Position numbers and translations under genes: made by a program
Notes under the pieces: generated by a model
Told to the model about the DNA's origin: nothing
Database searches by the model: none
Seen by the model: only the letters and a program-made list of their open reading frames with translations
Virus record (IMG/VR): IMGVR_UViG_3300032132_000001
Coordinates: 298,573-362,572 of that record
Length of the DNA stretch: 64,000 bases
DNA from: a virus
Reading direction: 5' to 3' (one strand)
In this document: piece by piece, positions 1 to 64,000 of the stretch
Layout of the letters: the number at the start of each line of letters is the position of its first letter
Numbering within the stretch: position 1 is the first letter of the stretch

Positions 1-629
1 ATAGCGACGCGCACCGTCTCGGCCTTCGCAGCACCAACCAGCCGATGATCGAACTGCATGGGAGATTCCATAGCTGTAGCTAGGACTGTTCCCTGGTAGT
101 CAGCTGTAAAGTCCATCAAGCCGAAGTCTAGGACTTGGAGCCCGTTCTTCACCTTGGCGATGTTCTGGATATCATCCAGAGCTGCCTGGGTTTCGATGAT
201 CACGTGAATTGGAACCACTCTACCGGGGGTCATACCCTGGATCTTGCTGGTCATCTCTAACAGTTGCTGCGCATTGTACACCTTAGGGATGGTGACATAT
301 GCGATCCGATGCCCCACTTCCTTCATCAGGGCACCTACTTCCTTCTTCCACCACTCATTGTGATAGTCGTGGATTCTAACGCCGACTTGATTGAACTGGT
401 TCTTGAAGGAGCTTACCACTTCGATAGCGTCATCGAGGTTTTCTTGCTCTCGGCCCTTTGGGGCGCCATCTTCAAGATCGAAGGTGATGTCAAACACAGG
501 TCCACGGTGGTTCTGCATTTCAAGCGCTTTCCAGGCGAATCGCTTGTTACCGCAGAAGTGTTCGCACACCGGAATGGTCGGTACGACTTTTACGTTGGTG
601 TCTACCAACGCTTCATCTGGATGGATCAT
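1..629 (-). CDS. HpcH/HpaI aldolase / citrate-lyase beta (CitE)-like enzyme. N-terminus at 629; the C-terminus runs off the window start
   Basis: Hand translation of the minus strand from ATG (627-629) gives MIHPDEALVDTNVKVVPTIPV...FDITFDLEDGAPKGRE...HVIIETQAALDD...LDFGLMDFTADYQG with no stop to position 1. The DLEDG, IIET and xFGxxDxxAD motifs are typical of CitE/HpcH (PEP/pyruvate TIM-barrel) enzymes. The start overlaps the upstream stop as ATGA. It is not in the ORF track because it is partial. Confidence 0.55.
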   Translation of the reverse strand, partial: MIHPDEALVDTNVKVVPTIPVCEHFCGNKRFAWKALEMQNHRGPVFDITFDLEDGAPKGREQENLDDAIEVVSSFKNQFNQVGVRIHDYHNEWWKKEVGALMKEVGHRIAYVTIPKVYNAQQLLEMTSKIQGMTPGRVVPIHVIIETQAALDDIQNIAKVKNGLQVLDFGLMDFTADYQGTVLATAMESPMQFDHRLVGAAKAETVRVA

Positions 630-1576
630 TTGGTCTTTAGTCTCCGTGTTAGGGCCTGCATCTGTTGGCTGAGATACACCTGGTTCTGAACATCTTCCAT
701 GTCAATACCGTTATAGAGGCAATGGCTCTTAATGTATTCTCTTAGAGAAGCGGCCCAATAAGGGGGTTCAAACCCTAGGCTTTCTATTTTGTCCGTCTTG
801 AGTCTAGAGTCATCTGGTCTCGCAACGTTGTTCCATTTCTCATCGTACTCTTCTCTGCTGATCTCTGTGACATCCCCTATTGAGCGATGATAGTATTTGG
901 CATAAAAGTGTGCGATTTGTTTGGCGAATTGGAACCTAGAAGCAGACCCGCCATCTACATAGTGGAATGTTCCACGATGACCGTTCCTGATGAGAAACTT
1001 AGTAGCTTCTACCAGATTTCTTGTGTTGGTCGGGTTTCCGATCTGGAAATCTGGTGCAGAGCAGGACCCAGAGATGTTTAGATAGCTCATGATCTTCTGG
1101 ACGAAGTTGTATTTATTTGGGCCGTAGAGCCAGGCGGTCCTTATAATTATATGGTTGTCTGGTAGAATATGCCTAATCTCGTTCTCCCCTGCCAACTTGG
1201 ATTTACCATATTCAGATAGTGGCAAGCAATCGTCTGTTTCTGAATATGGCGCGTCTTCTCCGTCGAACACGAAATCAGTGGAGAAGTGCACCAAAAGAGA
1301 TCTAGATTTCTTGCAAGCTTCGGCAAGATTCCTGGGACCGACCTGGTTTGTCAGCCAGCAATTCCGATCTTTTTCAGCACCGGGCACATCAGTGTATGCA
1401 GAACAATTTAAGACTATCTTTGGGATGCCAAGACCGCTTTCATAAATGGTGAAATCGACGTCCCTTTTTACCGAGACGTCGATCCCTACACTTCTTGATA
1501 TCCCAATTATAGATGGGTCGTCTGCTATGAACTCCTTACCCAGTTGGCCTATGCCAAATAGTAAGGTTTCAGGCAT
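626..1576 (-). CDS. rmlD: dTDP-4-dehydrorhamnose reductase (RmlD)-like NAD(P)-dependent sugar reductase
   Basis: Rossmann LLFGIGQLG N-terminus; HFSTDFVFDG and SEYGKSKLAGE (YxxxK) and IIRTAWLYG motifs match the RmlD family. I moved the start to internal Met55 of the track ORF (ATG overlapping the upstream stop as ATGCCTGA), which removes a 170-nt overlap. Confidence 0.7.
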   Translation of the reverse strand: MPETLLFGIGQLGKEFIADDPSIIGISRSVGIDVSVKRDVDFTIYESGLGIPKIVLNCSAYTDVPGAEKDRNCWLTNQVGPRNLAEACKKSRSLLVHFSTDFVFDGEDAPYSETDDCLPLSEYGKSKLAGENEIRHILPDNHIIIRTAWLYGPNKYNFVQKIMSYLNISGSCSAPDFQIGNPTNTRNLVEATKFLIRNGHRGTFHYVDGGSASRFQFAKQIAHFYAKYYHRSIGDVTEISREEYDEKWNNVARPDDSRLKTDKIESLGFEPPYWAASLREYIKSHCLYNGIDMEDVQNQVYLSQQMQALTRRLKTK

Positions 1577-2534
1577 CCTTGAAGCCTTCGGTCTCGGCTT
1601 GACGAGCCATCGCGTCTGCGTCGTACATCCTCTCGATTTCCTGATACTTCGGAATGTCGCCGAGAAGATGGTGTCCGGGGTACATGTCACCGCGCTTGTT
1701 CTCCAGGCGCAATTGGGCATCTTGCTCCCACTTCGCAAGATCTTTATAATGATCGATCATGCCGTAAGTGCCAGCGTGGATGCCGAACAAGGTGATAAAG
1801 ATGTACTTGTAGCCAATTTCGCCCAATTCCTTGAACGTGAGCGGGTCTTCTTCTTTCGACCATTTGAACGAAGAGGAGTAATTGAATGCGCCAATCATCT
1901 GTGGGTGCCGCTTGCGTACTTCTTCCATGAACTTGATGAGAGGCCCGCGTTTCGGGTCTGGTAGCTCGATCCAAAGCATATCCACACCTTGGTCTGCATA
2001 GGCTATGCCACGATCGATGGCATTTTGCAAGCCTCCACCCTGGGCTCCATAAGCGTCTGTCCGAGCGATGATGATGAAGTCGTCGTCTTTCTTGGCATCT
2101 ACAGCGGCTTTGTACTTCCCTGCCGCTTGGCGTAATGGGATAACCCGCTTTCCAGCGATATGGCCGCACCTTTTTGGTGGCCATTGGTCTTCGATGTGTA
2201 TCCCGGCGACCCCTGCCCGCTCAAATTCCTGGACAGTCATCTGGGTCTGAACAGCATCGCCATACCCAGTATCTGCATCTGAGATGAGCGGGATGTCAGT
2301 GACGGCTGTAATTCGTCTAGCACAATCTACAATCTCGCTGCGTCCATAGAACGCTAGATCTCCCTTGCCATAGTGAGCCAGGCCGAATGAATACCCAGAT
2401 AGGTAGTTCATCTTCATACCTTGAGACTCTGCTATCTTGGCAGTTAGAGGGCTATAACACCCTCCAGCGAAAACGTACGGTTCTTCTGCCAACATTTTGC
2501 GAAATTTAGCTGCCTGGCTCATGGTGCTCCTCAA
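1569..2534 (-). CDS. isocitrate lyase/PEP mutase superfamily enzyme, methylisocitrate-lyase (PrpB)-like
   Basis: ISDADTGYG, HIEDQ and the KRCGH active-site loop. The Cys-containing K[KR]CGH loop is characteristic of ICL/PrpB-type C-C lyases rather than PEP mutase. Length 321 aa. Confidence 0.6.
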   Translation of the reverse strand: MRSTMSQAAKFRKMLAEEPYVFAGGCYSPLTAKIAESQGMKMNYLSGYSFGLAHYGKGDLAFYGRSEIVDCARRITAVTDIPLISDADTGYGDAVQTQMTVQEFERAGVAGIHIEDQWPPKRCGHIAGKRVIPLRQAAGKYKAAVDAKKDDDFIIIARTDAYGAQGGGLQNAIDRGIAYADQGVDMLWIELPDPKRGPLIKFMEEVRKRHPQMIGAFNYSSSFKWSKEEDPLTFKELGEIGYKYIFITLFGIHAGTYGMIDHYKDLAKWEQDAQLRLENKRGDMYPGHHLLGDIPKYQEIERMYDADAMARQAETEGFKDA

Positions 2535-2553
2535 AGTAGGGCAAACATACGGT

Positions 2554-2946
2554 ATGGCTCAGATACGTAGAATTGAACGCATCATAACCGAAGATCCAGA
2601 TGTCCTGTTGGAAAAAGGACCATCCTATAAACGAATTTTGTCTGTACTGAAGCATCATCTAATCTTTGGTGGTGGTGATAGGAAACCAACTAAAAAGGAA
2701 AATGAGTTGGTAGACCTGTTCAACCGTGGCGTATCGATGGAAGAGGTGATCTACGCCATGCTTCAAGATAAGTGTATCGGAAACGTAGGCTCGACGTACC
2801 TGAAGACTATTATTGGTCGCGGCATCCGTGAACTATGGCCCATGGAAGTTAATAATGTCAGGCGACTTATCGGACTGAAACCGGTCAAGGTTGACGTGAA
2901 GAAGGCCGTCAAGAAAGCCGTCAGAAAAGCTCGTACCCCGAACTAG
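2554..2946 (+). CDS. hypothetical protein, member A of the lineage-specific I(T/S)DDPDV family
   Basis: Start set at the internal ATG (MAQIRRIERIITEDPDVLLEKGP...). Shares ITEDPDVL...GSTYLKTIIGRGIRE with 59141-59587, 6556-7179 and 26583-27596. Confidence 0.5.
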   Translation: MAQIRRIERIITEDPDVLLEKGPSYKRILSVLKHHLIFGGGDRKPTKKENELVDLFNRGVSMEEVIYAMLQDKCIGNVGSTYLKTIIGRGIRELWPMEVNNVRRLIGLKPVKVDVKKAVKKAVRKARTPN

Positions 2947-3557
2947 TTGTCTAGGCCGCGCAGATCCGAAGCGGATTCGAAGTAAGACAAGAATCCAAGG
3001 ATGCCAGAGAATTCCGGTGTCGTCCTCATAGATCCTTCACTCACGAGCTTTGGCAGAGACTGGTACGCCGGTAGCAAGATGCTACTCAGCATAATGTAGA
3101 ATGGGACTGTCACCTTAGCTGAAACGAATGGTGTATCTTCTGACAGGACCTTGAACCGCTTCACAGCTTCGGATAGCCACCTACTCTCTGGTTCTATAGC
3201 GCGTTCGTCTCCTACCCACTCCTCAAGAATCCCTTCGATCTTGTCGTGGAACATCTTGGCGAGCTTCGTGCCTCGGGAGAAAGAGGACGGGAAGTCTCTC
3301 TTGGCATGGATGACGATCTTGCGCTTGTGTTCGAAGAGGTCTGCCAGATCAGCGATCGCTTTCTTTGAAGCAACTATGTGCTTCTGCGGATTCTGATTTA
3401 TCATCTCCATATGGATGACAGACAATCTCTTGATCTGATTCTCGTTCTCGTATAGGGACTTGAGCTGCTTCCAAAACGACTTGGCGAACTTGCCAATGTC
3501 GTTATACTTTCCGAACATGTCCCCAAAGAACTTATTTTGCATCGCTTCTAGTTTCAT
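2943..3557 (-). CDS. hypothetical protein (204 aa)
   Basis: Long ORF in a minus-strand co-directional gene array; ATGA-type junctions with neighbours; no recognisable motif. Confidence 0.45.
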   Translation of the reverse strand: MKLEAMQNKFFGDMFGKYNDIGKFAKSFWKQLKSLYENENQIKRLSVIHMEMINQNPQKHIVASKKAIADLADLFEHKRKIVIHAKRDFPSSFSRGTKLAKMFHDKIEGILEEWVGDERAIEPESRWLSEAVKRFKVLSEDTPFVSAKVTVPFYIMLSSILLPAYQSLPKLVSEGSMRTTPEFSGILGFLSYFESASDLRGLDN

Positions 3558-3796
3558 CGTCCTAATATGTCCCCATTTAGGCTTGCGAAACCGTTAACTT
3601 TCGCCTTGATCTTCGATAGTATATTCGCTTCCACGGTACTCTGCCTGGCGCCTTCTGGCTTGATTCTGAAGGGTACAAATCTATTTACTATTTCTACTTC
3701 CTTGAACGTCTTTGGAGCCGGTGGGGGCTTCATGATTCCGTTCGAAGGCGGGTAAGGAGAACGAGGTTTCCTTCTGATCATCACTACCCTTAGCAT
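3554..3796 (-). CDS. hypothetical small protein (80 aa)
   Basis: ORF abutting its neighbours on the same strand; weak support. Confidence 0.25.
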   Translation of the reverse strand: MLRVVMIRRKPRSPYPPSNGIMKPPPAPKTFKEVEIVNRFVPFRIKPEGARQSTVEANILSKIKAKVNGFASLNGDILGR

Positions 3797-4137
3797 CCTC
3801 TATACCCCCGGAAACCGACAGGATTGAAGTCGGCTTTCAAGCAAGCGAGAGTCAATTGTCTCACTGCTGTGCAGCCCGATTTCGATCCGAGCGGTTGAAC
3901 TGTAATTCGATCGATGTCTAATCTATAGTCTGTAATGATCCACCTGCTGCCCACACCCTGAGGAGAACCATTGATTTGGTTCTTCATGATCAGGATCACA
4001 CCTTTCTTGAAACCAGACTCCCGACAAGCCTCGAAATCGCTAGCTTGGCGAACGCTGTACACAAACTCTGGTGCATCAGCTGACTGGACGTCTTCAAACT
4101 GAAAGGTGAAGCTTGTAAATGGTAGTGGATCGGCCAT
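3790..4137 (-). CDS. hypothetical protein (115 aa)
   Basis: ORF in the minus-strand array, small overlap with neighbours. Confidence 0.4.
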   Translation of the reverse strand: MADPLPFTSFTFQFEDVQSADAPEFVYSVRQASDFEACRESGFKKGVILIMKNQINGSPQGVGSRWIITDYRLDIDRITVQPLGSKSGCTAVRQLTLACLKADFNPVGFRGYRGC

Positions 4138-4147
4138 AATTTATATT

Positions 4148-4546
4148 TTATTCTACTTGGGCAAGAATCACCTGAATATCAGATGTAACCCAAATCCCTT
4201 CTTTGGTCATGAAAGCGAGCTGATTTCTGTCTCTGAATATGGTTGGAACATTGTATTTGGAATATGAAGACTCTGGGATTACTGTAACATTTTGATGGGT
4301 TATCTCATAGTTGAGGGTTAGCTTCTTGATCTTGAGCCCTTCTTTTGGTGGTCGCAACCTGCCCCGATGTAGTTCACAATGAACTACACGATAATCTGGT
4401 ACTAGGTATAATTTCTTATCGCAGTAGAACGCCATGGTGTTCTCTTCGAACAGCTTAGGCACCCCACCCATATCGTCAGCCTCAAGGAGCTGCACATTTG
4501 GGTAGGTTAACTGGTATTCCGTAACTAGTCTGTGTAGTTTAATCAT
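4148..4546 (-). CDS. hypothetical protein (132 aa)
   Basis: ORF; first gene of the minus-strand array leaving the divergent region 4547-4763. Confidence 0.45.
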   Translation of the reverse strand: MIKLHRLVTEYQLTYPNVQLLEADDMGGVPKLFEENTMAFYCDKKLYLVPDYRVVHCELHRGRLRPPKEGLKIKKLTLNYEITHQNVTVIPESSYSKYNVPTIFRDRNQLAFMTKEGIWVTSDIQVILAQVE

Positions 4547-4763
4547 ATCGCAAAAATAGACTAAGTTCCTTTTGGGTTCGGGGGAGTCTCGTCAGGTTCG
4601 GGCTCAGCCAATCCCTTTCTAGGACCTTTCTTAGCCTTCGTACGAGGTTCAGTGGTAGGCTTGGTGGTGCTTTGGACCGCCTCACCTATTGGACAAGAAA
4701 GCTGTTCTAACCTCATATCGTATGTTTGATAGTACATAGGTTGGCCAGCGATAGGAGACCAAC
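4547..4763. promoter_or_regulatory. divergent intergenic region (probable promoters for the leftward array 4546 down to 2554 and the rightward array 4764-6351)
   Basis: About 215 nt without a convincing CDS between oppositely oriented gene arrays; an AGGAG SD precedes ATG 4764. The only ORF here (4561-4776 minus) is low-complexity. Confidence 0.35.
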
Positions 4764-5315
4764 ATGCGCAAAGCACTGCTTTTCTTGATCATCCTGGGTG
4801 TAGTAGGATGTCAAGCACCTCAGACCATCATCGTAGCGGCAGACCGTGCACAAGTGCATGCTGTCAAGTACCAGTCCAATATGACCAACATCGTCCTAAA
4901 GACGGTGGACGCATATGAGCGATCTGAGAAGCGAAGGATCAAGGACGACCACTACGACAACCTGCAAGACTTTGCATTGAAGAACGGCGGAAAGCTCTCT
5001 CCGATCTTCGTGAAAGTCCAGACAGAGCTTATGCTCTCCAAGCTGAAAAAGGTTGATCAGCAGGTCTTCAAGGTCAAGTCGGCAATGGTGAAAGCCAAGG
5101 TTGACTTCGACAGATTCATCGAACTTACTCAGCTGACTACGAAGTACCTGAAGTCCTCTGGCATGGAGCCAGAACACATCGCAGCCGTAAGGCAGGTGTT
5201 TGAGACAGCCGCTGAAGACTTCATCGAAGCTAAGCGGATTGAAAATGCTGCCAAGCTACAGGCCGCTCTTGCTGAGCTTGAAGCCATGGAAGCTGAAGGC
5301 GAAGGAGTAGAGTAA
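4764..5315 (+). CDS. putative lipoprotein (183 aa)
   Basis: N-terminus MRKALLFLIILGVVGCQAPQ is a signal peptide with an L-G-V-V-G-C lipobox; the rest is helical and charged; preceded by an AGGAG SD. Confidence 0.55.
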   Translation: MRKALLFLIILGVVGCQAPQTIIVAADRAQVHAVKYQSNMTNIVLKTVDAYERSEKRRIKDDHYDNLQDFALKNGGKLSPIFVKVQTELMLSKLKKVDQQVFKVKSAMVKAKVDFDRFIELTQLTTKYLKSSGMEPEHIAAVRQVFETAAEDFIEAKRIENAAKLQAALAELEAMEAEGEGVE

Positions 5316-5626
5316 TGGCTCTTACACGTGCACAGACCAAGGCTATCAAAGAGAAGTTGAAGGGGCTGGGTTTCGATTCAGACACCCTGAAACAACTGAC
5401 CGATGCAGAGCTGGAGAATTTCTACCAGCAGATGATGAAGACTGTAGTTGAGATCCACATCGAAGTGGACGATTCTCATCTGCTATCTGATGCTGACTAC
5501 CAGCAGATTGTAGAAGATGCGGGTAGTGCCATCAAAGGCGCACGGACATTAAAGGAAGTACTACTTCTGGTAGCTTCCGCCGGCAAGGCGTATCTGAGGT
5601 ATCAAACAGCCGGAATCGCTGGGTAA
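5315..5626 (+). CDS. hypothetical protein (103 aa)
   Basis: ORF start overlaps the upstream stop (TAATG); acidic helical protein. Confidence 0.4.
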   Translation: MALTRAQTKAIKEKLKGLGFDSDTLKQLTDAELENFYQQMMKTVVEIHIEVDDSHLLSDADYQQIVEDAGSAIKGARTLKEVLLLVASAGKAYLRYQTAGIAG

Positions 5627-5643
5627 ACTCATGCGAGGTAGAC

Positions 5644-6351
5644 GTGCCCAAAGCCTTAGATCCAGTCCTCGACCTCTACATGAGAGATGTCGGTAGGTAC
5701 GACCTTCTTAGTAAAGAAGAAGAGCTTGAAACAGCTAATCGCGTAAAAGCTGGGGATAAACAAGCCGCAGAGCATATGGTGAACTGCAATCTGCGGCTTG
5801 TTATCCACATCGCAAAGAAGTACTCCAGGATGGGCTATCCTCTAGACGACCTAATTGCCGCTGGCAATATGGGCCTCATCAAAAGCGTAGGACGATTCGA
5901 CCCAGATAAGGGCTATCGATTCTCGACTTACGCCACCTGGTGGATCAAGCAAACGATTCGGAAGCATCTCAGTGACAAGACGAGGACTATCCGAATCCCA
6001 AGCTACCAGCTCTCCGGTCCAAATGCAGAAGAGGTCAAAGCGAGGACTGCGTGTACCTCTTTTGAAACGCTGATTGGCGTAGATATCGAAGACAGCTACG
6101 AGAAATGCGGCGGCTTCGAAGACGCGCAGATGCTACGTGAGCTGCTGGACAGTCTAGATAAAAGGAAGCGTTTCATCATCGAGATGCGCTACGGCATGCG
6201 CCAAGGGATCGTTTTCACGCTGGATAAAGTGGGCGAAACCTTGAAACTCAGCAGAGAGCGAGTAAGGCAGCTTCAAAAGGAAGCTCTGGTTGAGATGAGG
6301 GAGCTTGCTAGCAAGCTTGCCTGTGTAGGGCCAGGTAAGACTCTAGACTAG
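5644..6351 (+). CDS. RNA polymerase sigma factor, sigma-70 family (regions 2 and 4)
   Basis: DLIAAGNMGLIKSVGRFDPDKGYRFSTYATWWIKQTIRK (region 2.x; FSTYATWWI is near-canonical) and TLDKVGETLKLSRERVRQLQKEAL (region 4.2 HTH). GTG start with a GAGGT SD. Confidence 0.75.
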   Translation: MPKALDPVLDLYMRDVGRYDLLSKEEELETANRVKAGDKQAAEHMVNCNLRLVIHIAKKYSRMGYPLDDLIAAGNMGLIKSVGRFDPDKGYRFSTYATWWIKQTIRKHLSDKTRTIRIPSYQLSGPNAEEVKARTACTSFETLIGVDIEDSYEKCGGFEDAQMLRELLDSLDKRKRFIIEMRYGMRQGIVFTLDKVGETLKLSRERVRQLQKEALVEMRELASKLACVGPGKTLD

Positions 6352-6552
6352 AGCTTTAGCTAGTCCAAGGGCGCTCAACAGGAAGTAGATTATCCTGGTG
6401 TGATTTTTGGAGCGCTCTTCTAGAGTAGCAACATGTTGCTCTAGTGCCCCGATTCTCTTCTCTAACGCACTGCCATTATCATCAGCATCGTTGAGGATAG
6501 CATCAAACTCAGCGAGTTTGGCTTGTACGTTGAGGCCGTCTCCTGTTCCCAT
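6343..6552 (-). CDS. small coiled-coil protein with a C-terminal hydrophobic segment (69 aa)
   Basis: ORF convergent with the sigma gene, overlapping its 3' end by 9 nt; heptad-like LEKRIGALEQHVATLEERS followed by IIYFLLSALGLAKALV. Confidence 0.3.
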   Translation of the reverse strand: MGTGDGLNVQAKLAEFDAILNDADDNGSALEKRIGALEQHVATLEERSKNHTRIIYFLLSALGLAKALV

Positions 6553-6555
6553 AAT

Positions 6556-7179
6556 CTATATTTTATTTATGATATCTGCGACGTTGTAGGTGTCAACATC
6601 ATGGAGCTGATTGGCGCTCAAGAACTTAGCACCACTGAACTCCTTATTATGCTTCAGCCTACCACCAACAATTTTACATAGAACAAATACTACGTCTTCG
6701 TTGTCTTCTTGTTGGATGATCTTTATAGCCTTACACTTGATGCCCATTTCTTCTTGGGCTTCACGGCAGGCGGCTTCTTCTGGGCTTTCTCCCTTCTCGA
6801 TGAAGCCTCCTGGGAAGACCCATTTCCCACATCTGCCGTCGCCACCGCAGGCTGTAGACTTCCCGAGAAGCCACTTACCTTTATGGTGGATCACCGCAAC
6901 AGCAGATTTGGGGATGTTAGGGACATCAGGGTCATCAGTGATCATGGAAGCTATAGCTTCAAGCTTAACCTTTTTCAACTTCTGCCTATTGGTGATCAAC
7001 TCTTCTATCTCGTTCTCATCTAAGGGGGCTGCATAATCTCTTATGATGTCATTGATGCGCTTGGTCAGACCTAAGATTACTGACCTTGCAGAGATATGCC
7101 CTTTTAGCATGACGTGGATAGCTTTCTCAAGCTCTCTATCCACAAGTGGCTTTACTTCTCTCGGAATTCCTCTGGCCAT
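6556..7179 (-). CDS. Nudix hydrolase fused to an I(T/S)DDPDV-family N-terminal domain
   Basis: C-terminal GGFIEKGESPEEAACREAQEEMGI matches the Nudix box GX5EX7REUXEEXGU; N-terminal 100 aa carry ITDDPDV and a segment similar to the C-terminal halves of the other family members. Confidence 0.7.
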   Translation of the reverse strand: MARGIPREVKPLVDRELEKAIHVMLKGHISARSVILGLTKRINDIIRDYAAPLDENEIEELITNRQKLKKVKLEAIASMITDDPDVPNIPKSAVAVIHHKGKWLLGKSTACGGDGRCGKWVFPGGFIEKGESPEEAACREAQEEMGIKCKAIKIIQQEDNEDVVFVLCKIVGGRLKHNKEFSGAKFLSANQLHDVDTYNVADIINKI

Positions 7180-7257
7180 GTCTTATCTTTGATATACAAA
7201 AATAGCATATGAAACTTGCGCAACTGTATAGCTCGGCTCCTGGTTCAAGGCGCCCAT

Positions 7258-7287
7258 TCAAAAACGAGCCTGAGAAACCGAAGCCTC
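7258..7287 (-). terminator. possible rho-independent terminator downstream of the 7364-8197 gene
   Basis: Minus-strand reading GAGGCTTCGGTTTCTCAGGCTC forms an imperfect 6-bp stem (one mismatch) followed by GTTTTTG. Confidence 0.3.
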
Positions 7288-7363
7288 TACCGCCGACAGA
7301 TCCAGAACCGGCAAAGCCACACTGGACTGGTCGATCTATACTAGGTAGGAAGAAGACCTACGC

Positions 7364-8197
7364 CTAGCAGCTGACTTTCCTGAAAGTAACATAGGCACCA
7401 TTGAAATAGAGCGTGTCTGTCGTGGTGCCGCCAGCGCTCGGTTTTAGCGTCATAGTAATCTGCCGGAAATCTGAAACAGGGTTCGGCAGATCATTTAGGA
7501 GGTTGCTAATGCTTATACTAGCGACCGCTCTTGTGGTAGGTGTACCAACTAGTGGCCATTCTGGGCCAAGAGTGAATCCAAAGTTTATTCCGCCACCTTC
7601 AAAATCCCAATCTACAGTGATCGAACCTTCCAAAAACTCTGTGCCTGACTGGCTTAGGACAATCGACAGTCCTGCGTCAGTGGTGTTGAAAGCACCAGAG
7701 AACTTACCACTTGTATCAAGATCAGTAAAGGGAAGACCAGTCGATAGACTTATTGTATCAGAATTTCCTACCGGCCAAGCGATTCTATACATCTCACTGC
7801 CGCCGGTTGATTCTATCCTTGGTGAGGTAGAACCGGTAATAGAAGTGTATCCACTATCTGCTAACTTAGCATTCATTAGTGGAAAATAAACTCTTTGGAA
7901 AGTGCCACCAGCGGCACCGCCCGCCACACCTGTCTGATTTGTATGGTCGATCTGAAGATGATCACCTTTTGATATAATCTCAGATGAACGTAAGCCCGCT
8001 ATGAATCTTGCATCTGCTTGAGAAGAAGGTGTAGCCTTCTCATAGTAGTTTATTATCTTAGTTCTGAGAGCGGTACTGATTCCTAAAAGTCTTGGCTTTC
8101 CCAGTTTGTTCTGATATATTCCATCTACTTTGGTGTCGTCGTCCAGGAACACCGTAATTCCATGGGGTTTGAAAACTACGTCGATTATTTCAGCCAT
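7364..8197 (-). CDS. hypothetical structural-type protein, tandem paralog 1 (277 aa)
   Basis: N-terminus MAEIIDVVFKPHGITVFLDDDTKVDGIY...TGVAGGAAGGTF...RIAWPVGN is clearly similar to 8369-9142; Gly/Thr/Ser-rich like fibre or decoration proteins. Confidence 0.5.
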   Translation of the reverse strand: MAEIIDVVFKPHGITVFLDDDTKVDGIYQNKLGKPRLLGISTALRTKIINYYEKATPSSQADARFIAGLRSSEIISKGDHLQIDHTNQTGVAGGAAGGTFQRVYFPLMNAKLADSGYTSITGSTSPRIESTGGSEMYRIAWPVGNSDTISLSTGLPFTDLDTSGKFSGAFNTTDAGLSIVLSQSGTEFLEGSITVDWDFEGGGINFGFTLGPEWPLVGTPTTRAVASISISNLLNDLPNPVSDFRQITMTLKPSAGGTTTDTLYFNGAYVTFRKVSC

Positions 8198-8393
8198 TGA
8201 CTACATCATCTATCACTTTGTCGATCATTGCTTTCGCTTCTACCTTCTGTTCGGCTGTAAGACCACTTGCGTCTACTGCCGATTTTGCATCAGCAATCAC
8301 TGTGTTCATGTTAGTACCGGTATGATCGGTGGGTGAACCATCGATGTTACAGGTAATCTTATAATCGGTCATATCAATGGTACCTCGACCCAT
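8190..8393 (-). CDS. hypothetical small protein (67 aa)
   Basis: ORF filling the gap between the two paralogs on the same strand. Confidence 0.3.
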   Translation of the reverse strand: MGRGTIDMTDYKITCNIDGSPTDHTGTNMNTVIADAKSAVDASGLTAEQKVEAKAMIDKVIDDVVNG

Positions 8394-9142
8394 GCTGAAT
8401 TTAAGTATACGATATCTGTCGATGAACCGGCAGAAGTAAGAGAGAAGAACACTTGACGTACATCAGTTACTGGCGGAGAACTGAGAGTTCCAATAGACCC
8501 TGCTTGTAGAACTAAGATAGAAGTACTTCCAAGCCATGAAAATAGAGTACTACCAAAGATTCCTCCGCCACCGTCTAGGTCTACAGAAAATGTAACGCTA
8601 CCGCTGACTAACTCTGTTCCATCTTGACTAAGCGCTAAATGTAAAGTAGCGCCCCAGCCTGCCCCTGTGTCATGATCTTCAAATGGTATTCCAGTTGTAA
8701 AAGCAACTCCACCTGTGTTTCCCACTGGCCATGCTATTCTTGTTAGACCACTAGATGTTTCAATACTAGGGGTAGTTGCTCCAGTGATAGAGACTAGACC
8801 AGTAGTAAGCTTTGCATTTTCAAGAGGGAAATAATATCTCCGGACTTCTCCGGTGGCTGCTCCACCTCCAACTCCAGTGACACTAGAGTGATCAACTAGA
8901 GTATGTTCTGCTTCAGTCAGTGATTCATTCGCTCGGATGAAAGCGAGATACCGAATATCTGCTCTCACGCTTGGCGTTGCCCTATTGTAGAAATTTACTA
9001 TTTCAGTACGTTGGGCTGATGTGAACCCTATAATCTGTGGCTTCCCACTCGCACTAGCATAACGCCCTTCGACTTTGGTGTCGTCGTCGAAGTATGCTAC
9101 AATGCTGTGAGATCCAAATACTACATCTATTACGGATGGCAT
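8369..9142 (-). CDS. hypothetical structural-type protein, tandem paralog 2 (257 aa)
   Basis: MPSVIDVVFGSHSIVAYFDDDTKVEGRY...TGVGGGAATGEV...RIAWPVGNTG is a paralog of 7364-8197. Confidence 0.5.
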   Translation of the reverse strand: MPSVIDVVFGSHSIVAYFDDDTKVEGRYASASGKPQIIGFTSAQRTEIVNFYNRATPSVRADIRYLAFIRANESLTEAEHTLVDHSSVTGVGGGAATGEVRRYYFPLENAKLTTGLVSITGATTPSIETSSGLTRIAWPVGNTGGVAFTTGIPFEDHDTGAGWGATLHLALSQDGTELVSGSVTFSVDLDGGGGIFGSTLFSWLGSTSILVLQAGSIGTLSSPPVTDVRQVFFSLTSAGSSTDIVYLNSAWVEVPLI

Positions 9143-9158
9143 AAATTATCTTTGATAG

Positions 9159-9734
9159 CTAGAAGTTGCCTCTTTCATGGCGCAATCCACCTTCCGGTGA
9201 ATGTCCAACAAAGACCAGAACTTTATCCACATGTTGAATATCACGACCTTGGATCCAGCGATTCTTACGTATCATCCCTTTGAAATAGCGCTGATCTTGC
9301 AGCTGGCCCACATTAGCCCATAGAGCTTGGACAAACTCTCTTTTCACTGCGCAGCATGGCGTGGCGTAGCGGAGTCTTGGCCTCTCCGCATTGGCATCCA
9401 TCTTGACCGTAACCATCTTAGCTTTTGGATATTGATGGAAAGCTTCTACGATAGACGTTAGATATTCTGGATGCATAGAATCGTCATCATCGAAGAAGCA
9501 AATCACATCGCCAGAGGCGTATCTGACCCCACGGTTGCGGGCATAAGCCGCACTCTGCCTTTCTCTGTGGACGAAGCACTTTATCCTTGGATCTTCGAAA
9601 GAGTAGGGCTGCGATCCATCGTTGTCTACGATGATGAGAGACCAATCTTGGTGAGTCTGACCTAGGATGGTTTTGATAGTGTTGTCAATACAATGTTGAC
9701 GCTTGAATGTCGGCATGATAATGTCGAACTTCAT
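9159..9734 (-). CDS. family-2 glycosyltransferase (GT-A fold)
   Basis: IIMPTFKRQHCIDNTIKTILGQT...LIIVDNDGS...YARNRGVRYASGDVICFFDDDD matches the GT2 N-terminal pattern with a DXD motif. Confidence 0.7.
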   Translation of the reverse strand: MKFDIIMPTFKRQHCIDNTIKTILGQTHQDWSLIIVDNDGSQPYSFEDPRIKCFVHRERQSAAYARNRGVRYASGDVICFFDDDDSMHPEYLTSIVEAFHQYPKAKMVTVKMDANAERPRLRYATPCCAVKREFVQALWANVGQLQDQRYFKGMIRKNRWIQGRDIQHVDKVLVFVGHSPEGGLRHERGNF

Positions 9735-10114
9735 TCGATTTTCTCCAGGATCTTAGCCCGCAGCTGTACGTACACATCCTGGATAAGTTTTTCATCGAAG
9801 CCGTAGTCGTGCTCGATCACGTACAAATCCCAATCGAGTGACTCAAGACGTGCCTTTTTCTCCCTGTCTCGGCGCTGCCTTTTCAACAGGCGCTTCTTCC
9901 CGCCGATAGCTTTTCTATGGAAGATTCCATTCCATTCGATGGCTATCTTAAGCTCTGGGATGCAAATATCGATCTCAAGAGGCGAAACGATTTCCTTATC
10001 GTTCGGACGTATTATAAGATGAGGGAAGCCTTCGCACAGGAGGTCATACAAATGAGACTCCGACTTGGAGCGGTTTGGGTTCTTAGGCCCACGTTTCCGC
10101 CGCTTCTTATTCAA
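9731..10114 (-). CDS. DUF559/Vsr-like (PD-(D/E)xK) endonuclease-domain protein
   Basis: LEIDICIPELKIAIEWNGIFH ... ESLDWDLYVIEHD resembles the very-short-patch-repair/DUF559 core (hhDFhhPEhKLhIEVDGxxH ... LGhRVLRF); basic N-terminal tail. Confidence 0.5.
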   Translation of the reverse strand: MNKKRRKRGPKNPNRSKSESHLYDLLCEGFPHLIIRPNDKEIVSPLEIDICIPELKIAIEWNGIFHRKAIGGKKRLLKRQRRDREKKARLESLDWDLYVIEHDYGFDEKLIQDVYVQLRAKILEKIE

Positions 10115-10165
10115 CAGAAGGCTTTACGATGATCATATTTATGATATATTTGTCAGGAATGGATA

Positions 10166-10708
10166 GTGACAGAATCTAGACACTGGAAAGCGCAAAGGTG
10201 CGCGATCCTTCTCGATGTACAAAACTTATTCTATGCGACCAAAAACAACTACAGTCGCACAATCGCATATGAGCGATTCTTAGACTGGGCCGCAAGAGGT
10301 CGGTCGCTTGTACGTGCTATAGCGTACACAGTAGAAAAAGCTGATGCAAACCAGGAAAGCTTCAAGCGCTTGCTGTCTGACATTGGCTGTGAACTAAGAT
10401 CTAAGCTGCTGATCGAAAGAAGTGACGGTTCCAGCAAGGGAAACTGGGATGTTGCGATAGCAGTGGATGCGATCCAGATTGCACCAAGCGTGGATGTTGT
10501 GATCCTCGGTACGGGTGATGGCGACTTTGCGTATCTGACTAACGCGCTCAAGTACATGGGAAAGAGAGTTGAAGTCACGTCAGTATCTAACTGCACAGCG
10601 ATGGATCTAATCCAAGCTGCAGATGAATACAGAGAGATACCAGAAGAAGTGATGATGCCAGCTCGGAGTTCTGGGCCTCGATCATATAGTCGCAAAAATA
10701 CTCCATGA
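10166..10708 (+). CDS. NYN-domain (LabA-like, DUF88) putative RNase
   Basis: AILLDVQNL ... GNWDVAIAVDAI ... VVILGTGDGDFAYL are the three conserved acidic motifs of the NYN/LabA domain. GTG start with an AGGAA SD. Confidence 0.6.
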   Translation: MTESRHWKAQRCAILLDVQNLFYATKNNYSRTIAYERFLDWAARGRSLVRAIAYTVEKADANQESFKRLLSDIGCELRSKLLIERSDGSSKGNWDVAIAVDAIQIAPSVDVVILGTGDGDFAYLTNALKYMGKRVEVTSVSNCTAMDLIQAADEYREIPEEVMMPARSSGPRSYSRKNTP

Positions 10709-10927
10709 CGATTATAATCAGACCAAGGAAAGGAACAACATTCCGCTTCCCAAAGAAAGGGAATGTGTTCGGATTAGAGATCAACTTCGACAGCACGAAA
10801 GACTTTAGGACAGATAGGCTAAGAAAAGCCAGGCTATTCAATCAAGGTGTTTCAGTGATTGTGGGCTGTTAATAGGCTCCAATCTTTCACGAACTATTTC
10901 CTAGTACCTAACCTCAGGTAGGACCTC

Positions 10928-11314
10928 ATGTCGCAAGACCTATACATTGATTGCTGTGATTGTGGTGAAGAATTTGTTTTCACCGCTGGTGACCAGGAGT
11001 ATTTCTCTCAGAAGGGTTATGAAGACCCGAAGCGCTGCCAGGGCTGCCGCGCTGCTCGTAAGGGTCGCCGCCCGGATAATTTCGGCAACCGGCGTACCAC
11101 CCCCGACCACGTAGATAGAAGAGACCGTGATCGTGGTAGGTACAACACTGAAGAAGTATTGCTTGACGAGCGCGCCCACTACAAGATCCGTTGCCGTTCC
11201 TGTCGAGAAGAAGCGTTTGTACCCTTCTTCCCGAAAGGCCCGGCTTGCTGCCAGCGATGCCACCACGAACAGAAGACCAGGACCGGCGGCAGAACGGTGG
11301 GCGCGCGTCACTAA
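10928..11314 (+). CDS. double zinc-ribbon protein (probable PF13451-type zinc-ribbon, two copies)
   Basis: CCDCGEEFVFTAGDQEYFSQKGYEDPKRCQGCRAARK fits CxxCGxxFxFxxxEQxFYxxKGxxxPxRCxxCR; a second, degenerate copy is CRSCREEAFVPFFPKGPACCQRCH. Confidence 0.45.
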   Translation: MSQDLYIDCCDCGEEFVFTAGDQEYFSQKGYEDPKRCQGCRAARKGRRPDNFGNRRTTPDHVDRRDRDRGRYNTEEVLLDERAHYKIRCRSCREEAFVPFFPKGPACCQRCHHEQKTRTGGRTVGARH

Positions 11315-11325
11315 GGAGACCGCGC

Positions 11326-11571
11326 ATGGCTATTAGCACCAAGATCAACAAGTCTAAGCACTGGTTGGTAGAGAAGTCCAGAAAGCGTCTTCTCTGCCAC
11401 ATCGAGCAGATGCCGCGCCTACAATTCACCTCTGGCGACATCACCAGCTTCATCGCCGGAAGGACTACCTACGCCGAGGCTTGGCGTCTCATTCGCGAAG
11501 CGGGTTCCGTCCGTCGTGTCGGTGCACCTCGTGGGACCGCGACCCTCTGGCGGAGAGCGAAGCAGCAGTGA
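11326..11571 (+). CDS. hypothetical small basic protein (81 aa)
   Basis: Internal ATG of the track ORF 11191-11571, placed right after the upstream stop with a strong SD (TAAGGAGAC, 7-nt spacer); [21 protein letters not shown]... Confidence 0.4.
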
Positions 11572-12131
11572 AGTTCAAGAAACCATCGCTCTTCAAGCTG
11601 TGCACCAAAGATGAAGCTACGCTATCCTTACCCTCTTGGCCAGTAACTCTGGAAGAGGGTAAGGAGGTCTTGATCCGGCTGCATCAGCATTTCAACCCAG
11701 ATGAGGGAGTAGGTCTGGCTGCCCCTCAGCTTGGAATCCACAAACGGGTATGCATGATCCATATCTCGGATGACAAGTACCCTGGTGGGTTCAAGCTAGA
11801 CTTGGTCAACCCTATAATCAGAAGCACAGCAGGCGAGACCATTCGCCATAAGGAGATGTGCTTCTCGGTTAGTAAGAGAACTCAGTATGCTGTAGCCAGA
11901 CATACTGAGATCACCGTGGAAGATGACCTCAATGGGGCTGTAACAGTCTCTGGTTTTCCAGCGTTCGTGGTCCAACATGAAGTGGACCATCTTAATGGGA
12001 TTACCATTCGTGCTAAGGGTACCAAGGTCGGAATGCGCCCGATAGTACGTAATGACGTCAAGGTTGGGCGAAATGCGCCTTGCCCTTGCGGCAGTGGTAA
12101 GAAACATAAGAAATGCTGCGGAGACCTATAA
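11481..12131 (+). CDS. def: peptide deformylase with a C-terminal SEC-C zinc-binding motif
   Basis: All three PDF motifs are present: [10 protein letters not shown] (GxGLAAxQ), EMCFS (EGCLS equivalent) and QHEVDHLNG (HExxH). C-terminus [14 protein letters not shown] is the SecA-type SEC-C motif. The start is ambiguous (ATG 11481 or in-frame GTG 11568, the latter abutting the upstream stop). Confidence 0.8.
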
Positions 12132-12466
12132 TGGACCAGCAAGCTCTTGGTAACGATGTCTGGGTGAGGGTGCTACCACCTGACGAGAGAACACCTGGTG
12201 GGTTGATCCTGCAAAGTGCAGAGAGCAACATGGGTGAAATCGTCAACATCGGTCCGGAAGTCCACGAGAAGCAGAAGCTCTACAAACCAAGCCAGCGGGT
12301 AGAAGCTGGAGACTTTATCTGGCTTCCTCGCGGCTCAAAGCTCGGAGAGCAGTACAAGGTTGGGAAAGAGATCTATATTCTCCTCCCCTTCACGCACTGC
12401 CGGTCGAAGTTTACTTCCCAGACTTCTTCGACGACCGACGCTCAGCTTTCGGCAACTTCCGCTTAA
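12131..12466 (+). CDS. groES: GroES-like co-chaperonin (cpn10 fold)
   Basis: Start at the internal ATG overlapping the def stop (TAATG). DVWVRVLPPDERTPGGLILQSAESNMGEIVNIGPEVHE...VEAGDFIWLPRGSKLGEQYKVGKEIYIL follows the GroES pattern (V.V....TAGGI.L........G.V.AVG.G......V..GD.V.F.KYGG.E........Y.I). Confidence 0.55.
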   Translation: MDQQALGNDVWVRVLPPDERTPGGLILQSAESNMGEIVNIGPEVHEKQKLYKPSQRVEAGDFIWLPRGSKLGEQYKVGKEIYILLPFTHCRSKFTSQTSSTTDAQLSATSA

Positions 12467-13043
12467 CCATTACCTTGTCGGCGAACCCGTACTTCACTGC
12501 TTCTTGAGCAGTGAAGTACTTGGTGTTCCGGTACATCTCCAAGAACTCTTTCTTGAGCATGCCCGTCCGTTCAAGGTAGATCTTGTGGACTGTCTGCTCC
12601 ACCTTCTTGGAGTGGTCTGCATAGGCTACTAGTTCCTTCGGAGTTCCCCAGAAGGATTCCTGGCCATCGTGTATCATCATGATAGCGTGTGGAGCCATGA
12701 TTCTTATGTCTGCGGCCTGGAAGATGATACTACCCATGCTCATGCAGTAGCCATATGCAGTGATGGTTACTCGGCAAGGGGAATTGCGAATAGCGTCGTA
12801 GACTGCCATGCCATGATAGTAGTCCCCGCCTGGGGAGTTCATAGTGACAGTGATCGGGTCCTTCGACACTGAATTCAGGATTGTGAACGATTTGATTGCC
12901 ATTTCAGCAATCTCGGCAGTCAACTCGTCGTCGTCGTCACTTCCAATGTAGATGTTTCTGTTTTCGACATCTAGATGATAATCGAAATAGCGCTTGATTC
13001 CTGCGTCTCGATCTTTGGGTTGCTTCCCTTCAGTCATCGCCAA
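12411..13043 (-). CDS. ClpP-family serine protease (S14)
   Basis: TVTMNSPGGDYYHGMAVYD...ITAYGYCMSMGSIIF...IMMIHDGQ aligns to the ClpP INSPGG / ICxGxAASMG / MIHQP blocks (Ser and His present). Convergent 56-nt overlap with the groES-like gene. Confidence 0.7.
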   Translation of the reverse strand: MAMTEGKQPKDRDAGIKRYFDYHLDVENRNIYIGSDDDDELTAEIAEMAIKSFTILNSVSKDPITVTMNSPGGDYYHGMAVYDAIRNSPCRVTITAYGYCMSMGSIIFQAADIRIMAPHAIMMIHDGQESFWGTPKELVAYADHSKKVEQTVHKIYLERTGMLKKEFLEMYRNTKYFTAQEAVKYGFADKVMVKRKLPKAERRSSKKSGK

Positions 13044-13750
13044 CTCCTACCACGGAACATTGTTTTACCATCGGTGATCTTAGCTTGCTCAAACTGAGCC
13101 GGCTGATCTCTATCAGTTGTGATGACGGTAAAACCTTGTTGCCAATTAGCCACGCCAGTGATATACTCTGGGCTCAACTCGCATAGGCAACCATTCTCTA
13201 CAGCGGTGACTTCTCCTCTACCATCCCGTTTGTAGTAGATTCCCAGTCGGTGGGTGTGTCCGAAGATTACTGTGCCATACTCTTCGGCCATCGCCTTCGC
13301 GGTGTACCCTGAGTACTTCCGCACAATATGGCCATGGGTGAACATCACGCCGTCGATGTTGACTTTATTCTCGTATGAGATGTTGAAGTCAGACAAGCGT
13401 AGGAGCTGTGGTACTGTCATTGACCTAAGACAGTACAGCTCCGGGGCTCTGGTAAGAAGATACCGCTGAAGGCGGTCTTCGTGGTTCCCCTCTGTAAAGA
13501 AGATCCGCGCACGGGGGGCGGCAGCCCGAACCTGGCCCATGAGGTCGTAAGCTATGTCGATGTCATCTTGCAACTGGAACTGCCGACTTGGTAGTTTCTG
13601 GAAGCGAGAGACCTGGTAGAAGTCTATCATGTCGCCCATAAGCGCGACGACATCAGGTTCAAGATCTTCTACGACCCTAAGGGCGACGCGCCATGCTTCG
13701 GGTGAGTGGTGGGGGACATGGAGATCCCCCAGGGCGATTATAGTCTTCAA
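13034..13750 (-). CDS. calcineurin-like metallophosphoesterase
   Basis: GDLHVPHH, GDMIDF, FTEGNHE, FTHGH and GHTHRLG are the canonical GDxH/GDxxD/GNHE/GH/GHxH motif set. Confidence 0.7.
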   Translation of the reverse strand: MKTIIALGDLHVPHHSPEAWRVALRVVEDLEPDVVALMGDMIDFYQVSRFQKLPSRQFQLQDDIDIAYDLMGQVRAAAPRARIFFTEGNHEDRLQRYLLTRAPELYCLRSMTVPQLLRLSDFNISYENKVNIDGVMFTHGHIVRKYSGYTAKAMAEEYGTVIFGHTHRLGIYYKRDGRGEVTAVENGCLCELSPEYITGVANWQQGFTVITTDRDQPAQFEQAKITDGKTMFRGRSWR

Positions 13751-13763
13751 TGGTACCTCTCCG

Positions 13764-14444
13764 TTAGTCTATGGAGAGAGGTTTTTCGGACACCTCTAAT
13801 ATCCGCGCCCACCGGGATGCGGGGACGTTGACGAACGAGACCTCTTGGCCTACCATGTCTACAGGGCGGAAGTAGCAGATTTCCTTCACGTTCACACGAG
13901 CTGGGACGTCGTTGAACGGGAATAGTAGAGGAATACCAATAACCCGCTGCACCTGATACGCCTCTCCTGGGCGATGGAAGCAGCTGGACTTTCCGTCGAT
14001 CGAGCAGACTTTCTTGCTGCTTGTGAAACCGATGCTGACGAATTTGAATGTCCCTCTCTGGATCCTGCGGATGGCCACTGGGTCCGTGACTTTTACGGTC
14101 ATCTCTAGGTATGCTTGATGGCGCTCATCGTCGTGCTTTACCTTTGTTTTTTGGATTACTCCGACAGCTTTCAGTGGGTCTCCCCAATCGTGTCCGAGCA
14201 ATACGAGGCGACCTTCATAGGTATGGCCATATTCTTTCAGGAGCTGTTCTGGGATGTCGTATCCCTTAGGTAACTTGCCAGCATAAATGGCTGCTAATCT
14301 AACGTAAAGAACATCAGGCGTAGCAGCTCTAGCTCTTGCGGGCCTTGAGCTTGTTTTTTCGACTGGTCCTGGCTTTGTTTGGATCGATGTTGACCCTATT
14401 AGCAGTGACCCTGCGAGCAACAGGACGATTGGTAAGTTTCTCAT
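13764..14444 (-). CDS. secreted hypothetical protein (226 aa)
   Basis: N-terminus MRNLPIVLLLAGSLLIGSTSIQT is a classical signal peptide; mature part has no recognised motif. Confidence 0.5.
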   Translation of the reverse strand: MRNLPIVLLLAGSLLIGSTSIQTKPGPVEKTSSRPARARAATPDVLYVRLAAIYAGKLPKGYDIPEQLLKEYGHTYEGRLVLLGHDWGDPLKAVGVIQKTKVKHDDERHQAYLEMTVKVTDPVAIRRIQRGTFKFVSIGFTSSKKVCSIDGKSSCFHRPGEAYQVQRVIGIPLLFPFNDVPARVNVKEICYFRPVDMVGQEVSFVNVPASRWARILEVSEKPLSID

Positions 14445-14829
14445 GGTTTTCTCCCAAGACTAACAATTTTCCAGCGCACTCTATGAGGTACTCAATCTGA
14501 GGGTCGATCTCAAATCGATCCCGCCTATCGAGCATGAAAGCTTGTTCGGGGTCCCACTGGTTCAACATCCCTGGGTGCAGTTCGTAGATCTGCTCTTGGA
14601 ACCACAAATAGGTCTCTATGATTGCGTTGAACCACGGTGGACTGTCGTCGCGTTCAAGTTCGACGTACATGGCAACCCTTCCACCCGGTTTAGCCAGTTC
14701 TTCTGGGTCTATTAGCAATACAATTTCGTTGAGGCCGCTCTTAGCTGCCCTTATTTCTTTTACGGAAACGAACCGTTTCGTCTTTATTCTGTATGTGTTT
14801 TTCACGGGGTATTTTTGAATAATTATCAA
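14329..14829 (-). CDS. hypothetical protein (166 aa)
   Basis: ORF; its 3' end overlaps the next gene by about 115 nt in another frame, so one of the two boundaries may be wrong. Confidence 0.35.
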   Translation of the reverse strand: MIIIQKYPVKNTYRIKTKRFVSVKEIRAAKSGLNEIVLLIDPEELAKPGGRVAMYVELERDDSPPWFNAIIETYLWFQEQIYELHPGMLNQWDPEQAFMLDRRDRFEIDPQIEYLIECAGKLLVLGENHEKLTNRPVARRVTANRVNIDPNKARTSRKNKLKARKS

Positions 14830-15167
14830 ACATACCCCATGCTAACAATCATCAAAGCCCCAAGGACGGTCCTCAGTCCGAACGATCCGCCATTGCAAAG
14901 AGTGCGGAATCCGAAGATTATAACTATACAGAGCTGCGGCGGTCAAACGAAACAGGTAATGGATACTGGGAAGCCGATCATTCTACCGCAAGATATCCCG
15001 TGCGCGAGCAAGTTCGGACCCAAAACTCTATTACCACCAGGGAGTCGCCAACCCCTAGTAGAAGCTCGACATATAGCCAGGATTGTTATGTTCGTAAATG
15101 GTATGAGTACCTTCAACCACGCGTAAGAATCCGCAAATATAAATAGAGATGTTTTAGAGGCTATCTG
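14830..15167. promoter_or_regulatory. divergent intergenic region upstream of the giant ORF
   Basis: 338 nt between a leftward array and the rightward 15168 array; the only ORF (14815-15126, Pro-rich) is unconvincing. Confidence 0.3.
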
Positions 15168-18100
15168 ATGAAACGACGTCTTATCAAGAACAAGAAGCTT
15201 GGATTCGTGGTCCGAGAGGCCGCTCCAGAAGATCCAGATCCAGAGTTCATCGAACCGGAAGATCTACCGGACGCGCCACGCCAGACTCACCGTGCTGGCG
15301 AGAAGTATATTGACCCTGATAAAAAGGACCCCGGAACCCCCATGGGCAAGGCCCGCAGGGATATTCCAGCAGGTCGGGGCCTACCAGCTGTCAAGAAGGG
15401 AGACCCGATACTATATCCTGGCCCTGGGCCAGAGAGACGGGAAATGGCTGCGCAGATGAAAGCGCAGCAAGAAAGGCGACCACAAGACATTGCAAAGGAA
15501 TTCGATAGCCAGTCTGTAATTGATGACGCCAATATGATCCATGGCCAGACCAAGCTGCGGACGAACCATCTAGCTCATCTAAACAAACTGCTTGACTGGG
15601 AAGGGGCTGAGGACGACACACGGGCTGCTGAAGCTAAGGGCGCGGTAATGCGTGCTATCACCAGGCACTCCGAAGCGCTGGCAAACCCGAAAAACGAAAA
15701 GCAAGAGAGCCTTTCCGACGAGATCGTCAGCAAGCTGAAAATCGCAGCGGCGTCAGCTGACGATCCAGATCTAGAAGGAATGGATCAAATAGAGGCAGAT
15801 GAACTATCTGCCAAGGCTACCAAAGCACTTGAACTAATAAGTGGAGATCTAATCTCGGTCGATGATTCCGAGATGGACGATTTCGAAGATATCCTCCCTG
15901 GCTTGGAGCGCGGTGAAAACGAGACCGACGAAGAGTGGATTGCTAGACTGAACGAACGCTATCGTCCACCGGAAGTAGATGAAGACACATGGCAAGAGTT
16001 CGATGACCTATTCATGGGTAAAGTGGATCCAGAAACTGGAGCACTAGACACTCTAACAAGGCAGGACATCACCTCAATAGAAAAAGCCAATGAGATGTCT
16101 ACCATTCGCGCAAGCGGTGATGGAGATCCGGAGCGTGAAGCCGCAGCGGGAATGAAGACCAGCTTGAAGCCTTACAAGACATTTATGAACAATGTCATGG
16201 CTATCAAGCAGGTAGATGACTACGACAAAAGGCGAGAACTGTTCAACAAGTACGCAACAGGCTTCGTGGCGTACATGAACCGCTATTCAGTCACAAACAT
16301 CGAAGACATTAAGACTGTAAGAGACCATGAGCGGGCTTGGAATAGCGTTGCCAGAAAGATTCTAACTATGGGTGGCGACCCGCGCCACATTAACCTTCTA
16401 GAAGAAGAGAATCGTCTAGACGCTTTCTCTAGAGACCTCATCAACATCGTGTCGTTCTACAGTCAAGAATCTGATGACAAGAATCTTAGTGCTATCTGGG
16501 ACGAGGAAGGCATTCTTCAACGTGTTGAGTACTATGAGGAGAAAGCTGCACCCCTAAGGCAGGCTCACAAAGCTGCAGAAAAGCAGAGAAGAAGTTGGGA
16601 TACTCAGGCTGAGAGAACCAAAGAAGAACTGAGAGGTGTTGGTAAGGAAGACCAAAAAGCCCGAAAGGCTGCAAAAGCCAAAAAGGAAAGAGCCGAGAAG
16701 TTCCAGGAAACTTGGACTGAGAAAGCAGAAGAAGCTAAGTCTAATCTGGATATAGTCCAAAAGCATATCGATTTCTACAGTGGTGCAGCTCAGCGATTCA
16801 CGGAACTCAAGGATCGCCAGCGAAACCAGCAGGAATCTTTTGCGTCTAGTTTGGTTGGTATCTCTAGTAGGCCAGAAGAATATCAGCAACTAATGACAGA
16901 GGTACAAGCTCTAAAGAATAGCGAAGAGCGTATTAAGAGGCAAGGTGGTAGAGCATGGTCAGTGCTTCAGGCAGCAGAGAAGAACTTCCAAGGTGTCCCT
17001 CCCCTTTCTGACAGCATGCTGAACACGCTAGGGCACCGCACTGGCAGCTTTGCAGCAAGGAAGGACCTAGAAGACCAGCTCCTCGCCATTTCGGAGACAG
17101 GACAGCTCTGGAACCCAGAAGATCCGGACTCTGAAGAACAACGGACAAAGCTTGTAGACCAGATTCAATCGTTGGAGAAATATTCAGAACTATTGGCTCT
17201 GCATGCAGAGCTTCTTGATGGAGTCTCTAAGCTAATCCCTCAAGAGTTGGGACTAGATGTAGAAGATCTACAAAGAGAACCTGTTAAGTTCCTGCAAGCT
17301 CTTGCTAGCTTCAAAGAGGCAGCAGACCAATCTGCAGCTGCGGGAGATCCACAGGCAGAAGAGAGATCAGCCCAAGCCGATAGACTTGAACAAGCTTCTA
17401 CCCAATTGGCCAATGTCCGTACTCAGGTAGCTGAAAAAGCAGACATCATGGGTCACATCGACGTGGAGTGGATGGGATCTGGCCTAGACAAAGACGATGA
17501 CGAACTGAAGGGTCACGGCGGTGGAATCGAGCGTCTAGTTGGCATTCTACGTCACATTTTGGAAAATGATGGTCAAGTACCACCAGAAGTTAGAACTGAT
17601 ATGGCCAACCAACATGGCCGACTAAAAGAGAGATTAGAAGGGGAAGTAGAGTCGCTCAAGCGTATCGCAGCGATCCGTGTACGAATGGAGAACTCCAAGT
17701 CGGATCTGGAGGTGTTCAATAGGTCGCTACAAGAGCTACACCAGGAAATCAAGAAGCTTGGAATCGTACGAAAGTACAAGGCGCACGACGAGCTATTGCG
17801 TCTGCTAGAGCAGTCGGAACCAAAATACAACGAAGATAGCTTCCATCAAGCAGTGGAACATTGGAAAAGCTTGGCTGGAGCTTCAAAAGACCGGAAGCGT
17901 CTAAGAAACGTGATGGCTCTCCAGAAGGAGCTTGGGTCCCACGAGCCGGGAAGCGACAGCTGGAAGAACATCTATTCCCAAATCCAGGAAACGATCGACC
18001 AAAGCGGCCTTGGCGACGAAATCATTCCATCAGAAGAAGACGAAGAAGACTCAGAGTTCATGGACGTGCCGGAAGGTATGACCGCCGATGAGCTAGATGA

Positions 18101-21100
18101 CTACGAAGAGGAAAACGCTCCTACTTCTATCAACAAGGCTTTGGGTAAAGCAAAAGGCGACTTCGACCCGGCGTCGTTCAGCAAAGCAATGAAAGAATGG
18201 GACCGTCTGAAACTGTCCCATGATGTCACTTCCGGGAAGGGAGAGGTAGGTGAATTCCTAAACACCTACATGGCTCAATTCAACAAGCCGATGTCCTACC
18301 AGATCATCCCTCTGGGCGCTGGTTATGTTGCGATTATCGACATCAGAATCAAGAAGCTAAAAGATCTATACCATTATCTTGAGCAGATTCGTACTGGGAA
18401 AGATGATCCGGCAGATAAAGAGTCTGAAGATCTTCCTAGCGGCATAAAAGAGCAAACTGCCGCTGCGAAGGCTAAAGAGGAATTCAGAAAGAAGGCTATT
18501 AAATCTGGCGAAATCGACCCGAACGATCCAGAAGAGAATAGAATCGACTCGGCCGACCTGTTCAACGCCCTTGGATCTCATAAGTATAAGGTAGTTGGAT
18601 CGGCCGCTCGCCGCGCTGACACATGGCAGAAGTACGGCACATTCCAGAAGCTGGTAGAGGCGCAAGAAAAGGTCCGCAAGAAAGTTGGTGACCTATTGGA
18701 CCAACTATATGGCATAGGCCAATGGCACAAAGCTCTAAAAGACCCAGAATTGCATTTGCCGCCGGGGCTGTTCCATGCTACTGGGCCAATTCGACCAGAA
18801 GACCTCACCGACAGAGGTGCTAGCCAGGGTGTGCGAGTAGAGACTGCCCCAGAAGACAAGCTGGTCGGTCTCAACACTATGCAGCAACTACATCGAAAGA
18901 GTGAAGGAAAGGCTCTAAAGGCTGAAGCGAGAAGAGCAGAAGCAGAAGAAGAGATCGCTATACTAAGGAATGCTACTCCAAACAGATTAAAGCAGAGTGG
19001 TGTTCACCTTGGGTGGGATAGTAATATTCCATATGAAAAACTCGCTTTCATGTACCAAGATACTGATTCGCCATTTTATTACAAAACTGTGAGGAACCAG
19101 CTCGCTAAACTATCTCTCCAAGGTAGTGGTGGGTCAGTAGATGAAAGGAATCTTCATAGGCGCTTGAGGAAGCTTGAAGGCCGTGCTAAGCATGCAAGAA
19201 AGATGTCTAAGATCGCTCGGTCTAAAGAGAAAGCTTGGAGGAAGCAACTTCTGTTCCTCGGAGCGCTGGCAGATGAACGCCCTGACCTATCTCCAGAATA
19301 TCTCAAAAGAAGAAGAGTGGAGATTGAGCGCAAAATAACTGAGTACAACAGTGAAAGGCGCGCATTCAACGTGAAAGTTCGTGATGTTCGCGAAGAGATC
19401 AAACAGTACAACTCTGCTAGCTGGCAAGATCTGAACACACGAGATAGGAGCAAGACCAAATCAAAGTCTGGAGGTCTGCTTGCGCCAGATGAAGTTCACC
19501 TAGCGTACGGGTTTGTTGAATATGTTACCAATACTATCAAGAAACTGGAAGGGAGAATCACTGCCGCTAATAACTCTTTGATAGGTGCCAACCAGAAGAG
19601 TACGATCGACGCCAAAAAGAAAGCGATGCTGAAGAATGCCATCAACTATCTGCTGGGAGGGCGCGATTCGTCTGGCGAAGAGATCCCGTTACACACAGTA
19701 ACAGAATATGGCCCGGACCAGAACAAGACGGTAATGTTCAACCCGGTGGTGGAGATGTATGGCTTGCGCCCATATGCCGGTAAGGGCGAGTATATGCCAC
19801 ATATCCCTCACAGGTACATGAGCGAAGAAGAAATAGACAACCGCACAATGTACTCTGCGTTGGATGCTTGCATCGATCAGCTGGCTACGATCGTTTCCGA
19901 TGTCGTACTCTACCTGATGGGTCACGGCAAGCTAATGGTTCGTGGTCATGGGTTTGCCACCGAACGTGGTTGGGCTTTCCTTCTTGCTGGTGTAGTCCAA
20001 CCATCAGCTGGCAAAGCAGGCCCAGGAAAAGCAACCGCCCTACAGAGAATTGGTCGCGACCATCTCTACTCAGTACAACTAGAAACCGAAGCGCGGGCCC
20101 TCTGGAGAGAAGGCGACGTAGACAATATCGAGATCCTATCTAAGCTCTTGAATGCTCACAGATTGAGCCGACCAAAGGGCTTTGAAGATGCGAATCTTCA
20201 ATCATTCCACCTAGCAGAGCATCTTGATAACTTCGTCGCCGATGAAGAAGGCGAAGAAGCTGAAGTAGATCAAGAGGGAATAAGGCAGCTAGCTGGAGAC
20301 GTAAGCTACAGTACAATCAAGGGTGTGATCTCTTCCTACGATAGAGTCCTGAAGAATGCTAATGAAGCTAAGGAAGCTGCGGCTGCCAGAATAGAAGAAG
20401 CACTCGAAGAAAGTGGAGAAACTCTTGAAGGGGATGAATTAGAAGATGCTATCGAAGAAGAGTGGAAGAAAGATGGGTACGGGTCCGCTATTCGATCTCT
20501 TAATTTCTACTCTAGGCTCAACGATGGTTTCAGTGAAGATGAAGCCAAAGAAATGGCAGATCGCGCTGACGGACCGAACAATCCGAGTGTCATTCAAAGG
20601 CGTCTAGAGCAAGCTGGAACGATGGAAGAGGAGCATCTTAGAAGAGTAACTTTCGCTAAGGAAGCTATCAGGCGAGCGGTGGCGGGTGCTGGATCGGTTT
20701 CTCCGCGCCTTCTCCGAAAGATCTACACTTCTGGTACCGGAGTCCTCAAATCGGTACTAGACGATTTCAAGGATGAACAATCAGCTGGCGCGAGCATCGG
20801 CGAAAGACGAGAGAAGATCAGCCATGCGATCGCTATGAATGATACTCGCGCATCTCGGATGGATGGCAATGTAGAGATGATAACTCCAAATATGGAGGCA
20901 GCCCAGGAGGCAGGAGATGAAGCGCTAATCAAGCACTATGCTTCATATATTGAAGCATGGGAAGATCACGCCGTCGAACTGCGAAATGAAATCGCTGAAC
21001 TTCAAGTACAAGATAGAGAGCTTGCTAAAAAGGGAGAAGATCTACCAGGCAAGGAACTCAACATAGATGGAATTAAGCACACGCTCAATTGGCATCGCGC

Positions 21101-23156
21101 TAAGATGCACGATGCTAGGAAAATGGACGAGCGCAGACGTGCTGAAGAAGGGCGGCTAACTAAGCTCTATCAAAACGCCAAGATGGCTCAAGAAAGAGTA
21201 GACGCGGAAGACCTCCAGATAATGATGACCGGCGGTGAAGAAGGATGGCTAGATGTTGGTCTGCTTGCACAAGAACTTGGTCTTAAAGGATCGCAAGCCA
21301 AGCGCATCAGCCAATTGGTAAATGGAGCTAGGAAAAGGACCGCTGCCGGAATCAAGAAATTGGGTAAGCCGGCGGCGATTCTAGCTAGTGGGATGGAAGA
21401 AGCGCAAAAAATCGCTGTTGGCCAAAGATATGCGCTAAACCAGAAGATCAGAGAACTACTAGAGGACTGGATCGAAGCTAAGAAGATCCCTTCTGAACTT
21501 CCATCTCGACACCGTACTGATAAGACGGACAGTACTCTTGGAAGATTCGACCAACGCGCTAAAGAATTCAACTCACCGGACATGCGCGGTGTTGGAGCAG
21601 GAAAAGTAAGAGCAGCCGATAAAGCAAGCAGCAGCGCATTGGTACTTGCAAGAGAGCTATACAGTTCTATTGGAAGCCAGCCAACTACCATAGATGAGAT
21701 TGAAGGGATCCTACAGTCTGGCCTTCAGGACAGCCGTAAGAATTTGGCCCTCTCCCGGAGGCTGTTACAAAGTTCAGAAGAAGAGCTGAAAGAAGCAATT
21801 ACTCAAAATAAAGAGCGGGAGAGATTTACCAAGTTCACGATGGACACCTTAACTAGACTGGCAGCTCACGAAGAGTTGAACCAGAAAGAAGGTGTAGAAG
21901 TGCCTCTGTTCGACGAATCTGGTCGTGTAAACATGGATATCACCGACTGGGTTCGTAATTGGGATTGGAAAGATGTCCAGAGACGAATTTCTGTAAGTGG
22001 CACCTTCCAAGAGTCGATGTCAGAAAAAGAGTTGGAAGAGTATCGTCAAAAGAGAGCAGAAGCTGCCGCTCGCGAGACCGAAGAACAACAAGCGAAATGG
22101 AATAAAGCGAAAGCCTGGCAACCATCGGACGAGCCAATCCGAGGAGAGCGTGGTACTGCTGGGATGGGCCATAGCAAGAGGGATGACCAACTTGCAAGAG
22201 AGGTGTCGGTCCCTCTTGGTAGCGTAGGACATGCAGAACTTATTGGCAACAAGTGGGAAGCTCTAACTGGTGTACGAGTCGTCGAGATTGACGAATATGG
22301 AGATAAGGAAGAGTCAGAAGAGGTAACAGCTGAACTCACCGGAATGATGGGTGGCAGAAGGAAAATCAGGATCAGAGCAAGCGGACAAGCCGACCCAGAT
22401 GCCGACTATAGGGTAGTGGGGCTCGCCGGCAAGAGGACTATTTCCCTGGACAAAGAAGTTGCGATTAAGATCACGCCTCCGCTTCCAGCGGAGACCATCG
22501 GTAAGGGTGACCTAGTTGTAATTGAAGGGGTAGACGACGCACCGTACATCAACGGCCTGAAAGGCCACATCCGGACTGTCGATTCCAAGCGTAAGCTGGT
22601 GGTAGTGGACCTATTCAAGAATGCTGTAGTCGAAGATAAATCGGTAATACTACAGTTCAAGGAAGTCTATCCTTACTATATCCAGGAAGGCTCCCGAAGG
22701 TTCAGCACGGCACCGACAGTGAGTATAACAAACCTCATTCAAGAAATCTTCGGTAGAAAGAGGATTCTAGAAAAAGCAGAGTGGAACCTGATTCCACTCT
22801 CTCTGCGAGACGGTCTTAGCATCTGCCTCACCGAAGCGATCACTTCTGACAACTGGGAAGCAGCTGAGAGAGCTACTAACCGCTTCATCCAAGATGTAGT
22901 TGTAAGCGAATCGGTGAGCGACAAGATCACCAACAAACTGAAGGTAGCATGGGGTAAGAAGTACTCACCGAAGATCTGGCGGATGGAGATCGACAAGTCT
23001 CGTAAGAGCCGAGGGTTGGCAACTCACAGGGAAAAGCTAGCCGCAAACGGTGGCTCTTCGACTACTCGATCTATCGCAGACCAGTGGATGAAAGGTCGCT
23101 CGGGAATGTCCGAAAACCAGATGGACAAAATTCTCGACACGATGCGCGATGACTAA
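15168..23156 (+). CDS. giant highly charged protein (2662 aa), probably an alpha-helical/coiled-coil structural or ejected virion protein
   Basis: Single uninterrupted ATG-initiated ORF of 7989 nt; E/K/R/D/A/Q-rich with long heptad-like stretches; I found no Walker, polymerase or protease motifs; several antisense ORFs inside are composition artefacts. Confidence 0.7.
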   Translation: MKRRLIKNKKLGFVVREAAPEDPDPEFIEPEDLPDAPRQTHRAGEKYIDPDKKDPGTPMGKARRDIPAGRGLPAVKKGDPILYPGPGPERREMAAQMKAQQERRPQDIAKEFDSQSVIDDANMIHGQTKLRTNHLAHLNKLLDWEGAEDDTRAAEAKGAVMRAITRHSEALANPKNEKQESLSDEIVSKLKIAAASADDPDLEGMDQIEADELSAKATKALELISGDLISVDDSEMDDFEDILPGLERGENETDEEWIARLNERYRPPEVDEDTWQEFDDLFMGKVDPETGALDTLTRQDITSIEKANEMSTIRASGDGDPEREAAAGMKTSLKPYKTFMNNVMAIKQVDDYDKRRELFNKYATGFVAYMNRYSVTNIEDIKTVRDHERAWNSVARKILTMGGDPRHINLLEEENRLDAFSRDLINIVSFYSQESDDKNLSAIWDEEGILQRVEYYEEKAAPLRQAHKAAEKQRRSWDTQAERTKEELRGVGKEDQKARKAAKAKKERAEKFQETWTEKAEEAKSNLDIVQKHIDFYSGAAQRFTELKDRQRNQQESFASSLVGISSRPEEYQQLMTEVQALKNSEERIKRQGGRAWSVLQAAEKNFQGVPPLSDSMLNTLGHRTGSFAARKDLEDQLLAISETGQLWNPEDPDSEEQRTKLVDQIQSLEKYSELLALHAELLDGVSKLIPQELGLDVEDLQREPVKFLQALASFKEAADQSAAAGDPQAEERSAQADRLEQASTQLANVRTQVAEKADIMGHIDVEWMGSGLDKDDDELKGHGGGIERLVGILRHILENDGQVPPEVRTDMANQHGRLKERLEGEVESLKRIAAIRVRMENSKSDLEVFNRSLQELHQEIKKLGIVRKYKAHDELLRLLEQSEPKYNEDSFHQAVEHWKSLAGASKDRKRLRNVMALQKELGSHEPGSDSWKNIYSQIQETIDQSGLGDEIIPSEEDEEDSEFMDVPEGMTADELDDYEEENAPTSINKALGKAKGDFDPASFSKAMKEWDRLKLSHDVTSGKGEVGEFLNTYMAQFNKPMSYQIIPLGAGYVAIIDIRIKKLKDLYHYLEQIRTGKDDPADKESEDLPSGIKEQTAAAKAKEEFRKKAIKSGEIDPNDPEENRIDSADLFNALGSHKYKVVGSAARRADTWQKYGTFQKLVEAQEKVRKKVGDLLDQLYGIGQWHKALKDPELHLPPGLFHATGPIRPEDLTDRGASQGVRVETAPEDKLVGLNTMQQLHRKSEGKALKAEARRAEAEEEIAILRNATPNRLKQSGVHLGWDSNIPYEKLAFMYQDTDSPFYYKTVRNQLAKLSLQGSGGSVDERNLHRRLRKLEGRAKHARKMSKIARSKEKAWRKQLLFLGALADERPDLSPEYLKRRRVEIERKITEYNSERRAFNVKVRDVREEIKQYNSASWQDLNTRDRSKTKSKSGGLLAPDEVHLAYGFVEYVTNTIKKLEGRITAANNSLIGANQKSTIDAKKKAMLKNAINYLLGGRDSSGEEIPLHTVTEYGPDQNKTVMFNPVVEMYGLRPYAGKGEYMPHIPHRYMSEEEIDNRTMYSALDACIDQLATIVSDVVLYLMGHGKLMVRGHGFATERGWAFLLAGVVQPSAGKAGPGKATALQRIGRDHLYSVQLETEARALWREGDVDNIEILSKLLNAHRLSRPKGFEDANLQSFHLAEHLDNFVADEEGEEAEVDQEGIRQLAGDVSYSTIKGVISSYDRVLKNANEAKEAAAARIEEALEESGETLEGDELEDAIEEEWKKDGYGSAIRSLNFYSRLNDGFSEDEAKEMADRADGPNNPSVIQRRLEQAGTMEEEHLRRVTFAKEAIRRAVAGAGSVSPRLLRKIYTSGTGVLKSVLDDFKDEQSAGASIGERREKISHAIAMNDTRASRMDGNVEMITPNMEAAQEAGDEALIKHYASYIEAWEDHAVELRNEIAELQVQDRELAKKGEDLPGKELNIDGIKHTLNWHRAKMHDARKMDERRRAEEGRLTKLYQNAKMAQERVDAEDLQIMMTGGEEGWLDVGLLAQELGLKGSQAKRISQLVNGARKRTAAGIKKLGKPAAILASGMEEAQKIAVGQRYALNQKIRELLEDWIEAKKIPSELPSRHRTDKTDSTLGRFDQRAKEFNSPDMRGVGAGKVRAADKASSSALVLARELYSSIGSQPTTIDEIEGILQSGLQDSRKNLALSRRLLQSSEEELKEAITQNKERERFTKFTMDTLTRLAAHEELNQKEGVEVPLFDESGRVNMDITDWVRNWDWKDVQRRISVSGTFQESMSEKELEEYRQKRAEAAARETEEQQAKWNKAKAWQPSDEPIRGERGTAGMGHSKRDDQLAREVSVPLGSVGHAELIGNKWEALTGVRVVEIDEYGDKEESEEVTAELTGMMGGRRKIRIRASGQADPDADYRVVGLAGKRTISLDKEVAIKITPPLPAETIGKGDLVVIEGVDDAPYINGLKGHIRTVDSKRKLVVVDLFKNAVVEDKSVILQFKEVYPYYIQEGSRRFSTAPTVSITNLIQEIFGRKRILEKAEWNLIPLSLRDGLSICLTEAITSDNWEAAERATNRFIQDVVVSESVSDKITNKLKVAWGKKYSPKIWRMEIDKSRKSRGLATHREKLAANGGSSTTRSIADQWMKGRSGMSENQMDKILDTMRDD

Positions 23157-25285
23157 TGCTCATTTTCACCACCGGAAGGATCAAGAGGGTTCTTAGCGAA
23201 GCGGACATTTCCGTAAAGTCTGGTAGCCAAAGAGGTTCGACCGAACCAGGCTCCCCGACGTCCCTCAGACTAGAAGCAGACCTAATTTTTTCAGGTCAAG
23301 AGTATACACGCCTGAAGCAAGAATTCCAATCAGAGCATGAGTCGGAATTCGATGATATCAGGATGAAGCTTGAGGAAATGCTGGGTCAGCCCTATGGTGA
23401 TCCTCCTCGCTCTCTTTCCAAGACTCAGGTTAGAAATCTGCTGTCGGCGCTAAGAGATGTTCACCAAGGGAGCTACAAAGACTGGCGCAAAAAGTACAAG
23501 GATGAACCCCCGAAAGAGAAGCACTATACGGACCGCCCACGGCGAGGAAAGATCAAGAAAGACAGCGACAGAATAGTATATGAGCTAGATTCTTCTGATC
23601 AATTGCAAGAGATTGTACTATTCCTCAACAAGATGGCAAGTGACCCAGATAGAATCCTGAATCTGCAGAACATGCTGAAGCAAGTATATGGCACTGAAAC
23701 TTATCCTTCAAGCGTCTTCTTCCGACAGCTAGAAGATCAAGTAAACGCAGGAGATCAAGAAGTTGTAGATCAATCGTTCCCAGAGGACGAAATAGAAGCT
23801 TTGTCGATGGGTCAATGGGTACTCCTCAAGTCTCTTGTAAACAGGAGGAGATTTATAAAGTCATTGAAAGTGTTCGATAGACGATACAATGATAGAGATA
23901 AGACAAGCAAAGAATCGCGCTCTGCTCTTCGCAAATATGCAGGTGCGATCCGCGACTTAGCTGGTAGAGTTAGTGCCTCTGTAGTGCCAACTAAGACCGT
24001 CCAATTCAGCATAATACCAGATGCTGAAACTGGACACTTCATCGTGCGGAAGTTCATCAATTCCGGCGGCGAAACAAGTACAATAGACACCACCGAAGGC
24101 CCAAGCGGCCCGATTGTGGCTCGTCACCAAAAAGGTGATCCCAATTGTGCTACTGCGATAGTTAGAGCCCAAGCCTCTACTTACAAAAAGCAAGGGTACG
24201 AAAGAAAGAAGGAAGAATACAGGGAAGATGATGAGGTCCATGAGCTTCTCAAGAAGACTTCCAAACTATTCGGATCGGGTTTCGATCAGTTCGTTGTAGA
24301 CCAACACCAGAAGAAGCTCGCTGACAAAATAAAAGAAGAGTTCGCTCCAATGAGCGAGCCTTGGCAGTTAGTCTTCCTAGGCGAACATGGAGACCAAATC
24401 GGTCGATTCAAGGCTTTGTACGGTAGAGCTGAAGATAGAGTATATGCTATCAAGGCTGAGTCGTCTGTCGCTTTGGGAAACAAGTTCGCAGAGCTACTAG
24501 AGAAAGAGCTAAGAGGACAAGATTTTAGCATAGCCAGATTGGCAGATCCTCTCCCCAACAGCAGACCGAATGGATTTGTATTCCAAACGTCGCTAGATGG
24601 AATTACCGATGTGGCTGCCGGATTAGACAGGCTGGATGATGAAGAACAGCCTGATATCGAAATCTTCCTACCTGGCATCAAGCATATGATTGCCACTGTA
24701 GTGCAAGATATGCTATATGACTACGAAGACACTCATGGGCCAAGCGAAGAACCTATCCCAGAGTATGAAGCTCTCCAGATGGATGATAGGACTAGGAAGA
24801 TATTCAGGAAATGGTTCAGTAAAAGACAAAGACCATTCGCTATCGATCACAATATGATAAAAATCGAAGGTGGCGAGATTGTTGCCCCTATCGGTGCGAA
24901 TCCGCAACCAGAGAAGGAAGTAGATCCGGAACTTGCTAATAATCCGGAAGTGCAAGATCTAATGGCGATCTTGCGTGGAGAAAAGAAGGGCGAGATCCAA
25001 GATTTCGGCCAGTGGGAACTCCACCGGATGTTCAAAGACCTACAAGATGCATCTACAGATCAAGAGGGAAACCCTATCAACTGGGCTAAAGTTGCACAAG
25101 ACTTGGGTCTAAGGAAAAAGACCCGAGATGAGTTAGAGAAAGAAGTCCAGAAGACAATGGACATCGGGAGATCTGGCCCACGACCGGAATATGTATCAAA
25201 GCCTGAGGAAGAACTGGAAGATCTCCCAGAATCTAAGATAATCGATGTGATCGCCGATCACACCCCGGAACATCCATCATGGTAG
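23156..25285 (+). CDS. large acidic hypothetical protein (709 aa)
   Basis: Start overlaps the stop of the giant gene (TAATG); D/E/K-rich. Confidence 0.6.
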   Translation: MLIFTTGRIKRVLSEADISVKSGSQRGSTEPGSPTSLRLEADLIFSGQEYTRLKQEFQSEHESEFDDIRMKLEEMLGQPYGDPPRSLSKTQVRNLLSALRDVHQGSYKDWRKKYKDEPPKEKHYTDRPRRGKIKKDSDRIVYELDSSDQLQEIVLFLNKMASDPDRILNLQNMLKQVYGTETYPSSVFFRQLEDQVNAGDQEVVDQSFPEDEIEALSMGQWVLLKSLVNRRRFIKSLKVFDRRYNDRDKTSKESRSALRKYAGAIRDLAGRVSASVVPTKTVQFSIIPDAETGHFIVRKFINSGGETSTIDTTEGPSGPIVARHQKGDPNCATAIVRAQASTYKKQGYERKKEEYREDDEVHELLKKTSKLFGSGFDQFVVDQHQKKLADKIKEEFAPMSEPWQLVFLGEHGDQIGRFKALYGRAEDRVYAIKAESSVALGNKFAELLEKELRGQDFSIARLADPLPNSRPNGFVFQTSLDGITDVAAGLDRLDDEEQPDIEIFLPGIKHMIATVVQDMLYDYEDTHGPSEEPIPEYEALQMDDRTRKIFRKWFSKRQRPFAIDHNMIKIEGGEIVAPIGANPQPEKEVDPELANNPEVQDLMAILRGEKKGEIQDFGQWELHRMFKDLQDASTDQEGNPINWAKVAQDLGLRKKTRDELEKEVQKTMDIGRSGPRPEYVSKPEEELEDLPESKIIDVIADHTPEHPSW

Positions 25286-25704
25286 AATTTGGACTAACGA
25301 GACATGTTTTAGTCACAGTGGTGAATAGCGCTGCTGGGCTGAATCAATATCCTACCACTCTTGATAGTCAGTCAGACGATCCTGAGACTTTTGTTTATCT
25401 GTCTGCTCAGCGTGCCCTGCGAAGCACCAATAAGAACAAATACAGAGATCAAGATATAATCAAGGAAGCGTTCGACCCGCAGCAGGTACCAACAGTTGTA
25501 CAAGCTTTCGGATTGGTAGGTGCGAATTTCAACGAATACACTGCCTTCAAGAGATCTAATCTAGACAACCCAGTCGGCCGAAACGAGCCCGTAAGGCTGA
25601 ACGAAGAAGTAGTATTGATAAGGAACGAGCTGCTCCCTATCCTGCGCGAGATCATAGCCCAAAGTATTTCAAGGCATAGGATCATACCAGCGAGGAAATC
25701 ATGA
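25279..25704 (+). CDS. hypothetical protein (141 aa)
   Basis: ORF with a 7-nt overlap upstream and an ATGA-type overlap downstream. Confidence 0.4.
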   Translation: MVEFGLTRHVLVTVVNSAAGLNQYPTTLDSQSDDPETFVYLSAQRALRSTNKNKYRDQDIIKEAFDPQQVPTVVQAFGLVGANFNEYTAFKRSNLDNPVGRNEPVRLNEEVVLIRNELLPILREIIAQSISRHRIIPARKS

Positions 25705-25940
25705 ATATATGGGACAAAGTTGGGATCTGGATCGTTATTTTCTCTCTCATTTTCGTCTGCCTCTACCAGCAACATCAGATAGTTGGATTGACAAGCAGAG
25801 AAGAAATGAGAGAGAAACAAATCATTCAAGCTTTTGAGATGATGCAGAAGAAGATAGAAAGTATCGAAGTAATCCAGTTCGACTTCGATTACGAAGAAGA
25901 GGAAGAAGATCCTATGATGCCCAAAGACGCCTGGTACTAG
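25701..25940 (+). CDS. small membrane protein (79 aa) with one TM helix and an acidic C-tail
   Basis: WDKVGIWIVIFSLIFVCLY hydrophobic segment followed by a charged tail ending EEEEEDPMMPKDAWY; the topology is holin-like but no lysis neighbours were seen. Confidence 0.4.
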   Translation: MNIWDKVGIWIVIFSLIFVCLYQQHQIVGLTSREEMREKQIIQAFEMMQKKIESIEVIQFDFDYEEEEEDPMMPKDAWY

Positions 25941-25954
25941 TCCAAAAATAGGTT

Positions 25955-26623
25955 ATGAAGCTCAAATCTTCAGTCCAACGCCGGGCTACCATAACTGAAT
26001 CACGGAAGCCCTATAGCGCCTCTTCTCTCGGTTTTGCGTACGACGCTCTAGAACCGTACATTGACGCCGAAACCATGAAGATCCACTACTCCAAGCATTA
26101 TATTGGATATTTGGAGAATCTCAACAAGGCGATGAAAGGTGTACCTACCAAGAATCGCAAGACAGTAAAAGCTCTACTTGAGAACTTTAGTAGCCTACCG
26201 AAGACTCTCAGTGACACCCGGAAAGAGACCATCAAGTTCAACGCGGGCGGAGTGGACAACCACAACGTCTTCTGGGCCAACATCGCCCCCGGAGGTGCCG
26301 TACGACCTCACGGAGAGCTTCTTTCAGCTATCACCGCCAGTTACGGCACTCTGAAAAAGTTCAAACAGCGTTTCTCAGAGCAGGCAGGAGACCATAGAGG
26401 CAGTGGTTGGTGCTGGCTGGTGAAGAAGAGTGGCGGGTTAGGAATCGTATTGACCACCGACCAGCACAGTCCCAGATTGAGTGGATGGGACCCGATTTTG
26501 GGTCTAGACGTCTGGGAACACGCCTACTATCTAAAGTACAAGAACGATCGAAAGAAGTATATCGATAATTTCTGGAAGATTGTTAACTGGAGCGACGTCG
26601 CTTCGCGATTCGCTGTAGCCTAG
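25955..26623 (+). CDS. sodB: Fe/Mn superoxide dismutase with an approximately 20-aa N-terminal extension
   Basis: AYDALEPYID...KIHYSKHY (compare SodB EYHYGKHH), NHNVFWANIAP, and the DVWEHAYYLKY Fe/Mn-SOD signature; metal ligands His/His/Asp/His appear conserved. Confidence 0.8.
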   Translation: MKLKSSVQRRATITESRKPYSASSLGFAYDALEPYIDAETMKIHYSKHYIGYLENLNKAMKGVPTKNRKTVKALLENFSSLPKTLSDTRKETIKFNAGGVDNHNVFWANIAPGGAVRPHGELLSAITASYGTLKKFKQRFSEQAGDHRGSGWCWLVKKSGGLGIVLTTDQHSPRLSGWDPILGLDVWEHAYYLKYKNDRKKYIDNFWKIVNWSDVASRFAVA

Positions 26624-27596
26624 CTTCCGACAGCATTTCTAGTTTCCGGCGCTTCGATTCTGGCTGGAAAGTAGCCCCAGTTCCGTAAGGCCCTGCTGTT
26701 CTAGCTTCACCCGCATCGGGCTGGAAGGTAGCTCCAGTACCAGGTTCTCCTGTGCCTGCACGCGCTGTCTGAGACCCCTCTTCTCCAGCAGGGCTTTTCA
26801 AGTTGATCACAAGTGAGACCATTCCGGTCTTTGGGTTCTTCCGTACTCCAACTGCGTTTGGCGGCATCCCCAGTTTGCGGGCTACCTTATCTCTTGCTGT
26901 CTGGGCGAACCCAGTGGGAGACGAAACACGCTGAAGGTGGAGGGCTCTCTTTTTCAGCTCTGGAGAAGCGAATTCTCCACCCTGAGCTGGCGCACCAGAC
27001 TTAGCCCTTGCTTGGCTTTTCTTCGCTAGAGTCCGCTTTGCCATAGCGGCTGTACCAGGTTCTGGTCTCAGTGCCTGAGATTGGAATCCCTTTTTGGCCA
27101 GGCGTGCTCTCGCTGCCGATTTCGCGTCTTTAGGAGCAGCTGGTGGTGCTGCTGGTAACACTGGCAGCGCATCTGCTTGAGACTTGTATCCTTTTTGAGC
27201 TAGTCGGGCTCTTGCCGCCTTTCCTTGTGCGGGGCTCATCCCTCTCTTACCCAGCTTATAAGGCATCTCAGACAGGATTCCCAGACCTACCAAACCTTGA
27301 GAGAGTAAACCAGGATGGATATCTTTATCGTTGACGATTGCTTCCATGATGTCATAGAAGCCGAGATCGTCTATATGGCTCTCAGCTAGTGTTTTCTTTG
27401 GGCATTCGTTGGCGAGATCGTAAAACTTCTTAGCCGTCTCAGCCCACCTTTCGAGGGTGGCACCCTCTTTGATCATCCTGTCGAGGCGGAAGACAAGCTC
27501 TTTTGCCTCATTTTTCATCATGTCCATCGGATCCCGATAAACTACAGCAGGATCATCGGAAATCAACGATGCGATGTGGTCTATGTCGTAGTCCAT
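26583..27596 (-). CDS. I(S)DDPAV-family N-domain protein with a basic Ala/Lys/Pro-rich tandem-repeat tail (337 aa)
   Basis: N-terminus MDYDIDHIASLISDDPAVVYRDP...; tail has repeats ARARLAQKGYKSQADAL / ARARLAKKGFQSQAL and GTGATFQPDAGEARTAGPYGTGATFQPESK. Convergent 41-nt overlap with sod. Confidence 0.5.
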   Translation of the reverse strand: MDYDIDHIASLISDDPAVVYRDPMDMMKNEAKELVFRLDRMIKEGATLERWAETAKKFYDLANECPKKTLAESHIDDLGFYDIMEAIVNDKDIHPGLLSQGLVGLGILSEMPYKLGKRGMSPAQGKAARARLAQKGYKSQADALPVLPAAPPAAPKDAKSAARARLAKKGFQSQALRPEPGTAAMAKRTLAKKSQARAKSGAPAQGGEFASPELKKRALHLQRVSSPTGFAQTARDKVARKLGMPPNAVGVRKNPKTGMVSLVINLKSPAGEEGSQTARAGTGEPGTGATFQPDAGEARTAGPYGTGATFQPESKRRKLEMLSEARLQRIAKRRRSS

Positions 27597-27660
27597 CTTA
27601 TCTCCTCAAGTACTTTAGATTTGCTCTGCTATTTCGTATATAATCTCCAAAGGAGGCTCT

Positions 27661-28638
27661 ATGAACATAGACTTGCACAGACATGCCGGCGGATCCATAA
27701 CGCCGGAAACAGTATGGGAAATCATTCAAAGCGACAAGAAGATGGGAAACCTGGCCGAGTCGCTAGATGATCTATACCGAATGATGACATTCAAGGATGA
27801 TGAGAAACGAAATTTCCACCACTTCTTGAAGAAATTCAACGTCCAGAATCACATAATGTGGAATGAAGCTGCGATCGACCTGACGATGAAACAAATCATC
27901 GGAGACATGCGCAAGGAAGAGTTGGAGTACTGCGAATTGCGCTTCTCTATCGACAAATACCTAAGTTACATCCCCTGGGACGAACACGAAGCTTGCCTTT
28001 TCGTTCTCCAGCGAATAGACTATTGGGCCAAGGAATTCAAGGTCAAGGTAGGGCCGGTACTCTCTATCAAGTACGAAGCATCGTACGTGACACAAAAGCG
28101 GCTCAGCAAACTGGTAAACCACTGGCGCATCGCAGAACAGCTCGTCGGCCTGGACCTGGTAGGCAACGAAGCGATGGCCAATCGGAAGAGGCTCCGGGAC
28201 ATCTATCGATATTGGAGAGCTTGCGGGAAGGGTCTTCTCGCCCATGCGGGCGAGAGTCAAGGGGTAGAAAACGTCAGAATGGCGATCCAAGACCTCAAAG
28301 TCAACAGGATCGCCCACGGCATCAGGATCGTAGATGACCCAGAGCTGATGGCACTAGCCAAGGATAACGGTATAGCGTTTGATGTGGCTATAACTTCTAA
28401 TGCCATGACTGGCGTAGTAAAAGGTGGGATTGGTCATCATCCCATTCGTAAGATGTACGAAGAAGGGCTAATTATCACCATCGGTACAGATGATCCAGTT
28501 ACCTTCTGTACCAGCTTGCCCCAAGAATACGACCTAGCCACAATGCACATTGGCCGGTCTCACCACCCCTCTACGGTGAAGCACAAGCTTATGAAAGCTT
28601 CTGTGGAGCATGCTCTAGTACCGTTATCTCAAACATAG
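27661..28638 (+). CDS. adenosine/AMP-deaminase-family metal-dependent hydrolase
   Basis: IDLHRHAGGSITPETVWEI (compare ADA VELHVHLDGAIKPETIL), LAHAGESQG (HAGE) and TIGTDDPVTF (SLNTDDP) motifs. Confidence 0.65.
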   Translation: MNIDLHRHAGGSITPETVWEIIQSDKKMGNLAESLDDLYRMMTFKDDEKRNFHHFLKKFNVQNHIMWNEAAIDLTMKQIIGDMRKEELEYCELRFSIDKYLSYIPWDEHEACLFVLQRIDYWAKEFKVKVGPVLSIKYEASYVTQKRLSKLVNHWRIAEQLVGLDLVGNEAMANRKRLRDIYRYWRACGKGLLAHAGESQGVENVRMAIQDLKVNRIAHGIRIVDDPELMALAKDNGIAFDVAITSNAMTGVVKGGIGHHPIRKMYEEGLIITIGTDDPVTFCTSLPQEYDLATMHIGRSHHPSTVKHKLMKASVEHALVPLSQT

Positions 28639-28643
28639 AGTAC

Positions 28644-29723
28644 ATGCGCCTAGAGCTATTATGTGAAAAAGAAGATCCTTGGTATGACCCAAAAAGTGGT
28701 AGGTCATTTCCAAGGAAGAGGAAGGGTGCCGACTACGTAGGCACTCATGGTCTCCGGACTATGACCCCTCCGAAGCCCGCTGGACCGCCAGGCACACCCA
28801 CTACTGCAATGCCTACCTTACACCTGACTTACCCAGACGCTAAGGAGGACAAACAGCCGTGGATCCTATATCTAGGCACTCATAGAAGTAAGCGTCACCC
28901 AAGTAAAAACAAGAATAATCCCGAAAAAGATGTAACATATGTGATGGGTATCAAGCTCAACAAGATGCTTAGAGACCCATCCTACTCGCGCTTGCTTGGC
29001 ATCATTCGAAATAGAATCCCAGATATAACTAAGCAATCTACATCTCAAGGCCGTGCTAGAAGGATTAGGGAGATCTTCAGAGCGTTTGATAGGTCCGGTT
29101 CAGACACGATGTTCAAAGGTGTTTACCGCACTTACGTGCAAGAACCTGGCTTGATTACCAAAAAGCACGGTGGCATTACAGCTTCAACTCCTGGTGAACC
29201 ATTCACCTATATGTCTATCGATCAGGTTGCCCAACAGTGGGGGTCTGATGAAGACCGAGATGAAACCATCGGGAAGATGCAGAAGCTCAAGGATCTTGAG
29301 CGTAAGATCTACGATCTCCATGGTAAGATGAATAGAGCTGACAAGCACGGGATGCCTACTGACAAATTCCAGAAGCTCCTCGACCTCCACACTGCCGATT
29401 ATCAAGAGTTAGGTGACGAGCTAGAAGCTGGTAGAGAAGAATTTGCTACCACAATGCCACAGCAACAGGCTGATATACCAGGCATCACTCCAGATCGTGG
29501 CTTGCCAGATCCGAAAGCGGTGGTGCGCCCGAAAGATCAGCGGAAAGCGATCAAACCCGGAGAAGGCATTCCCACTCTGCAACAAGATATTGAGAGAGCG
29601 AAAGAGTCTGCAGCCGCTGTTGGCACGCTTTCCTCGCCCCAAAAGGCGGCCCAAGCGCACTACGACCCGTCCTTGAACGACCCTGACTACGAAGATCTGG
29701 CTGACCAAGCCGACAAGATGTAG
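28644..29723 (+). CDS. hypothetical protein (359 aa)
   Basis: ORF; N-terminus with Pro-rich and basic low-complexity; no motif recognised. Confidence 0.45.
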   Translation: MRLELLCEKEDPWYDPKSGRSFPRKRKGADYVGTHGLRTMTPPKPAGPPGTPTTAMPTLHLTYPDAKEDKQPWILYLGTHRSKRHPSKNKNNPEKDVTYVMGIKLNKMLRDPSYSRLLGIIRNRIPDITKQSTSQGRARRIREIFRAFDRSGSDTMFKGVYRTYVQEPGLITKKHGGITASTPGEPFTYMSIDQVAQQWGSDEDRDETIGKMQKLKDLERKIYDLHGKMNRADKHGMPTDKFQKLLDLHTADYQELGDELEAGREEFATTMPQQQADIPGITPDRGLPDPKAVVRPKDQRKAIKPGEGIPTLQQDIERAKESAAAVGTLSSPQKAAQAHYDPSLNDPDYEDLADQADKM

Positions 29724-30379
29724 TGAATAATTTAGAATGGAAAGAGTTCTTCGAAGAATATAAAGAACTCAAGAGCAACGACCAAGCGGCGATACTAGGT
29801 TGTTCTTCCTCTCTTATCCGGAAGAGGAAGCGCCAACTTGGGTTGAACATGTCGCGCTCAGAAATGATGCAGGACTATAAATCACCCCAAAAAGCTGATT
29901 CTTATCCCAAAATAGGACCAGAAATTTGGGATAACCGTGATTGGTTCTATGAGCACTATGTTGTAAAGGGGCTGGGGAAGCGGACTATCGCCAGGATCAT
30001 CGATCGATCCAAGGAAATAGTGTTCCGACGCTTAGAAAGATATGGGATCCCCGATGCCCATCACGAACACAAGGTCACCAACCCATGCTGCGACGAAGAA
30101 TGGCTGGTTCGCCACTATTGCAGACGTAGAGATTACCTGAAGTGGTGTGAGGAGAACGGGCGCGACCCTCTTCCGGATGGTGGGATGGGCCTCCCGATCT
30201 ATCCTTGTGCTGAAATCGCAGGCGTAAGTAGGTATACCATCTACAACTGGCTCAGCAAGTTTGGCATCTACATTAGAGCCAACACTGAAGCAGTTTCGCT
30301 AGCCTTCTATTACAAATATTGTGATGCTGAAAGCGACGTGGAAAGCAGAACGCCTCAAGATCCTAAAATATCTGGATGA
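29723..30379 (+). CDS. hypothetical protein with three helix-turn-helix-like segments (218 aa)
   Basis: QAAILGCSSSLIRKRKRQLGL, GKRTIARIIDRSKEIVFRRLERYGI and AEIAGVSRYTIYNWLSKFGI each look like HTH units; candidate DNA-binding regulator or small terminase-like protein. Confidence 0.4.
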   Translation: MNNLEWKEFFEEYKELKSNDQAAILGCSSSLIRKRKRQLGLNMSRSEMMQDYKSPQKADSYPKIGPEIWDNRDWFYEHYVVKGLGKRTIARIIDRSKEIVFRRLERYGIPDAHHEHKVTNPCCDEEWLVRHYCRRRDYLKWCEENGRDPLPDGGMGLPIYPCAEIAGVSRYTIYNWLSKFGIYIRANTEAVSLAFYYKYCDAESDVESRTPQDPKISG

Positions 30380-31499
30380 TTGCAACGTCGTAGTAGACCA
30401 CACCCATAAAATAAAGGGTGCTGGTGAATACTTCTTTGTTAATTTCCAATCTGGCATAAAAGAATGTTGGATAGCGGGTGAGGGTGTCCATTTCGACACT
30501 GGCAAACCCTGGAAATACCCATATAGATACAATATGCCGATAGGTGATTGTCTAAACAGCATAGAAATTCCCATTTATATGGAGCACGAAACAAGAGACC
30601 TGATCAGAATCGATAGTCCTATGTTCACCATTCAGTACTCAGATATGGTGAAGGCTGGGTTCTGTCCGACTAGGATCAAGATCCATGAGCTTATATGTGA
30701 TCTGACTCTTGAAGGGTGGCGTGAACTTGAGTACCCTTTGGATATCCTGGACAAGGAATTCCAAGAACTAAAAGAAAGCAATGTAGAGAAATACCAATTC
30801 ACCCCTAATCGCTTGGTGAAGATAGCTTCCGGGGCCGTTCGGGGAAAGCGGCTATATTCGCATTTCTTTCCCTGGGGGAAATTGAGCGACGGCAATCGGC
30901 CTCCTCTCACGGTCTCGTGGGCCCACAGCTTGTTCATGTATCGTGCGATGCGATATTTGGTGTCGCGCAAGAAGAACATCAACAGGACTAACATCGTAGA
31001 CCGTCTGCAAGGGTTGCCCAGCATAAGATCTGGCCCCCGTATTCCAAATTGCAACTTCTGGAGAGCCGTGCTCCGGAGGTTCGCACCTTCAGCGAAGACA
31101 GTTTTCGATTACGAGCCGGCCTGGGGAGAGAAAGCTCTTGCTGCTGCGTGTGAAGGCTTAGACTATGGCTGGAACTGGGATAGCTATAAGCACAGTGGCT
31201 GCATGGAAGCTTTGTGCGACTTTGTCAACATCGACTTTTTAGACGTAGAGCCTGAAACTGCTGATGTAAGCATATTGAGCAGCTACACTCCGCTGGACGA
31301 GAAATCTGCTGTTGATAGGCTCAGCTCGCCATGGAAACAGGCAATTATAATCATCCAGAGAGAAGCGGCTGAAGCGATTGAGAAAAAGATGCCGCCCTCC
31401 AGAAAGCTATTCTTCGCCCCGCATCAAGCTTGGGTTTCTTACAAACCCGATTACATATTCCATTATGATACAAATATACAAAAACGGAGGTTGCCATGA
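30321..31499 (+). CDS. hypothetical protein (392 aa)
   Basis: ORF overlapping the previous gene by 59 nt in another frame; no motif recognised. Confidence 0.45.
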   Translation: MMLKATWKAERLKILKYLDDCNVVVDHTHKIKGAGEYFFVNFQSGIKECWIAGEGVHFDTGKPWKYPYRYNMPIGDCLNSIEIPIYMEHETRDLIRIDSPMFTIQYSDMVKAGFCPTRIKIHELICDLTLEGWRELEYPLDILDKEFQELKESNVEKYQFTPNRLVKIASGAVRGKRLYSHFFPWGKLSDGNRPPLTVSWAHSLFMYRAMRYLVSRKKNINRTNIVDRLQGLPSIRSGPRIPNCNFWRAVLRRFAPSAKTVFDYEPAWGEKALAAACEGLDYGWNWDSYKHSGCMEALCDFVNIDFLDVEPETADVSILSSYTPLDEKSAVDRLSSPWKQAIIIIQREAAEAIEKKMPPSRKLFFAPHQAWVSYKPDYIFHYDTNIQKRRLP

Positions 31500-31768
31500 T
31501 ACTAACAGCAATTGACATCGAGAGAAAGCTAGCTGTCGTCAACGGTTTTGTTGAGATTCCAGATGGCCAGCGCACTCTCCGCACTAAGCTAACCCCAGAG
31601 GACGTTCTCGCTCTGATTCCCGGCACTCGGCGTGTTCGCATTGGCCTTGCACCGGCACGGATTCACGACCAGGAATGGATCGTGTTTCCAACATACGACC
31701 GCTTCGCAGACGCTCAGCCACCAGCAGACTGGTTCCAGATCCTGAGGGATGCAGCTGAAGCAGCATAA
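31496..31768 (+). CDS. hypothetical small protein (90 aa)
   Basis: ATGA overlap with the upstream gene; strong SD (GGAGG) 5 nt before the ATG. Confidence 0.4.
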   Translation: MILTAIDIERKLAVVNGFVEIPDGQRTLRTKLTPEDVLALIPGTRRVRIGLAPARIHDQEWIVFPTYDRFADAQPPADWFQILRDAAEAA

Positions 31769-31781
31769 GTACATAGTATGA

Positions 31782-32789
31782 ATGGAAAAGAAAGCCTTAA
31801 TCACCGGAATAACTGGCCAAGATGGTAGTTATCTAGCAGAATTTCTACTAGATCGTGACTATGAAGTCCATGGAATTATAAGACGATCTAGTCATTTCAA
31901 TACTCAAAGAATAGACCACATCTTCGATAGGTTGCACCTATATCATGGAGACCTTTCAGACGGTCTTTCTCTTAGCGAAGTCATCAAGGGTGTGCAACCC
32001 GATGAGATCTACCATCTTGGTGCACAGTCTCATGTGAAGGTAAGCTTTGAGATTCCAGAATATACAGCCAATATCGATGCGCTTGGTACGCTGCGACTGT
32101 TAGAGGCTGTCCGTCATCATGCGCCTAAGGCGAAAGTGTACAATGCCGCTTCAAGCGAGATGTTTGGAAGCTCACCTCCACCGCAAAACGAAGAAACTAT
32201 TCTAAATCCTCAGAGCCCTTACGCCTGCGCTAAGGTATTCTCATACAATCTAATGCGGAATTATCGTACAGCATATAACATGTTCCTATCTAATGGTATT
32301 CTCTTCAACCACGAAAGCCCAAGGCGCGGCGAGACTTTCGTTACACGGAAGATTACCAGAGCAGCCTCTAGAATCTCATATCGACTACAAGATAAGCTAT
32401 TTCTAGGAAATATGGACTCGAAACGAGATTGGGGCCACGCCAAAGATTATGTGTATGGAATGTGGTTGATGCTGCAGCACGATGAGCCTGATGATTTCGT
32501 GCTTTCAATGAATGAGAGTTACTCAGTACGGCAGTTCGCAGAAGAAGCGTTCTCCTACATAGACAAAGATTACCGCGATTACATTGAGATAGACCCAAAA
32601 TACTTCAGGCCGTCTGAAGTAGACGCTCTCCATGGCGACTCATCTAAAGCGAGAAAGGTCCTTGGGTGGTATCCTTCGTTCACATTCCAAAGCTTAGTGC
32701 ACGACATGATGCAGAACGATTTGAAAATAGCTTGGGAAGAAAGAGAGATGAAGAAGGTTGCCCTTAGGCGAGAGCGAGAGTTAGAATGA
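31782..32789 (+). CDS. gmd: GDP-mannose 4,6-dehydratase
   Basis: [54 protein letters not shown] and YACAKV (YxxxK) match GMD throughout its length. Confidence 0.85.
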
Positions 32790-33010
32790 CAGTAAAAGAC
32801 GATATTCTCAGTATGCGTCACCCAGGGGTAGGGTATAACCCTACTAGGTTCGTAGAACTGTATGGCGCCGAGATGGTTCCAATGTCCCGGGTTGAGCCTG
32901 ACCCGAATACTTTTAGGAGCGAGTATTATTACAATACTCGGCAGAATGCGCTATACCGCAAGTTACCCACAGATGACAGTAAAGTGGTCTGGAAGCGCAT
33001 TGGTGGATAA
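32786..33010 (+). CDS. hypothetical small protein (74 aa)
   Basis: ORF with an ATGA overlap to gmd. Confidence 0.3.
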
Positions 33011-33057
33011 CATCAAATATATACAAAGCACTTTCGTGCAATTATAAGGGACTATCA

Positions 33058-35844
33058 ATGGCACAGTTCAAGATTCCGGAAAAGTCCAGCCTTACGGACA
33101 AGCAGACTGTTCAAGTCTCTGGTCCGGACGGCGTAGTAACGACCTATCAGTTTGACAGTGAAACCTGCACGCTCTATAGCCAGGCTTCACCTGTAATCAT
33201 TCCGCCTTTCCATGGCCAAACTCACATCGCAGAAGATGCGGTCCCGATTGTCACGACAGACACTCAGGGCCATATGTCCCCATCTGACAAGGCGAAACTA
33301 GATGCTATTACTCAAACTAGGGTTGGCGTTCTCGGCTTTGCAGGTTCTGGCCTTCCTGACGACGGGGGATTTCTTCAAGGTGATATCATCCTTGCGACGG
33401 GCTCTGACCTCCTCAACATCGAAAGAGTAGGGAACGTCGTAAGATTCACTCTGAATACTACACAGCAATTCTGCGGTTGCGAAGAATGCGCCCAGATCTT
33501 CTGGATCCAAGATGAGTCCGATCCAGCTCAGATTAGACCACCATCATGCGCCGGTAAGCTTCCAGGAACGAACGTATACAACGAAATGAAGGTATATCTC
33601 CTACCGGAGAATACCATCCTGGACCCATCTAACCCGGTACCGACACTAAACCAAAAGAGCTTCTTCCCAGCGATGACCTTCACCAGGTTCCCTGGGTTGA
33701 CTCCAGACCTTGCTCAATTCCACCTCGTTCTCCAGCGAAACACCAACACTACCACTAGGGTAGGCTGGAGCATGACACCGGGCACTTCCGGCAAGGTAGA
33801 AACAATCTGGTGGACCGGACTAGATGACGACGGTGAGCAAATCACCTTCGAACTAGAGCCGAACAGCGAATCCAACTTGCTTGGCATGCTGCTCTACAAG
33901 GGTCACAGCCTGACTCGTCAGATGGCGGTGGTTACCAGCTATACCTCCACCATCCTATCAACCAACCAATATCTGTGCCGCTTCTGGGACGTGAATAATG
34001 CCGGCCCGGTAGGTGATGAGTTCACAGCAACCAACGTATGGCAGTACAACAACCCAACCAACTCTGCAACATCGCTAGTCAACCCTCGCACACTCGTTTT
34101 GGACTCCTCTGTCAACCTGCTGCCTGTCGGCACGCTTGTTCAGATTTGGGAGTACCAGATTGGTGAAATCAACGGGGAGCGCCTAGTACGTCGCTTCTTC
34201 AACCTAGAACCACAACTAAGCCCAGAGACGATCTGGACCCTTGGCGGTGCGATCAAGTTTGGAGATCTGTTGACAGCTCGTCGTGAAGTAAGCCCAATGG
34301 ACCCAAGTGAGAAGGTTGCTTTCGAAGAGGAAGTGAGCGATATCCGTCTCATCGAGCGTTCAGAATGGGGTATCACCGGTTTTGAGGATCCGCTCCTATT
34401 GAGCGACGATGGTGAAGGTACGGACACCACGGTTGGTGTTCTCCAAACGGACGCCCTGACCGCGTTCAGTCTGGTAAAGGATACCGATTTCGCGGTTCCC
34501 AACCTCACTCTCACCGGAAACGGTCCTACAGGTGGTCCAATTGCTGGAGCGCTAGTAGGACGGACTTTGGTTTTCTCATCTGGTGCACATATCGGTGAAC
34601 AATTCGAGATCCTATTCAACTCGGAAGTTGATTATGTGATCTTCGGAGAAGCGCCTGACCTGGTTATTGGCGATACTTTCTTCGTGATCTCGGAAGTCCC
34701 AACGAGTGAACCGTCTGGTATCCCGATCAACAACCAGTTCGTTGCAAACATCGACCCGGATCTTCCGGGGTTGAGGGTGGAGACGTCAGACCCGTCTTGC
34801 GACAGTGAGCGTCCGGTCTACATCTGGCACAGAGGTAACCACAAGAACCTCTACGTGAAAGCGCTGGTAGGAATGCCATCGTCAAGCACGTTCCCTCCGA
34901 TGGACATACTACTAAGAGCGCCTGGTGACAGCTACGATGACACTTACCTAAATGTGATCCGCCGTGGTATTCTTACTACTGGTCGGTTTGCAGGAAGGAA
35001 CTACATCATCGTGAAGGGCGTCCACTGGAAGGATCTGCCGCCTGAGGGCACCCTGCGGATTCTGACAGGTCTTGCAAGGAATGAAATCTGGACTTACTTC
35101 GATAAAGTTGCATTCTACCTCGCTGATGACGATGCTGTCCAGTTGATTGGTGATGCACTGGTCCCCTTCTTATTCGACGAAGACTTCGAAGCGGGAACGG
35201 CTGCTCCTGACATCACCCAGGGTCTTGTAACTACCCCGGGCAGTACTACTGTGGCAGAGCTTCTTCACGAGGACTACAACGCGGCAGCGCTCCGCTTGGA
35301 GTTCTCAGTGAACGACAACAGCGAAGGTGAGAGCGTCCAGCTCCAGGTGCGGGGTGGTCTATTGGATATGGCCGAGCCTTATGAGTTCGACAGATCCGTA
35401 GATCCGGTTGATGAGTACGTTAGAGGTTTCCAACCAGGGAACTTCGCAGTAAGTGCGCTGATGACCCAGCAAGGGTTCATCGACATTGGCACTGAAACCC
35501 CGGAAGCAGAACCGGTCGGATTCAAGGTGTACAGAGGTGGATTCTCGGCGGGAACTGCCGAAGAACCATCCGAGTTCTGGAACACCCTAGAGATCATGTA
35601 TCGGGACGATCAGCTTTGGGTATGGTGGAATAACCTCTTGGTACCACCAGATCCGACGCTCTCAGCACAACTGCCAACACCAGTTGCTGTCACAACGCCG
35701 TATTTCCAGATCCAGTCGCCAATCTCGCTGGGCAAGGTGGTCCTAAGGCTGTGGCCTGGTACCACGTTCCGTGAGATGGAAATCCGCGATCAAGCTCTGG
35801 CCTTCAACGAGTTCGTCCACGGCCAGCTGGAATTGTCCACCTAA
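33058..35844 (+). CDS. large structural protein, probable tail-fibre/receptor-binding protein (928 aa)
   Basis: N-terminal region TDTQGHMSPSDKAKLDAITQ matches the GxMSxxDKxKLDxI motif that recurs in N-terminal parts of phage tail-fibre proteins; the rest is Thr/Gly/Asn-rich, beta-type composition; AAGGGA SD. Confidence 0.5.
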   Translation: MAQFKIPEKSSLTDKQTVQVSGPDGVVTTYQFDSETCTLYSQASPVIIPPFHGQTHIAEDAVPIVTTDTQGHMSPSDKAKLDAITQTRVGVLGFAGSGLPDDGGFLQGDIILATGSDLLNIERVGNVVRFTLNTTQQFCGCEECAQIFWIQDESDPAQIRPPSCAGKLPGTNVYNEMKVYLLPENTILDPSNPVPTLNQKSFFPAMTFTRFPGLTPDLAQFHLVLQRNTNTTTRVGWSMTPGTSGKVETIWWTGLDDDGEQITFELEPNSESNLLGMLLYKGHSLTRQMAVVTSYTSTILSTNQYLCRFWDVNNAGPVGDEFTATNVWQYNNPTNSATSLVNPRTLVLDSSVNLLPVGTLVQIWEYQIGEINGERLVRRFFNLEPQLSPETIWTLGGAIKFGDLLTARREVSPMDPSEKVAFEEEVSDIRLIERSEWGITGFEDPLLLSDDGEGTDTTVGVLQTDALTAFSLVKDTDFAVPNLTLTGNGPTGGPIAGALVGRTLVFSSGAHIGEQFEILFNSEVDYVIFGEAPDLVIGDTFFVISEVPTSEPSGIPINNQFVANIDPDLPGLRVETSDPSCDSERPVYIWHRGNHKNLYVKALVGMPSSSTFPPMDILLRAPGDSYDDTYLNVIRRGILTTGRFAGRNYIIVKGVHWKDLPPEGTLRILTGLARNEIWTYFDKVAFYLADDDAVQLIGDALVPFLFDEDFEAGTAAPDITQGLVTTPGSTTVAELLHEDYNAAALRLEFSVNDNSEGESVQLQVRGGLLDMAEPYEFDRSVDPVDEYVRGFQPGNFAVSALMTQQGFIDIGTETPEAEPVGFKVYRGGFSAGTAEEPSEFWNTLEIMYRDDQLWVWWNNLLVPPDPTLSAQLPTPVAVTTPYFQIQSPISLGKVVLRLWPGTTFREMEIRDQALAFNEFVHGQLELST

Positions 35845-35902
35845 ACGGTATTTCAATGACGCTATGACGCACTTTCTCTAGCACTAAAGCCGCAGTACCC
35901 AT

Positions 35903-35927
35903 GGATCACGTGATCCTAGGCTTTTTT
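35903..35927 (+). terminator. rho-independent terminator candidate after the 928-aa gene
   Basis: GGATCACGTGATCC palindrome (GGATC stem, ACGT loop) followed by TAGGCTTTTTTACT; then the strong SD GAGGAGG before ATG 35945. Confidence 0.45.
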
Positions 35928-35944
35928 ACTATGAGGAGGGCGAC

Positions 35945-36625
35945 ATGCCTATCATCATCGAAATCCGTGCCGGCGAAGGCGGCAAGGACTCCAAGCTTTT
36001 CATCCACGATCTAGCGTCAGCATATATCAAGTATGCTAACAACCTAGGTCTCAAATCTGACCTGATCTATACCTCGGAGAGCCAAGTATCTCTGAAGGTA
36101 AACGGAGACGCTGAACAGCACTTCCAGCACGAATCTGGTAAGCACTGTGTCCAGCGCGTGCCCCCGACTGAGAATAAGGGGCGCTCTCACACCTCCACGA
36201 TCACGGTAGCAGTCCTCCCGATCTTAGAGCACGTCCATGTAGACGTACCAGATAGGGACATCGAGATAAAGACGCAAGGTGGTTCTGGGCCAGGCGGTCA
36301 ACATCAGAACAAGACTGATTCTGCTGTTCGCGCCACCCACAAGCCGACCAACATCCGAGTCTTTATCAACGGGAAGGATCAACACTCCAATCGCCGGAAG
36401 GCGATCCAAATACTCAAATCCAGGATTGCTGCTCTAGAGCAGCAAAAGGTGGACGAAGAGCATAATGGAGAGCGGTTAGGTCAGATCGGTTTCGGAGGTC
36501 GCAGTAACAAGATTAGGACTTACAACTTCATAAAGAGTAGAGTTGTAGACCACCGACTGAAGACTAAGACTACACAGATCAAGAAAGTAATGAAGGGAAG
36601 GTTTGACCTGATACTGCAAACATAA
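35945..36625 (+). CDS. prfH: PrfH-like class-I peptide chain release factor of RF1 type, lacking domain 1 (226 aa)
   Basis: Aligns to RF1 domains 2-4: EIRAGEGG, CVQRVPPTENKGRSHTSTITVAVLP (RF1 RVQRVPATESQGRIHTSAxTVAV; the PxT tripeptide is PPT), GGSGPGGQHQNKTDSAVRATH (GGQ motif) and RSNKIRTYNFIKSRVVDHR (RTYNFPQGRVTDHR). About 110 N-terminal residues (domain 1) are absent, which is the architecture of RF-H. Confidence 0.75.
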   Translation: MPIIIEIRAGEGGKDSKLFIHDLASAYIKYANNLGLKSDLIYTSESQVSLKVNGDAEQHFQHESGKHCVQRVPPTENKGRSHTSTITVAVLPILEHVHVDVPDRDIEIKTQGGSGPGGQHQNKTDSAVRATHKPTNIRVFINGKDQHSNRRKAIQILKSRIAALEQQKVDEEHNGERLGQIGFGGRSNKIRTYNFIKSRVVDHRLKTKTTQIKKVMKGRFDLILQT

Positions 36626-36631
36626 AGTAGC

Positions 36632-37147
36632 ATGCGACTACTTACACTGAGTGAAGATCAGGGCGCCTACAAGATTGATGGTGCCCGGACGCTCCCCGAC
36701 CGGAAGAAGATCCAGAAGCTGGACAAAGCATTGTACGGCCGCCAGGGTTTCCGTCCTAAGATCATTCACACTGCAATTATGGCAGTAGATCGCGGCCAGG
36801 TTGTGGGCTATGTTGTGCTGAAGCCAAATAGTACCACTCTTTACTGGCTGCGATCTGGTATACACCCAGATTACGAAGATTCCAACCTGGCCAGAGAGCT
36901 ATGGGCATATATCCAAAATATCATGCCTCCGCTTGGGTTCAAAGAGATCACTGCTAGAACATCAGACGAGAATAAGAGCGCCCTATTTAGTAAGATCTTG
37001 GGTGAGCCTGTTGGAAACATCCAGTTCAAGCACAAGAAGGTAGACAAGTTCAGGGCATGCTTGGAGAAGCAGGAAGAAATGCCCGCCACCGAGCAACGGG
37101 CACAAAAGAGGACAGCCTCACGGGCAGGAGCACGATACTCATCATGA
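36632..37147 (+). CDS. hypothetical protein (171 aa)
   Basis: ORF immediately after prfH-like; faint acyl-CoA N-acyltransferase-like pattern (QVVGYVVL...ELWAYI), not secure. Confidence 0.35.
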   Translation: MRLLTLSEDQGAYKIDGARTLPDRKKIQKLDKALYGRQGFRPKIIHTAIMAVDRGQVVGYVVLKPNSTTLYWLRSGIHPDYEDSNLARELWAYIQNIMPPLGFKEITARTSDENKSALFSKILGEPVGNIQFKHKKVDKFRACLEKQEEMPATEQRAQKRTASRAGARYSS

Positions 37148-37635
37148 AATCGTTCGAAGATCGCCTGAATAAAGCTCTTGCCGAAATGCAATATAAATCC
37201 CCAACTTCCTCCCATTCTCGAAAGCAGATGGGGTTGGGTAGGGCGGCCATCACCCCTGAAGCTTCCCAGACTCTTGGTGGGCATAAACCTCAGAAGCCCA
37301 GCAAGAAAAAGAAGAAAAAAGCTAAAAAGATCGATGAAGGTTATTGTTACGATATGAGGGGTAAGTTGTCTGGGAACCTCATCTGCCACGACAACTCGAC
37401 GACGATACCAAAAGGGTCCGAGATCAGAATCGTAGACCCAGCACATTCTCTACCCGACATTGAATATGATGGGTCAATATATAGCGTAGACGAAGCCGCC
37501 TTGTTCAAGGTCTTCAAGCCAGAAGACAGTTTTCACAACCGTTTGTGTAAGGCTCTCTGTGGTATGAAAGACGGGAGCCCTCTAGATAGGCGATTCACCA
37601 TCGTTGAACCAGATATACTGGCAACGATATCTTGA
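37144..37635 (+). CDS. hypothetical protein, SFEDRLN family member 1 (163 aa)
   Basis: Internal ATG overlapping the upstream stop (ATGA); N-terminus MKSFEDRLNKALAEM is shared with 39631-40179 (MSFEDRLNEVIAEL); poly-Lys stretch KKKKKKAKK. Confidence 0.45.
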   Translation: MKSFEDRLNKALAEMQYKSPTSSHSRKQMGLGRAAITPEASQTLGGHKPQKPSKKKKKKAKKIDEGYCYDMRGKLSGNLICHDNSTTIPKGSEIRIVDPAHSLPDIEYDGSIYSVDEAALFKVFKPEDSFHNRLCKALCGMKDGSPLDRRFTIVEPDILATIS

Positions 37636-37677
37636 TGTCGTAGTATTTTGACACTAAGTCCTAAAGAGGAGGCCCGT

Positions 37678-38502
37678 ATGAAAGAGGTCGATCTAGTACT
37701 TAGTGGTAGCTCAACGAAATATCCTTGTCATGTAGGGTTTATCAAAGGGATTCAAGAGCTAGAATTTGACGTCCGTCGTTTAGCACTAAATTCTGGTGGG
37801 TCGATGATCGGCGGTTTTTATGCTGCTGGGATGTCGATGGACGAAATGATGGATATGACGTACCGCACTGATATATGCGGTTTCCTAAATAAGGGATTCT
37901 TAGCCATTAGGCGGCTTAGTAATCATGGCTATCTAAGTAACGGCTGGAGATTCTACCGATTCCTCAAAAAGAAGACGGGGAAGAAAAAGCTCCGCGACAT
38001 CGATATTCCAATCTTCATTATGGCATCTAATTTCTCCAAATATGAACTTCACGTTTTCACCCAAGAGACAGATCCGGACGTCCTCCTGGCAGATGCAATC
38101 TATATGAGTTGTACAATGCCCGGAGCGTTCATGCCTATCGTTCGTGATGGGGACTCCTACCGAGATGGTGGGATCCACAAAGACTTCCCATGGGATATCT
38201 GGACCGATTGCCCTAGGACTAGGATTGGCCACCTGATCGCCTTCTCTCATAAAATGATTGTAGACCAGCGCAGTTGGTCAGGGTTTATGGAGTTAGCCGC
38301 TTACGGGGCTAATGTTTCCTTTAAGAACGTAAAGGAATCTCTGGATAAGGGACCTAAAGAGCCTGATGGCTATATTGTAGAGAGCTACGGCATGTGTCTG
38401 CCGGCATTCCGTCTGGCCATAAATAAAGACCAGAGGATGGCAATGATCCAGGAAGGGTATCACAATACCATGTCCAAACTTTCTGACATTGACGTAAAGT
38501 AG
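37678..38502 (+). CDS. patatin-like phospholipase
   Basis: Start at the ATG with a strong SD (AGAGGAGG). MKEVDLVLSGSSTKYPCHVGFIKG (oxyanion/Gly-rich), NSGGSMIGG (GxSxG nucleophile) and YRDGGI (catalytic DGG). Confidence 0.6.
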   Translation: MKEVDLVLSGSSTKYPCHVGFIKGIQELEFDVRRLALNSGGSMIGGFYAAGMSMDEMMDMTYRTDICGFLNKGFLAIRRLSNHGYLSNGWRFYRFLKKKTGKKKLRDIDIPIFIMASNFSKYELHVFTQETDPDVLLADAIYMSCTMPGAFMPIVRDGDSYRDGGIHKDFPWDIWTDCPRTRIGHLIAFSHKMIVDQRSWSGFMELAAYGANVSFKNVKESLDKGPKEPDGYIVESYGMCLPAFRLAINKDQRMAMIQEGYHNTMSKLSDIDVK

Positions 38503-38548
38503 TTCCAAACTAAAAATAGTGTAACTCTCTTGGATTCAAGGATATATC

Positions 38549-39622
38549 ATGAAAAATAGGCAAATACTACATGTCCCCTCGGATAGAGTGAAGGGAAAGG
38601 ACTATAGGGGAGAAGTAGAATTTATCATAAAAGATCGAAACGGAACCATAATTGATAGACACATCGAACCTAACATTGTCAAGATCTTCTCCAAGGAAAT
38701 GCTCGCCCACACCCTTCCATTTAGTAAGGTATGGGACCCAGACGCCAATACAGGCTTAGGGGATTGGATCGCTAGCACTCTAGATCCAGATGAGGATTTC
38801 GCAGCTAAGTATATCCTATTTGGTGCGTCTTTCGACGACGATGGCGTACCACTAGACGCAAATGATCCAAGATACTACACGGCTGATGATGTGACCGGCG
38901 GGGTGATCCCAATCAGGTTAGGGCCTGGTGCCGACTACGACGGTGGCCTAATTAACGCCATCCCGATTGCAGAACCTGATCGTCCGTTGAAGAGGATTGA
39001 AAGCCAGAGCTTCGAACCAACATATCAGCCTTCAGGTAGCCCATTCCTTCAGGCTGATGTTCGGGCAATGAATAACATCCTGGTCCTTGAGACTACACTA
39101 AGGTCAGCTGAATATAACGGCTTTGGTCTGACAGACAGCGACTTCTTTACGATCACTGAGGTCGCTCTAGCTGGTGGTAGAGAAATCGGGGCCGTAGGAG
39201 CCTGCGAGTGCACTCCTAGAGAGCTGTTCCTTGAAGGCATTGCTGGTACAGATGGGCTAGACTCCGCCATCCCAGTGATCATGTCTGGTGGTGACACCGT
39301 TTCCATCGATCCAAGCATTATGGACGTGGATCAAGTCAAGGAAGGTGACCAGATTATGCTAGTCTCAGAGACTAGCGACATCAAGAATCTCGACAAGCTA
39401 GATCAGATTTCGCCCTTCTACCTCGTGTTGAGCAAAGCTCCAACCGGGCGAGACATCGTACTTGATCGTGTTCCGGTCGATTCTGATCAGAACCCGCTCA
39501 CCGGAACAAATGGAATGTTCCGCGACACTCTCCGAATCTTCAGCCATCGTATCCTTCTTACTCCAGTGAAGAAATCCGGTGACTTCGAAATCATCACCAG
39601 ATGGCGGATCATCTTCAACTAA
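38549..39622 (+). CDS. hypothetical structural-type protein (357 aa)
   Basis: ORF; Asp/Gly/Thr-rich, no motif recognised. Confidence 0.45.
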   Translation: MKNRQILHVPSDRVKGKDYRGEVEFIIKDRNGTIIDRHIEPNIVKIFSKEMLAHTLPFSKVWDPDANTGLGDWIASTLDPDEDFAAKYILFGASFDDDGVPLDANDPRYYTADDVTGGVIPIRLGPGADYDGGLINAIPIAEPDRPLKRIESQSFEPTYQPSGSPFLQADVRAMNNILVLETTLRSAEYNGFGLTDSDFFTITEVALAGGREIGAVGACECTPRELFLEGIAGTDGLDSAIPVIMSGGDTVSIDPSIMDVDQVKEGDQIMLVSETSDIKNLDKLDQISPFYLVLSKAPTGRDIVLDRVPVDSDQNPLTGTNGMFRDTLRIFSHRILLTPVKKSGDFEIITRWRIIFN

Positions 39623-39630
39623 GGTACGAC

Positions 39631-40179
39631 ATGAGCTTCGAAGACAGACTAAATGAGGTAATAGCAGAGTTAGAAGACCCTAGCGGGGAACAGGCAATCC
39701 GTGCAGCGGAAAAGCGAGCGGAACAGCTGGAAGCTGGGTATACGGATAAAGGTAAGGTTCCACCAAATATGCTACCTATCCGAAAACGGGCAACTCAAGA
39801 TGCTATTAAACGCGCCCAAGAACAACAGAAGAATATGCAAATAATGCAACAGGCCAAAGATGCCCTTGAACAAGCACAAGGCGATACTTCTGGGGTAGAA
39901 GACCAACTAGAACAAGGTGAAGAAACTGGTGATGCTATCAGTAAAGAAGTCGAATCATACCTAATAGCACACTCTATGGACGACCAAATAAACCAAGAAG
40001 CTGGTGGGCTCAAGAACGTCACCGGTAACATAAGTGGTAAGGGGCTTGGTAGTTCTGTCGGGACCCAGAGAAAGGCGAACCGACCGAGAATGGCTGCATC
40101 ACTAGAACGGGATTCTAGCCTAACTGAAGCTAAAATCCAATCTGCAGTAAGTGAGTACTTCGAAAATGCTTACGACTGA
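39631..40179 (+). CDS. hypothetical protein, SFEDRLN family member 2 (182 aa)
   Basis: Start at the internal ATG just after the upstream stop, with an AAGGT SD; MSFEDRLNEVIAELEDP...; Gln/Glu-rich. Confidence 0.45.
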   Translation: MSFEDRLNEVIAELEDPSGEQAIRAAEKRAEQLEAGYTDKGKVPPNMLPIRKRATQDAIKRAQEQQKNMQIMQQAKDALEQAQGDTSGVEDQLEQGEETGDAISKEVESYLIAHSMDDQINQEAGGLKNVTGNISGKGLGSSVGTQRKANRPRMAASLERDSSLTEAKIQSAVSEYFENAYD

Positions 40180-40221
40180 TATCTTCAAAAATACGAGTAA
40201 CCAAATAAGACGAGAGCAACC

Positions 40222-41964
40222 ATGCCTACAGTAAGCCCATCGTTGATTCCTTGCATCTCTCCTGGTAGTCTGTTTGAGAGATTGACGACGGATGATACGC
40301 TCAACATTCGGTGGTTGGTAGCAGACGATCCAGTCTTCTATGAAACGCTTAACCGCCCATCAGTAGACCTAGCGGTCCGTCAGCTAATCATCGCCAAGAC
40401 TCTAGATGCAGTGAATCTGCGTCTGGGTCATCAGGCTCTATTCCCATTCCTCATTCCTGCTCTTGTCGCTTCTGGCACGTCACTATTCAACCTCCCATCA
40501 TCTTGGATTTGGGATATGCACGTTTCACTTCCAAAGAAGTGGGAAAATGTGCGCCTGGCCAAGATCAAGAGAGTAAGTGGTGATAATGGTTCTACCGGCC
40601 CCGACTATACAGGTACTCTACGTCTAGTATTCACAGCCCAGCAGGTTTGGTCATCTGTAGAAGTCTCTACTTTCCAAGCTGATTATAGAATCGATAGCGA
40701 TCTAACATATCAGATATTCCAGATTGATATCCCAACATCGATCGAAGAAACTGTAGCTCTGAACCCTGGCGAATCCGAGACTATTGCAGGATTCGTGTAC
40801 TTCAGAACTCTAGACAGAGACGATGAAGAAGTTCAGACATTCCTGAACGCTATGGCCCCACCGGTCGCTGGAACTGACGGAGACTCGGACGGGGAATACG
40901 ACATCCCGGAAGTCTACGAAATCGTAGACACGCCAGCCGGTGGTTCTGGGGTGGGCGATGACTACAGCCTGTCGGCTACAAGCCATGGTACAGGTCTACT
41001 AGTCGCAAGCGCGACCAACCCAATCCCAGCGCTAGATTCGGATGCGGCCACCTGGCTCGCTGCATTCAACTATCCGTTTGGGGAAGTTGCCACTAGATCT
41101 TCCACATCGCCTGCTGGGATCACTATTCCGGCAGCGCTGTTCAAAGAGTTCAATATCATTGCCCCTTCATCAGATGAGCCGACAGGAGATGTCAGCGGAG
41201 CATTCAACCCAGTCTGGATCAACAGGATCCGGAGAGACGACGCGGGCTCCGATACTATCACCATGTTCTTCGCGACGTTCAACGTCTCCACAGCACCCAC
41301 CACGGTACCTGTAGAGTTCGCGAGCCTGACGCTAGAACGTGGATGGGAAACTGACCGCATTGCATCTATCGATCCTGTGGCTAACCTTCTAGGTGCTACT
41401 GGCACAGATGTAGATAACTTCCTCCAGGAATTCGGTCGAGGCCACGTAGTCTTGTCCAACCTGTGGGACGGTACCACGTCGGTGGTAGATGAGTTCTTCG
41501 ACAGCTTCATCGGCATTCTAGATGAGCCACCGGACGCCGTTTTCGTCAAGGAAGCTACCCGTCTTTCTTCTTACGCTGTCAGCCGGGTCCCACGTTACAC
41601 ACCAACTGCGGGACAAGCGGAGGCCCTTCTCGGCTCCAGAGCGGGTACAAGCGACCCAGATTCCAGCAACCGGTATGTGGTAGAGGCTGATCAGGGTGCG
41701 GGAGATGAGGTAGACTTCGCTACCAGCACCGAGCTGGCCGAAGACAAGCGTGAAAATCCGGACATCGAGAGGTTCGGTTGTACGGGCGCTCTTACCCACA
41801 GAGCGGTCAAGCTCATCATCGACGCATCTGGCACCAGCCACGACTATGACACTGATATCTTACCGCGCCTGAGAATCCTTCTTGGACGCGATCCGCAGTT
41901 TGGAGACTTCTGGTGGGATGGTACCCGCCTCAAGTTCTACAACGGAAACGCCTGGATCGGTTAA
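40222..41964 (+). CDS. hypothetical structural-type protein (580 aa)
   Basis: ORF; acidic, Thr/Ser/Gly-rich; no motif recognised. Confidence 0.5.
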   Translation: MPTVSPSLIPCISPGSLFERLTTDDTLNIRWLVADDPVFYETLNRPSVDLAVRQLIIAKTLDAVNLRLGHQALFPFLIPALVASGTSLFNLPSSWIWDMHVSLPKKWENVRLAKIKRVSGDNGSTGPDYTGTLRLVFTAQQVWSSVEVSTFQADYRIDSDLTYQIFQIDIPTSIEETVALNPGESETIAGFVYFRTLDRDDEEVQTFLNAMAPPVAGTDGDSDGEYDIPEVYEIVDTPAGGSGVGDDYSLSATSHGTGLLVASATNPIPALDSDAATWLAAFNYPFGEVATRSSTSPAGITIPAALFKEFNIIAPSSDEPTGDVSGAFNPVWINRIRRDDAGSDTITMFFATFNVSTAPTTVPVEFASLTLERGWETDRIASIDPVANLLGATGTDVDNFLQEFGRGHVVLSNLWDGTTSVVDEFFDSFIGILDEPPDAVFVKEATRLSSYAVSRVPRYTPTAGQAEALLGSRAGTSDPDSSNRYVVEADQGAGDEVDFATSTELAEDKRENPDIERFGCTGALTHRAVKLIIDASGTSHDYDTDILPRLRILLGRDPQFGDFWWDGTRLKFYNGNAWIG

Positions 41965-42239
41965 TGGATATCACGTCGGCATATCTCGCTCTGAAAGACG
42001 CAGAAAACGTCAAGATCATCAAGGAAGGCGACGGCTATATCATCGACAACGGTGAGGGCCTGAGATTCCGGACTAAATCTTTCGACGACGTGAAGCGTCT
42101 CCAGCAGAAGCTAAATGAGCACAGATCTAAGATGCTCAGCCATCACGCTTCCCTCTTGCACAAGAAGATCACTCAGATCCAAAAAGGGCAAGAGGAGAAA
42201 GACGAGAATCCGAGCGTTACCTATCGGAATCTTGGATAG
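41964..42239 (+). CDS. hypothetical small protein (91 aa)
   Basis: Internal ATG (MDITSAYLALKDAENVKII...) overlapping the upstream stop as TAATG; the track's longer form would overlap by 52 nt. Confidence 0.35.
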   Translation: MDITSAYLALKDAENVKIIKEGDGYIIDNGEGLRFRTKSFDDVKRLQQKLNEHRSKMLSHHASLLHKKITQIQKGQEEKDENPSVTYRNLG

Positions 42240-42265
42240 CTTCTAGATAGCGCCTGTGGGTAAGG

Positions 42266-42273
42266 TGTATAAT
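42266..42273 (+). promoter_or_regulatory. candidate extended -10 promoter element (TGTATAAT) in the AT-rich 42240-42514 gap
   Basis: TGTATAAT exactly matches the TGnTATAAT consensus; it lies in the longest AT-rich non-coding stretch of the window, 240 nt upstream of the 42515 gene and the following fibre-gene array. Confidence 0.3.
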
Positions 42274-42514
42274 GCAATCTTCGACGTTCAAGTCGGATAG
42301 TTTGCATTTCTTCGGAAGCTCAGTGTGAGAATAAGACCAATAGAACCACGGACAGGTCTTACATCTTTCTCTTAATTCTGATCTTATTTTATCATTATCA
42401 TAGGAATTATTTCTCACAATATATATTTTATTCAGAAAATATGCCACTTTGTAGTAGTGGGCTCAAATGTAGATAAAGCAGACGGACTTCAAACAATCAT
42501 ACGGAGCCTTTACA

Positions 42515-42913
42515 ATGGAAATGCTGATTGGCATCATCCAAATCGTCCTCGATTTCCTCGCAGATCAGGGTCTTGAAGGTCAGGAGCAGATCCTGGCTCT
42601 AGTGGGTATCAGCATGGGGTCGGGCGCGGCCCTGCTTCACCCAACCATTGCCCTTCTCCGAAATCTGTTCCTAGGCGGTAAGCGTGCCGTCCAGTGGCCA
42701 GGTGAACAGGTTCGTGCGCGTCGTCTGCGCAAGTTCCAGGAAGAGAAAGAGAAGCGGGATCTCAAGAAGCTCGTCAAGAAGATGGCGGGCAAGCTGGACA
42801 GGCAAGAGAAGACTCTGGCTTCTCTGAAGAGCGACGTCTACGAAGACGACTCCTGCGAGTTGGTCCTTGCAGATCTCGACGATTGCGACCTGGAAGAGCT
42901 AGATCTCGACTAG
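42515..42913 (+). CDS. hypothetical protein (132 aa)
   Basis: ORF; hydrophobic/Gly-rich N-half, basic middle (RARRLRKFQEEKEKRDLKKLVKK), acidic C-terminus. Confidence 0.45.
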   Translation: MEMLIGIIQIVLDFLADQGLEGQEQILALVGISMGSGAALLHPTIALLRNLFLGGKRAVQWPGEQVRARRLRKFQEEKEKRDLKKLVKKMAGKLDRQEKTLASLKSDVYEDDSCELVLADLDDCDLEELDLD

Positions 42914-42941
42914 TATCGCTCCCAGCAACACTAAATTCTCG

Positions 42942-42978
42942 ACTGCCCCGTACACCTTGTTGCGGGGCAGTTGTGTAT
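42942..42978 (+). terminator. rho-independent terminator candidate
   Basis: ACTGCCCCG - 12-nt loop - CGGGGCAGT, a perfect 9-bp GC-rich inverted repeat, followed by TGTGTAT; sits between stop 42913 and start 43013. Confidence 0.5.
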
Positions 42979-43012
42979 CCAAACATACTGTAGTCAACTA
43001 TGAGATAATTTA

Positions 43013-45256
43013 ATGGCCAATCTTCCAACTGCTCCCTTCGACGGTCAGATATTTATAGATGCATTCCGTGTGAAGTGGCAGTTCGATGGTGATTCCCACT
43101 GCTGGCGTCGCATCGGAGTGGAGCCAGATATCCCGGTAGCTACTCAGGCAATGGAAGGATTACTATCCGCTCAGCTCCAGCAAGTCCTAAATGGCATTCC
43201 GCCGAAGGGTGGCCACTTTGGGATCGTCGCTCGACCGCTGCCAACCCTTAATACTCAAAAGAAAGTCCTGTTCCGGGACGCAGTGAAGATCTCATTCACG
43301 ACTGCTGCCGGCTCATCTGTCCGATCTAATAATGCATTCGAAGTAGACCAAATGAAGCCGAGCGAGAATCGCAATCGGCTTCTCATCTTCACCTCTGGCC
43401 CTCTCAATGGTGAAGTATATCTAATCTTCGATAACACCGACCGCGATTATCTCCTACATGGTAATGCTAGTGGTTCGCGGCCGGGAGATCGGTTCGACAT
43501 TGTAGAACTAGATTCGTTCAACCCAAGTGGTACAATCTCAGGTGAGATCGAGCTTGTAAGTGAGTCTATCGACATCACTTGTGTTGATACAAATGGCGAT
43601 CCGGTAGATCTAGTCAACGGTAAGCAGTGCTTTTTCTGCGAGACGAGTGATGAAGAAGAATCTCTGCCGGGTTTTGATTTCCGCGTGTCGGAGAACTTCA
43701 TCCAGCAGTTCTGTGCGGTTATTCCAGGTTGTGAGGGGCCGAGAGGGGACACAGGCGGCACGGGCGACGACGGTACACCTGGAACTGGAGATGGGCCGCA
43801 AGGGGAACAGGGTGAGGCCGGGTTGGACGCTCCAGCAGATCCGGCTGAGTTTACCGGTATCAAGGTCGTCGATATTGCCGATATCTTCGATACTGCCGTC
43901 GTCAGCATGGAGCTTGACGCCACCAATAATAAACTGAACATCATCAAAGCCAAGATCAAGACGCCCGATGTAGACAGCCCAGCAGACCAGCTGATTACTA
44001 CCCCGATCGACAGAACCCTCAATTTCGTAGATGATGCTTTCGGCTACGAGCTGCTCTTCCCTTCCCTCGACCCTATTGGTGAGGGAGATGTGGCTCTTGC
44101 ATACTTCCCCCTCGGTAAAGGCCCGGCGATTACTGATGGTATCGTCACCGGAAACGCAACCCAAATTGGCAAGACCCAACTGTCGGTGATGCTCAATCGG
44201 ATTATAGCTTTCTACCGTGAGAAGTTAGAAGAGCTATCAGATGAGTACGACTTACAGTTGAAAGAGGTGATCGAAGAGAAGGACACCGCTGCTCGCACAA
44301 TCTTAGCTGATCTGGCGCGAGAACTTGCAGAATGTGAGTGGTCTACTCCCCTCCAATTCTGCCTGGGTATCCAACCAAACTGCTTCAACCCAAATGAGAA
44401 CTTGGGCAGTTTCCCCTTCCCTCTAGCCGAGGTATTGGGTGGGCCGCTTTTCAAGGACGCAACTGCGACCGATATGGGGTTCCTCCAGATTCGCCCTGGT
44501 CAGCAGCTTCCGATCCCATCCCCGAAAGATACACCCACCGCTACACTACAGACAGACACCGCCTATCTGATCCAATACTTAGATGGCACATTCCAAACTG
44601 ATAGTGGGTTCGCTGTTGGTGACACCACCGGGAATGGCACCAAGCTGGTTATTACAGCTTCGGCAGATTCGGGCGATCAGACAATCGACTTCCCAGTACC
44701 AACCGGGAGCTTCAACGTAAACTCGGAAGATTCTGTGATCGAGGCGTACAAAGCGTCAGAGATCCAAGATATGAGCGTTTGGGTACAGTTCCCGCTTGAA
44801 TGTCCAATCTCTACCGCGACAATCACTCTCACATCGGAAGTTGGGGAGGATATTACTGCGACCGGAGTGATCAACATCAGATTGCTTCAGATCAGTCGTA
44901 AGCCAGTAGAGTCGTCTGGTCAAGAATCTCTGACGGGCGGGCCAGCTGGAGAGATCACTATCCAAATTCTCACTCCCCCTGTGGAGTGTGGCAACTTCTT
45001 CATTGAAGTTGCCGGGGATGGAACCGTCTTTGGTGGTGGTGAGAGTGTCCAAGGGGCACAAATATTAACTGAGAATGGCGCCAATATCCCTGGAAACGTA
45101 AACCCAAACAGCGCTTCTAACGGATTCCTTCAAGTTGTAGATTTCGGCCAATTGGACATCGGCGCAGCCGGCGCTGCTGTGATCAGCATAAATATAGGTG
45201 GTGGGCCGGTATCGTTCGTCGATGCATCACCAATCACAATAGGCACTGAACCATAA
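43013..45256 (+). CDS. fibre-like protein with a short collagen-like G-X-Y run (747 aa), paralog 1
   Basis: GPRGDTGGTGDDGTPGTGDGPQGEQGEAG is a run of G-X-Y triplets; N-terminus PFDGQIFIDAFRVKWQFDGDSHCWRRIGVE parallels the N-terminus of 45256-48927. Confidence 0.6.
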   Translation: MANLPTAPFDGQIFIDAFRVKWQFDGDSHCWRRIGVEPDIPVATQAMEGLLSAQLQQVLNGIPPKGGHFGIVARPLPTLNTQKKVLFRDAVKISFTTAAGSSVRSNNAFEVDQMKPSENRNRLLIFTSGPLNGEVYLIFDNTDRDYLLHGNASGSRPGDRFDIVELDSFNPSGTISGEIELVSESIDITCVDTNGDPVDLVNGKQCFFCETSDEEESLPGFDFRVSENFIQQFCAVIPGCEGPRGDTGGTGDDGTPGTGDGPQGEQGEAGLDAPADPAEFTGIKVVDIADIFDTAVVSMELDATNNKLNIIKAKIKTPDVDSPADQLITTPIDRTLNFVDDAFGYELLFPSLDPIGEGDVALAYFPLGKGPAITDGIVTGNATQIGKTQLSVMLNRIIAFYREKLEELSDEYDLQLKEVIEEKDTAARTILADLARELAECEWSTPLQFCLGIQPNCFNPNENLGSFPFPLAEVLGGPLFKDATATDMGFLQIRPGQQLPIPSPKDTPTATLQTDTAYLIQYLDGTFQTDSGFAVGDTTGNGTKLVITASADSGDQTIDFPVPTGSFNVNSEDSVIEAYKASEIQDMSVWVQFPLECPISTATITLTSEVGEDITATGVINIRLLQISRKPVESSGQESLTGGPAGEITIQILTPPVECGNFFIEVAGDGTVFGGGESVQGAQILTENGANIPGNVNPNSASNGFLQVVDFGQLDIGAAGAAVISINIGGGPVSFVDASPITIGTEP

Positions 45257-48200
45257 TGGCAACTCTTACGTTCCCGTCAGATCCACAGGATGGAATGATA
45301 TTCGAGGCTGCACCTGGTCTCTTCTTCCAATACAATGCTGGTAGTAACTGCTGGGTGCGCATCGACGGTGTAGAATCCCTGGGCCTTGCCACACCGATTA
45401 CTGATGGCCTTATGGCCCCCGAGGATCTCCAGAAGCTAAACGATCTGCTAATCCCACCACCACAAAGCACCTTGAAAGGTGAGGATTGTGGCATTGTTTT
45501 CAACCAGGGCAAGATCAGACTAACATCAACAGACAAATCAGTAGACATTGACCACGCTCTAGAAGTGCTGACCAAGATAGACGGCGTGACGATCAGTGAT
45601 GAGCTTCCTTGGAAGATTCATCAAAATACAGCTGGGTACAACTTCAACCTTAACCTGTTGCAATTCATCGAGCGGCTTGAGGAAGAAAGCGGACTAACCA
45701 AGATCCAGCTGAAGGGAAAGGACGGCCGGAAGGGAGCGCAGGGCGAAGATGGTATTGATATGCTCGACACCGGCCCAGTCGGTGAACCGGGAGAAGATGG
45801 CGCACCTTCCATCTTTGGTGGTACGCTCCTACCAGAAGTCTTAGACGTCGATGTTCCAAACGACCTAAAGAACCGTGCCATAGTCGATGTCCAGACAGAA
45901 GAAAGCGACGACGGCAATTTCCTAGTCATCACACGAGCTAACATCGGTGACCCAAGCTCATGCATTGAGCTTCTAGATGCCCAACCTTTTATTAGCCCAT
46001 GGCTCCTAGTAATCGATGAGAATGAGCCAACCCTGGTGCGGAAACTGGCCCAGTTGGACGACTGTACTCTCCCCTGTGTAATATGTAACACATCACTGCA
46101 CCATCTTTACATCCAGCCGCTGATCAATGCGATCAACAACAGGTACGTTGAGCTTGCTATAAAACTCCGGAAAGAGAAAGAGCGCCTATTCGTCGTCTGG
46201 ATGAACGCTCTCATTTCTCTGTTCAACGAACAGAAGGCCAGCCTATGCTGCGCTCTTGAAAACTGTACTACCAGAAAACGAAACACAGAAGACCGTCGTT
46301 ACATCGAACGCCAACGAATCCAAGCGTCTCACTCTAACCACAACCTCATTATCGATGGGGACGAGGATAGGGTAACAGTAGACATGAACGTTGGCCGAGA
46401 TTGCCCAGGCCCAGAGCCACCGGACTGTGAGATCATCAATGATTGTGATCAGGTCACAAATCCAGATGGCGGTCAACTAGAGAGGATTGCTGGAGATGGC
46501 GATACTCCATGGATCTATAGGTCATACCAAAGCGGAGCGCCAGCGGACTATTTCCAGCCGGGCTTCTCTGAGGCTGGATTCTCAGTAGGTGTCAGTCCGT
46601 TTGGGTCGGTGAACTTTGGAGGTAGAGTCTCACAAATTAGGGCTTCCCCATTCACGCCTGGTGGTCCTATTAGATCTTCGTTCGTTTACACAGCCGACTT
46701 GGTGATTAGGTATCGGTTCACGCTGTCGGGGATTGACGACGATGTAAGAATGATCCTAAACTGGAGCCATGTAGACGATAGCATGCATCTTTTCCTAAAT
46801 GGACAAGCTGTCATGCAGCAGGCTCAAGAGATCTTCCCCAACGGCGGGAATGTAGACTTCACCCAGGGTGCTGGTGGAGCGGCGAACTATGTAGAAGGTC
46901 GTGGGGCTGTAAGCCATACGGAGTCGATCCCTTCCGGATTGTTCGTTTCCGGCGAGAACCTTTTGGTGATTCGCGCAAGGGACACGCTTGGGCAACACGC
47001 GATTCTTGAAGGTCTAACCCTACAAATCGCCGGCCCGCAGAAGTCCTGCACGATGGCCGTAAGATCTGATACATTCCAGAAGATTGTGCTTTCCAAATCG
47101 ATAGGAGATCCAACCTCATTCGAATTGGCTAGCCCCGGCGATGGCTTATTCCTCACCGATGAGATCGAGAAGCTGACAGTCAGCGTGAAGTCCACCCAAG
47201 AAGATATTGATTTCAAATTGGCCTTGAGAGACACAGATGGTCTCACTTATATCTGGCCGGCTCAGGGCAATACAGTATTGGATGAATATGAGACGCTCGA
47301 ATTTCCATTGTCTGATATGTCAGGGATCACGGCTGGCGGTCGCGGCACGCTAGTAAAGCCTTCGACTTCAATAGCAATCAACCAACTACTGATCGAACTG
47401 AACAATCAGAGCGATGTCGAACCAACTATATTCTTCGACACAATCGACATTCATCAAGTAGATGGTACGATTACATCTCTCGCGGCGTTTGGCTGGGCTG
47501 ATACTCTAGCGCTCAAGCAAGCGTGGAACACCGAGTGCCGTGCAGATCCTATTGGCGCGTTGTGCGACAATGGGATCGTATCTATCACCCTCGACCCTAG
47601 ATTCCACACCAGTTCTGATCGGGGGATAAAGCTCAACATACCAAAGGGCAACTATAAAGCGGTAGTAGCTGGCTGCTGCGCTGAGGTGGCCCCTGGTGCG
47701 TTTAGTGGTAGATTCGGCATTTCCTCATCCCCTGGTGAATCTCCAATTGAGACCACCGCTCCTAATTTGGGTGTCGGCACGTTTGCTCAAGCTCAAGACA
47801 AGTATCTTGGCTTGGCGGTGCCGTTCACACATGAGGGCGGAGAAATCACCACTTGGGTCATCGATGCTAATGCAGTAGCGACCGACAATGCTGGGTCGAT
47901 AACCCTCGATATCTTCCCAACGCTATGTGATGAGCTAGTAGATCCAACTGCTGGTGGTGAAGATTCGATCCTAGTATATGCCAACACCATCGCTGCTGCG
48001 AACCTCATTGGATTCATCACAGCGTTCGGTGGCACACTCCCGGCGATTGACAACTACAACCGGGAAGGCGGCTCTGATGATGCGGGTCCTTCGATCATGG
48101 AAGGACCCGAAGCAGCCAACGGTGAATCTCACATCTGGTTCTACAACAGTGTAGACGGACTATCAGCGTTCATCGTGAACGGTGGGCCAGATTCCAACTC

Positions 48201-48927
48201 CGCTGCGATGGACTTTAGAACAGTTGGGAATAACGCTGCCCAGTCGTTGATCGTAGCGGATGACCCAGGCGAAGTCTCGACCGAGCTTGCCACAGTAAGT
48301 GAAAGCGCCTTCAAGGCTGAATGGGAGTATGGCCCCGATGGTGACGGTGCAGTGGTCGGCTACTTCGAAGAACAAAATTGGGTATTCGAAGTCAGCCCGC
48401 TGAACCTCGGCAATGCTTCCAGGCTGGTCGCCAAGTCCAGCAATGGCACAGATGTAGAGCTTGCAATATCCACAGACGGCTTGGGCACTACACTGGCAGC
48501 CGACAAGATCTTGTTCACTAGGATCGCCAATGGCTGCCTAATGCACTATAAACAGGTAGAGTGGCTAGAAAGAGGTCACCGGACTGGAGCTTCGTGCAGC
48601 GCGGTGGTCACAGTAGAAGGAGTTACCTATATCGTGGTGAAGCGGTCGATTGGCATCGACAAGACTTGCGGTGGTGGCGAGACCCTCTCCAACCAATGCG
48701 TGTCCACCTTCCTTGCTACGGGCGCAGGTCACCCGGCCATCGCTTGGCCGACTTTCAACAAGAGAGAATTCCTCGGCCTTCCAACATCTGGATTCCAAGG
48801 GTTCGTGGAAGACGAAGATCTTTCGAGCCAGATCCTTGCGAAACTCCAGACGGGGGATTTCGAAGAGCCAGTGAACGGGGACCCAGTATCTAACATCCCG
48901 TTCGTAATCTTCCCATCGGGACTGTAA
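45256..48927 (+). CDS. large fibre-like protein with short collagen-like G-X-Y runs (1223 aa), paralog 2
   Basis: TAATG overlap with the previous gene; N-terminus DPQDGMIFEAAPGLFFQYNAGSNCWVRIDGVE; GKDGRKGAQGEDGID and GPVGEPGEDGAPS triplet runs. Confidence 0.6.
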   Translation: MATLTFPSDPQDGMIFEAAPGLFFQYNAGSNCWVRIDGVESLGLATPITDGLMAPEDLQKLNDLLIPPPQSTLKGEDCGIVFNQGKIRLTSTDKSVDIDHALEVLTKIDGVTISDELPWKIHQNTAGYNFNLNLLQFIERLEEESGLTKIQLKGKDGRKGAQGEDGIDMLDTGPVGEPGEDGAPSIFGGTLLPEVLDVDVPNDLKNRAIVDVQTEESDDGNFLVITRANIGDPSSCIELLDAQPFISPWLLVIDENEPTLVRKLAQLDDCTLPCVICNTSLHHLYIQPLINAINNRYVELAIKLRKEKERLFVVWMNALISLFNEQKASLCCALENCTTRKRNTEDRRYIERQRIQASHSNHNLIIDGDEDRVTVDMNVGRDCPGPEPPDCEIINDCDQVTNPDGGQLERIAGDGDTPWIYRSYQSGAPADYFQPGFSEAGFSVGVSPFGSVNFGGRVSQIRASPFTPGGPIRSSFVYTADLVIRYRFTLSGIDDDVRMILNWSHVDDSMHLFLNGQAVMQQAQEIFPNGGNVDFTQGAGGAANYVEGRGAVSHTESIPSGLFVSGENLLVIRARDTLGQHAILEGLTLQIAGPQKSCTMAVRSDTFQKIVLSKSIGDPTSFELASPGDGLFLTDEIEKLTVSVKSTQEDIDFKLALRDTDGLTYIWPAQGNTVLDEYETLEFPLSDMSGITAGGRGTLVKPSTSIAINQLLIELNNQSDVEPTIFFDTIDIHQVDGTITSLAAFGWADTLALKQAWNTECRADPIGALCDNGIVSITLDPRFHTSSDRGIKLNIPKGNYKAVVAGCCAEVAPGAFSGRFGISSSPGESPIETTAPNLGVGTFAQAQDKYLGLAVPFTHEGGEITTWVIDANAVATDNAGSITLDIFPTLCDELVDPTAGGEDSILVYANTIAAANLIGFITAFGGTLPAIDNYNREGGSDDAGPSIMEGPEAANGESHIWFYNSVDGLSAFIVNGGPDSNSAAMDFRTVGNNAAQSLIVADDPGEVSTELATVSESAFKAEWEYGPDGDGAVVGYFEEQNWVFEVSPLNLGNASRLVAKSSNGTDVELAISTDGLGTTLAADKILFTRIANGCLMHYKQVEWLERGHRTGASCSAVVTVEGVTYIVVKRSIGIDKTCGGGETLSNQCVSTFLATGAGHPAIAWPTFNKREFLGLPTSGFQGFVEDEDLSSQILAKLQTGDFEEPVNGDPVSNIPFVIFPSGL

Positions 48928-49112
48928 TGAGCCATGAATATAGCCACTTCTTCCGGATGATGGACCAGATGGAAGCAGAGAATAAGCAGCTGAAAGAAAT
49001 GTTAGAACACGCAATGAGGACCATCACCGAGAAGTGGTCCGAACAATATCCTGATTGCACCCCAGAAATGCGGCAATGGTACCAAAATAGGAAGAATGAA
49101 AGTAAACACTAG
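48927..49112 (+). CDS. hypothetical small protein (61 aa)
   Basis: ORF with an ATGA overlap upstream. Confidence 0.3.
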   Translation: MSHEYSHFFRMMDQMEAENKQLKEMLEHAMRTITEKWSEQYPDCTPEMRQWYQNRKNESKH

Positions 49113-49674
49113 TCAATTCTGCGCCATGGCCCGGTCTGAGGACTGGCAAGAGTGGCTCCGAAGCACCGATCTAGAACTCTTCCAGCTTCTGGACGACACC
49201 CTCAAAAAGCGTAAAGGGTGCAAGACCACAAAAGAAGCGATGATGAAGATCTATAAGCAGGTGTACCAGAAAGGCCACGGAGAGGCTTTCGAGACTTTCA
49301 TAGGCCGTCGATACCCATGGATGGCCTCTGGAGGCACGAAAAGGCAAGAGAAGGCCCCTTCTGAGGCAAGACGGCCCAAGACCATCGCAGACTTGGCCCC
49401 GAAGAACACACATCTGGTATTCAAATCCTATCGACCCAACCTTCTCACATTCCCACAGAAGTGCATAATTGTCGATAACCCGTCAGTATTACAACATCGT
49501 GTCCAAGAATTCTTGGAAGACAAAGTTGGGGCTGACTATATCATTATCGACGATCACGCTTACGTTGAGTACTTCCATCACAAGTATTCCGATGTGGTTG
49601 GGAAAGTCACAGCTGAATCCAGAGATATACACTGCTACAGGATGAAACTGGCGCAAGGTGAAAAGCTGGGCTGA
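49096..49674 (+). CDS. hypothetical protein (192 aa)
   Basis: ORF in a co-directional array. Confidence 0.4.
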   Translation: MKVNTSQFCAMARSEDWQEWLRSTDLELFQLLDDTLKKRKGCKTTKEAMMKIYKQVYQKGHGEAFETFIGRRYPWMASGGTKRQEKAPSEARRPKTIADLAPKNTHLVFKSYRPNLLTFPQKCIIVDNPSVLQHRVQEFLEDKVGADYIIIDDHAYVEYFHHKYSDVVGKVTAESRDIHCYRMKLAQGEKLG

Positions 49675-50020
49675 GAGACGCTGGATTGTGAGGGGCGAGA
49701 TGCTTGAATCTGGGGAGATGATCACAATTCCCCAAGAGCACGCCTCCGATTTCCGTATAGTAAAAACCAACAATCCGTATAATGTATTCCGTATGTTCCA
49801 GAATGGCCGGTTCAAAGAACTGTACATCTTCGGCCTAGATCTAGAGCTAGAAGAACCAAAGGATCTGGTGGTTATTTCCGGAATGGTCAAAGAGATGGTC
49901 CGGAATTGCAAATCTGTCTATTACTGTACAGACTATGAAGTCCCACCAGAGTGGGCACCCACTATGGCCATGATCCATGTTATCACCATAGATGAAGGCA
50001 TAGAGCTAGTACAAAAATAG
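49658..50020 (+). CDS. hypothetical protein (120 aa)
   Basis: ORF in a co-directional array. Confidence 0.4.
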   Translation: MKSWAERRWIVRGEMLESGEMITIPQEHASDFRIVKTNNPYNVFRMFQNGRFKELYIFGLDLELEEPKDLVVISGMVKEMVRNCKSVYYCTDYEVPPEWAPTMAMIHVITIDEGIELVQK

Positions 50021-50037
50021 TAAAAGGAGATCTACAT

Positions 50038-50352
50038 ATGCGTCTAAACAGTTACGGAAAGAAGTTGCTTGGCGAGTCGATTGCGAAGCATGGCGAGCTA
50101 GGTACTATGATTTTCTACGAACAGGCTGCTCGATTAGATGGCATCCTGCGCGGAAAGCCAATCTTCGAAATGGCTGCTTCTAGTGGCGGAGTCGCCGCTG
50201 AGGGCGGAGACGATGACGACGTAGAAGGCAATCCTGACGACGTAGAAGACTCGGTGCTGATTGGCGACGTCGAGAAAGAAAGTATCTATCGTGAGATGGA
50301 TGAGCTGTTCCAATTCGATGAGAAATCACTCAGAGTTAAGGAAGGGGAATAG
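50038..50352 (+). CDS. hypothetical acidic protein (104 aa)
   Basis: ORF; Asp/Glu-rich segment GGDDDDVEGNPDDVEDS; AAAGGAGA SD. Confidence 0.4.
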   Translation: MRLNSYGKKLLGESIAKHGELGTMIFYEQAARLDGILRGKPIFEMAASSGGVAAEGGDDDDVEGNPDDVEDSVLIGDVEKESIYREMDELFQFDEKSLRVKEGE

Positions 50353-51362
50353 TGCGAGTACTCTACTGCACTCCCAACGGCGGTGCGTTTAGCTACATCA
50401 CTCAGTCTATTATCCGCTGCTTGAAGGCAGCTGGGATCCCAACCGAAAGATGGGATGGCAAGAATAGGCAACAGATTGAGCGACTACAACCTACCGTTTA
50501 CATGGGTTGTTCTGGGCACCCTCAGAACTACCCGGAGTGGGCTAGGAAGAAGTACGGCACCAAGATCGGTATCCATGTAAATCCGTATTGCACCGACAAG
50601 ATGCCAAAAGTGCACGGTGTTGACATCATGGAGCCTGGTCGGGCTCTCAACTGGACCATCAAACAGGACCCAGACTTTGTCTACTGTTACGCCGATGGGA
50701 AACAGATCGATAGATGGTACCACATGTGGGCCGATCGACACCACTTCCGCATCGTACCGATGGAAAATGCGGGTGATCCGCTTCTCTATCACCCTACAGA
50801 ACCAGATGAAAGATTTACCTTCGATATCGGCTTTCTTGGGGGTTACTGGGGATATAAAGCACACAACCTCGACAAATACATCGTGCCGCTCCAAAAGAGG
50901 TACAATTGCGGAGTCTTTGGCTGGGGAGGATGGGGGTCGGGATCCCGACGAATTTCAGACACCGAGGGGAACAAGCTATTTTCCTCGTGCAAGATCTGCC
51001 CCGCTGTCTCCGAGCCCCACACGACGGACTACGGAATCGACATCCCAGAACGATTGTTCAAAGTGCCACTATCCGGTGGATTCACCATCAGCGACCCGGT
51101 GTACGACATCGAACGAATCACAAAAGATGTCATCCCACTAGCCAAAACTCAGGGTCAATGGTTCGAACTCATCGACCACTATCTGAAGAACCCAGATAAG
51201 CGGAAGAAAGAAGCTAAGGAACAGCGCAAGTATATCCTTGAGAACCACACCTACTTCGACCGCATGGCTAACCTATTCGAAATGATCGGACACCCCGGAG
51301 CTGCAAAGAAGCTCCTCGATTACAAGAATGGGATAATCGCCAAAGATAAAACATGCGTCTAA
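50352..51362 (+). CDS. glycosyltransferase, GT-B fold (CgeB/GT1-like C-terminal domain)
   Basis: C-terminal half (ERLFKVPLSGGFTISDP...ELIDHYLKNPDKRKKEAKEQRKYILENHTYFDRMANLFEMIG) resembles the conserved C-terminus of CgeB/GT1-family enzymes; no other motif. Confidence 0.45.
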   Translation: MRVLYCTPNGGAFSYITQSIIRCLKAAGIPTERWDGKNRQQIERLQPTVYMGCSGHPQNYPEWARKKYGTKIGIHVNPYCTDKMPKVHGVDIMEPGRALNWTIKQDPDFVYCYADGKQIDRWYHMWADRHHFRIVPMENAGDPLLYHPTEPDERFTFDIGFLGGYWGYKAHNLDKYIVPLQKRYNCGVFGWGGWGSGSRRISDTEGNKLFSSCKICPAVSEPHTTDYGIDIPERLFKVPLSGGFTISDPVYDIERITKDVIPLAKTQGQWFELIDHYLKNPDKRKKEAKEQRKYILENHTYFDRMANLFEMIGHPGAAKKLLDYKNGIIAKDKTCV

Positions 51363-51760
51363 ACAAACTACACCGAGATGATCAGCGGGTATTCACGGAA
51401 TATATCCATAAGCTGAGAAGGGCGCTGAATGGGCCCTCGGTCCTCTCCGAGCAGAAGATCACCATCACCATCGACACAGATGAAGGGAAGCCACAGCAGG
51501 TAGTTTCCCCCATCTCTGCTCCACAGCCTCAGATAGTCAACCCTACGATTAAGGTGTCTGAACAAGCAAAAACCGAGTTCGCTAAGAAGATAGTCGAACT
51601 TGGAAACTTTGAAGATCCTATGTGGGTAGAACAACTTGTCAACGGCATGAAACAAGTTGGCGTACAAGGTCTAAATCCTATTCAGAACAGAGATCGACCA
51701 GTAACTAGGGGTGAGATGAAAAAACTCATCGAAATCCTAGTTGGACTGGTCGGGAAATGA
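51353..51760 (+). CDS. hypothetical protein (135 aa)
   Basis: ORF in the array. Confidence 0.4.
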   Translation: MRLNKLHRDDQRVFTEYIHKLRRALNGPSVLSEQKITITIDTDEGKPQQVVSPISAPQPQIVNPTIKVSEQAKTEFAKKIVELGNFEDPMWVEQLVNGMKQVGVQGLNPIQNRDRPVTRGEMKKLIEILVGLVGK

Positions 51761-51978
51761 CAGATAACTACGACTATCTGAACCCCAAAGCTGCTGAGCG
51801 AGCAAAGCTCGATAAGTTTTCTAGAATCAACCAGACTTTGGCTAAAATTGCAATAGCTCGTTCTCTCCATCCCCACCAGCAACTAGATAAAGCGTGGGAA
51901 ATAATTAGAGAGCTAATCACGGACAACCTCACTTTGGATCATAGGTTGTCTGAACTGGAGAAAAAGATCGATGGCTAA
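51757..51978 (+). CDS. hypothetical small protein (73 aa)
   Basis: ATGA overlap upstream; helical. Confidence 0.35.
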   Translation: MTDNYDYLNPKAAERAKLDKFSRINQTLAKIAIARSLHPHQQLDKAWEIIRELITDNLTLDHRLSELEKKIDG

Positions 51979-52576
51979 GAAGAATTGGCTAGTAGTATTC
52001 CCGATCGATCGTCCTCCTAAGCCAGGGGTCACTGTCACCGACTTCGTAATGCGAGGAGGGGGTGGTACTATCACCTTCTCTGACAATGTGACGTATGAAT
52101 GGTTCTGGAAATTCGATCAAGATCCTTCCATTCCGGCTGGTGGTCGCATGAAGATCACCCTAGATGGCCCTCGCGCATCTTTGGTATATCAAACCATTGT
52201 AGATCAGACAGTCTGTAACTTCTACGACTGGTTGCTCCAATGTACTGACCTTGCTAGCAGGATAGCTCAGCTTGAATTATCAGCTGGTTTGGCTAAAGAA
52301 GTGCGATTTTTCGCAGCAGATTGGGCTGCTGGCACTCCTAACGAGGTGCATATTATTCCCGTTGGGGCTCCGGGTGCGGGCCAGCGCGGTCCACATGAGC
52401 TTCCAGTCACTGGGAAAGCATATGCGATCACCGTCCAAGAAGATAGTGGAGCTACATTAACTCTTGGTGTAGATGTGGGCTATAGAATAGACCTATCTAC
52501 AGGCGATGTGTTCCTCACAAAAACTGGTCTAGCGGCTGATTTTGATGGGAGAGTGATAATCACAGCTTCAGCCTAA
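51971..52576 (+). CDS. structural-type protein, MA(K)xFY...GFAGE paralog family member 1 (201 aa)
   Basis: C-terminal region AAGTPNEVHIIPVGAPGAGQRGPHELPV...TKTGLAADFDGRVIITASA parallels 52627-53301 (AAGTANRIDVIQTGAAGAGEVGPHGLAI...SKTGLGADFAGRVIVAGTP). Confidence 0.5.
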   Translation: MAKKNWLVVFPIDRPPKPGVTVTDFVMRGGGGTITFSDNVTYEWFWKFDQDPSIPAGGRMKITLDGPRASLVYQTIVDQTVCNFYDWLLQCTDLASRIAQLELSAGLAKEVRFFAADWAAGTPNEVHIIPVGAPGAGQRGPHELPVTGKAYAITVQEDSGATLTLGVDVGYRIDLSTGDVFLTKTGLAADFDGRVIITASA

Positions 52577-52626
52577 TTATAATCCTCCTCTAAGCAAATC
52601 TATTATAGACCCTATGGAGGAGACCA

Positions 52627-53301
52627 ATGGCTAAGTCATTTTACGAAACAATTATCTGCAGCGGTGGATTCGCTGGAGAGGTGTTCGATGTAGCCGCTGG
52701 TGGCGCGAACACTGATGTAATTGACGTTCTACTAAGTGTTGGTGACGGTATTCTCACTGAGAACGCACCAATTAACATGATCTCCACTGGCGCCCTAGGT
52801 GCCGCTAGAGATCTAGATATTACAGGTATTGAGCAAGACGGTAGAATCTTCTATCTGTCAGCTCGTAACTCTGATATCACTACCAACGACCTGACTGTCA
52901 CAGCTACGACAGACATCAACGGCGGTGGCGCTACTCTCACGATTTCGGTAGCGACCGACTACTTGTTCGTTCATGAGTCTGGTGGCACCTGGCGTGCGTA
53001 CATCCAGTCGCAGACCGCTGCTTCTGGCATTTTCCGCACAACTTTCGCTGCTGCTGTTTGGGCTGCCGGTACTGCTAACCGCATTGACGTCATCCAGACT
53101 GGTGCTGCCGGTGCTGGTGAGGTTGGCCCACATGGGCTCGCTATTGCTTCTAGCTATCTAGTCCAGGTCTACCGTGATTCTGATGATGAGCTGGTAGATG
53201 TTGGTATCGTGGCTGACGGTGGTACTGGCGACATCACTCTAAGCAAGACCGGTCTTGGTGCAGACTTCGCTGGTCGCGTAATCGTGGCAGGTACTCCGTA
53301 A
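52627..53301 (+). CDS. structural-type protein, paralog family member 2 (224 aa)
   Basis: N-terminus MAKSFYETIICSGGFAGEVFDV is shared with 53490 (MAAKDFYQVIAAKAGFAGEYEAL); the C-terminus is shared with 51971. Confidence 0.5.
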   Translation: MAKSFYETIICSGGFAGEVFDVAAGGANTDVIDVLLSVGDGILTENAPINMISTGALGAARDLDITGIEQDGRIFYLSARNSDITTNDLTVTATTDINGGGATLTISVATDYLFVHESGGTWRAYIQSQTAASGIFRTTFAAAVWAAGTANRIDVIQTGAAGAGEVGPHGLAIASSYLVQVYRDSDDELVDVGIVADGGTGDITLSKTGLGADFAGRVIVAGTP

Positions 53302-53480
53302 TGTCTGATATCCACGATCTACACAAAAAGCTGGTTGATGAAGCTAAGGAGCTTGCCAACAAGCAGAAAGAGCTTGAGCGCAAGGTCAAACAAGCTCGCG
53401 ATCTCAAAAAAGCCAATGCGGAGCGTCGAGAGAGCATTGCTAAGCTCGAAATGGAGCTTAGTGAACTCCTGGACGATTAA
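53301..53480 (+). CDS. small coiled-coil protein (59 aa)
   Basis: Not in the ORF track (below the 60-aa cut-off); ATG overlaps the upstream stop (TAATG); MSDIHDLHKKLVDEAKELANKQKELERKVKQARDLKKANAERRESIAKLEMELSELLDD. Confidence 0.35.
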   Translation: MSDIHDLHKKLVDEAKELANKQKELERKVKQARDLKKANAERRESIAKLEMELSELLDD

Positions 53481-53489
53481 AGATATGGT

Positions 53490-54296
53490 ATGGCCGCAAA
53501 AGACTTCTACCAAGTCATTGCAGCGAAGGCAGGTTTCGCTGGCGAATATGAGGCGCTTACAGAAGCAGAGATAGCTGCAGCTGCAGGTGCAGCTTATTCT
53601 CCTCCAGAAGAGGGCGTTTTCAGAGTAGTAGCAAGCCGAGTTGTACAGCTACTCTGTGACGCCCCAGTCTTTGTAAAGACCTTCCAGACCTCTGCAGCTG
53701 AGGTCAGAGTACCTTCTGGTACAGTTGGATCTGCGAACGACGCCAGCGACGGTCGCATTTTCCTCATAGGGAATGATTCTACTGCTACTGGTACACTTAC
53801 CGTAGCAGATCAGGCCGGCACCGCTCTCCAGACTCTAAACCCAGGCGACCTGATCTGGGTGGTCCATGGTGATAGTGACACCTGGACTGCTTCAGATCCG
53901 ATCGCTGGTACCGATGGATTTGGCGGCACTTTCCGCTATACTCACCACCAAGGCGTGCCCGGCGGCGGTACAAGATATCTAAGAACCGGTCAGAGTGTCC
54001 CTTGTTCTAATGCCGGTGACAGATTGATTGCTGATATCCGTATCACTGGAATATCGGTAAGGACTGATATTTCAGATGGCTCTAGAGATTATGATGTTGA
54101 GATTGTTACTAGCCCATCCGGCACTCCTGCAGTCATTGCCACACTTGCCTTGCCTTCCGGGTCTAACTCTGAGGGCACCAGTTCTTTGAGCGTCTTCGTT
54201 TCAGCACCCACCGAGATAGGAGCAAGATTGGTTAGAACTTCTGGGGGCGGATCATCGTCGTTTAACTCTATCAATGTCAACGTGCAGGTTGGATAA
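53490..54296 (+). CDS. structural-type protein, paralog family member 3 (268 aa)
   Basis: Shared N-terminal MAxxFY..I....GFAGE; Gly/Thr/Ser/Ala-rich. Confidence 0.5.
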   Translation: MAAKDFYQVIAAKAGFAGEYEALTEAEIAAAAGAAYSPPEEGVFRVVASRVVQLLCDAPVFVKTFQTSAAEVRVPSGTVGSANDASDGRIFLIGNDSTATGTLTVADQAGTALQTLNPGDLIWVVHGDSDTWTASDPIAGTDGFGGTFRYTHHQGVPGGGTRYLRTGQSVPCSNAGDRLIADIRITGISVRTDISDGSRDYDVEIVTSPSGTPAVIATLALPSGSNSEGTSSLSVFVSAPTEIGARLVRTSGGGSSSFNSINVNVQVG

Positions 54297-55136
54297 ATGG
54301 CTACTCTAGTCATCAAAACCAACGCTTCTGAAACCAACCCAATCACAGTCCCAGATATGGGAATTGTGATCCCTGGGTCTGGTGGAAGCGATACTTTGAT
54401 ACGATTGGGCGATCTTGAAGATGCTAGAATATCACAGGATCTGCGTGATCTTGCGACAGACGACGCTTTTGGGGCAGGCTCAAGCACTCTCATCTTAAAT
54501 GATGGTGCTGTAGATATTGCGCAAGCTGATACGGGCTCATTCCTTGATTTTATCAATGTAAGCACCCAAAATAACAGCGCTGCGTCTGACCCTGGTGTTT
54601 CGGACGATGCAACTAAGGGATATAAAATCAATTCGCTGTGGACTAACACCTCCACTAAAGATGTCTTCCGCTGTACAGACCCTGCAACAGGCGCAGCGAC
54701 CTGGAAAAAGGCGGCAAGTGGCGACAGTGGCCCTGGTCACTCTCATGATAGGCAAGAATTCAAGACAAGCACCGAAGTTTCGAGAGATGCAACAGTTTAC
54801 GACGATATTCCATTTACACTTATAACAACCAATAATAGTGAAGATATGACATATATCATCACATTCACTGCTGAAGCTAAAGGGAGCAGCTCCTCCAAAG
54901 ACATTTATATCAGGATATTGGTAGATGGGGTAGTGGTTACAGAAAGCGAGAGAGTGCTAAGACCACAATCTGGAAACAAATTCTTCACTCTAGCGACAAG
55001 TGCAGTTTCACCGACTGTCGGAGATGGAAAGATTGTCAAGATTCAGTGGAGATCTGGAACAGCCAACCAGGTTTTCTCCATCCGTGCGCGAAGCCTCATC
55101 ATCGATGGCATCACAACTGCGGCGGTTACCTCATAA
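54297..55136 (+). CDS. structural-type hypothetical protein (279 aa)
   Basis: ORF abutting its neighbours (ATG one nt after the upstream stop); Ser/Thr/Asp-rich. Confidence 0.5.
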   Translation: MATLVIKTNASETNPITVPDMGIVIPGSGGSDTLIRLGDLEDARISQDLRDLATDDAFGAGSSTLILNDGAVDIAQADTGSFLDFINVSTQNNSAASDPGVSDDATKGYKINSLWTNTSTKDVFRCTDPATGAATWKKAASGDSGPGHSHDRQEFKTSTEVSRDATVYDDIPFTLITTNNSEDMTYIITFTAEAKGSSSSKDIYIRILVDGVVVTESERVLRPQSGNKFFTLATSAVSPTVGDGKIVKIQWRSGTANQVFSIRARSLIIDGITTAAVTS

Positions 55137-55810
55137 TGGCTACTGAATTCACCTATTCAATCTCGGCAGATATGCCTGACGGAGCTGTAGACAACACGGC
55201 TCTGATGGGTGAGATATCTGCCTCTAGCATTGTCCCAGCCCTAAAATATATTAGTATAGATGGCGACGAGCTAAAGATTGTATTCGCAACAGATCTTTCT
55301 GCTGGTGAAGAAACCATCTTAGATGGAGACACTACAGGGCCAGCTGGAGGGCTGTTGGCCGCGCATAATAAAGATATGCGCATCCTGTCGGAGCCAACGA
55401 AGTCAATAGCTAGAAGGATAACATCAAAAGATTCAAGTTCCTTAACATATTCTACTTACTGTTCGTTGCGTATAGATGATTTGATGGAAGGAACATATAA
55501 AGTGTCTTGGTACGCCGAGTTTGGAGGAAGGAATGCCAACGCCGTATATCATTTTAGAGTACACTATCCTCAAGGTCCTACAGATCTAAGTGAGGTCAGC
55601 ATAAGACCAGGACTGGCCAATACGCTTACACCAATGTCTGGTTGGTATATTCTTGAAAACTTATCAAGAGATGTTATGGAGATATGCATACAAATGAAAG
55701 TGGACGATAACAAGACTTCCGGGTTTATGCAAAACGCGAGAGTTATAGTAGAACCGGTAGATATAATTGACGATTCGGACAATCCCGCGATTGTTTCTAT
55801 CCCGAGGTAA
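55136..55810 (+). CDS. structural-type hypothetical protein (224 aa), paralog of 55813-56946
   Basis: Internal ATG overlapping the upstream stop (TAATG); MATEFTYSISADMPDGAVDNTALMGEISASSIVPAL is similar to MAETAYQYSVSDFSSGVDAGTLSDEIRSSGIVTAL. Confidence 0.5.
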   Translation: MATEFTYSISADMPDGAVDNTALMGEISASSIVPALKYISIDGDELKIVFATDLSAGEETILDGDTTGPAGGLLAAHNKDMRILSEPTKSIARRITSKDSSSLTYSTYCSLRIDDLMEGTYKVSWYAEFGGRNANAVYHFRVHYPQGPTDLSEVSIRPGLANTLTPMSGWYILENLSRDVMEICIQMKVDDNKTSGFMQNARVIVEPVDIIDDSDNPAIVSIPR

Positions 55811-55812
55811 CC

Positions 55813-56946
55813 ATGGCTGAAACTGCTTACCAATACTCAGTTAGCGATTTCTCCAGCGGAGTAGATGCCGGCACTCTGTCAGATGAGATTCGTTCTTCCG
55901 GTATTGTTACTGCTCTTGATAGAGTAGATATTATTTCATCTGATGTTTTTGTGGTCTTCAAGGCCGCTCTTTCTGATCAAGACTTAACAACTCTAGATGG
56001 GAACGCTACTTCTATCGGTGGCCTAATTGCTGCACACCAAGGCACGCCAGTAGAGATATCACAAAATGTCAACATTTCAAACAGCTTTATCGATGTTCAC
56101 CCCCTAAAAGCTGCAGATACAGATGGTGTTGGTAGAGCTTACGCTTTTTCTCCGAGCTTCACAGACAAATGCACATGGTGGTATAAATCTCTATATGTAG
56201 ATCATGAGATAGTTGCCACAGCGGATGGGGTGGAAGACACATTCAGCCTCGCCAACGGGTATGTTATTGATCTTATTCATGGCAAGATCACTGAGGAAGA
56301 ACTCATCGCAGTACCTGAACAAGGCATCAGCGATGAGCCCACACAGTGGGACCCAGTGGTAAAGGTCGATGGTGTTGTACAACAACGCGTGCCGGCGTTC
56401 CAAGAAACAACACCTAGCCCAACAGATGGTGATGATTACTATATCGCATATGATACAGGTGAGATTATCTTCTTAGCAGCACCAACCAACGGCGCCGAGA
56501 TCACCTGTTCTTATTTCTATAGTCCACTTTCTCCCGGTAGCAGTTTCATGGAATACAAGCCGCCGGTTGGATACCAATGGCTTGTCGACTATGCAGAAGT
56601 CCAGTTCTCAGAAGATGTATCAATGAACGATGAGGTGCATTTCACAGTGGTTGTGGAGCACCCACTCTTTGGTGACATCATTGCTGCACCTCCTTCTGTA
56701 TACAAAACTGCCGGTAACTTGCTCGACTACTCTTTCGGATCCCACCCGCTGGTGCCGCCATTTGGTGGGCCTATCAGGGGTACCCAGAAGAGCACCATCA
56801 TCTTGAGATGGGAATATATCTCATCTATTACCATTAAGTCGTCCCTGCTACTGAAGATTCGGATTTCGTTGAAAGATGACGTTCCGTTCGCTGGCGAGCG
56901 CGCAACCTTTACCCTCTACGCGAGAGAGACTCTTGAAACAGCTTGA
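55813..56946 (+). CDS. structural-type hypothetical protein (377 aa)
   Basis: Paralogous N-terminus to 55136-55810; Asp/Thr/Val-rich. Confidence 0.5.
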   Translation: MAETAYQYSVSDFSSGVDAGTLSDEIRSSGIVTALDRVDIISSDVFVVFKAALSDQDLTTLDGNATSIGGLIAAHQGTPVEISQNVNISNSFIDVHPLKAADTDGVGRAYAFSPSFTDKCTWWYKSLYVDHEIVATADGVEDTFSLANGYVIDLIHGKITEEELIAVPEQGISDEPTQWDPVVKVDGVVQQRVPAFQETTPSPTDGDDYYIAYDTGEIIFLAAPTNGAEITCSYFYSPLSPGSSFMEYKPPVGYQWLVDYAEVQFSEDVSMNDEVHFTVVVEHPLFGDIIAAPPSVYKTAGNLLDYSFGSHPLVPPFGGPIRGTQKSTIILRWEYISSITIKSSLLLKIRISLKDDVPFAGERATFTLYARETLETA

Positions 56947-57735
56947 TCTGGTATTTTCTGGCTCTGGAGCACGGTTTCCCGCCTTCGTAGGTGCCCTACA
57001 GGCCATCGAGGACGCTGGATGGTCCGTGAGGCGTTTCGTGGGGTCTTCCGGTGGCGCCTTGGTAGGCGGGATGCACAAGGCTGGTATCTCGGTCAACGAC
57101 GTGGCCGAGATCATGTTCGAAACAGACTTCACTAAATTCGCCAACATCTCCCGCTGGCAGGTTGCTCTCATGATCCTTCTTTGTAGGGATTATTTGAACA
57201 ACGGTGAGAAGCTGGAAAAGAAGTTGGACCAATACCTACAGGGTATGACGATGGACGAGACAGAGGATCTCTGGATCGTCACCACCGACATGTGCAACGG
57301 TAAGGTCAAGATCTTCGACAAGAGTGATGTCGGTTTCCCAGTGGCCCGCGCTATCCGCGCAAGCGTTAGCATTCCAGTCGTCTGGAACCCCGTGAAGTAC
57401 AAAGACGGAGAGCTTTACGACGGCGGCATTCGCTACAACTTCCCAGTTGACTTCTTCGACGAAGATAAGGGCATCCCGGTGGTGGGCGTGCGAATGACTC
57501 AGAAATTCTCTGGTGTCAAGAAGAGTGGCATCGTACAAAAGATTAAATCTATTGCACATAATATGATCGATGCTCAAGAAGATGAGACCACAGAAGATTC
57601 GAAGGCCGAGCTAATCGTAGAGCTGGAAGATTTCGGAATCGGCTCTACTGATTTCGACATCTCAAGAGAGCAGAAGACGGATCTTATGGTCCAGAGCTAC
57701 TCAACCATGCAGGACGCTTTGGAACAGCTCGACTG

Positions 57736-57736
<1 letters not shown>
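56933..57736 (+). CDS. patatin-like phospholipase (second copy), probable TTG start
   Basis: LDLVFSGSGARFPAFVGAL, GSSGGALVGG (GxSxG) and LYDGGI (DGG). An in-frame TTG at 56933 gives (M)KQLDLVFSGSG, mirroring MKEVDLVLSGSS of the first copy, and cuts the 71-nt overlap of the track's ATG form (56876) to 14 nt. Confidence 0.55.
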
Positions 57737-59587
<1,851 letters not shown>

Positions 59588-59590
59588 ATT

Positions 59591-59779
59591 TTATCTTTGG
59601 CGAGGCGGTTTGTGGCCCCCGTAGTCTCGCTTGAAATGGGGATCCCCATGGCCGTACTCTACCGGGTCATCTTGGTCTACAGACATTCTGCATTCTGTGC
59701 AGATCCTGTGTAGACCCCGGTGAGTTAGGACTTCCTTCATCTCACCGCAGAAGTGACACTTTCGCTTCTCTAATTTCAC
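59591..59779 (-). CDS. small zinc-ribbon protein (62 aa)
   Basis: CHFCGEMKEV...RICTEC pair of CxxC motifs. I took the start from an in-frame GTG that overlaps the upstream stop (GTGA); the track's longer ATG form would overlap the glycosyltransferase gene by 124 nt. Confidence 0.35.
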   Translation of the reverse strand: MKLEKRKCHFCGEMKEVLTHRGLHRICTECRMSVDQDDPVEYGHGDPHFKRDYGGHKPPRQR

Positions 59780-60525
59780 GGGATCAGAGCCAGATTGTAG
59801 TAGGGATGATCTCTCATCCAATCTGGCATTTCGGTCTTGTCGAACGCCATCGGAGTCCAGATATCCTTGCAGGTGGGGTGCATATCCTTCATATCGCAAC
59901 CTGGTTTCCAGCGCTTGAAGCGATCAAACCAGTCCTTCCGCCATTCACCCTTGTGTCCGTGGATGTCAATCTTGTACTTGATATGCTTCACTTCCCTAGC
60001 ATATCCGAAATGGTAAATTGGACTCTTACCGTTCGGTAAATACTTGATTTCTTTTGTGGCTCCGATGCAACGGATCCGGTCTGGAACCATTCCATCTCTG
60101 CATACCCAGTCGAAACTGCGCCAGAAGTGAACCATATGAGACTTGCAGAGCTTGGCTGGGTCGGCCTTCGCCGCTGCGATAGACTCCCGTAACCCCTTCG
60201 GTTGCCACACCTCGTCAGCATCCACCACAATGATCATATCAGCATTTCGGCGCTTGGCAATGGCGTACGCTTCTTGCCGATGCATCCCTTCGTGTTTCCA
60301 CTTCCCTTCGACCCACTTGATCTTGTTACCGGGATCGCCAAAGCGGTAAAGAGAATCACGGACAGCTTTCTTGGAGTCCGGGTTCACCAGCTTGGTACCG
60401 TGACCGTGAGATGGTTGGTCAGAATATACTACCCAACATTCGTCTACGAACGGATATACTGACTTGATCGCCCAACCAAGATAGTCAGATCCATAGTGGC
60501 AGCAGGTGAACGAGATGATTTTCAT
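59776..60525 (-). CDS. glycosyltransferase, GT-A-like
   Basis: MKIISFTCCHYGSDYLGWAIKSVYPFVDECWVV...MIIVVDADEVW: N-terminal beta-alpha-beta pattern with a DxD-type VDADE motif. Confidence 0.5.
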   Translation of the reverse strand: MKIISFTCCHYGSDYLGWAIKSVYPFVDECWVVYSDQPSHGHGTKLVNPDSKKAVRDSLYRFGDPGNKIKWVEGKWKHEGMHRQEAYAIAKRRNADMIIVVDADEVWQPKGLRESIAAAKADPAKLCKSHMVHFWRSFDWVCRDGMVPDRIRCIGATKEIKYLPNGKSPIYHFGYAREVKHIKYKIDIHGHKGEWRKDWFDRFKRWKPGCDMKDMHPTCKDIWTPMAFDKTEMPDWMRDHPYYNLALIP

Positions 60526-61232
60526 TACTTTCCCCAGGTTGCGAACAGCTCCGGACCTTCCACTGTGCAGTGGTACCCTTCACGCTTCAAAAGCTCTGCG
60601 ATCTTTTCAGGGTTATAGCCATACTGCGCTGTGTTGGGTCGGCTGTATTCGCATAAGATAGTTGGGTGGCATTCTCGGATGATTCTCATAGCGCCCTTCA
60701 GCACATTGAGTTCCCCACCCTCCGTGTCGATCTTCATTAACTTAGGTTTGATATTTCGCCTGGCGCAGAAAGCGTCAACCGTTACCACATGGACCTGCAC
60801 TGGCTCTGTCTCTTTATGATTAGCTGGTCTTCCGCCAAGCATTGAAAGAGCAGCACAACTATCATGGATCACTTCGTGGAAAGTAGTTTTCTCTTCTTTC
60901 GCACCTACAGCGAATGGGAGAGCGATGGTCTTCTTTTCTAGTTCGTTCAACTTGACATTCTTACAAAGCTGATCGTACGTCCTTCGCGTTGGTTCAAAAG
61001 AGAAGATCCTCATATTATGAAACTTGCTGAGGAGCGCGTAAGACCCGGTACAAGCACCAATATCCAAAACCACCGGGTTCTCGTGTTTCATCGCCTCGTT
61101 TAGGAACCATCGGATCACACCAGGTTCCCTTGCGTGCGGCCCGCCTTCCGGCTCAAAAGAACCGCGAAGCTTGAGGCACGCTTTGGTGATTGTAGCTTCT
61201 AGTCCGTCAAAATACCGCGCAGTTACTGTCAT
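60525..61232 (-). CDS. FkbM-family SAM-dependent methyltransferase
   Basis: VVLDIGACTGSYALL (DIGAN.G.Y), IFSFEPTRRTYDQLCKNVKLN (FEP block) and NVLKGA match the Methyltransf_21/FkbM pattern. Confidence 0.65.
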   Translation of the reverse strand: MTVTARYFDGLEATITKACLKLRGSFEPEGGPHAREPGVIRWFLNEAMKHENPVVLDIGACTGSYALLSKFHNMRIFSFEPTRRTYDQLCKNVKLNELEKKTIALPFAVGAKEEKTTFHEVIHDSCAALSMLGGRPANHKETEPVQVHVVTVDAFCARRNIKPKLMKIDTEGGELNVLKGAMRIIRECHPTILCEYSRPNTAQYGYNPEKIAELLKREGYHCTVEGPELFATWGK

Positions 61233-61277
61233 GGGTGACCTCGTGATTTTCGTTTATATATCTATCAAACATAACGT

Positions 61278-61835
61278 ATGACATATGACGAAGCGATCTC
61301 TCAACTTCGCAAGTTCAAGAAGGTAATTGTTACCGGGCCACAGAGGTCTGGTACTACCATAGCTGGCAAGATGATCGCAGGTGATCTATCTTACCGGTAT
61401 GTGGATGAGGGTTTCCACTCTGTCGGATCTAATATCGGACTCCTGACAAACTTCCTCTCTGACAAAGAGAAGATTGTAGTCCAATGTCCGATTCTCGCTT
61501 TCCAAGCACACAATATGCCCCCTGGTTGGGCAGTTGTGTTTATGCGCCGAAACGTAGATGATATCCACCGCTCGCAAAAGCGCATCAACTGGGAATGGGA
61601 CGAAGCTGAGAAGAAGCAGTACAAGAAACTGTTCGCCGAAGAAAGACCGGGAGTCAATATTGACTTTAATCGGCGCATCTCAGCTATCAAGTATATCTTC
61701 TGGGACAGCTACCAGAAATCTAGAGTGAAGAACAAGTTCGAAATTGCATACGAGTCTCTATCCACTCACCCGATGTGGTTGAGCAAGGATCAGCGAAAAG
61801 GATTCGGTGCCAAGCAGACTGAGCTTAAGGGATGA
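61278..61835 (+). CDS. sulfotransferase-like P-loop protein
   Basis: KVIVTGPQRSGTTIAGKMIA resembles the 5'-PSB PAPS-binding loop (PKSGTT/PRSGTT) of sulfotransferases; weak but consistent with the neighbouring APS kinase. Confidence 0.45.
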   Translation: MTYDEAISQLRKFKKVIVTGPQRSGTTIAGKMIAGDLSYRYVDEGFHSVGSNIGLLTNFLSDKEKIVVQCPILAFQAHNMPPGWAVVFMRRNVDDIHRSQKRINWEWDEAEKKQYKKLFAEERPGVNIDFNRRISAIKYIFWDSYQKSRVKNKFEIAYESLSTHPMWLSKDQRKGFGAKQTELKG

Positions 61836-62481
61836 TCCATCCTATACCAGCCCGCATCGGGCCGGGGGCTTCTGCTTTTCCGCACACATATATCTTGCCG
61901 CTCTTGCTCTCTCGGTCTGCCTCGTCGTAGAACTGCTTCACTCCTTCACAGCCACGCAACCCACTCGTACCGTGGAACGCGAAGACTTGAGTGAGGGGGA
62001 GGTAGATTTCTTGGCACTTTTTCATGGATTCGTATGATCTGTCGGCGTCGATAAAGACTAGATCGAATTTGTTTCCCTGTCGAACCATCCACCTTTGGGC
62101 GATGTCGTGGTCCAGCTTCGATTTGCAGTAGTGATCTTTCAAGTGCCAAGGTTCAGGCTCTTTTACGTCGATCACATAGGTATTCCACTTCATCATGTTC
62201 CGAAGGAAGCGGTAAAGCCCTCCAGAGCCCGTTCCAACTTCTAGTATCTTGTGTTCGCTTCCTGGGGCGAACCCCATGTCATAGAGGCGTAGAATAAATG
62301 CTGCGAGTTCTGCCGGGTTCTGTTGAATATCCCATCCTCGACCAGTAGGCCCATAGGATTCATCAACTCCGCAGAACTCGATCTTCTCTTTTAGCGATTG
62401 GTACGTATCCATGTTACCCTCGTATTTGATCGCTTTATATACGGAGAACGCTATGAGACTAAAGGACAAGAGAACAATCAT
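61825..62481 (-). CDS. class-I SAM-dependent methyltransferase, CmcI/TylF-like
   Basis: ILEVGTGSGGLYRFL (motif I), VIDVKE and FIDADRSYESM resemble the CmcI / macrocin-O-methyltransferase family. Confidence 0.5.
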   Translation of the reverse strand: MIVLLSFSLIAFSVYKAIKYEGNMDTYQSLKEKIEFCGVDESYGPTGRGWDIQQNPAELAAFILRLYDMGFAPGSEHKILEVGTGSGGLYRFLRNMMKWNTYVIDVKEPEPWHLKDHYCKSKLDHDIAQRWMVRQGNKFDLVFIDADRSYESMKKCQEIYLPLTQVFAFHGTSGLRGCEGVKQFYDEADRESKSGKIYVCGKAEAPGPMRAGIGWIIP

Positions 62482-63412
62482 TACCGGAGGGAGTGGATTC
62501 CTTGGTGTTCATCTGCGACAAGCTCTTATAGATCATGGGGTAACTAGTTTTACCTGTCTCAATAGTAAATCCTATGATCTTCGCCATAGGGAAGAGATCT
62601 ATAGGATGATGCTTGACCACGAGCCAGAAGTGGTAATCCACATGGCTGCAATTTGTGGTGGCATCGGGGCCAACATGAAGGAACCCGGCAGGTTCTTCTA
62701 CGAGAACGCTGTCATGAACCTCAATATGATGGAAGTAGCTAGGTTGCGTGGCGTGAAAAAGTACGTCGCCATTGGATCGATTTGTGCATTCCCGAAACAC
62801 TGTCCGGTCCCGTTCAAGGAAGAGGACATCTGGAACGGGTACCCTGAAGAGACAAATGCGCCCTACGGTATCGCTAAGAAGCTCCAACTAGTCCAGGCGC
62901 AAGCATATAGAGAGCAATATGGCTTCAATGCGATCTACCTCTCCCCAGTCAACCTATATGGCCCACACGACAACTTCGACCTACAGACATCACACGTTAT
63001 TCCTGCTATCATTCGCAAGTGCGTTAGGGCCAAAAGAGGTCTAGATGATAAGGTTGTCCTATGGGGCGATGGTAGGTGCACAAGAGAGTTTCTTTACGCT
63101 CCCGACTGCGCACAGGCAATCTTAATGGCTACAGAGAAGTACGACGGAAGTGAACCGATTAACATCGGTACTGGCGGAGAAATTGACATCTACACCTTGG
63201 CAATCACCATAGCTGGAGTTGTGGGTTATGAGGGTGAGATCGAATGGGATAAGTCATATCCCAACGGTCAACCAAGGAGATGTCTAGACGTTACTAAAGC
63301 GGAGCAGTATTTCGATTTTGTGGCACCCACCGCGCTCATGGACGGACTACAAGAGACCGTCGATTGGTATTTGAGCTTGGTGGATAGCGGCATGGTTGCA
63401 TTACCACTCTAA
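62453..63412 (+). CDS. fcl: GDP-L-fucose synthase (GDP-4-keto-6-deoxy-D-mannose 3,5-epimerase/4-reductase)
   Basis: Start at the internal ATG ([18 protein letters not shown]). [34 protein letters not shown] and [22 protein letters not shown] closely follow E. coli Fcl ([23 protein letters not shown]). Confidence 0.8.
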   Translation: [319 protein letters not shown]

Positions 63413-63431
63413 AAGTACATAGTCTGAGAAC

Positions 63432-63641
63432 TTGGAGGTCACCATGAGTGACAACGAACTAGACGGAACGTTGCTAGGCGAGCTTGAGGAGATTGTCCTT
63501 TCATGCAAGGAAGACTATCTGAAAGCGACAAAAAGCGGGGTAAAGCTCGCGGGTCGAAGAGTAAGAAAGAAGATGATGGAAGTGAAGCGCCTCTACAAGG
63601 ACATCCGGGACGAGATCAGCGAAAAGACGGGCAAGAAGTAA
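63432..63641 (+). CDS. hypothetical small acidic/basic protein (69 aa)
   Basis: ORF with a GGAGG SD. Confidence 0.35.
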   Translation: MEVTMSDNELDGTLLGELEEIVLSCKEDYLKATKSGVKLAGRRVRKKMMEVKRLYKDIRDEISEKTGKK

Positions 63642-63709
63642 AAGTAGGCTTCACCTGCCCTCGCTGCGGCAAGGACGATATCCGATCCAAGAGTGGCCTC
63701 ACACTTCAC

Positions 63710-64000
63710 ATGAAGAAGTGTGAGGTCAAGGAACAGGCCGAGGTCGAAGAGACCAAAGACAGTGAATACTGTCTTGTAAATGGCCGTCGCCTTGAGACTC
63801 ACAAAAAGAACGTGTTCCAGCTTATCTTGGAAGACTTCTTTGAGACGGATACCAATGTATTCCCTGCGGTCAAGGAGTACTTCGTCACGAGCGGTGAGGC
63901 GATAGCCAAGATCGAGAGACTTGAAAAGGACGCCTGGAAATTGGCCGGGGATGCTCGCCGATTGAAAGGTCTACTCGTCAAAGCCCGCGCTGAGGCGAAG
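63710..64000 (+). CDS. hypothetical protein, 3'-partial (runs off the window)
   Basis: Open frame to the window end from ATG 63710. The same frame upstream encodes FTCPRCGKD...C without any canonical start, so the true start is unresolved. Confidence 0.25.
   Translation, partial: MKKCEVKEQAEVEETKDSEYCLVNGRRLETHKKNVFQLILEDFFETDTNVFPAVKEYFVTSGEAIAKIERLEKDAWKLAGDARRLKGLLVKARAEAK

Follow-up and report, generated by a model that had tools for sequence, protein, structure and literature searches.

A huge phage of roughly 400 kb carries a gene for what appears to be a catalytically complete, zinc-dependent member of the adenosine/AMP deaminase superfamily, and this gene belongs to a clade that lives, as far as present data show, almost only in very large phages. 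Judged by its residues, the base-binding half of the substrate pocket is like that of adenosine deaminase (ADA), while the half that receives the sugar and the 5′ position seems to have been rebuilt. The altered pocket suggests that adenine nucleotides are the substrate, and not plain adenosine. Our tentative proposal, which we consider possible and somewhat short of probable, is that the protein is an active adenine-ring deaminase of a 5′-phosphorylated substrate, (d)AMP most likely, and that it would re-route purine nucleotides.

The gene was read directly from the window (the whole stretch of 64,000 nucleotides that was analysed) as an exact ATG-to-stop frame of 325 aa, as the sequence-only reading had it. 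Its coordinates, together with those of the motifs and neighbours discussed below, are collected in Table 1. Its codon usage and that of the remaining window show a correlation of 0.83. A divergent intergenic region of 64 bp lies 5′ of the gene and holds both a TATAAT and a GGAGG (27639..27656). A promoter at the TATAAT is only suggested, since a consensus promoter scan called no full −35/−10 pair upstream of the deaminase.

Table 1. Coordinates in the window of the deaminase gene, its motifs, its start region and its neighbours.
Feature	Position	Strand	Basis or remark
Fe/Mn superoxide dismutase (sod)	25955..26623	+	Pfam Sod_Fe_N, Sod_Fe_C
337-aa repeat-rich protein, contains string DDPAV	26583..27596	-	ORF
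TATAAT	27639-27644	+	read directly from sequence
Shine-Dalgarno GGAGG	27652-27656	+	read directly from sequence
Deaminase gene, adenosine/AMP-deaminase superfamily, huge-phage clade	27661..28638	+	ORF, PF00962, AF2, Foldseek, tree
LHRHAGGS: predicted zinc ligands H6/H8; G10 at the ADA Asp19 position, Gly-Gly-Ser turn	27673..27696	+	alignment to human ADA, hADAL, AtMAPDA, KomA
Lid helix FHHFLKKF: F55, L56, F59 = ADA F61, L62, F65	27814..27837	+	invariant or near-invariant in clade
RFSIDKY, clade signature after strand 2: S96 = AtMAPDA T98; K99 = AtMAPDA R101 / hADAL R110 / ADA L106	27940..27960	+	
K137-Y-E139, site of ADA M155 / AtMAPDA D160 (ribose 2′-OH contact)	28069..28077	+	K/R in 45/53 clade sequences
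HAGE: predicted zinc ligand H195, catalytic Glu E198	28243..28254	+	invariant in 53/53 clade sequences
RIAHG: predicted catalytic His H219 = ADA H238	28306..28320	+	invariant in clade
TDDP: predicted zinc ligand D277, catalytic Asp D278	28486..28497	+	invariant in clade
359-aa protein, family F2	28644..29723	+	starts 5 bp past deaminase stop codon
Conserved block: 218-aa HTH, 392-aa, 90-aa, GDP-mannose 4,6-dehydratase, 74-aa and 928-aa proteins	29723..35844	+	same order in L005

The product is a single domain of 325 aa. It matches PF00962 (A_deaminase) over residues 3-302 of 325 with 160.7 bits, for a cut-off of 27, and E=6.3e-47 (Pfam search); this is far beyond chance and makes it a member of the adenosine/AMP deaminase superfamily. 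The HxH, H, D zinc set is present as H6, H8, H195 and D277, and the equivalents of ADA Glu217, His238 and Asp296 as the catalytic residues E198, H219 and D278. Among 53 clade members, N-terminal truncations apart, each of these residues is invariant or nearly so. A pseudo-enzyme was considered and rejected because every catalytic residue is invariant. The earlier claim of an ADA-family hydrolase carried by the element was thus borne out, with a complete catalytic set and a huge phage as the mobile element; each ADA motif it had quoted (LHRHAGGS, HAGE, TDDP) was found, and none of the zinc-ligand His or Asp residues was lost on alignment. AF2 predicts a (beta/alpha)8 TIM barrel, a model and not a solved structure, with a pLDDT of 95.7. 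Compared by Foldseek with solved ADAs and ADAL, the predicted model gave TM values of 0.84-0.90 (0.89 against the Vibrio ADA 6n91), and TMq values of 0.89-0.90 for 6n91 and 6n9m.

Three observations show that the enzyme is no housekeeping Add of purine salvage: its scores lie below all equivalog cut-offs, its clade is virus-restricted and its codon usage is phage-like. A clear best match to a housekeeping ADA with host-like codons, which would have spoken against the sequence-only reading, was therefore not what we observed. TIGR01430 gave 156 bits for an equivalog cut-off of 216.55, the PRK09358 models 44.5-126 bits for cut-offs of 412-549, and the AMP deaminase model TIGR01429 (AMPD) 16.4 bits for a cut-off of 726.3; the large multidomain build of AMPD was not found either. 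Profile assignment to a subfamily, which had been suggested as a check, came out in part only: the superfamily match in Pfam stood and aden_deam was the top NCBIfam model, but every NCBIfam equivalog cut-off was missed. ADAs from cells, plasmids and catalogued phages were at most 27-29% identical to it. The HxHxEG of ADA-fold adenine deaminases (Aah1 / PA0148 type), whose Glu at position 19 we take to be their defining mark, is replaced by G10 here, and Glu was found only outside the clade.

The contig that bears the gene measures 397 kb, and the element encodes a head maturation protease, a portal, sigma-70, RF-1, a peptide deformylase and ClpP; a T4-type tail tube and a prohead protease were found in related loci. 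The deaminase keeps its synteny in L005, a relative with 70% identity, and has long been resident in the phage lineage. A recent transfer from a host was also considered, and was rejected on the grounds of phage-like codon usage, synteny in relatives and absence of a close cellular homologue.

The neighbours are as they had been described, with sod nearby and the 337-aa and 359-aa proteins on either side. The sod and 337-aa genes (25955..27596) are absent from L005, where a 138-aa gene abuts the deaminase; they form a lineage-specific insertion directly 5′ of the deaminase gene, and the nearness to sod therefore carries no functional weight. The 337-aa protein had been called a member of a "DDPAV-family". 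The string is indeed there, but the family found no backing: searches of Pfam, PHROGs and PADLOC gave no match, and the window holds no paralogue. The 359-aa F2 protein combines a conserved domain at its N terminus with a tail rich in acidic residues and proline, and several related phages encode a member of its family immediately next to the deaminase. Nothing matched it in Pfam, PHROGs, PADLOC or a PDB profile search. Two large homologue searches, swamped by low-complexity words, retrieved 3 proteins only, and the AF2 model built from 3 sequences (pLDDT 44) was unusable. Families of the conserved block that follows recur near the deaminase in six further loci (L006, L010, L013, L023, L028 and L032). 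The 928-aa family is highly conserved, with 47-76% identity across loci; PDB profile searches with the 392-aa and 928-aa neighbours gave chance-level matches only.

Across 21 IMG/VR loci plus other contexts, no recurrent functional neighbour of the deaminase was found. Genes of nucleotide metabolism (guaB, guaA, kinases) are not consistently found next to it, most neighbours being ORFans and structural-looking genes, and across the clade loci there is neither a consistently adjacent known anti-defence gene nor a conserved anti-defence neighbourhood. Class I methyltransferases lie 1-2 kb from the deaminase in four loci. All four are orthologues in one sub-lineage, and therefore count as one event. 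The window itself encodes a methyltransferase, and Mom-family proteins were found near the deaminase gene in 3 loci only.

In a neighbour-joining (NJ) tree the deaminase falls in a monophyletic clade of 119 tips, with 74 tips outside. All clade loci in IMG/VR (22/22) are on contigs of 68-408 kb, and every clade genomic context examined was either a viral contig of 68-408 kb or one that looks viral but had been binned into a MAG. A pattern-based scan of 185,579 species genomes, which distant members may escape, returned 2 clade-type matches, both on MAG contigs, one of which has the phage gene block too. No close relative was found in catalogued phages, plasmids or BFVD. A plasmid search for KomA-like or clade-like genes gave a best match of 29% identity, and the two neighbourhoods that were inspected were unrelated. 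A literature search found no paper on a phage or viral adenosine deaminase, and the huge-phage paper names no deaminase.

Two changes define the clade, namely the replacement of Asp19 by Gly, Ser or Ala (HxHxGGS) and a near-invariant K99. In ADA, Asp19, Leu106 and Met155 are ligand contacts (PMC6239307). Position 19, the ribose-binding Asp of ADA, is G46/S4/A2 among 53 clade sequences and D10/E6 in 16 canonical ones; by protein, the alignment has D in ADA and Add, N in hADAL, AtMAPDA and KomA, and G10 here. The K99 position is K/R in 53/53 clade sequences, with K near-invariant. The NJ tree set gave the same picture, an acid being absent at position 19 in 112/119 clade tips versus 4/74 outside, and K/R occupying the L106 position in 119/119 clade tips versus 1/74 outside. 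The gap in clade HMM scores falls where the motif changes from HxHx[G/S/A]G to HRHLEG/HxHLDG. That K99 is invariant argues for selection rather than drift. The third altered contact, K137, is not diagnostic, because a basic residue near the M155 position is also found in E. coli Add; on alignment, an Arg lies roughly at this position both there and in KomA. As to the base-binding half, G168 is the ADA-like equivalent of Gly184, and the F55/L56 pair of the lid, with Phe in 53/53 clade sequences, is unlike the V57/F58 pair of the N6-mAMP deaminase.

In AtMAPDA the substrate phosphate is bound by backbone NH groups (L16, N17, T98), by side chains (N17, T98, H65) and by K100 (PMC6451127). These positions align with A9, G10, S96 and N63, and with D98 at that of Lys100, which K99 adjoins. 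The two sets of residues are alike in kind without being the same. The clade has Asp or Asn at this salt-bridge position (D98 here), so that K99 is shifted by one residue from it and the net charge changes only modestly.

The enzyme was compared with the four known systems nearest to it. With bacterial Add (Vibrio cholerae 6N91, Salmonella 6N9M, E. coli) and mammalian ADA1, it shares the (beta/alpha)8 fold (TM 0.86-0.90), the zinc site, the catalytic Glu/His/Asp, the F61/L62/F65 lid, the Gly184 equivalent and a size of about 330 aa. It differs from them by an identity of 20-27% only, by the changes from Asp19 to Gly, Leu106 to Lys and Met155 to Lys, by a shorter loop after strand 2, and by its location on huge-phage contigs instead of cellular purine-salvage loci. 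With MAPDA/ADAL (Arabidopsis 6IJN, human 8QCH; TM 0.82-0.87), it has in common a non-acidic position 19, a Ser/Thr closing strand 2 and a basic residue at most 3 residues further on in a short loop, which are 5′-phosphate-binding elements in MAPDA (PMC6451127). However, the N6-methyl-sensing pair Val57/Phe58 (Cys/Phe in human) is Phe/Leu here, as in ADA (PMC6451127), the exact Lys100 position is Asp/Asn, the sequence match is weaker than that to Add (E=1.8e-8 versus 6e-25), and MAPDA, unlike the phage enzyme, has a housekeeping role in eukaryotes. KomA, which deaminates dAMP in Kongming anti-phage defence and prefers nucleotides (bioRxiv 10.1101/2024.12.20.629578), is likewise an unfused PF00962 protein, about 330 aa long, with a non-acidic position 19 (Asn19). 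It has Ile-Tyr where the clade has Asp-Lys, and is encoded by the host in an operon with the HAM1-like KomB and the SIR2 KomC, whereas the phage gene lacks such neighbours: no PF01725 or PF13289 domain (Kongming partners) was found within 10 kb of it. Finally, the deaminase domain of Cad1/CAAD, the type III CRISPR ATP deaminase, which acts on a phosphorylated adenosine, is homologous to the phage protein (PADLOC CARF_ADA, 100 bits), the match spanning profile positions 261-557 of 605, that is the deaminase half only. The phage enzyme has no CARF domain and no evidence of a hexamer or of regulation, and its structural similarity to Cad1/CAAD is lower (TMq 0.72-0.83). When the fused/duplicated homologues P0105 and P0134 were used as queries, classical ADAs ranked first. 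No RADAR RdrB match was given by PADLOC, and no AAA ATPase (RdrA) is adjacent.

The reaction we propose is a zinc-dependent hydrolysis that would convert the 6-amino group of the adenine ring to a keto group, and so adenine to hypoxanthine. In ADA an Asp holds the ribose hydroxyls; here that position is a Gly in the Gly-Gly-Ser turn, and the invariant Ser-x-x-Lys-Tyr lies after strand 2, where N6-methyl-AMP deaminases place a phosphate-binding Thr and a Lys/Arg. From this rebuilt half of the pocket we infer that the substrate bears a 5′-phosphate; it would most likely be AMP or dAMP, yielding IMP or dIMP. Adenine nucleotides released during infection may in this way be directed to IMP and the guanine-nucleotide pool, a re-routing of purines that can be likened to the re-balancing of pyrimidines by phage dCMP deaminases. 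Such a role fits AMP better than dAMP, because we know of no direct route from dIMP to dGMP. We also note, against dAMP as a substrate, that deamination of dAMP by a phage would also supply the dITP by which Kongming-type defences are alarmed. Remodelling of purine pools was one half of the functional proposal in the sequence-only reading, and is the better supported of the two.

Other substrates have to be weighed. The pocket changes may be neutral drift in a divergent viral lineage, the enzyme being an ordinary adenosine / 2′-deoxyadenosine deaminase for nucleoside salvage. Its best sequence and fold matches are indeed bacterial ADAs (6n91, E=6e-25, TM 0.89), aden_deam tops NCBIfam, and the F55/L56/F59 lid and G168 are ADA-like. 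We nevertheless hold this to be rather unlikely: Asp19, found in every nucleoside-specific ADA compared, is lost clade-wide and its replacement is itself conserved, K99 is invariant, and the score lies under all equivalog cut-offs. Deamination of a 5′-substituted adenosine by-product (S-adenosylhomocysteine, 5′-methylthioadenosine, 5′-deoxyadenosine, aminodeoxyfutalosine), which would relieve product inhibition of the numerous SAM-dependent enzymes of the phage, is quite improbable. Loss of the Asp that binds the 5′-OH would suit a substrate without a 5′-OH, K99 could bind a carboxylate, and methyltransferases are encoded 1-2 kb away in four loci and in the window; but the four neighbours amount to a single event. 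The label "aminodeoxyfutalosine deaminase" given by JGI to homologue P0006 is automatic, and the SAH, MTA and 5′-dA deaminases known so far form a different amidohydrolase group. Very improbable, in our opinion, is a constitutive ATP/dATP deaminase that would shut down the host like the effector domains of Cad1 or RdrB. The 100-bit PADLOC match to the deaminase half of CARF-ADA points that way, and the CAAD residues that touch phosphate and ribose (S352, N355 and Y356) are spaced like S96-x-x-K99-Y100, although by residue arithmetic only and not by alignment. However, the protein consists of one 325-aa domain with neither CARF nor any other regulatory domain attached, ADA structures match it far better than those of Cad1 do, RdrB gave no match, and unregulated conversion of ATP to ITP would harm the phage's own replication.

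The other half of the sequence-only proposal was that the enzyme could inactivate adenine-based immune second messengers. Put more broadly, it would deaminate an adenine signalling nucleotide (3′,5′-cAMP, cyclic oligoadenylates, CBASS products or ADP-ribose-derived Thoeris signals) and so blunt host immunity or regulation. Several observations agree with it. The family already includes the nucleotide-acting immune enzymes KomA and Cad1/CAAD, and CadD of Leptospira, reportedly a cAMP deaminase, has been described for this COG. Also, K99 and K137, at positions that contact the 5′ and 2′/3′ sites in solved relatives, could clamp a cyclic or 3′,5′-linked phosphate, the clade is restricted to viruses, and huge phages have many counter-defence genes. 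Against it, there is no experimental or contextual link and no consistently adjacent anti-defence gene. PADLOC gave nothing beyond the shared deaminase domain, with no partners of the CARF, RdrB or KomBC type, the literature search found no paper on a phage deaminase of this kind, and oligonucleotides are a tight fit for the buried pocket of ADA. We therefore judge it unlikely. That the clade enzyme would turn the adenine of a host messenger into hypoxanthine, silencing the messenger without cleaving it, is a shade less likely again, and we know of no report of phage immune evasion by such a route. The altered sugar/5′ pocket would be compatible with a phosphorylated messenger, but simple (d)AMP would fit at least as well.

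Bacterial immunity has lately been found to use adenine deamination as a weapon (RADAR, Cad1, Kongming), and the conservation in very large phages of a deaminase from that superfamily points to use of this chemistry by the viral side. The pocket of the phage enzyme appears to differ from those of all characterised members, and its clade, marked by HxHxGGS and SxxKY, provides a small enzyme of one domain that is easy to express and assay. If (d)AMP proves to be the substrate, the enzyme would be the purine counterpart of phage dCMP deaminase; a literature search found no report of a purine-side nucleotide-pool enzyme of this kind in phages. If it is a signalling nucleotide, the clade would represent a new class of anti-defence enzyme.

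The sequence-only reading had proposed a gene of the adenosine deaminase family carried by a mobile element, recognised by its LHRH..GS, HAGE and TDDP motifs. The ORF was indeed found complete at that place and its product contains all three motifs, the first as LHRHAGGS. Membership in the family was borne out by Pfam A_deaminase, which matched residues 3-302 (E=6.3e-47; score 160.7 bits, threshold 27). The upstream signals are reported in the table; no full -35/-10 pair was called in this region by a consensus promoter scan. The GC content of the gene (0.491) is typical of window genes, and its codon usage correlates at 0.83 with that of the other window genes, a value included in the range of its neighbours.

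Coordinates of features in the window and at homologous loci (L-handles)
Feature	Position	Strand	Remarks
Deaminase ORF	27661..28638	+	ATG to stop, 325 aa
GGAGG	27652-27656	+	5 nt 5' of deaminase ATG
TATAAT	27639-27644	+	within 64-bp divergent intergenic region 5' of deaminase
Fe/Mn superoxide dismutase gene (sod) and 337-aa gene	25955..27596		convergent, 3' ends overlapping by 41 bp
2662-aa ORF	15168..23156	+	orthologue of 2242 aa in L005
F2 family, window member	28644..29723	+	359 aa
F2 family, other members	L002:9041-9985, L010:10975-11691, L013:6978-7877, L028:7025-7672
928-aa protein	33058..35844	+
Release-factor-1-like protein	35945..36625	+	226 aa; PCRF and RF-1 domains; far shorter than bacterial RF1
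Two patatin-like phospholipases and APS-kinase-like protein	37648..38502, 56876..57736, 58566..59144	+
PEP mutase (PF13714), RmlD/epimerase-type and HpcH/HpaI aldolase-type proteins	1..2534	-	ORFs 626..1738, 1569..2534, and a gene running past window start
Mom-family genes	L020:3802-5313, L028:3428-4672, L049:3098-4651		about 3 kb or less from deaminase
GDP-mannose dehydratase	L048:1-1205	-	735 aa; faint intein-splicing and LAGLIDADG hits between dehydratase halves

The predicted structure of the deaminase (pLDDT 95.7) superimposed on bacterial and mammalian adenosine deaminases (ADA) with TM scores of 0.86-0.90, on the N6-methyl-AMP deaminases ADAL and MAPDA with scores of 0.82-0.87, and less well on Cad1, the CARF-fused ATP deaminase. 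Residues were mapped with human ADA (100% identical to 7RTG), human ADAL (100% to 8QCH), Arabidopsis MAPDA fragments and the dAMP deaminase KomA as references. The alignment is valid, since the MAPDA numbering derived from it reproduces every residue number in the MAPDA structure paper (PMC6451127). The zinc ligands of ADA (H15, H17, H214 and D295) correspond to H6, H8, H195 and D277, the catalytic residues (E217, H238 and D296) to E198, H219 and D278, G184 to G168, and the lid residues (F61, L62 and F65) to F55, L56 and F59. All are invariant or near-invariant among 53 clade members. The enzyme should be active, and its base pocket, judged from the aligned residues, is ADA-like.

We concluded that the protein belongs to the adenosine/AMP deaminase superfamily, of which it displays every defining feature tested. 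Its identity does not exceed 27% with ADA genes of catalogued phages and 29% with plasmid-borne ones, and is 20-25% with solved ADAs; no PHROG family matches it, and no ADA-like fold was found in the BFVD viral structure set. A housekeeping Add/ADA1 was ruled out by the equivalog score (156 for TIGR01430, whose cut-off is 216.55, every other NCBIfam equivalog cut-off being missed as well), by the loss of Asp19 and by the non-cellular location. The lack of the N6-methyl pocket ruled out MAPDA/ADAL; likewise, Cad1, RdrB and the KomA system were discarded, as the deaminase has neither a CARF domain nor an RdrB match, and neither HAM1 nor SIR2 is among its neighbours. Membership of the AMP deaminases (AMPD) was also rejected.

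A profile search over 1.84 billion representatives revealed a step in the scores: about 60 representatives at or above about 256 bits have HxHx[G/S/A]G, and below about 236 bits the motif switches to HRHLEG or HxHLDG. Neighbour joining of 193 full-length sequences placed all high-scoring HxHx[G/S/A]G sequences in one clade of 119 tips. In human ADA numbering, Lys or Arg occupies position L106 in 119/119 of these tips against 1/74 outside; Gly, Ser or Ala is found at D19 in 112/119 (the rest being N-terminal gaps) against 4/74; and Lys or Arg at M155 in 100/119 against 1/74, E. coli Add also having a basic residue near position 155 in the residue alignment. All genomic contexts examined were of viral or virus-like character. 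The 22 IMG/VR loci of the clade all lie on contigs of 68-408 kb, and metagenome contigs of 93, 120, 137, 248 and 88 kb abound in ORFans, HNH genes and genes for fibres or baseplates. When 185,579 species genomes were scanned by pattern, only two clade-type hits emerged, both on MAG contigs. Two contigs assigned to archaeal MAGs, JAWCRL010000001.1 (169.6 kb, labelled Nitrososphaerales archaeon) and WJMJ01000101.1 (L010; 121 kb, labelled Lokiarchaeota/Promethearchaeota), consist mostly of ORFans and share the block deaminase-F2-HTH-392aa-90aa-74aa-928aa with the bacterial-type huge phage; mis-binning of phage contigs is the probable explanation. Three clade-type homologues, P0105 (625 aa), P0094 (404 aa) and P0112 (435 aa), have N-terminal extensions of 95-310 aa in which no domain was identified, and two further proteins, P0134 (738 aa) and P0137 (544 aa), seem to contain the deaminase domain duplicated in tandem.

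The residues that set the clade apart bear on the sugar side of the pocket. In ADA structures, Asp19 binds the ribose hydroxyls. Asp19, Leu106 and Met155 of ADA are sugar-side ligand contacts (PMC6239307). Position 19 is Asp in ADA and E. coli Add, whose substrates are nucleosides, Asn in human ADAL and Arabidopsis MAPDA, which act on N6-methyl-AMP, Asn again in KomA, which prefers dAMP, and Gly, within a Gly-Gly-Ser turn, in the huge-phage clade. MAPDA holds the 5' phosphate through backbone amides of Leu16, Asn17 and Thr98, side chains of Asn17, Thr98 and His65, and a salt bridge with Lys100 (PMC6451127). Leu16, Asn17, Thr98 and His65 align with A9, G10, S96 and N63. The clade has Asp or Asn at the exact Lys100 position, and the invariant K99 aligns with the adjoining MAPDA Arg101 and with ADAL Arg110. 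The spacing of S352, N355 and Y356 of Cad1/CAAD, which contact phosphate and ribose, equals that of S96-x-x-K99-Y100, by residue arithmetic only. Like MAPDA, the phage deaminase has a short loop after strand 2. The N6-methyl sensor pair Val57/Phe58 is replaced by Phe/Leu, as in ADA, which makes specificity for N6-methylated substrates unlikely. We infer that the base pocket accepts unmodified adenine and that the pocket on the sugar side is adapted to an anion at the 5' position, which would most simply be the phosphate of AMP or dAMP. The enzyme is ADA-like on the base side and plausibly MAPDA- or KomA-like on the phosphate side.

The carrier is a huge bacteriophage, and a plasmid or genomic island was rejected in its favour. 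The window encodes a ClpP-type head-maturation protease, a portal-like protein and an RNA polymerase sigma factor, together with peptide deformylase, a release-factor-1-like protein, NUDIX and HNH proteins, two patatins, an acetyltransferase and numerous large ORFans, one of 2662 aa. This set matches the huge-phage repertoire of release factors, peptide deformylase, own sigma-70 and nucleotide interconversion genes (PMC7162821). An identical deaminase is located on a 397,419-bp contig, and related loci encode a T4-type tail tube, a prohead protease and a P2-I baseplate protein. The three genes, lying in a row, at the window start look like a phage-carried phosphonate-biosynthesis cassette.

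In L005, a syntenic relative with a deaminase 70% identical to that of the window, the gene order is the same: giant protein, 685 aa, 138 aa, deaminase, 283 aa and, further on, GDP-mannose dehydratase, 75 aa and 926 aa. The sod and 337-aa genes are both missing there; they are therefore a recent insertion specific to the window's phage, and their proximity to the deaminase is no guide to function. The 337-aa protein, which the sequence-only reading called DDPAV-family, has repeated 'ARARLAxKGxxSQA' segments and the string DDPAV; it matched nothing in any library searched and has no paralogue within the window, so that the family label found no support. More distant loci, with deaminases 34-41% identical, repeatedly show a block composed of the deaminase, F2 (about 240-360 aa) and an HTH protein of 218 aa, then 392-aa, 90-aa, in some cases GDP-mannose dehydratase, 74-aa and 928-aa proteins. 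None of the deaminase's partners was identified, and we read the block as lineage synteny, not a pathway. In several phages F2 directly adjoins the deaminase. Its N-terminal domain of ~170 aa (DPRP..LG.W.HP.TGN.L..GINLNYLS...AYRTY) is conserved and precedes a long acidic/proline-rich tail; profile and homologue searches found no known relatives. The 928-aa protein, 47-76% identical across loci, had no Pfam, PHROG or PDB match despite this conservation, and the 2662-aa ORF matched neither Pfam nor PHROG; the two are probably main constituents of the virion, of an undescribed type.

In 21 IMG/VR loci, most ORFs up to 3.5 kb from the deaminase had no Pfam match. The recurrent neighbours were GDP-mannose dehydratase (4), NUDIX (3), thymidylate kinase (2), Mom (2, with one further locus) and methyltransferases, the last being orthologues within one sub-lineage. 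In phage Mu, Mom modifies adenine at N6; the window has no Mom-family gene. The hits within the L048 dehydratase suggest a gene interrupted by an intein.

No feature of these neighbourhoods fixes the role of the enzyme. Apart from the deaminase domain shared with CARF-ADA, nothing indicative of defence or anti-defence was found. Conversion of purine nucleotide pools would be the most economical role, by analogy with phage dCMP deaminase and in keeping with the nucleotide interconversion genes of huge phages (PMC7162821): AMP would be converted to IMP by the deaminase, and then to guanine nucleotides. The first suggestion, that the enzyme deaminates a messenger of immunity or regulation which contains adenine, is compatible with the phosphate-friendly pocket, but nothing favours a messenger over (d)AMP, and we hold it to be improbable. 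Further rivals of pool conversion are the salvage of plain nucleosides, the removal of SAH, MTA or 5'-dA, and ATP deamination without regulation.

A literature search found no description of such an enzyme of the adenosine deaminase family from phages or other viruses. The chemistry is familiar. The clade is well defined, virus-restricted and easy to test, and a phage-side enzyme would be informative for adenine deamination in the conflict between phage and host.

What the first reader, a model, noticed from the sequence alone, without database searches (positions are those of the whole stretch)
35945..36625. Domain-1-less RF1-type release factor (PrfH-like) with GGQ and a PPT codon-recognition tripeptide, with no RtcB partner in the window
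The 226-aa protein aligns to RF1 domains 2, 3 and 4. It retains GGQ (GGSGPGGQHQNKTDSAVRATH) and an RF1-like recognition loop in which the PxT tripeptide is PPT, but it lacks the roughly 110-aa N-terminal domain 1. That architecture matches RF-H (prfH), which in bacteria is paired with RtcB2 to rescue ribosomes whose 16S rRNA decoding centre has been cleaved. Here it sits alone behind a terminator and a strong GAGGAGG SD, in a genome that also carries def, groES-like and clpP-like genes. A mobile-element-encoded PrfH could counter ribotoxin-type host defences, or could act in termination control. All three stop codons are used as stops in this window, so it is not a recoding helper here.
Basis: partly seen in the sequence, partly recalled or inferred. 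Interest (0 to 1): 0.7.

Follow-up and report, generated by a model that had tools for sequence, protein, structure and literature searches.

The report
Phage-type RF1 release factor lacking domain 1
This gene encodes a compact version of the bacterial stop-codon reader RF1 that lacks its first domain.

Summary
The 226-aa ORF at 35945-36625 is real and intact. It covers RF1 domains 2-4 and starts exactly at the domain-2 strand. Profiles put it with RF1 (251 bits), not RF2 (157) or PrfH (67, cut-off 167). A confident model (pLDDT 92.5) superposes on ribosome-bound RF1 (TM 0.93); PrfH gives 0.67. It keeps GGQ, the switch loop and the UAA/UAG-reading residues.

The truncation is not an artefact. 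The 120 best database hits are all short, and 395 relatives lie in IMG/VR, many on 100-570 kb contigs. None of 92 related loci has a domain-1 or RtcB match. The short proteins form one clade with its own signature (Asp at RF1 position 119, PPT), absent from 90 full-length RF1s.

The window uses the standard code, so this is not a recoding helper here, although 48 of 83 viral relatives carry in-frame TGA.

Best reading: an active UAA/UAG release factor, probably RF3-independent, that supplements host termination during infection.

The PrfH/RtcB interpretation is not supported. It is a new variant of a known kind, of moderate interest. Some relatives need UGA read-through although a neighbouring gene stops at TGA; this is unexplained.

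The parts
35903..35926 (+). Terminator-like hairpin (GGATCACGTGATCC) followed by a T-run, after the upstream 928-aa gene
   Evidence: consensus scan; 5 terminator-like sites found in the region against 1.5 expected from shuffles; sequence. Function is inferred only.
35933..35939 (+). Shine-Dalgarno sequence GAGGAGG, 5 nt upstream of the ATG
   Evidence: read directly from the sequence.
35945..36625 (+). CDS for a 226-aa domain-1-less RF1-type class-I release factor (RF1 domains 2, 3 and 4)
   Evidence: Identical protein P0001 lies on a 397,419-bp contig.
35978..35989 (+). Tip of helix alpha-5, GGKD (residues 12-15), equivalent to T. thermophilus RF1 G116-G117-E118-E119, the element that reads U1 of the stop codon. 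The family-specific Asp replaces Glu119.
   Evidence: Alignment to 4v4r_AY. Asp is invariant in the 102 of 120 homologues that cover the position and in 83 of 83 viral loci. Glu is present in all 90 full-length RF1s.
36152..36193 (+). Decoding loop QRVPPTENKGRSHT (residues 70-83), equivalent to RF1 Q181, P184-x-T186, I192 (Ser here), H193 and T194
   Evidence: Q181, R182, T194 and S195 are invariant in 120 homologues. PPT occurs in 111 of 120.
36293..36301 (+). Catalytic GGQ motif (residues 117-119)
   Evidence: Invariant in 120 of 120 homologues and 83 of 83 viral loci.
36470..36526 (+). Switch-loop region ERLGQIGFGGRSNKIRTYN (residues 176-194), equivalent to RF1 residues about 288-306
   Evidence: R298, K301, R303 and N306 are invariant or nearly so; T304 and Y305 are in at least 118 of 120.

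Best explanation
The gene encodes a functional class-I peptide release factor of RF1 specificity. It belongs to a distinct clade, associated with huge phages, that has permanently lost domain 1. Proposed mechanism: the protein enters the ribosomal A site and reads UAA and UAG with the RF1 decoding head (helix alpha-5 tip, PxT loop, Gln181/His193/Thr194 equivalents). It rearranges its switch loop and places GGQ in the peptidyl-transferase centre to hydrolyse peptidyl-tRNA. Domain 1 is the part of RF1 that contacts RF3 and the L11/L7-L12 stalk region. Without it, the factor should work without RF3-assisted recycling and independently of host-specific contacts there. In the infected cell it would add UAA/UAG termination capacity; 52 of the 74 predicted genes in this window end in TAA or TAG. 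In TGA-recoded relatives the same factor fits the known code-change role of phage RF1. Shown here: family membership, architecture, conservation, fold, absence of domain 1 and of RtcB, and the standard code of the window. Inferred: catalytic activity, UAA/UAG specificity, RF3 independence and the physiological role.
For: - Profiles: RF1 251 and 241 bits, RF2 157, PrfH 67, ArfB 22.5. Pfam finds the C-terminal half of PCRF plus RF-1.
- Residue-level alignment to T. thermophilus RF1 shows G116, Q181, P184, T186, E187, R191, H193, T194, GGQ and the switch loop retained.
- The AF2 model has pLDDT 92.5. It superposes on ribosome-bound, open-form RF1 at TM 0.93 and rmsd 2.0 A over 232 columns.
- Purifying selection is evident. 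The 120 best hits in a 5.8-billion-protein database are all 178-285 aa, with invariant GGQ, Q181, R182, T194, S195, K301, R303 and N306.
- 395 relatives lie in IMG/VR, and all 83 viral loci analysed (80 from IMG/VR, 3 from GenBank huge phages) have a stop within 60 codons upstream.
- No domain-1 HMM hit occurs in 92 loci, against a 71 of 71 positive control.
- In an NJ tree, 41 short sequences including this one form a bipartition with no full-length RF1. The Asp119 + PPT signature is exclusive to them.
- Literature: deleting domain 1 does not change codon specificity or abolish in vitro release, but it removes the RF3 interaction (PMC1586002, citing Mora et al. 2003).
- Literature: RF1 is a recognised component of TGA-recoded phages.
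- The gene has its own SD and start, and its GC content matches its surroundings.
Against: - No biochemical data exist for any member of this clade.
- The decoding region carries clade-specific changes of unknown effect: Glu119 to Asp, Pro in the middle of PxT, and Ile192 to Ser here (Arg or Lys in most close relatives). Specificity could therefore differ from RF1.
- The scores fall below the NCBIfam RF1 cut-offs (251 against 400).
- The window phage uses all three stops, so there is no obvious need for an extra RF1 and the physiological benefit is conjecture.
- The window holds no viral hallmark gene. Its contig was not found in IMG/VR. The phage assignment therefore rests on the relatives and on gene content.
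- Only 64 kb of a 397-kb contig was inspected.
Confidence: 0.65

Rival explanations
1. PrfH-like rescue factor. The protein would recognise ribosomes whose 16S rRNA decoding centre has been cleaved by a ribotoxin and release the peptide, possibly working with an RtcB encoded elsewhere in the 397-kb genome.
For: It shares the domain-1-less architecture with PrfH. There is a weak PrfH profile match at 67 bits. Only 64 kb of the genome was examined, so a distant rtcB cannot be excluded.
Against: The PrfH profile score is far below its cut-off of 166.65 and far below the RF1 score. Solved PrfH chains match only the GGQ domain. The fold match to PrfH is TM 0.67 with 24% identity, against 0.93 with 44% for RF1. 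The RF1 stop-codon reading residues are kept, whereas PrfH has a conserved altered decoding region. No RtcB occurs in the window or within about 10 kb of the gene in 92 related loci, whereas prfH is invariably adjacent to rtcB.
Confidence: 0.04
2. Release factor with altered specificity or an antagonistic role. The clade-specific changes in the decoding head (Asp119, PPT, Arg/Lys/Ser192, His or Gln193) would retune codon or context recognition. The factor might then bias termination in favour of the phage. For example, it could terminate at in-frame UAG of TAG-recoded competitors or counter amber suppressors. Its synthesis might also be gated by UGA read-through, as the in-frame TGAs in relatives suggest.
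For: The signature is invariant or nearly so in the clade and absent from 90 full-length RF1s. H193 is Gln in 48 of 120 close homologues. 48 of 83 viral relatives carry an in-frame TGA within codons 36-51 of their own gene. In at least five such loci the neighbouring gene uses TGA as a true stop. The gene is present in a standard-code genome that has no evident need for it.
Against: The residues known to discriminate RF1 codons (T186, Q181, T194) are conserved. Glu119 contacts U1 through its backbone (own knowledge of the RF1-ribosome structures), so Asp may be neutral. The window gene has no in-frame stop. There is no direct evidence for antagonism.
Confidence: 0.18
3. Evolutionary leftover. 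The gene was inherited from a TGA-recoded ancestor in which it was part of the code-change machinery. In this standard-code phage it would be dispensable or nearly neutral.
For: Many relatives show signs of TGA recoding: in-frame TGA at the conserved Trp position in 34 loci, and TGA-specific ORF fusions in L083 and L007. Phages of one clade can differ in genetic code.
Against: The ORF is intact, with a strong SD and all catalytic and decoding residues conserved. Its composition matches the genome. Several of the closest relatives also lack in-frame stops. Such conservation at 50-58% identity is not expected for a dispensable gene.
Confidence: 0.1
4. Artefact or pseudogene. The ORF would be a 5'-truncated remnant of a bacterial prfA captured by the element, or an assembly or frameshift error.
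For: The best profile match is canonical RF1, and the scores fall below the curated full-length cut-offs.
Against: The identical protein is recorded in three source collections and was read on three contigs. More than 100 homologues share the same start point. No domain-1 remnant exists in any frame. The gene has its own SD and ATG. A clade-specific signature is present.
Confidence: 0.02

Closest known systems
Bacterial RF1 (prfA; TIGR00019 / PRK00591)
   Same: Domains 2, 3 and 4 share about 40-47% identity. Also shared are GGQ, the PxT tripeptide, the Q181/H193/T194 equivalents, the switch loop, and the fold of the ribosome-bound open form.
   Different: It has no domain 1, the coiled-coil domain that contacts RF3 and the L11 stalk. 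It has Asp instead of the Glu119 found in all 90 full-length RF1s examined, Pro as the middle residue of PxT, and Ser (Arg or Lys in most close relatives) instead of Ile or Val at 192. It scores below the curated RF1 cut-offs. It is encoded on huge-phage-like contigs, not on bacterial chromosomes.
Phage-encoded RF1 of TGA-recoded (code 4) phages, e.g. Jade phages (Borges et al. preprint 10.1101/2021.08.26.457843; PMC10746230)
   Same: It is an RF1-type factor carried by a phage. Many relatives of the window protein lie in loci with in-frame TGA and next to tRNA arrays, which fits a translation or code-change module.
   Different: The window genome uses TGA as a stop (22 of 74 genes), so the code-change rationale does not apply. 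The papers I could search or read do not mention loss of domain 1. I did not examine the Jade RF1 sequences themselves.
PrfH / RF-H (TIGR03072), partner of RtcB2
   Same: It is a class-I RF homologue without domain 1 that retains GGQ.
   Different: PrfH has a conserved altered decoding region, is always next to rtcB, and acts on damaged ribosomes (PDB titles). This protein has an RF1 decoding head, no RtcB, a 67-bit PrfH profile score, and TM 0.67 to PrfH.
Engineered domain-1-deleted E. coli RF1 (Mora et al. 2003, as cited in PMC1586002)
   Same: The architecture is the same. The literature reports retained codon specificity and in vitro release, function in vivo, and loss of RF3 stimulation. 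This is the best functional analogy.
   Different: That protein is a laboratory construct. This one is a natural, widespread lineage with additional changes in the decoding loop.
Lak megaphage RF2
   Same: It is a class-I release factor encoded by a huge phage.
   Different: Lak-A1 RF2 keeps a full N-terminal domain 1 and an SPY (RF2-type) tripeptide. Loss of domain 1 is therefore specific to the phage RF1-type clade.

Membership tests
RF1 (prfA equivalog, TIGR00019 / NF001859) | Whole-protein score above the curated cut-off (423.25 / 400 bits) | tested here: not met
   It scores 240.8 and 251 bits. The shortfall corresponds to the missing profile positions 1-105 or 1-113.
RF1 (prfA equivalog, TIGR00019 / NF001859) | N-terminal domain 1 (coiled coil that interacts with RF3 and the L11 stalk) | tested here: not met
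   The match starts at profile position 106 or 114. No domain-1 HMM hit occurs in the window, against a 71 of 71 positive control.
RF1 (prfA equivalog, TIGR00019 / NF001859) | GGQ catalytic motif in domain 3 | tested here: met
   GGQ lies at residues 117-119 and is invariant in the family.
RF1 (prfA equivalog, TIGR00019 / NF001859) | PxT tripeptide plus the third-base readers (Q181, H193, T194) and the alpha-5 tip GG | tested here: met
   PPT, Q70, H82, T83 and G12-G13 align to the RF1 positions. Glu119 is replaced by Asp.
RF1 (prfA equivalog, TIGR00019 / NF001859) | Peptide release specific for UAA and UAG on the ribosome | not testable with these tools
   This needs an in vitro release assay or in vivo complementation.
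PrfH / RF-H (TIGR03072) | Profile score above the cut-off of 166.65 bits | tested here: not met
   It scores 67.3 bits.
PrfH / RF-H (TIGR03072) | Absence of domain 1 | tested here: met
   This feature is shared but not discriminating.
PrfH / RF-H (TIGR03072) | Conserved non-RF1/RF2 decoding region (SxY-type tripeptide) | tested here: not met
   An RF1-type PPT and its flanking residues are present. The PrfH feature is taken from PMC1586002.
PrfH / RF-H (TIGR03072) | Operon with RtcB (rtcB immediately upstream) | tested here: not met
   phmmer with E. coli RtcB finds no hit at E <= 1 in the window or in 92 related loci. The upstream gene is a 928-aa ORFan. The rest of the 397-kb contig was not available.
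PrfH / RF-H (TIGR03072) | Structural similarity to solved PrfH | tested here: not met
   9mor_A ranks 50th, with TM 0.67 and 24% identity. The 18 best hits, all RF1 or mtRF1a, have TM 0.87-0.93.
RF2 (prfB, TIGR00020) | SPF/SPY tripeptide and a score above 370 bits | tested here: not met
   It scores 156.8 bits and its tripeptide is PPT.
ArfB / ICT1-type rescue factors (NF006718) | GGQ domain alone with a C-terminal basic tail and no codon-recognition domain | tested here: not met
   It scores 22.5 bits against a cut-off of 100, over 33 residues only. Domains 2 and 4 are present.
Phage code-change RF1 (TGA-recoded phages) | Host genome (the phage) uses TGA as a sense codon | tested here: not met
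   The window has about 95% coding density under code 11. 22 of 74 genes end in TGA, including a GDP-mannose dehydratase whose Pfam match reaches the end of the profile. 48 of 83 viral relatives carry an in-frame TGA.
Short phage RF1 clade (defined here) | Starts at the domain-2 strand (I-I-x-E-I), has Asp at RF1 position 119, a PPT tripeptide and GGQ, and is about 220-250 aa long | tested here: met
   The window protein lies inside the bipartition of 41 short sequences with no full-length RF1.

The most novel reading that the evidence does not exclude
The domain-1-less RF1 clade may be a retuned termination device of huge phages, not just a smaller RF1. It would be independent of RF3 and the L11 stalk, and it has a clade-specific decoding head (Asp119, PPT, and Arg/Lys/Ser at 192 in the window's subgroup). 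In many relatives its synthesis would be gated by read-through of an in-frame UGA, even though neighbouring genes still stop at UGA. That would be a cross-regulatory mirror of prfB autoregulation: phage RF1 is made when RF2 activity is low or UGA is being suppressed. The standard-code window gene would be the ungated form of this device.
Probability: 0.15. Interest if true: 0.75.

Novelty: new variant of a known kind. Interest (0 to 1): 0.5.

Why it matters
Phage-encoded release factors have been treated as ordinary RF1 or RF2 copies that support stop-codon recoding. This analysis shows that the RF1-type copies in huge phages form their own lineage. The lineage has discarded the RF3/L11-interacting domain, has a fixed signature in the stop-codon reading head, and also occurs in a standard-code genome.

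That has three consequences:
- It is a natural experiment on what domain 1 is for.
- It supplies a set of minimal RF1 scaffolds for genetic-code engineering, where RF1 competition with suppressor tRNAs matters.
- Through the in-frame UGA in relatives, it points to a possible new regulatory link between RF2 activity and RF1 supply.

It also corrects an annotation risk. These proteins fall below the curated RF1 cut-offs and could be mislabelled as PrfH because both lack domain 1.

Tried and rejected
- PrfH membership: rejected on profile, fold, motif and operon grounds.
- Split gene or frameshift hiding domain 1: rejected (upstream frame).
- A conserved partner gene next to the short RF1: none is shared across loci, and the window shares no neighbour family with relatives. 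The GNAT gene 7 nt downstream is not conserved.
- Close relatives in GenBank phages by DNA: no match.
- A single-sequence scan of IMG/VR: found nothing. The alignment-based scan was needed.
- Viral hallmark genes in the window: none found in 30 ORFs scanned with PHROGs. tblastn of the 1223-aa ORFan against phages found nothing.
- Genetic-code inference from ORF coverage and from internal-stop density: too noisy, because GC-rich loci give spurious long ORFs. I replaced these with an ORF-fusion test and with orthologue-end comparison, which still leave the relatives' code unresolved.
- The published Borges et al. paper could not be retrieved. I used the preprint instead.

Full report
**Observation**

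The ORF at 35945-36625 (+) is real. It runs from ATG to TAA, encodes 226 aa, and is preceded by GAGGAGG 5 nt upstream and by a hairpin plus T-run that follows the previous gene. It contains GGQ (residues 117-119) and a PPT tripeptide (residues 73-75).

NCBIfam places it with RF1: PRK00591 at 251 bits matching profile positions 106-336 of 347, and TIGR00019 at 241 bits. RF2 scores 157, PrfH 67.3 (cut-off 166.65) and ArfB 22.5. Pfam sees only the C-terminal half of PCRF plus the RF-1 domain. So domain 1, about 105-113 residues, is missing.

The nearest upstream in-frame stop is 19 codons away with no start codon in between. A domain-1 HMM built from 89 full-length RF1s finds nothing in any frame of the window (best E = 0.095), yet it detects 71 of 71 bacterial RF1 loci. 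The truncation is therefore neither a frameshift nor a split gene.

**What it is**

Aligned to T. thermophilus RF1 (4v4r), the protein keeps the elements that read UAA and UAG and trigger catalysis. These are the alpha-5 tip Gly-Gly, Gln181, Pro184, Thr186, Glu187, Arg191, His193, Thr194, GGQ and the switch loop (RSxKIRTYN). The differences are Glu119 to Asp, Pro as the middle residue of PxT, and Ile192 to Ser.

An AlphaFold model built with a 36-sequence family alignment is confident (pLDDT 92.5). It superposes on ribosome-bound, open-form RF1 at TM 0.93 and rmsd 2.0 A with 44% identity. The 18 best hits are all RF1 or mtRF1a. PrfH (9mor_A) ranks 50th with TM 0.67 and 24% identity. By sequence, solved PrfH chains match only the GGQ domain.

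**A family, not an accident**

- The 120 best hits among 5.8 billion proteins are all 178-285 aa. The identical protein sits on a 397-kb contig, and other members sit on contigs of 100-520 kb.
- Across these 120, GGQ, Q181, R182, T194, S195, K301, R303 and N306 are invariant. Asp119 is invariant wherever the position is covered. PPT occurs in 111 of 120. Position 192 is Arg or Lys in 98 and Ser in 6, including the window protein.
- An alignment-based scan of IMG/VR found 395 relatives. I analysed 83 viral loci: the best 80 from IMG/VR plus three from GenBank huge phages. All have an in-frame stop within 60 codons upstream, all have GGQ and Asp119, and 73 have PPT. None has a domain-1 HMM hit, even when TGA is read as sense.
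- The homologues in the 595-, 636-, 642- and 735-kb huge phages LR756511, LR756504, LR756502 and LR756501 start at the same point.
- An exhaustive search of 1.84 billion cluster representatives shows short proteins at the top (254-180 bits), then ordinary 350-360-aa RF1s from about 178 bits down.
- In an NJ tree of these, 41 short sequences including the window protein form a bipartition with no full-length RF1. All 90 full-length RF1s have Glu119, a non-proline x in PxT, and Ile or Val at 192. The other short sequences carry the canonical signature and look like gene fragments.
All 9 are on MAG contigs of 7-68 kb binned as Pirellulaceae, Obscuribacterales or Chloracidobacterium. The other 71 are canonical full-length RF1.
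- Lak megaphage RF2, by contrast, keeps a full domain 1 and an SPY tripeptide.

**Context in the window**

The window is about 95% coding under the standard code. TAA, TGA and TAG end 30, 22 and 22 predicted genes, including genes whose Pfam matches run to the end of the profile. There is no tRNA in the 64 kb.

Neighbours are a 928-aa ORFan upstream, then downstream a weak GNAT 7 nt away and a patatin-like protein. Elsewhere in the window there are a sigma-70 factor, NUDIX, ClpP, peptide deformylase, SOD, adenosine deaminase, APS kinase, sugar-nucleotide enzymes, and giant ORFans of 2662 and 1223 aa.

No capsid, terminase or tail family was detected, and the contig is not in IMG/VR. "Huge phage" is therefore an inference from contig size, gene content and the relatives' contexts.

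No gene family is shared between the window's neighbourhood and those of relatives, so there is no conserved partner. RtcB is absent from the window and from 92 related loci. GC content around the gene matches the surroundings.

**Mechanism**

The best-supported reading is an active, stop-codon-dependent RF1-type release factor that works without domain 1.

According to PMC1586002 (citing Mora et al. 2003), deleting domain 1 from E. coli RF1 leaves codon specificity and in vitro release intact and the truncated RF1 still functions in vivo. It removes the stimulation of nucleotide exchange on RF3. The phage factor should therefore terminate at UAA and UAG without RF3-assisted recycling and without host-specific contacts at the L11 stalk.

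RF1 has previously been reported in TGA-recoded phages as part of a code-change module, and many relatives fit that picture. In this standard-code genome the likely role is to supplement UAA/UAG termination capacity during infection. Activity, specificity, RF3 independence and the physiological benefit are all inferred, not shown.

**Rivals**

- The PrfH-like rescue reading fails four of five defining features (profile, decoding motif, RtcB operon, fold).
- A pseudogene or artefact is excluded by conservation.
- A leftover from a recoded ancestor is possible but fits poorly with the intact motifs.
- A retuned or antagonistic factor cannot be excluded, because the clade-specific decoding-head changes have unknown effects.

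**Seen in relatives and unexplained**

48 of 83 viral loci have in-frame TGA in the RF gene, always within codons 36-51 (one further TGA, at codon 200 in L041, lies in a locus where only query residues 3-145 matched). 34 have it at the position of the conserved Trp ("G-W") of canonical RF1. At codon 51, L031, L032 and L053 have TAG where five other loci have TGA. L012 has TAG at codon 35.

The genes often sit in or beside tRNA arrays of up to 41 tRNAs, and no UCA anticodon was detected among them.

In at least five of these loci the conserved downstream gene ends in TGA exactly where orthologues end in TAA. In addition, 100 kb of the 735-kb phage shows no TGA-specific excess of ORF fusions. 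So either recoding is partial or temporal, or UGA read-through gates synthesis of the phage RF1. This does not concern the window gene directly, but it bears on what the family is for.

**Novelty**

Phage RF1 and RF2 genes are known, and a domain-1-less class-I RF is known as PrfH. I found no description of a natural domain-1-less RF1 clade in phages. Burroughs and Aravind's survey of RF evolution does not mention phages, and the recoding preprint does not mention truncation. The literature search was limited to the held library.

I rate it a new variant of a known kind, of moderate interest.

Noticed in passing
L033-L084 (IMG/VR loci); also L002, L003 and L168 (GenBank huge phages): 48 of 83 viral relatives have in-frame TGA in the short-RF1 gene, confined to codons 36-51 apart from one at codon 200 in the partially matched L041. 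34 have it right after Gly, at the conserved Trp position of canonical RF1. The protein sequence is conserved on both sides of the stop.
   Followed up: partly
L047, L051, L068, L073, L082 compared with L061, L074, L084, L055, L033; L172 and L173 (LR756501): In loci whose RF gene needs UGA read-through, the conserved downstream gene of about 170 aa ends in TGA exactly where orthologues end in TAA. Also, 100 kb of the 735-kb phage shows no TGA-specific ORF-fusion excess. TGA therefore still acts as a stop there, which suggests partial or temporal recoding, or a regulatory read-through site.
   Followed up: partly
L031, L032, L053 (codons 43 and 51); L012 (codon 35): Some short-RF1 genes carry an in-frame TAG, in three loci together with a TGA. 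This is odd for a factor expected to read UAG. The TAG at codon 51 replaces a TGA found at the same site in five other loci.
   Followed up: no
L005, L024, L033, L039, L043, L050, L061, L070, L076, L083 and others: In 46 of 83 related loci the short-RF1 gene lies within about 10 kb of tRNA genes, often large arrays of up to 41 tRNAs in 20 kb. No tRNA with a UCA anticodon was detected. tRNA(CUA) occurs in L013, L035, L048 and L065. The window itself has no tRNA.
   Followed up: partly
L054, L056-L058, L060, L066; L036: A subgroup of viral homologues has PKN (or PSN) in place of the PPT tripeptide. In five of the six PKN loci, 173 codons upstream would be open if TGA were read as sense. This could be a variant with different specificity or architecture.
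   Followed up: no
P0121 (477 aa), P0128 (481 aa): Two cluster representatives about twice the normal length match the query in two separate stretches. They could be tandem or fused release-factor modules.
   Followed up: no
L086-L094 (MAG contigs): The only short Asp119-type genes seen among the best 80 loci from 185,579 species genomes lie on 7-68 kb contigs binned as Pirellulaceae (5), Obscuribacterales (3) and Chloracidobacterium (1). They may be mis-binned phage contigs, or a hint at the hosts.
   Followed up: partly
L167 (Prevotella phage Lak-A1, 368 kb region): Lak megaphage RF2 retains a full coiled-coil domain 1 and an SPY tripeptide, unlike the phage RF1-type clade.
   Followed up: yes
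L169 (LR745208, 485-kb phage): The RF1 homologue matches in two pieces. The frame fills with stops after about 36 codons, which suggests a frameshift, an intron or a decayed copy.
   Followed up: no
window 36632-37147: A GNAT-family acetyltransferase (weak Pfam match, no NCBIfam match) starts 7 nt after the RF stop codon and may be co-translated with it. It is not conserved next to the RF gene in relatives.
   Followed up: partly
window 11481-12131: A peptide deformylase homologue carries a C-terminal SEC-C/SWIM-like metal-binding motif (residues about 187-215). This is an unusual fusion.
   Followed up: no
window 15168-23156, 45256-48927, 33058-35844, 43013-45256, 23156-25285: Giant ORFs of 2662, 1223, 928, 747 and 709 aa have no Pfam or PHROG match. 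The 1223-aa ORF also has no tblastn match in 50,697 phage records.
   Followed up: partly
window 37648-38502 and 56876-57736; 5644-6351; 12411-13043; 58566-59144: The window holds two patatin-like phospholipases, a sigma-70 factor, ClpP and an adenylyl-sulfate kinase. With SOD, adenosine deaminase, NUDIX and several sugar-nucleotide and glycosyltransferase genes, this is an auxiliary-gene-rich region with no viral hallmark gene.
   Followed up: partly
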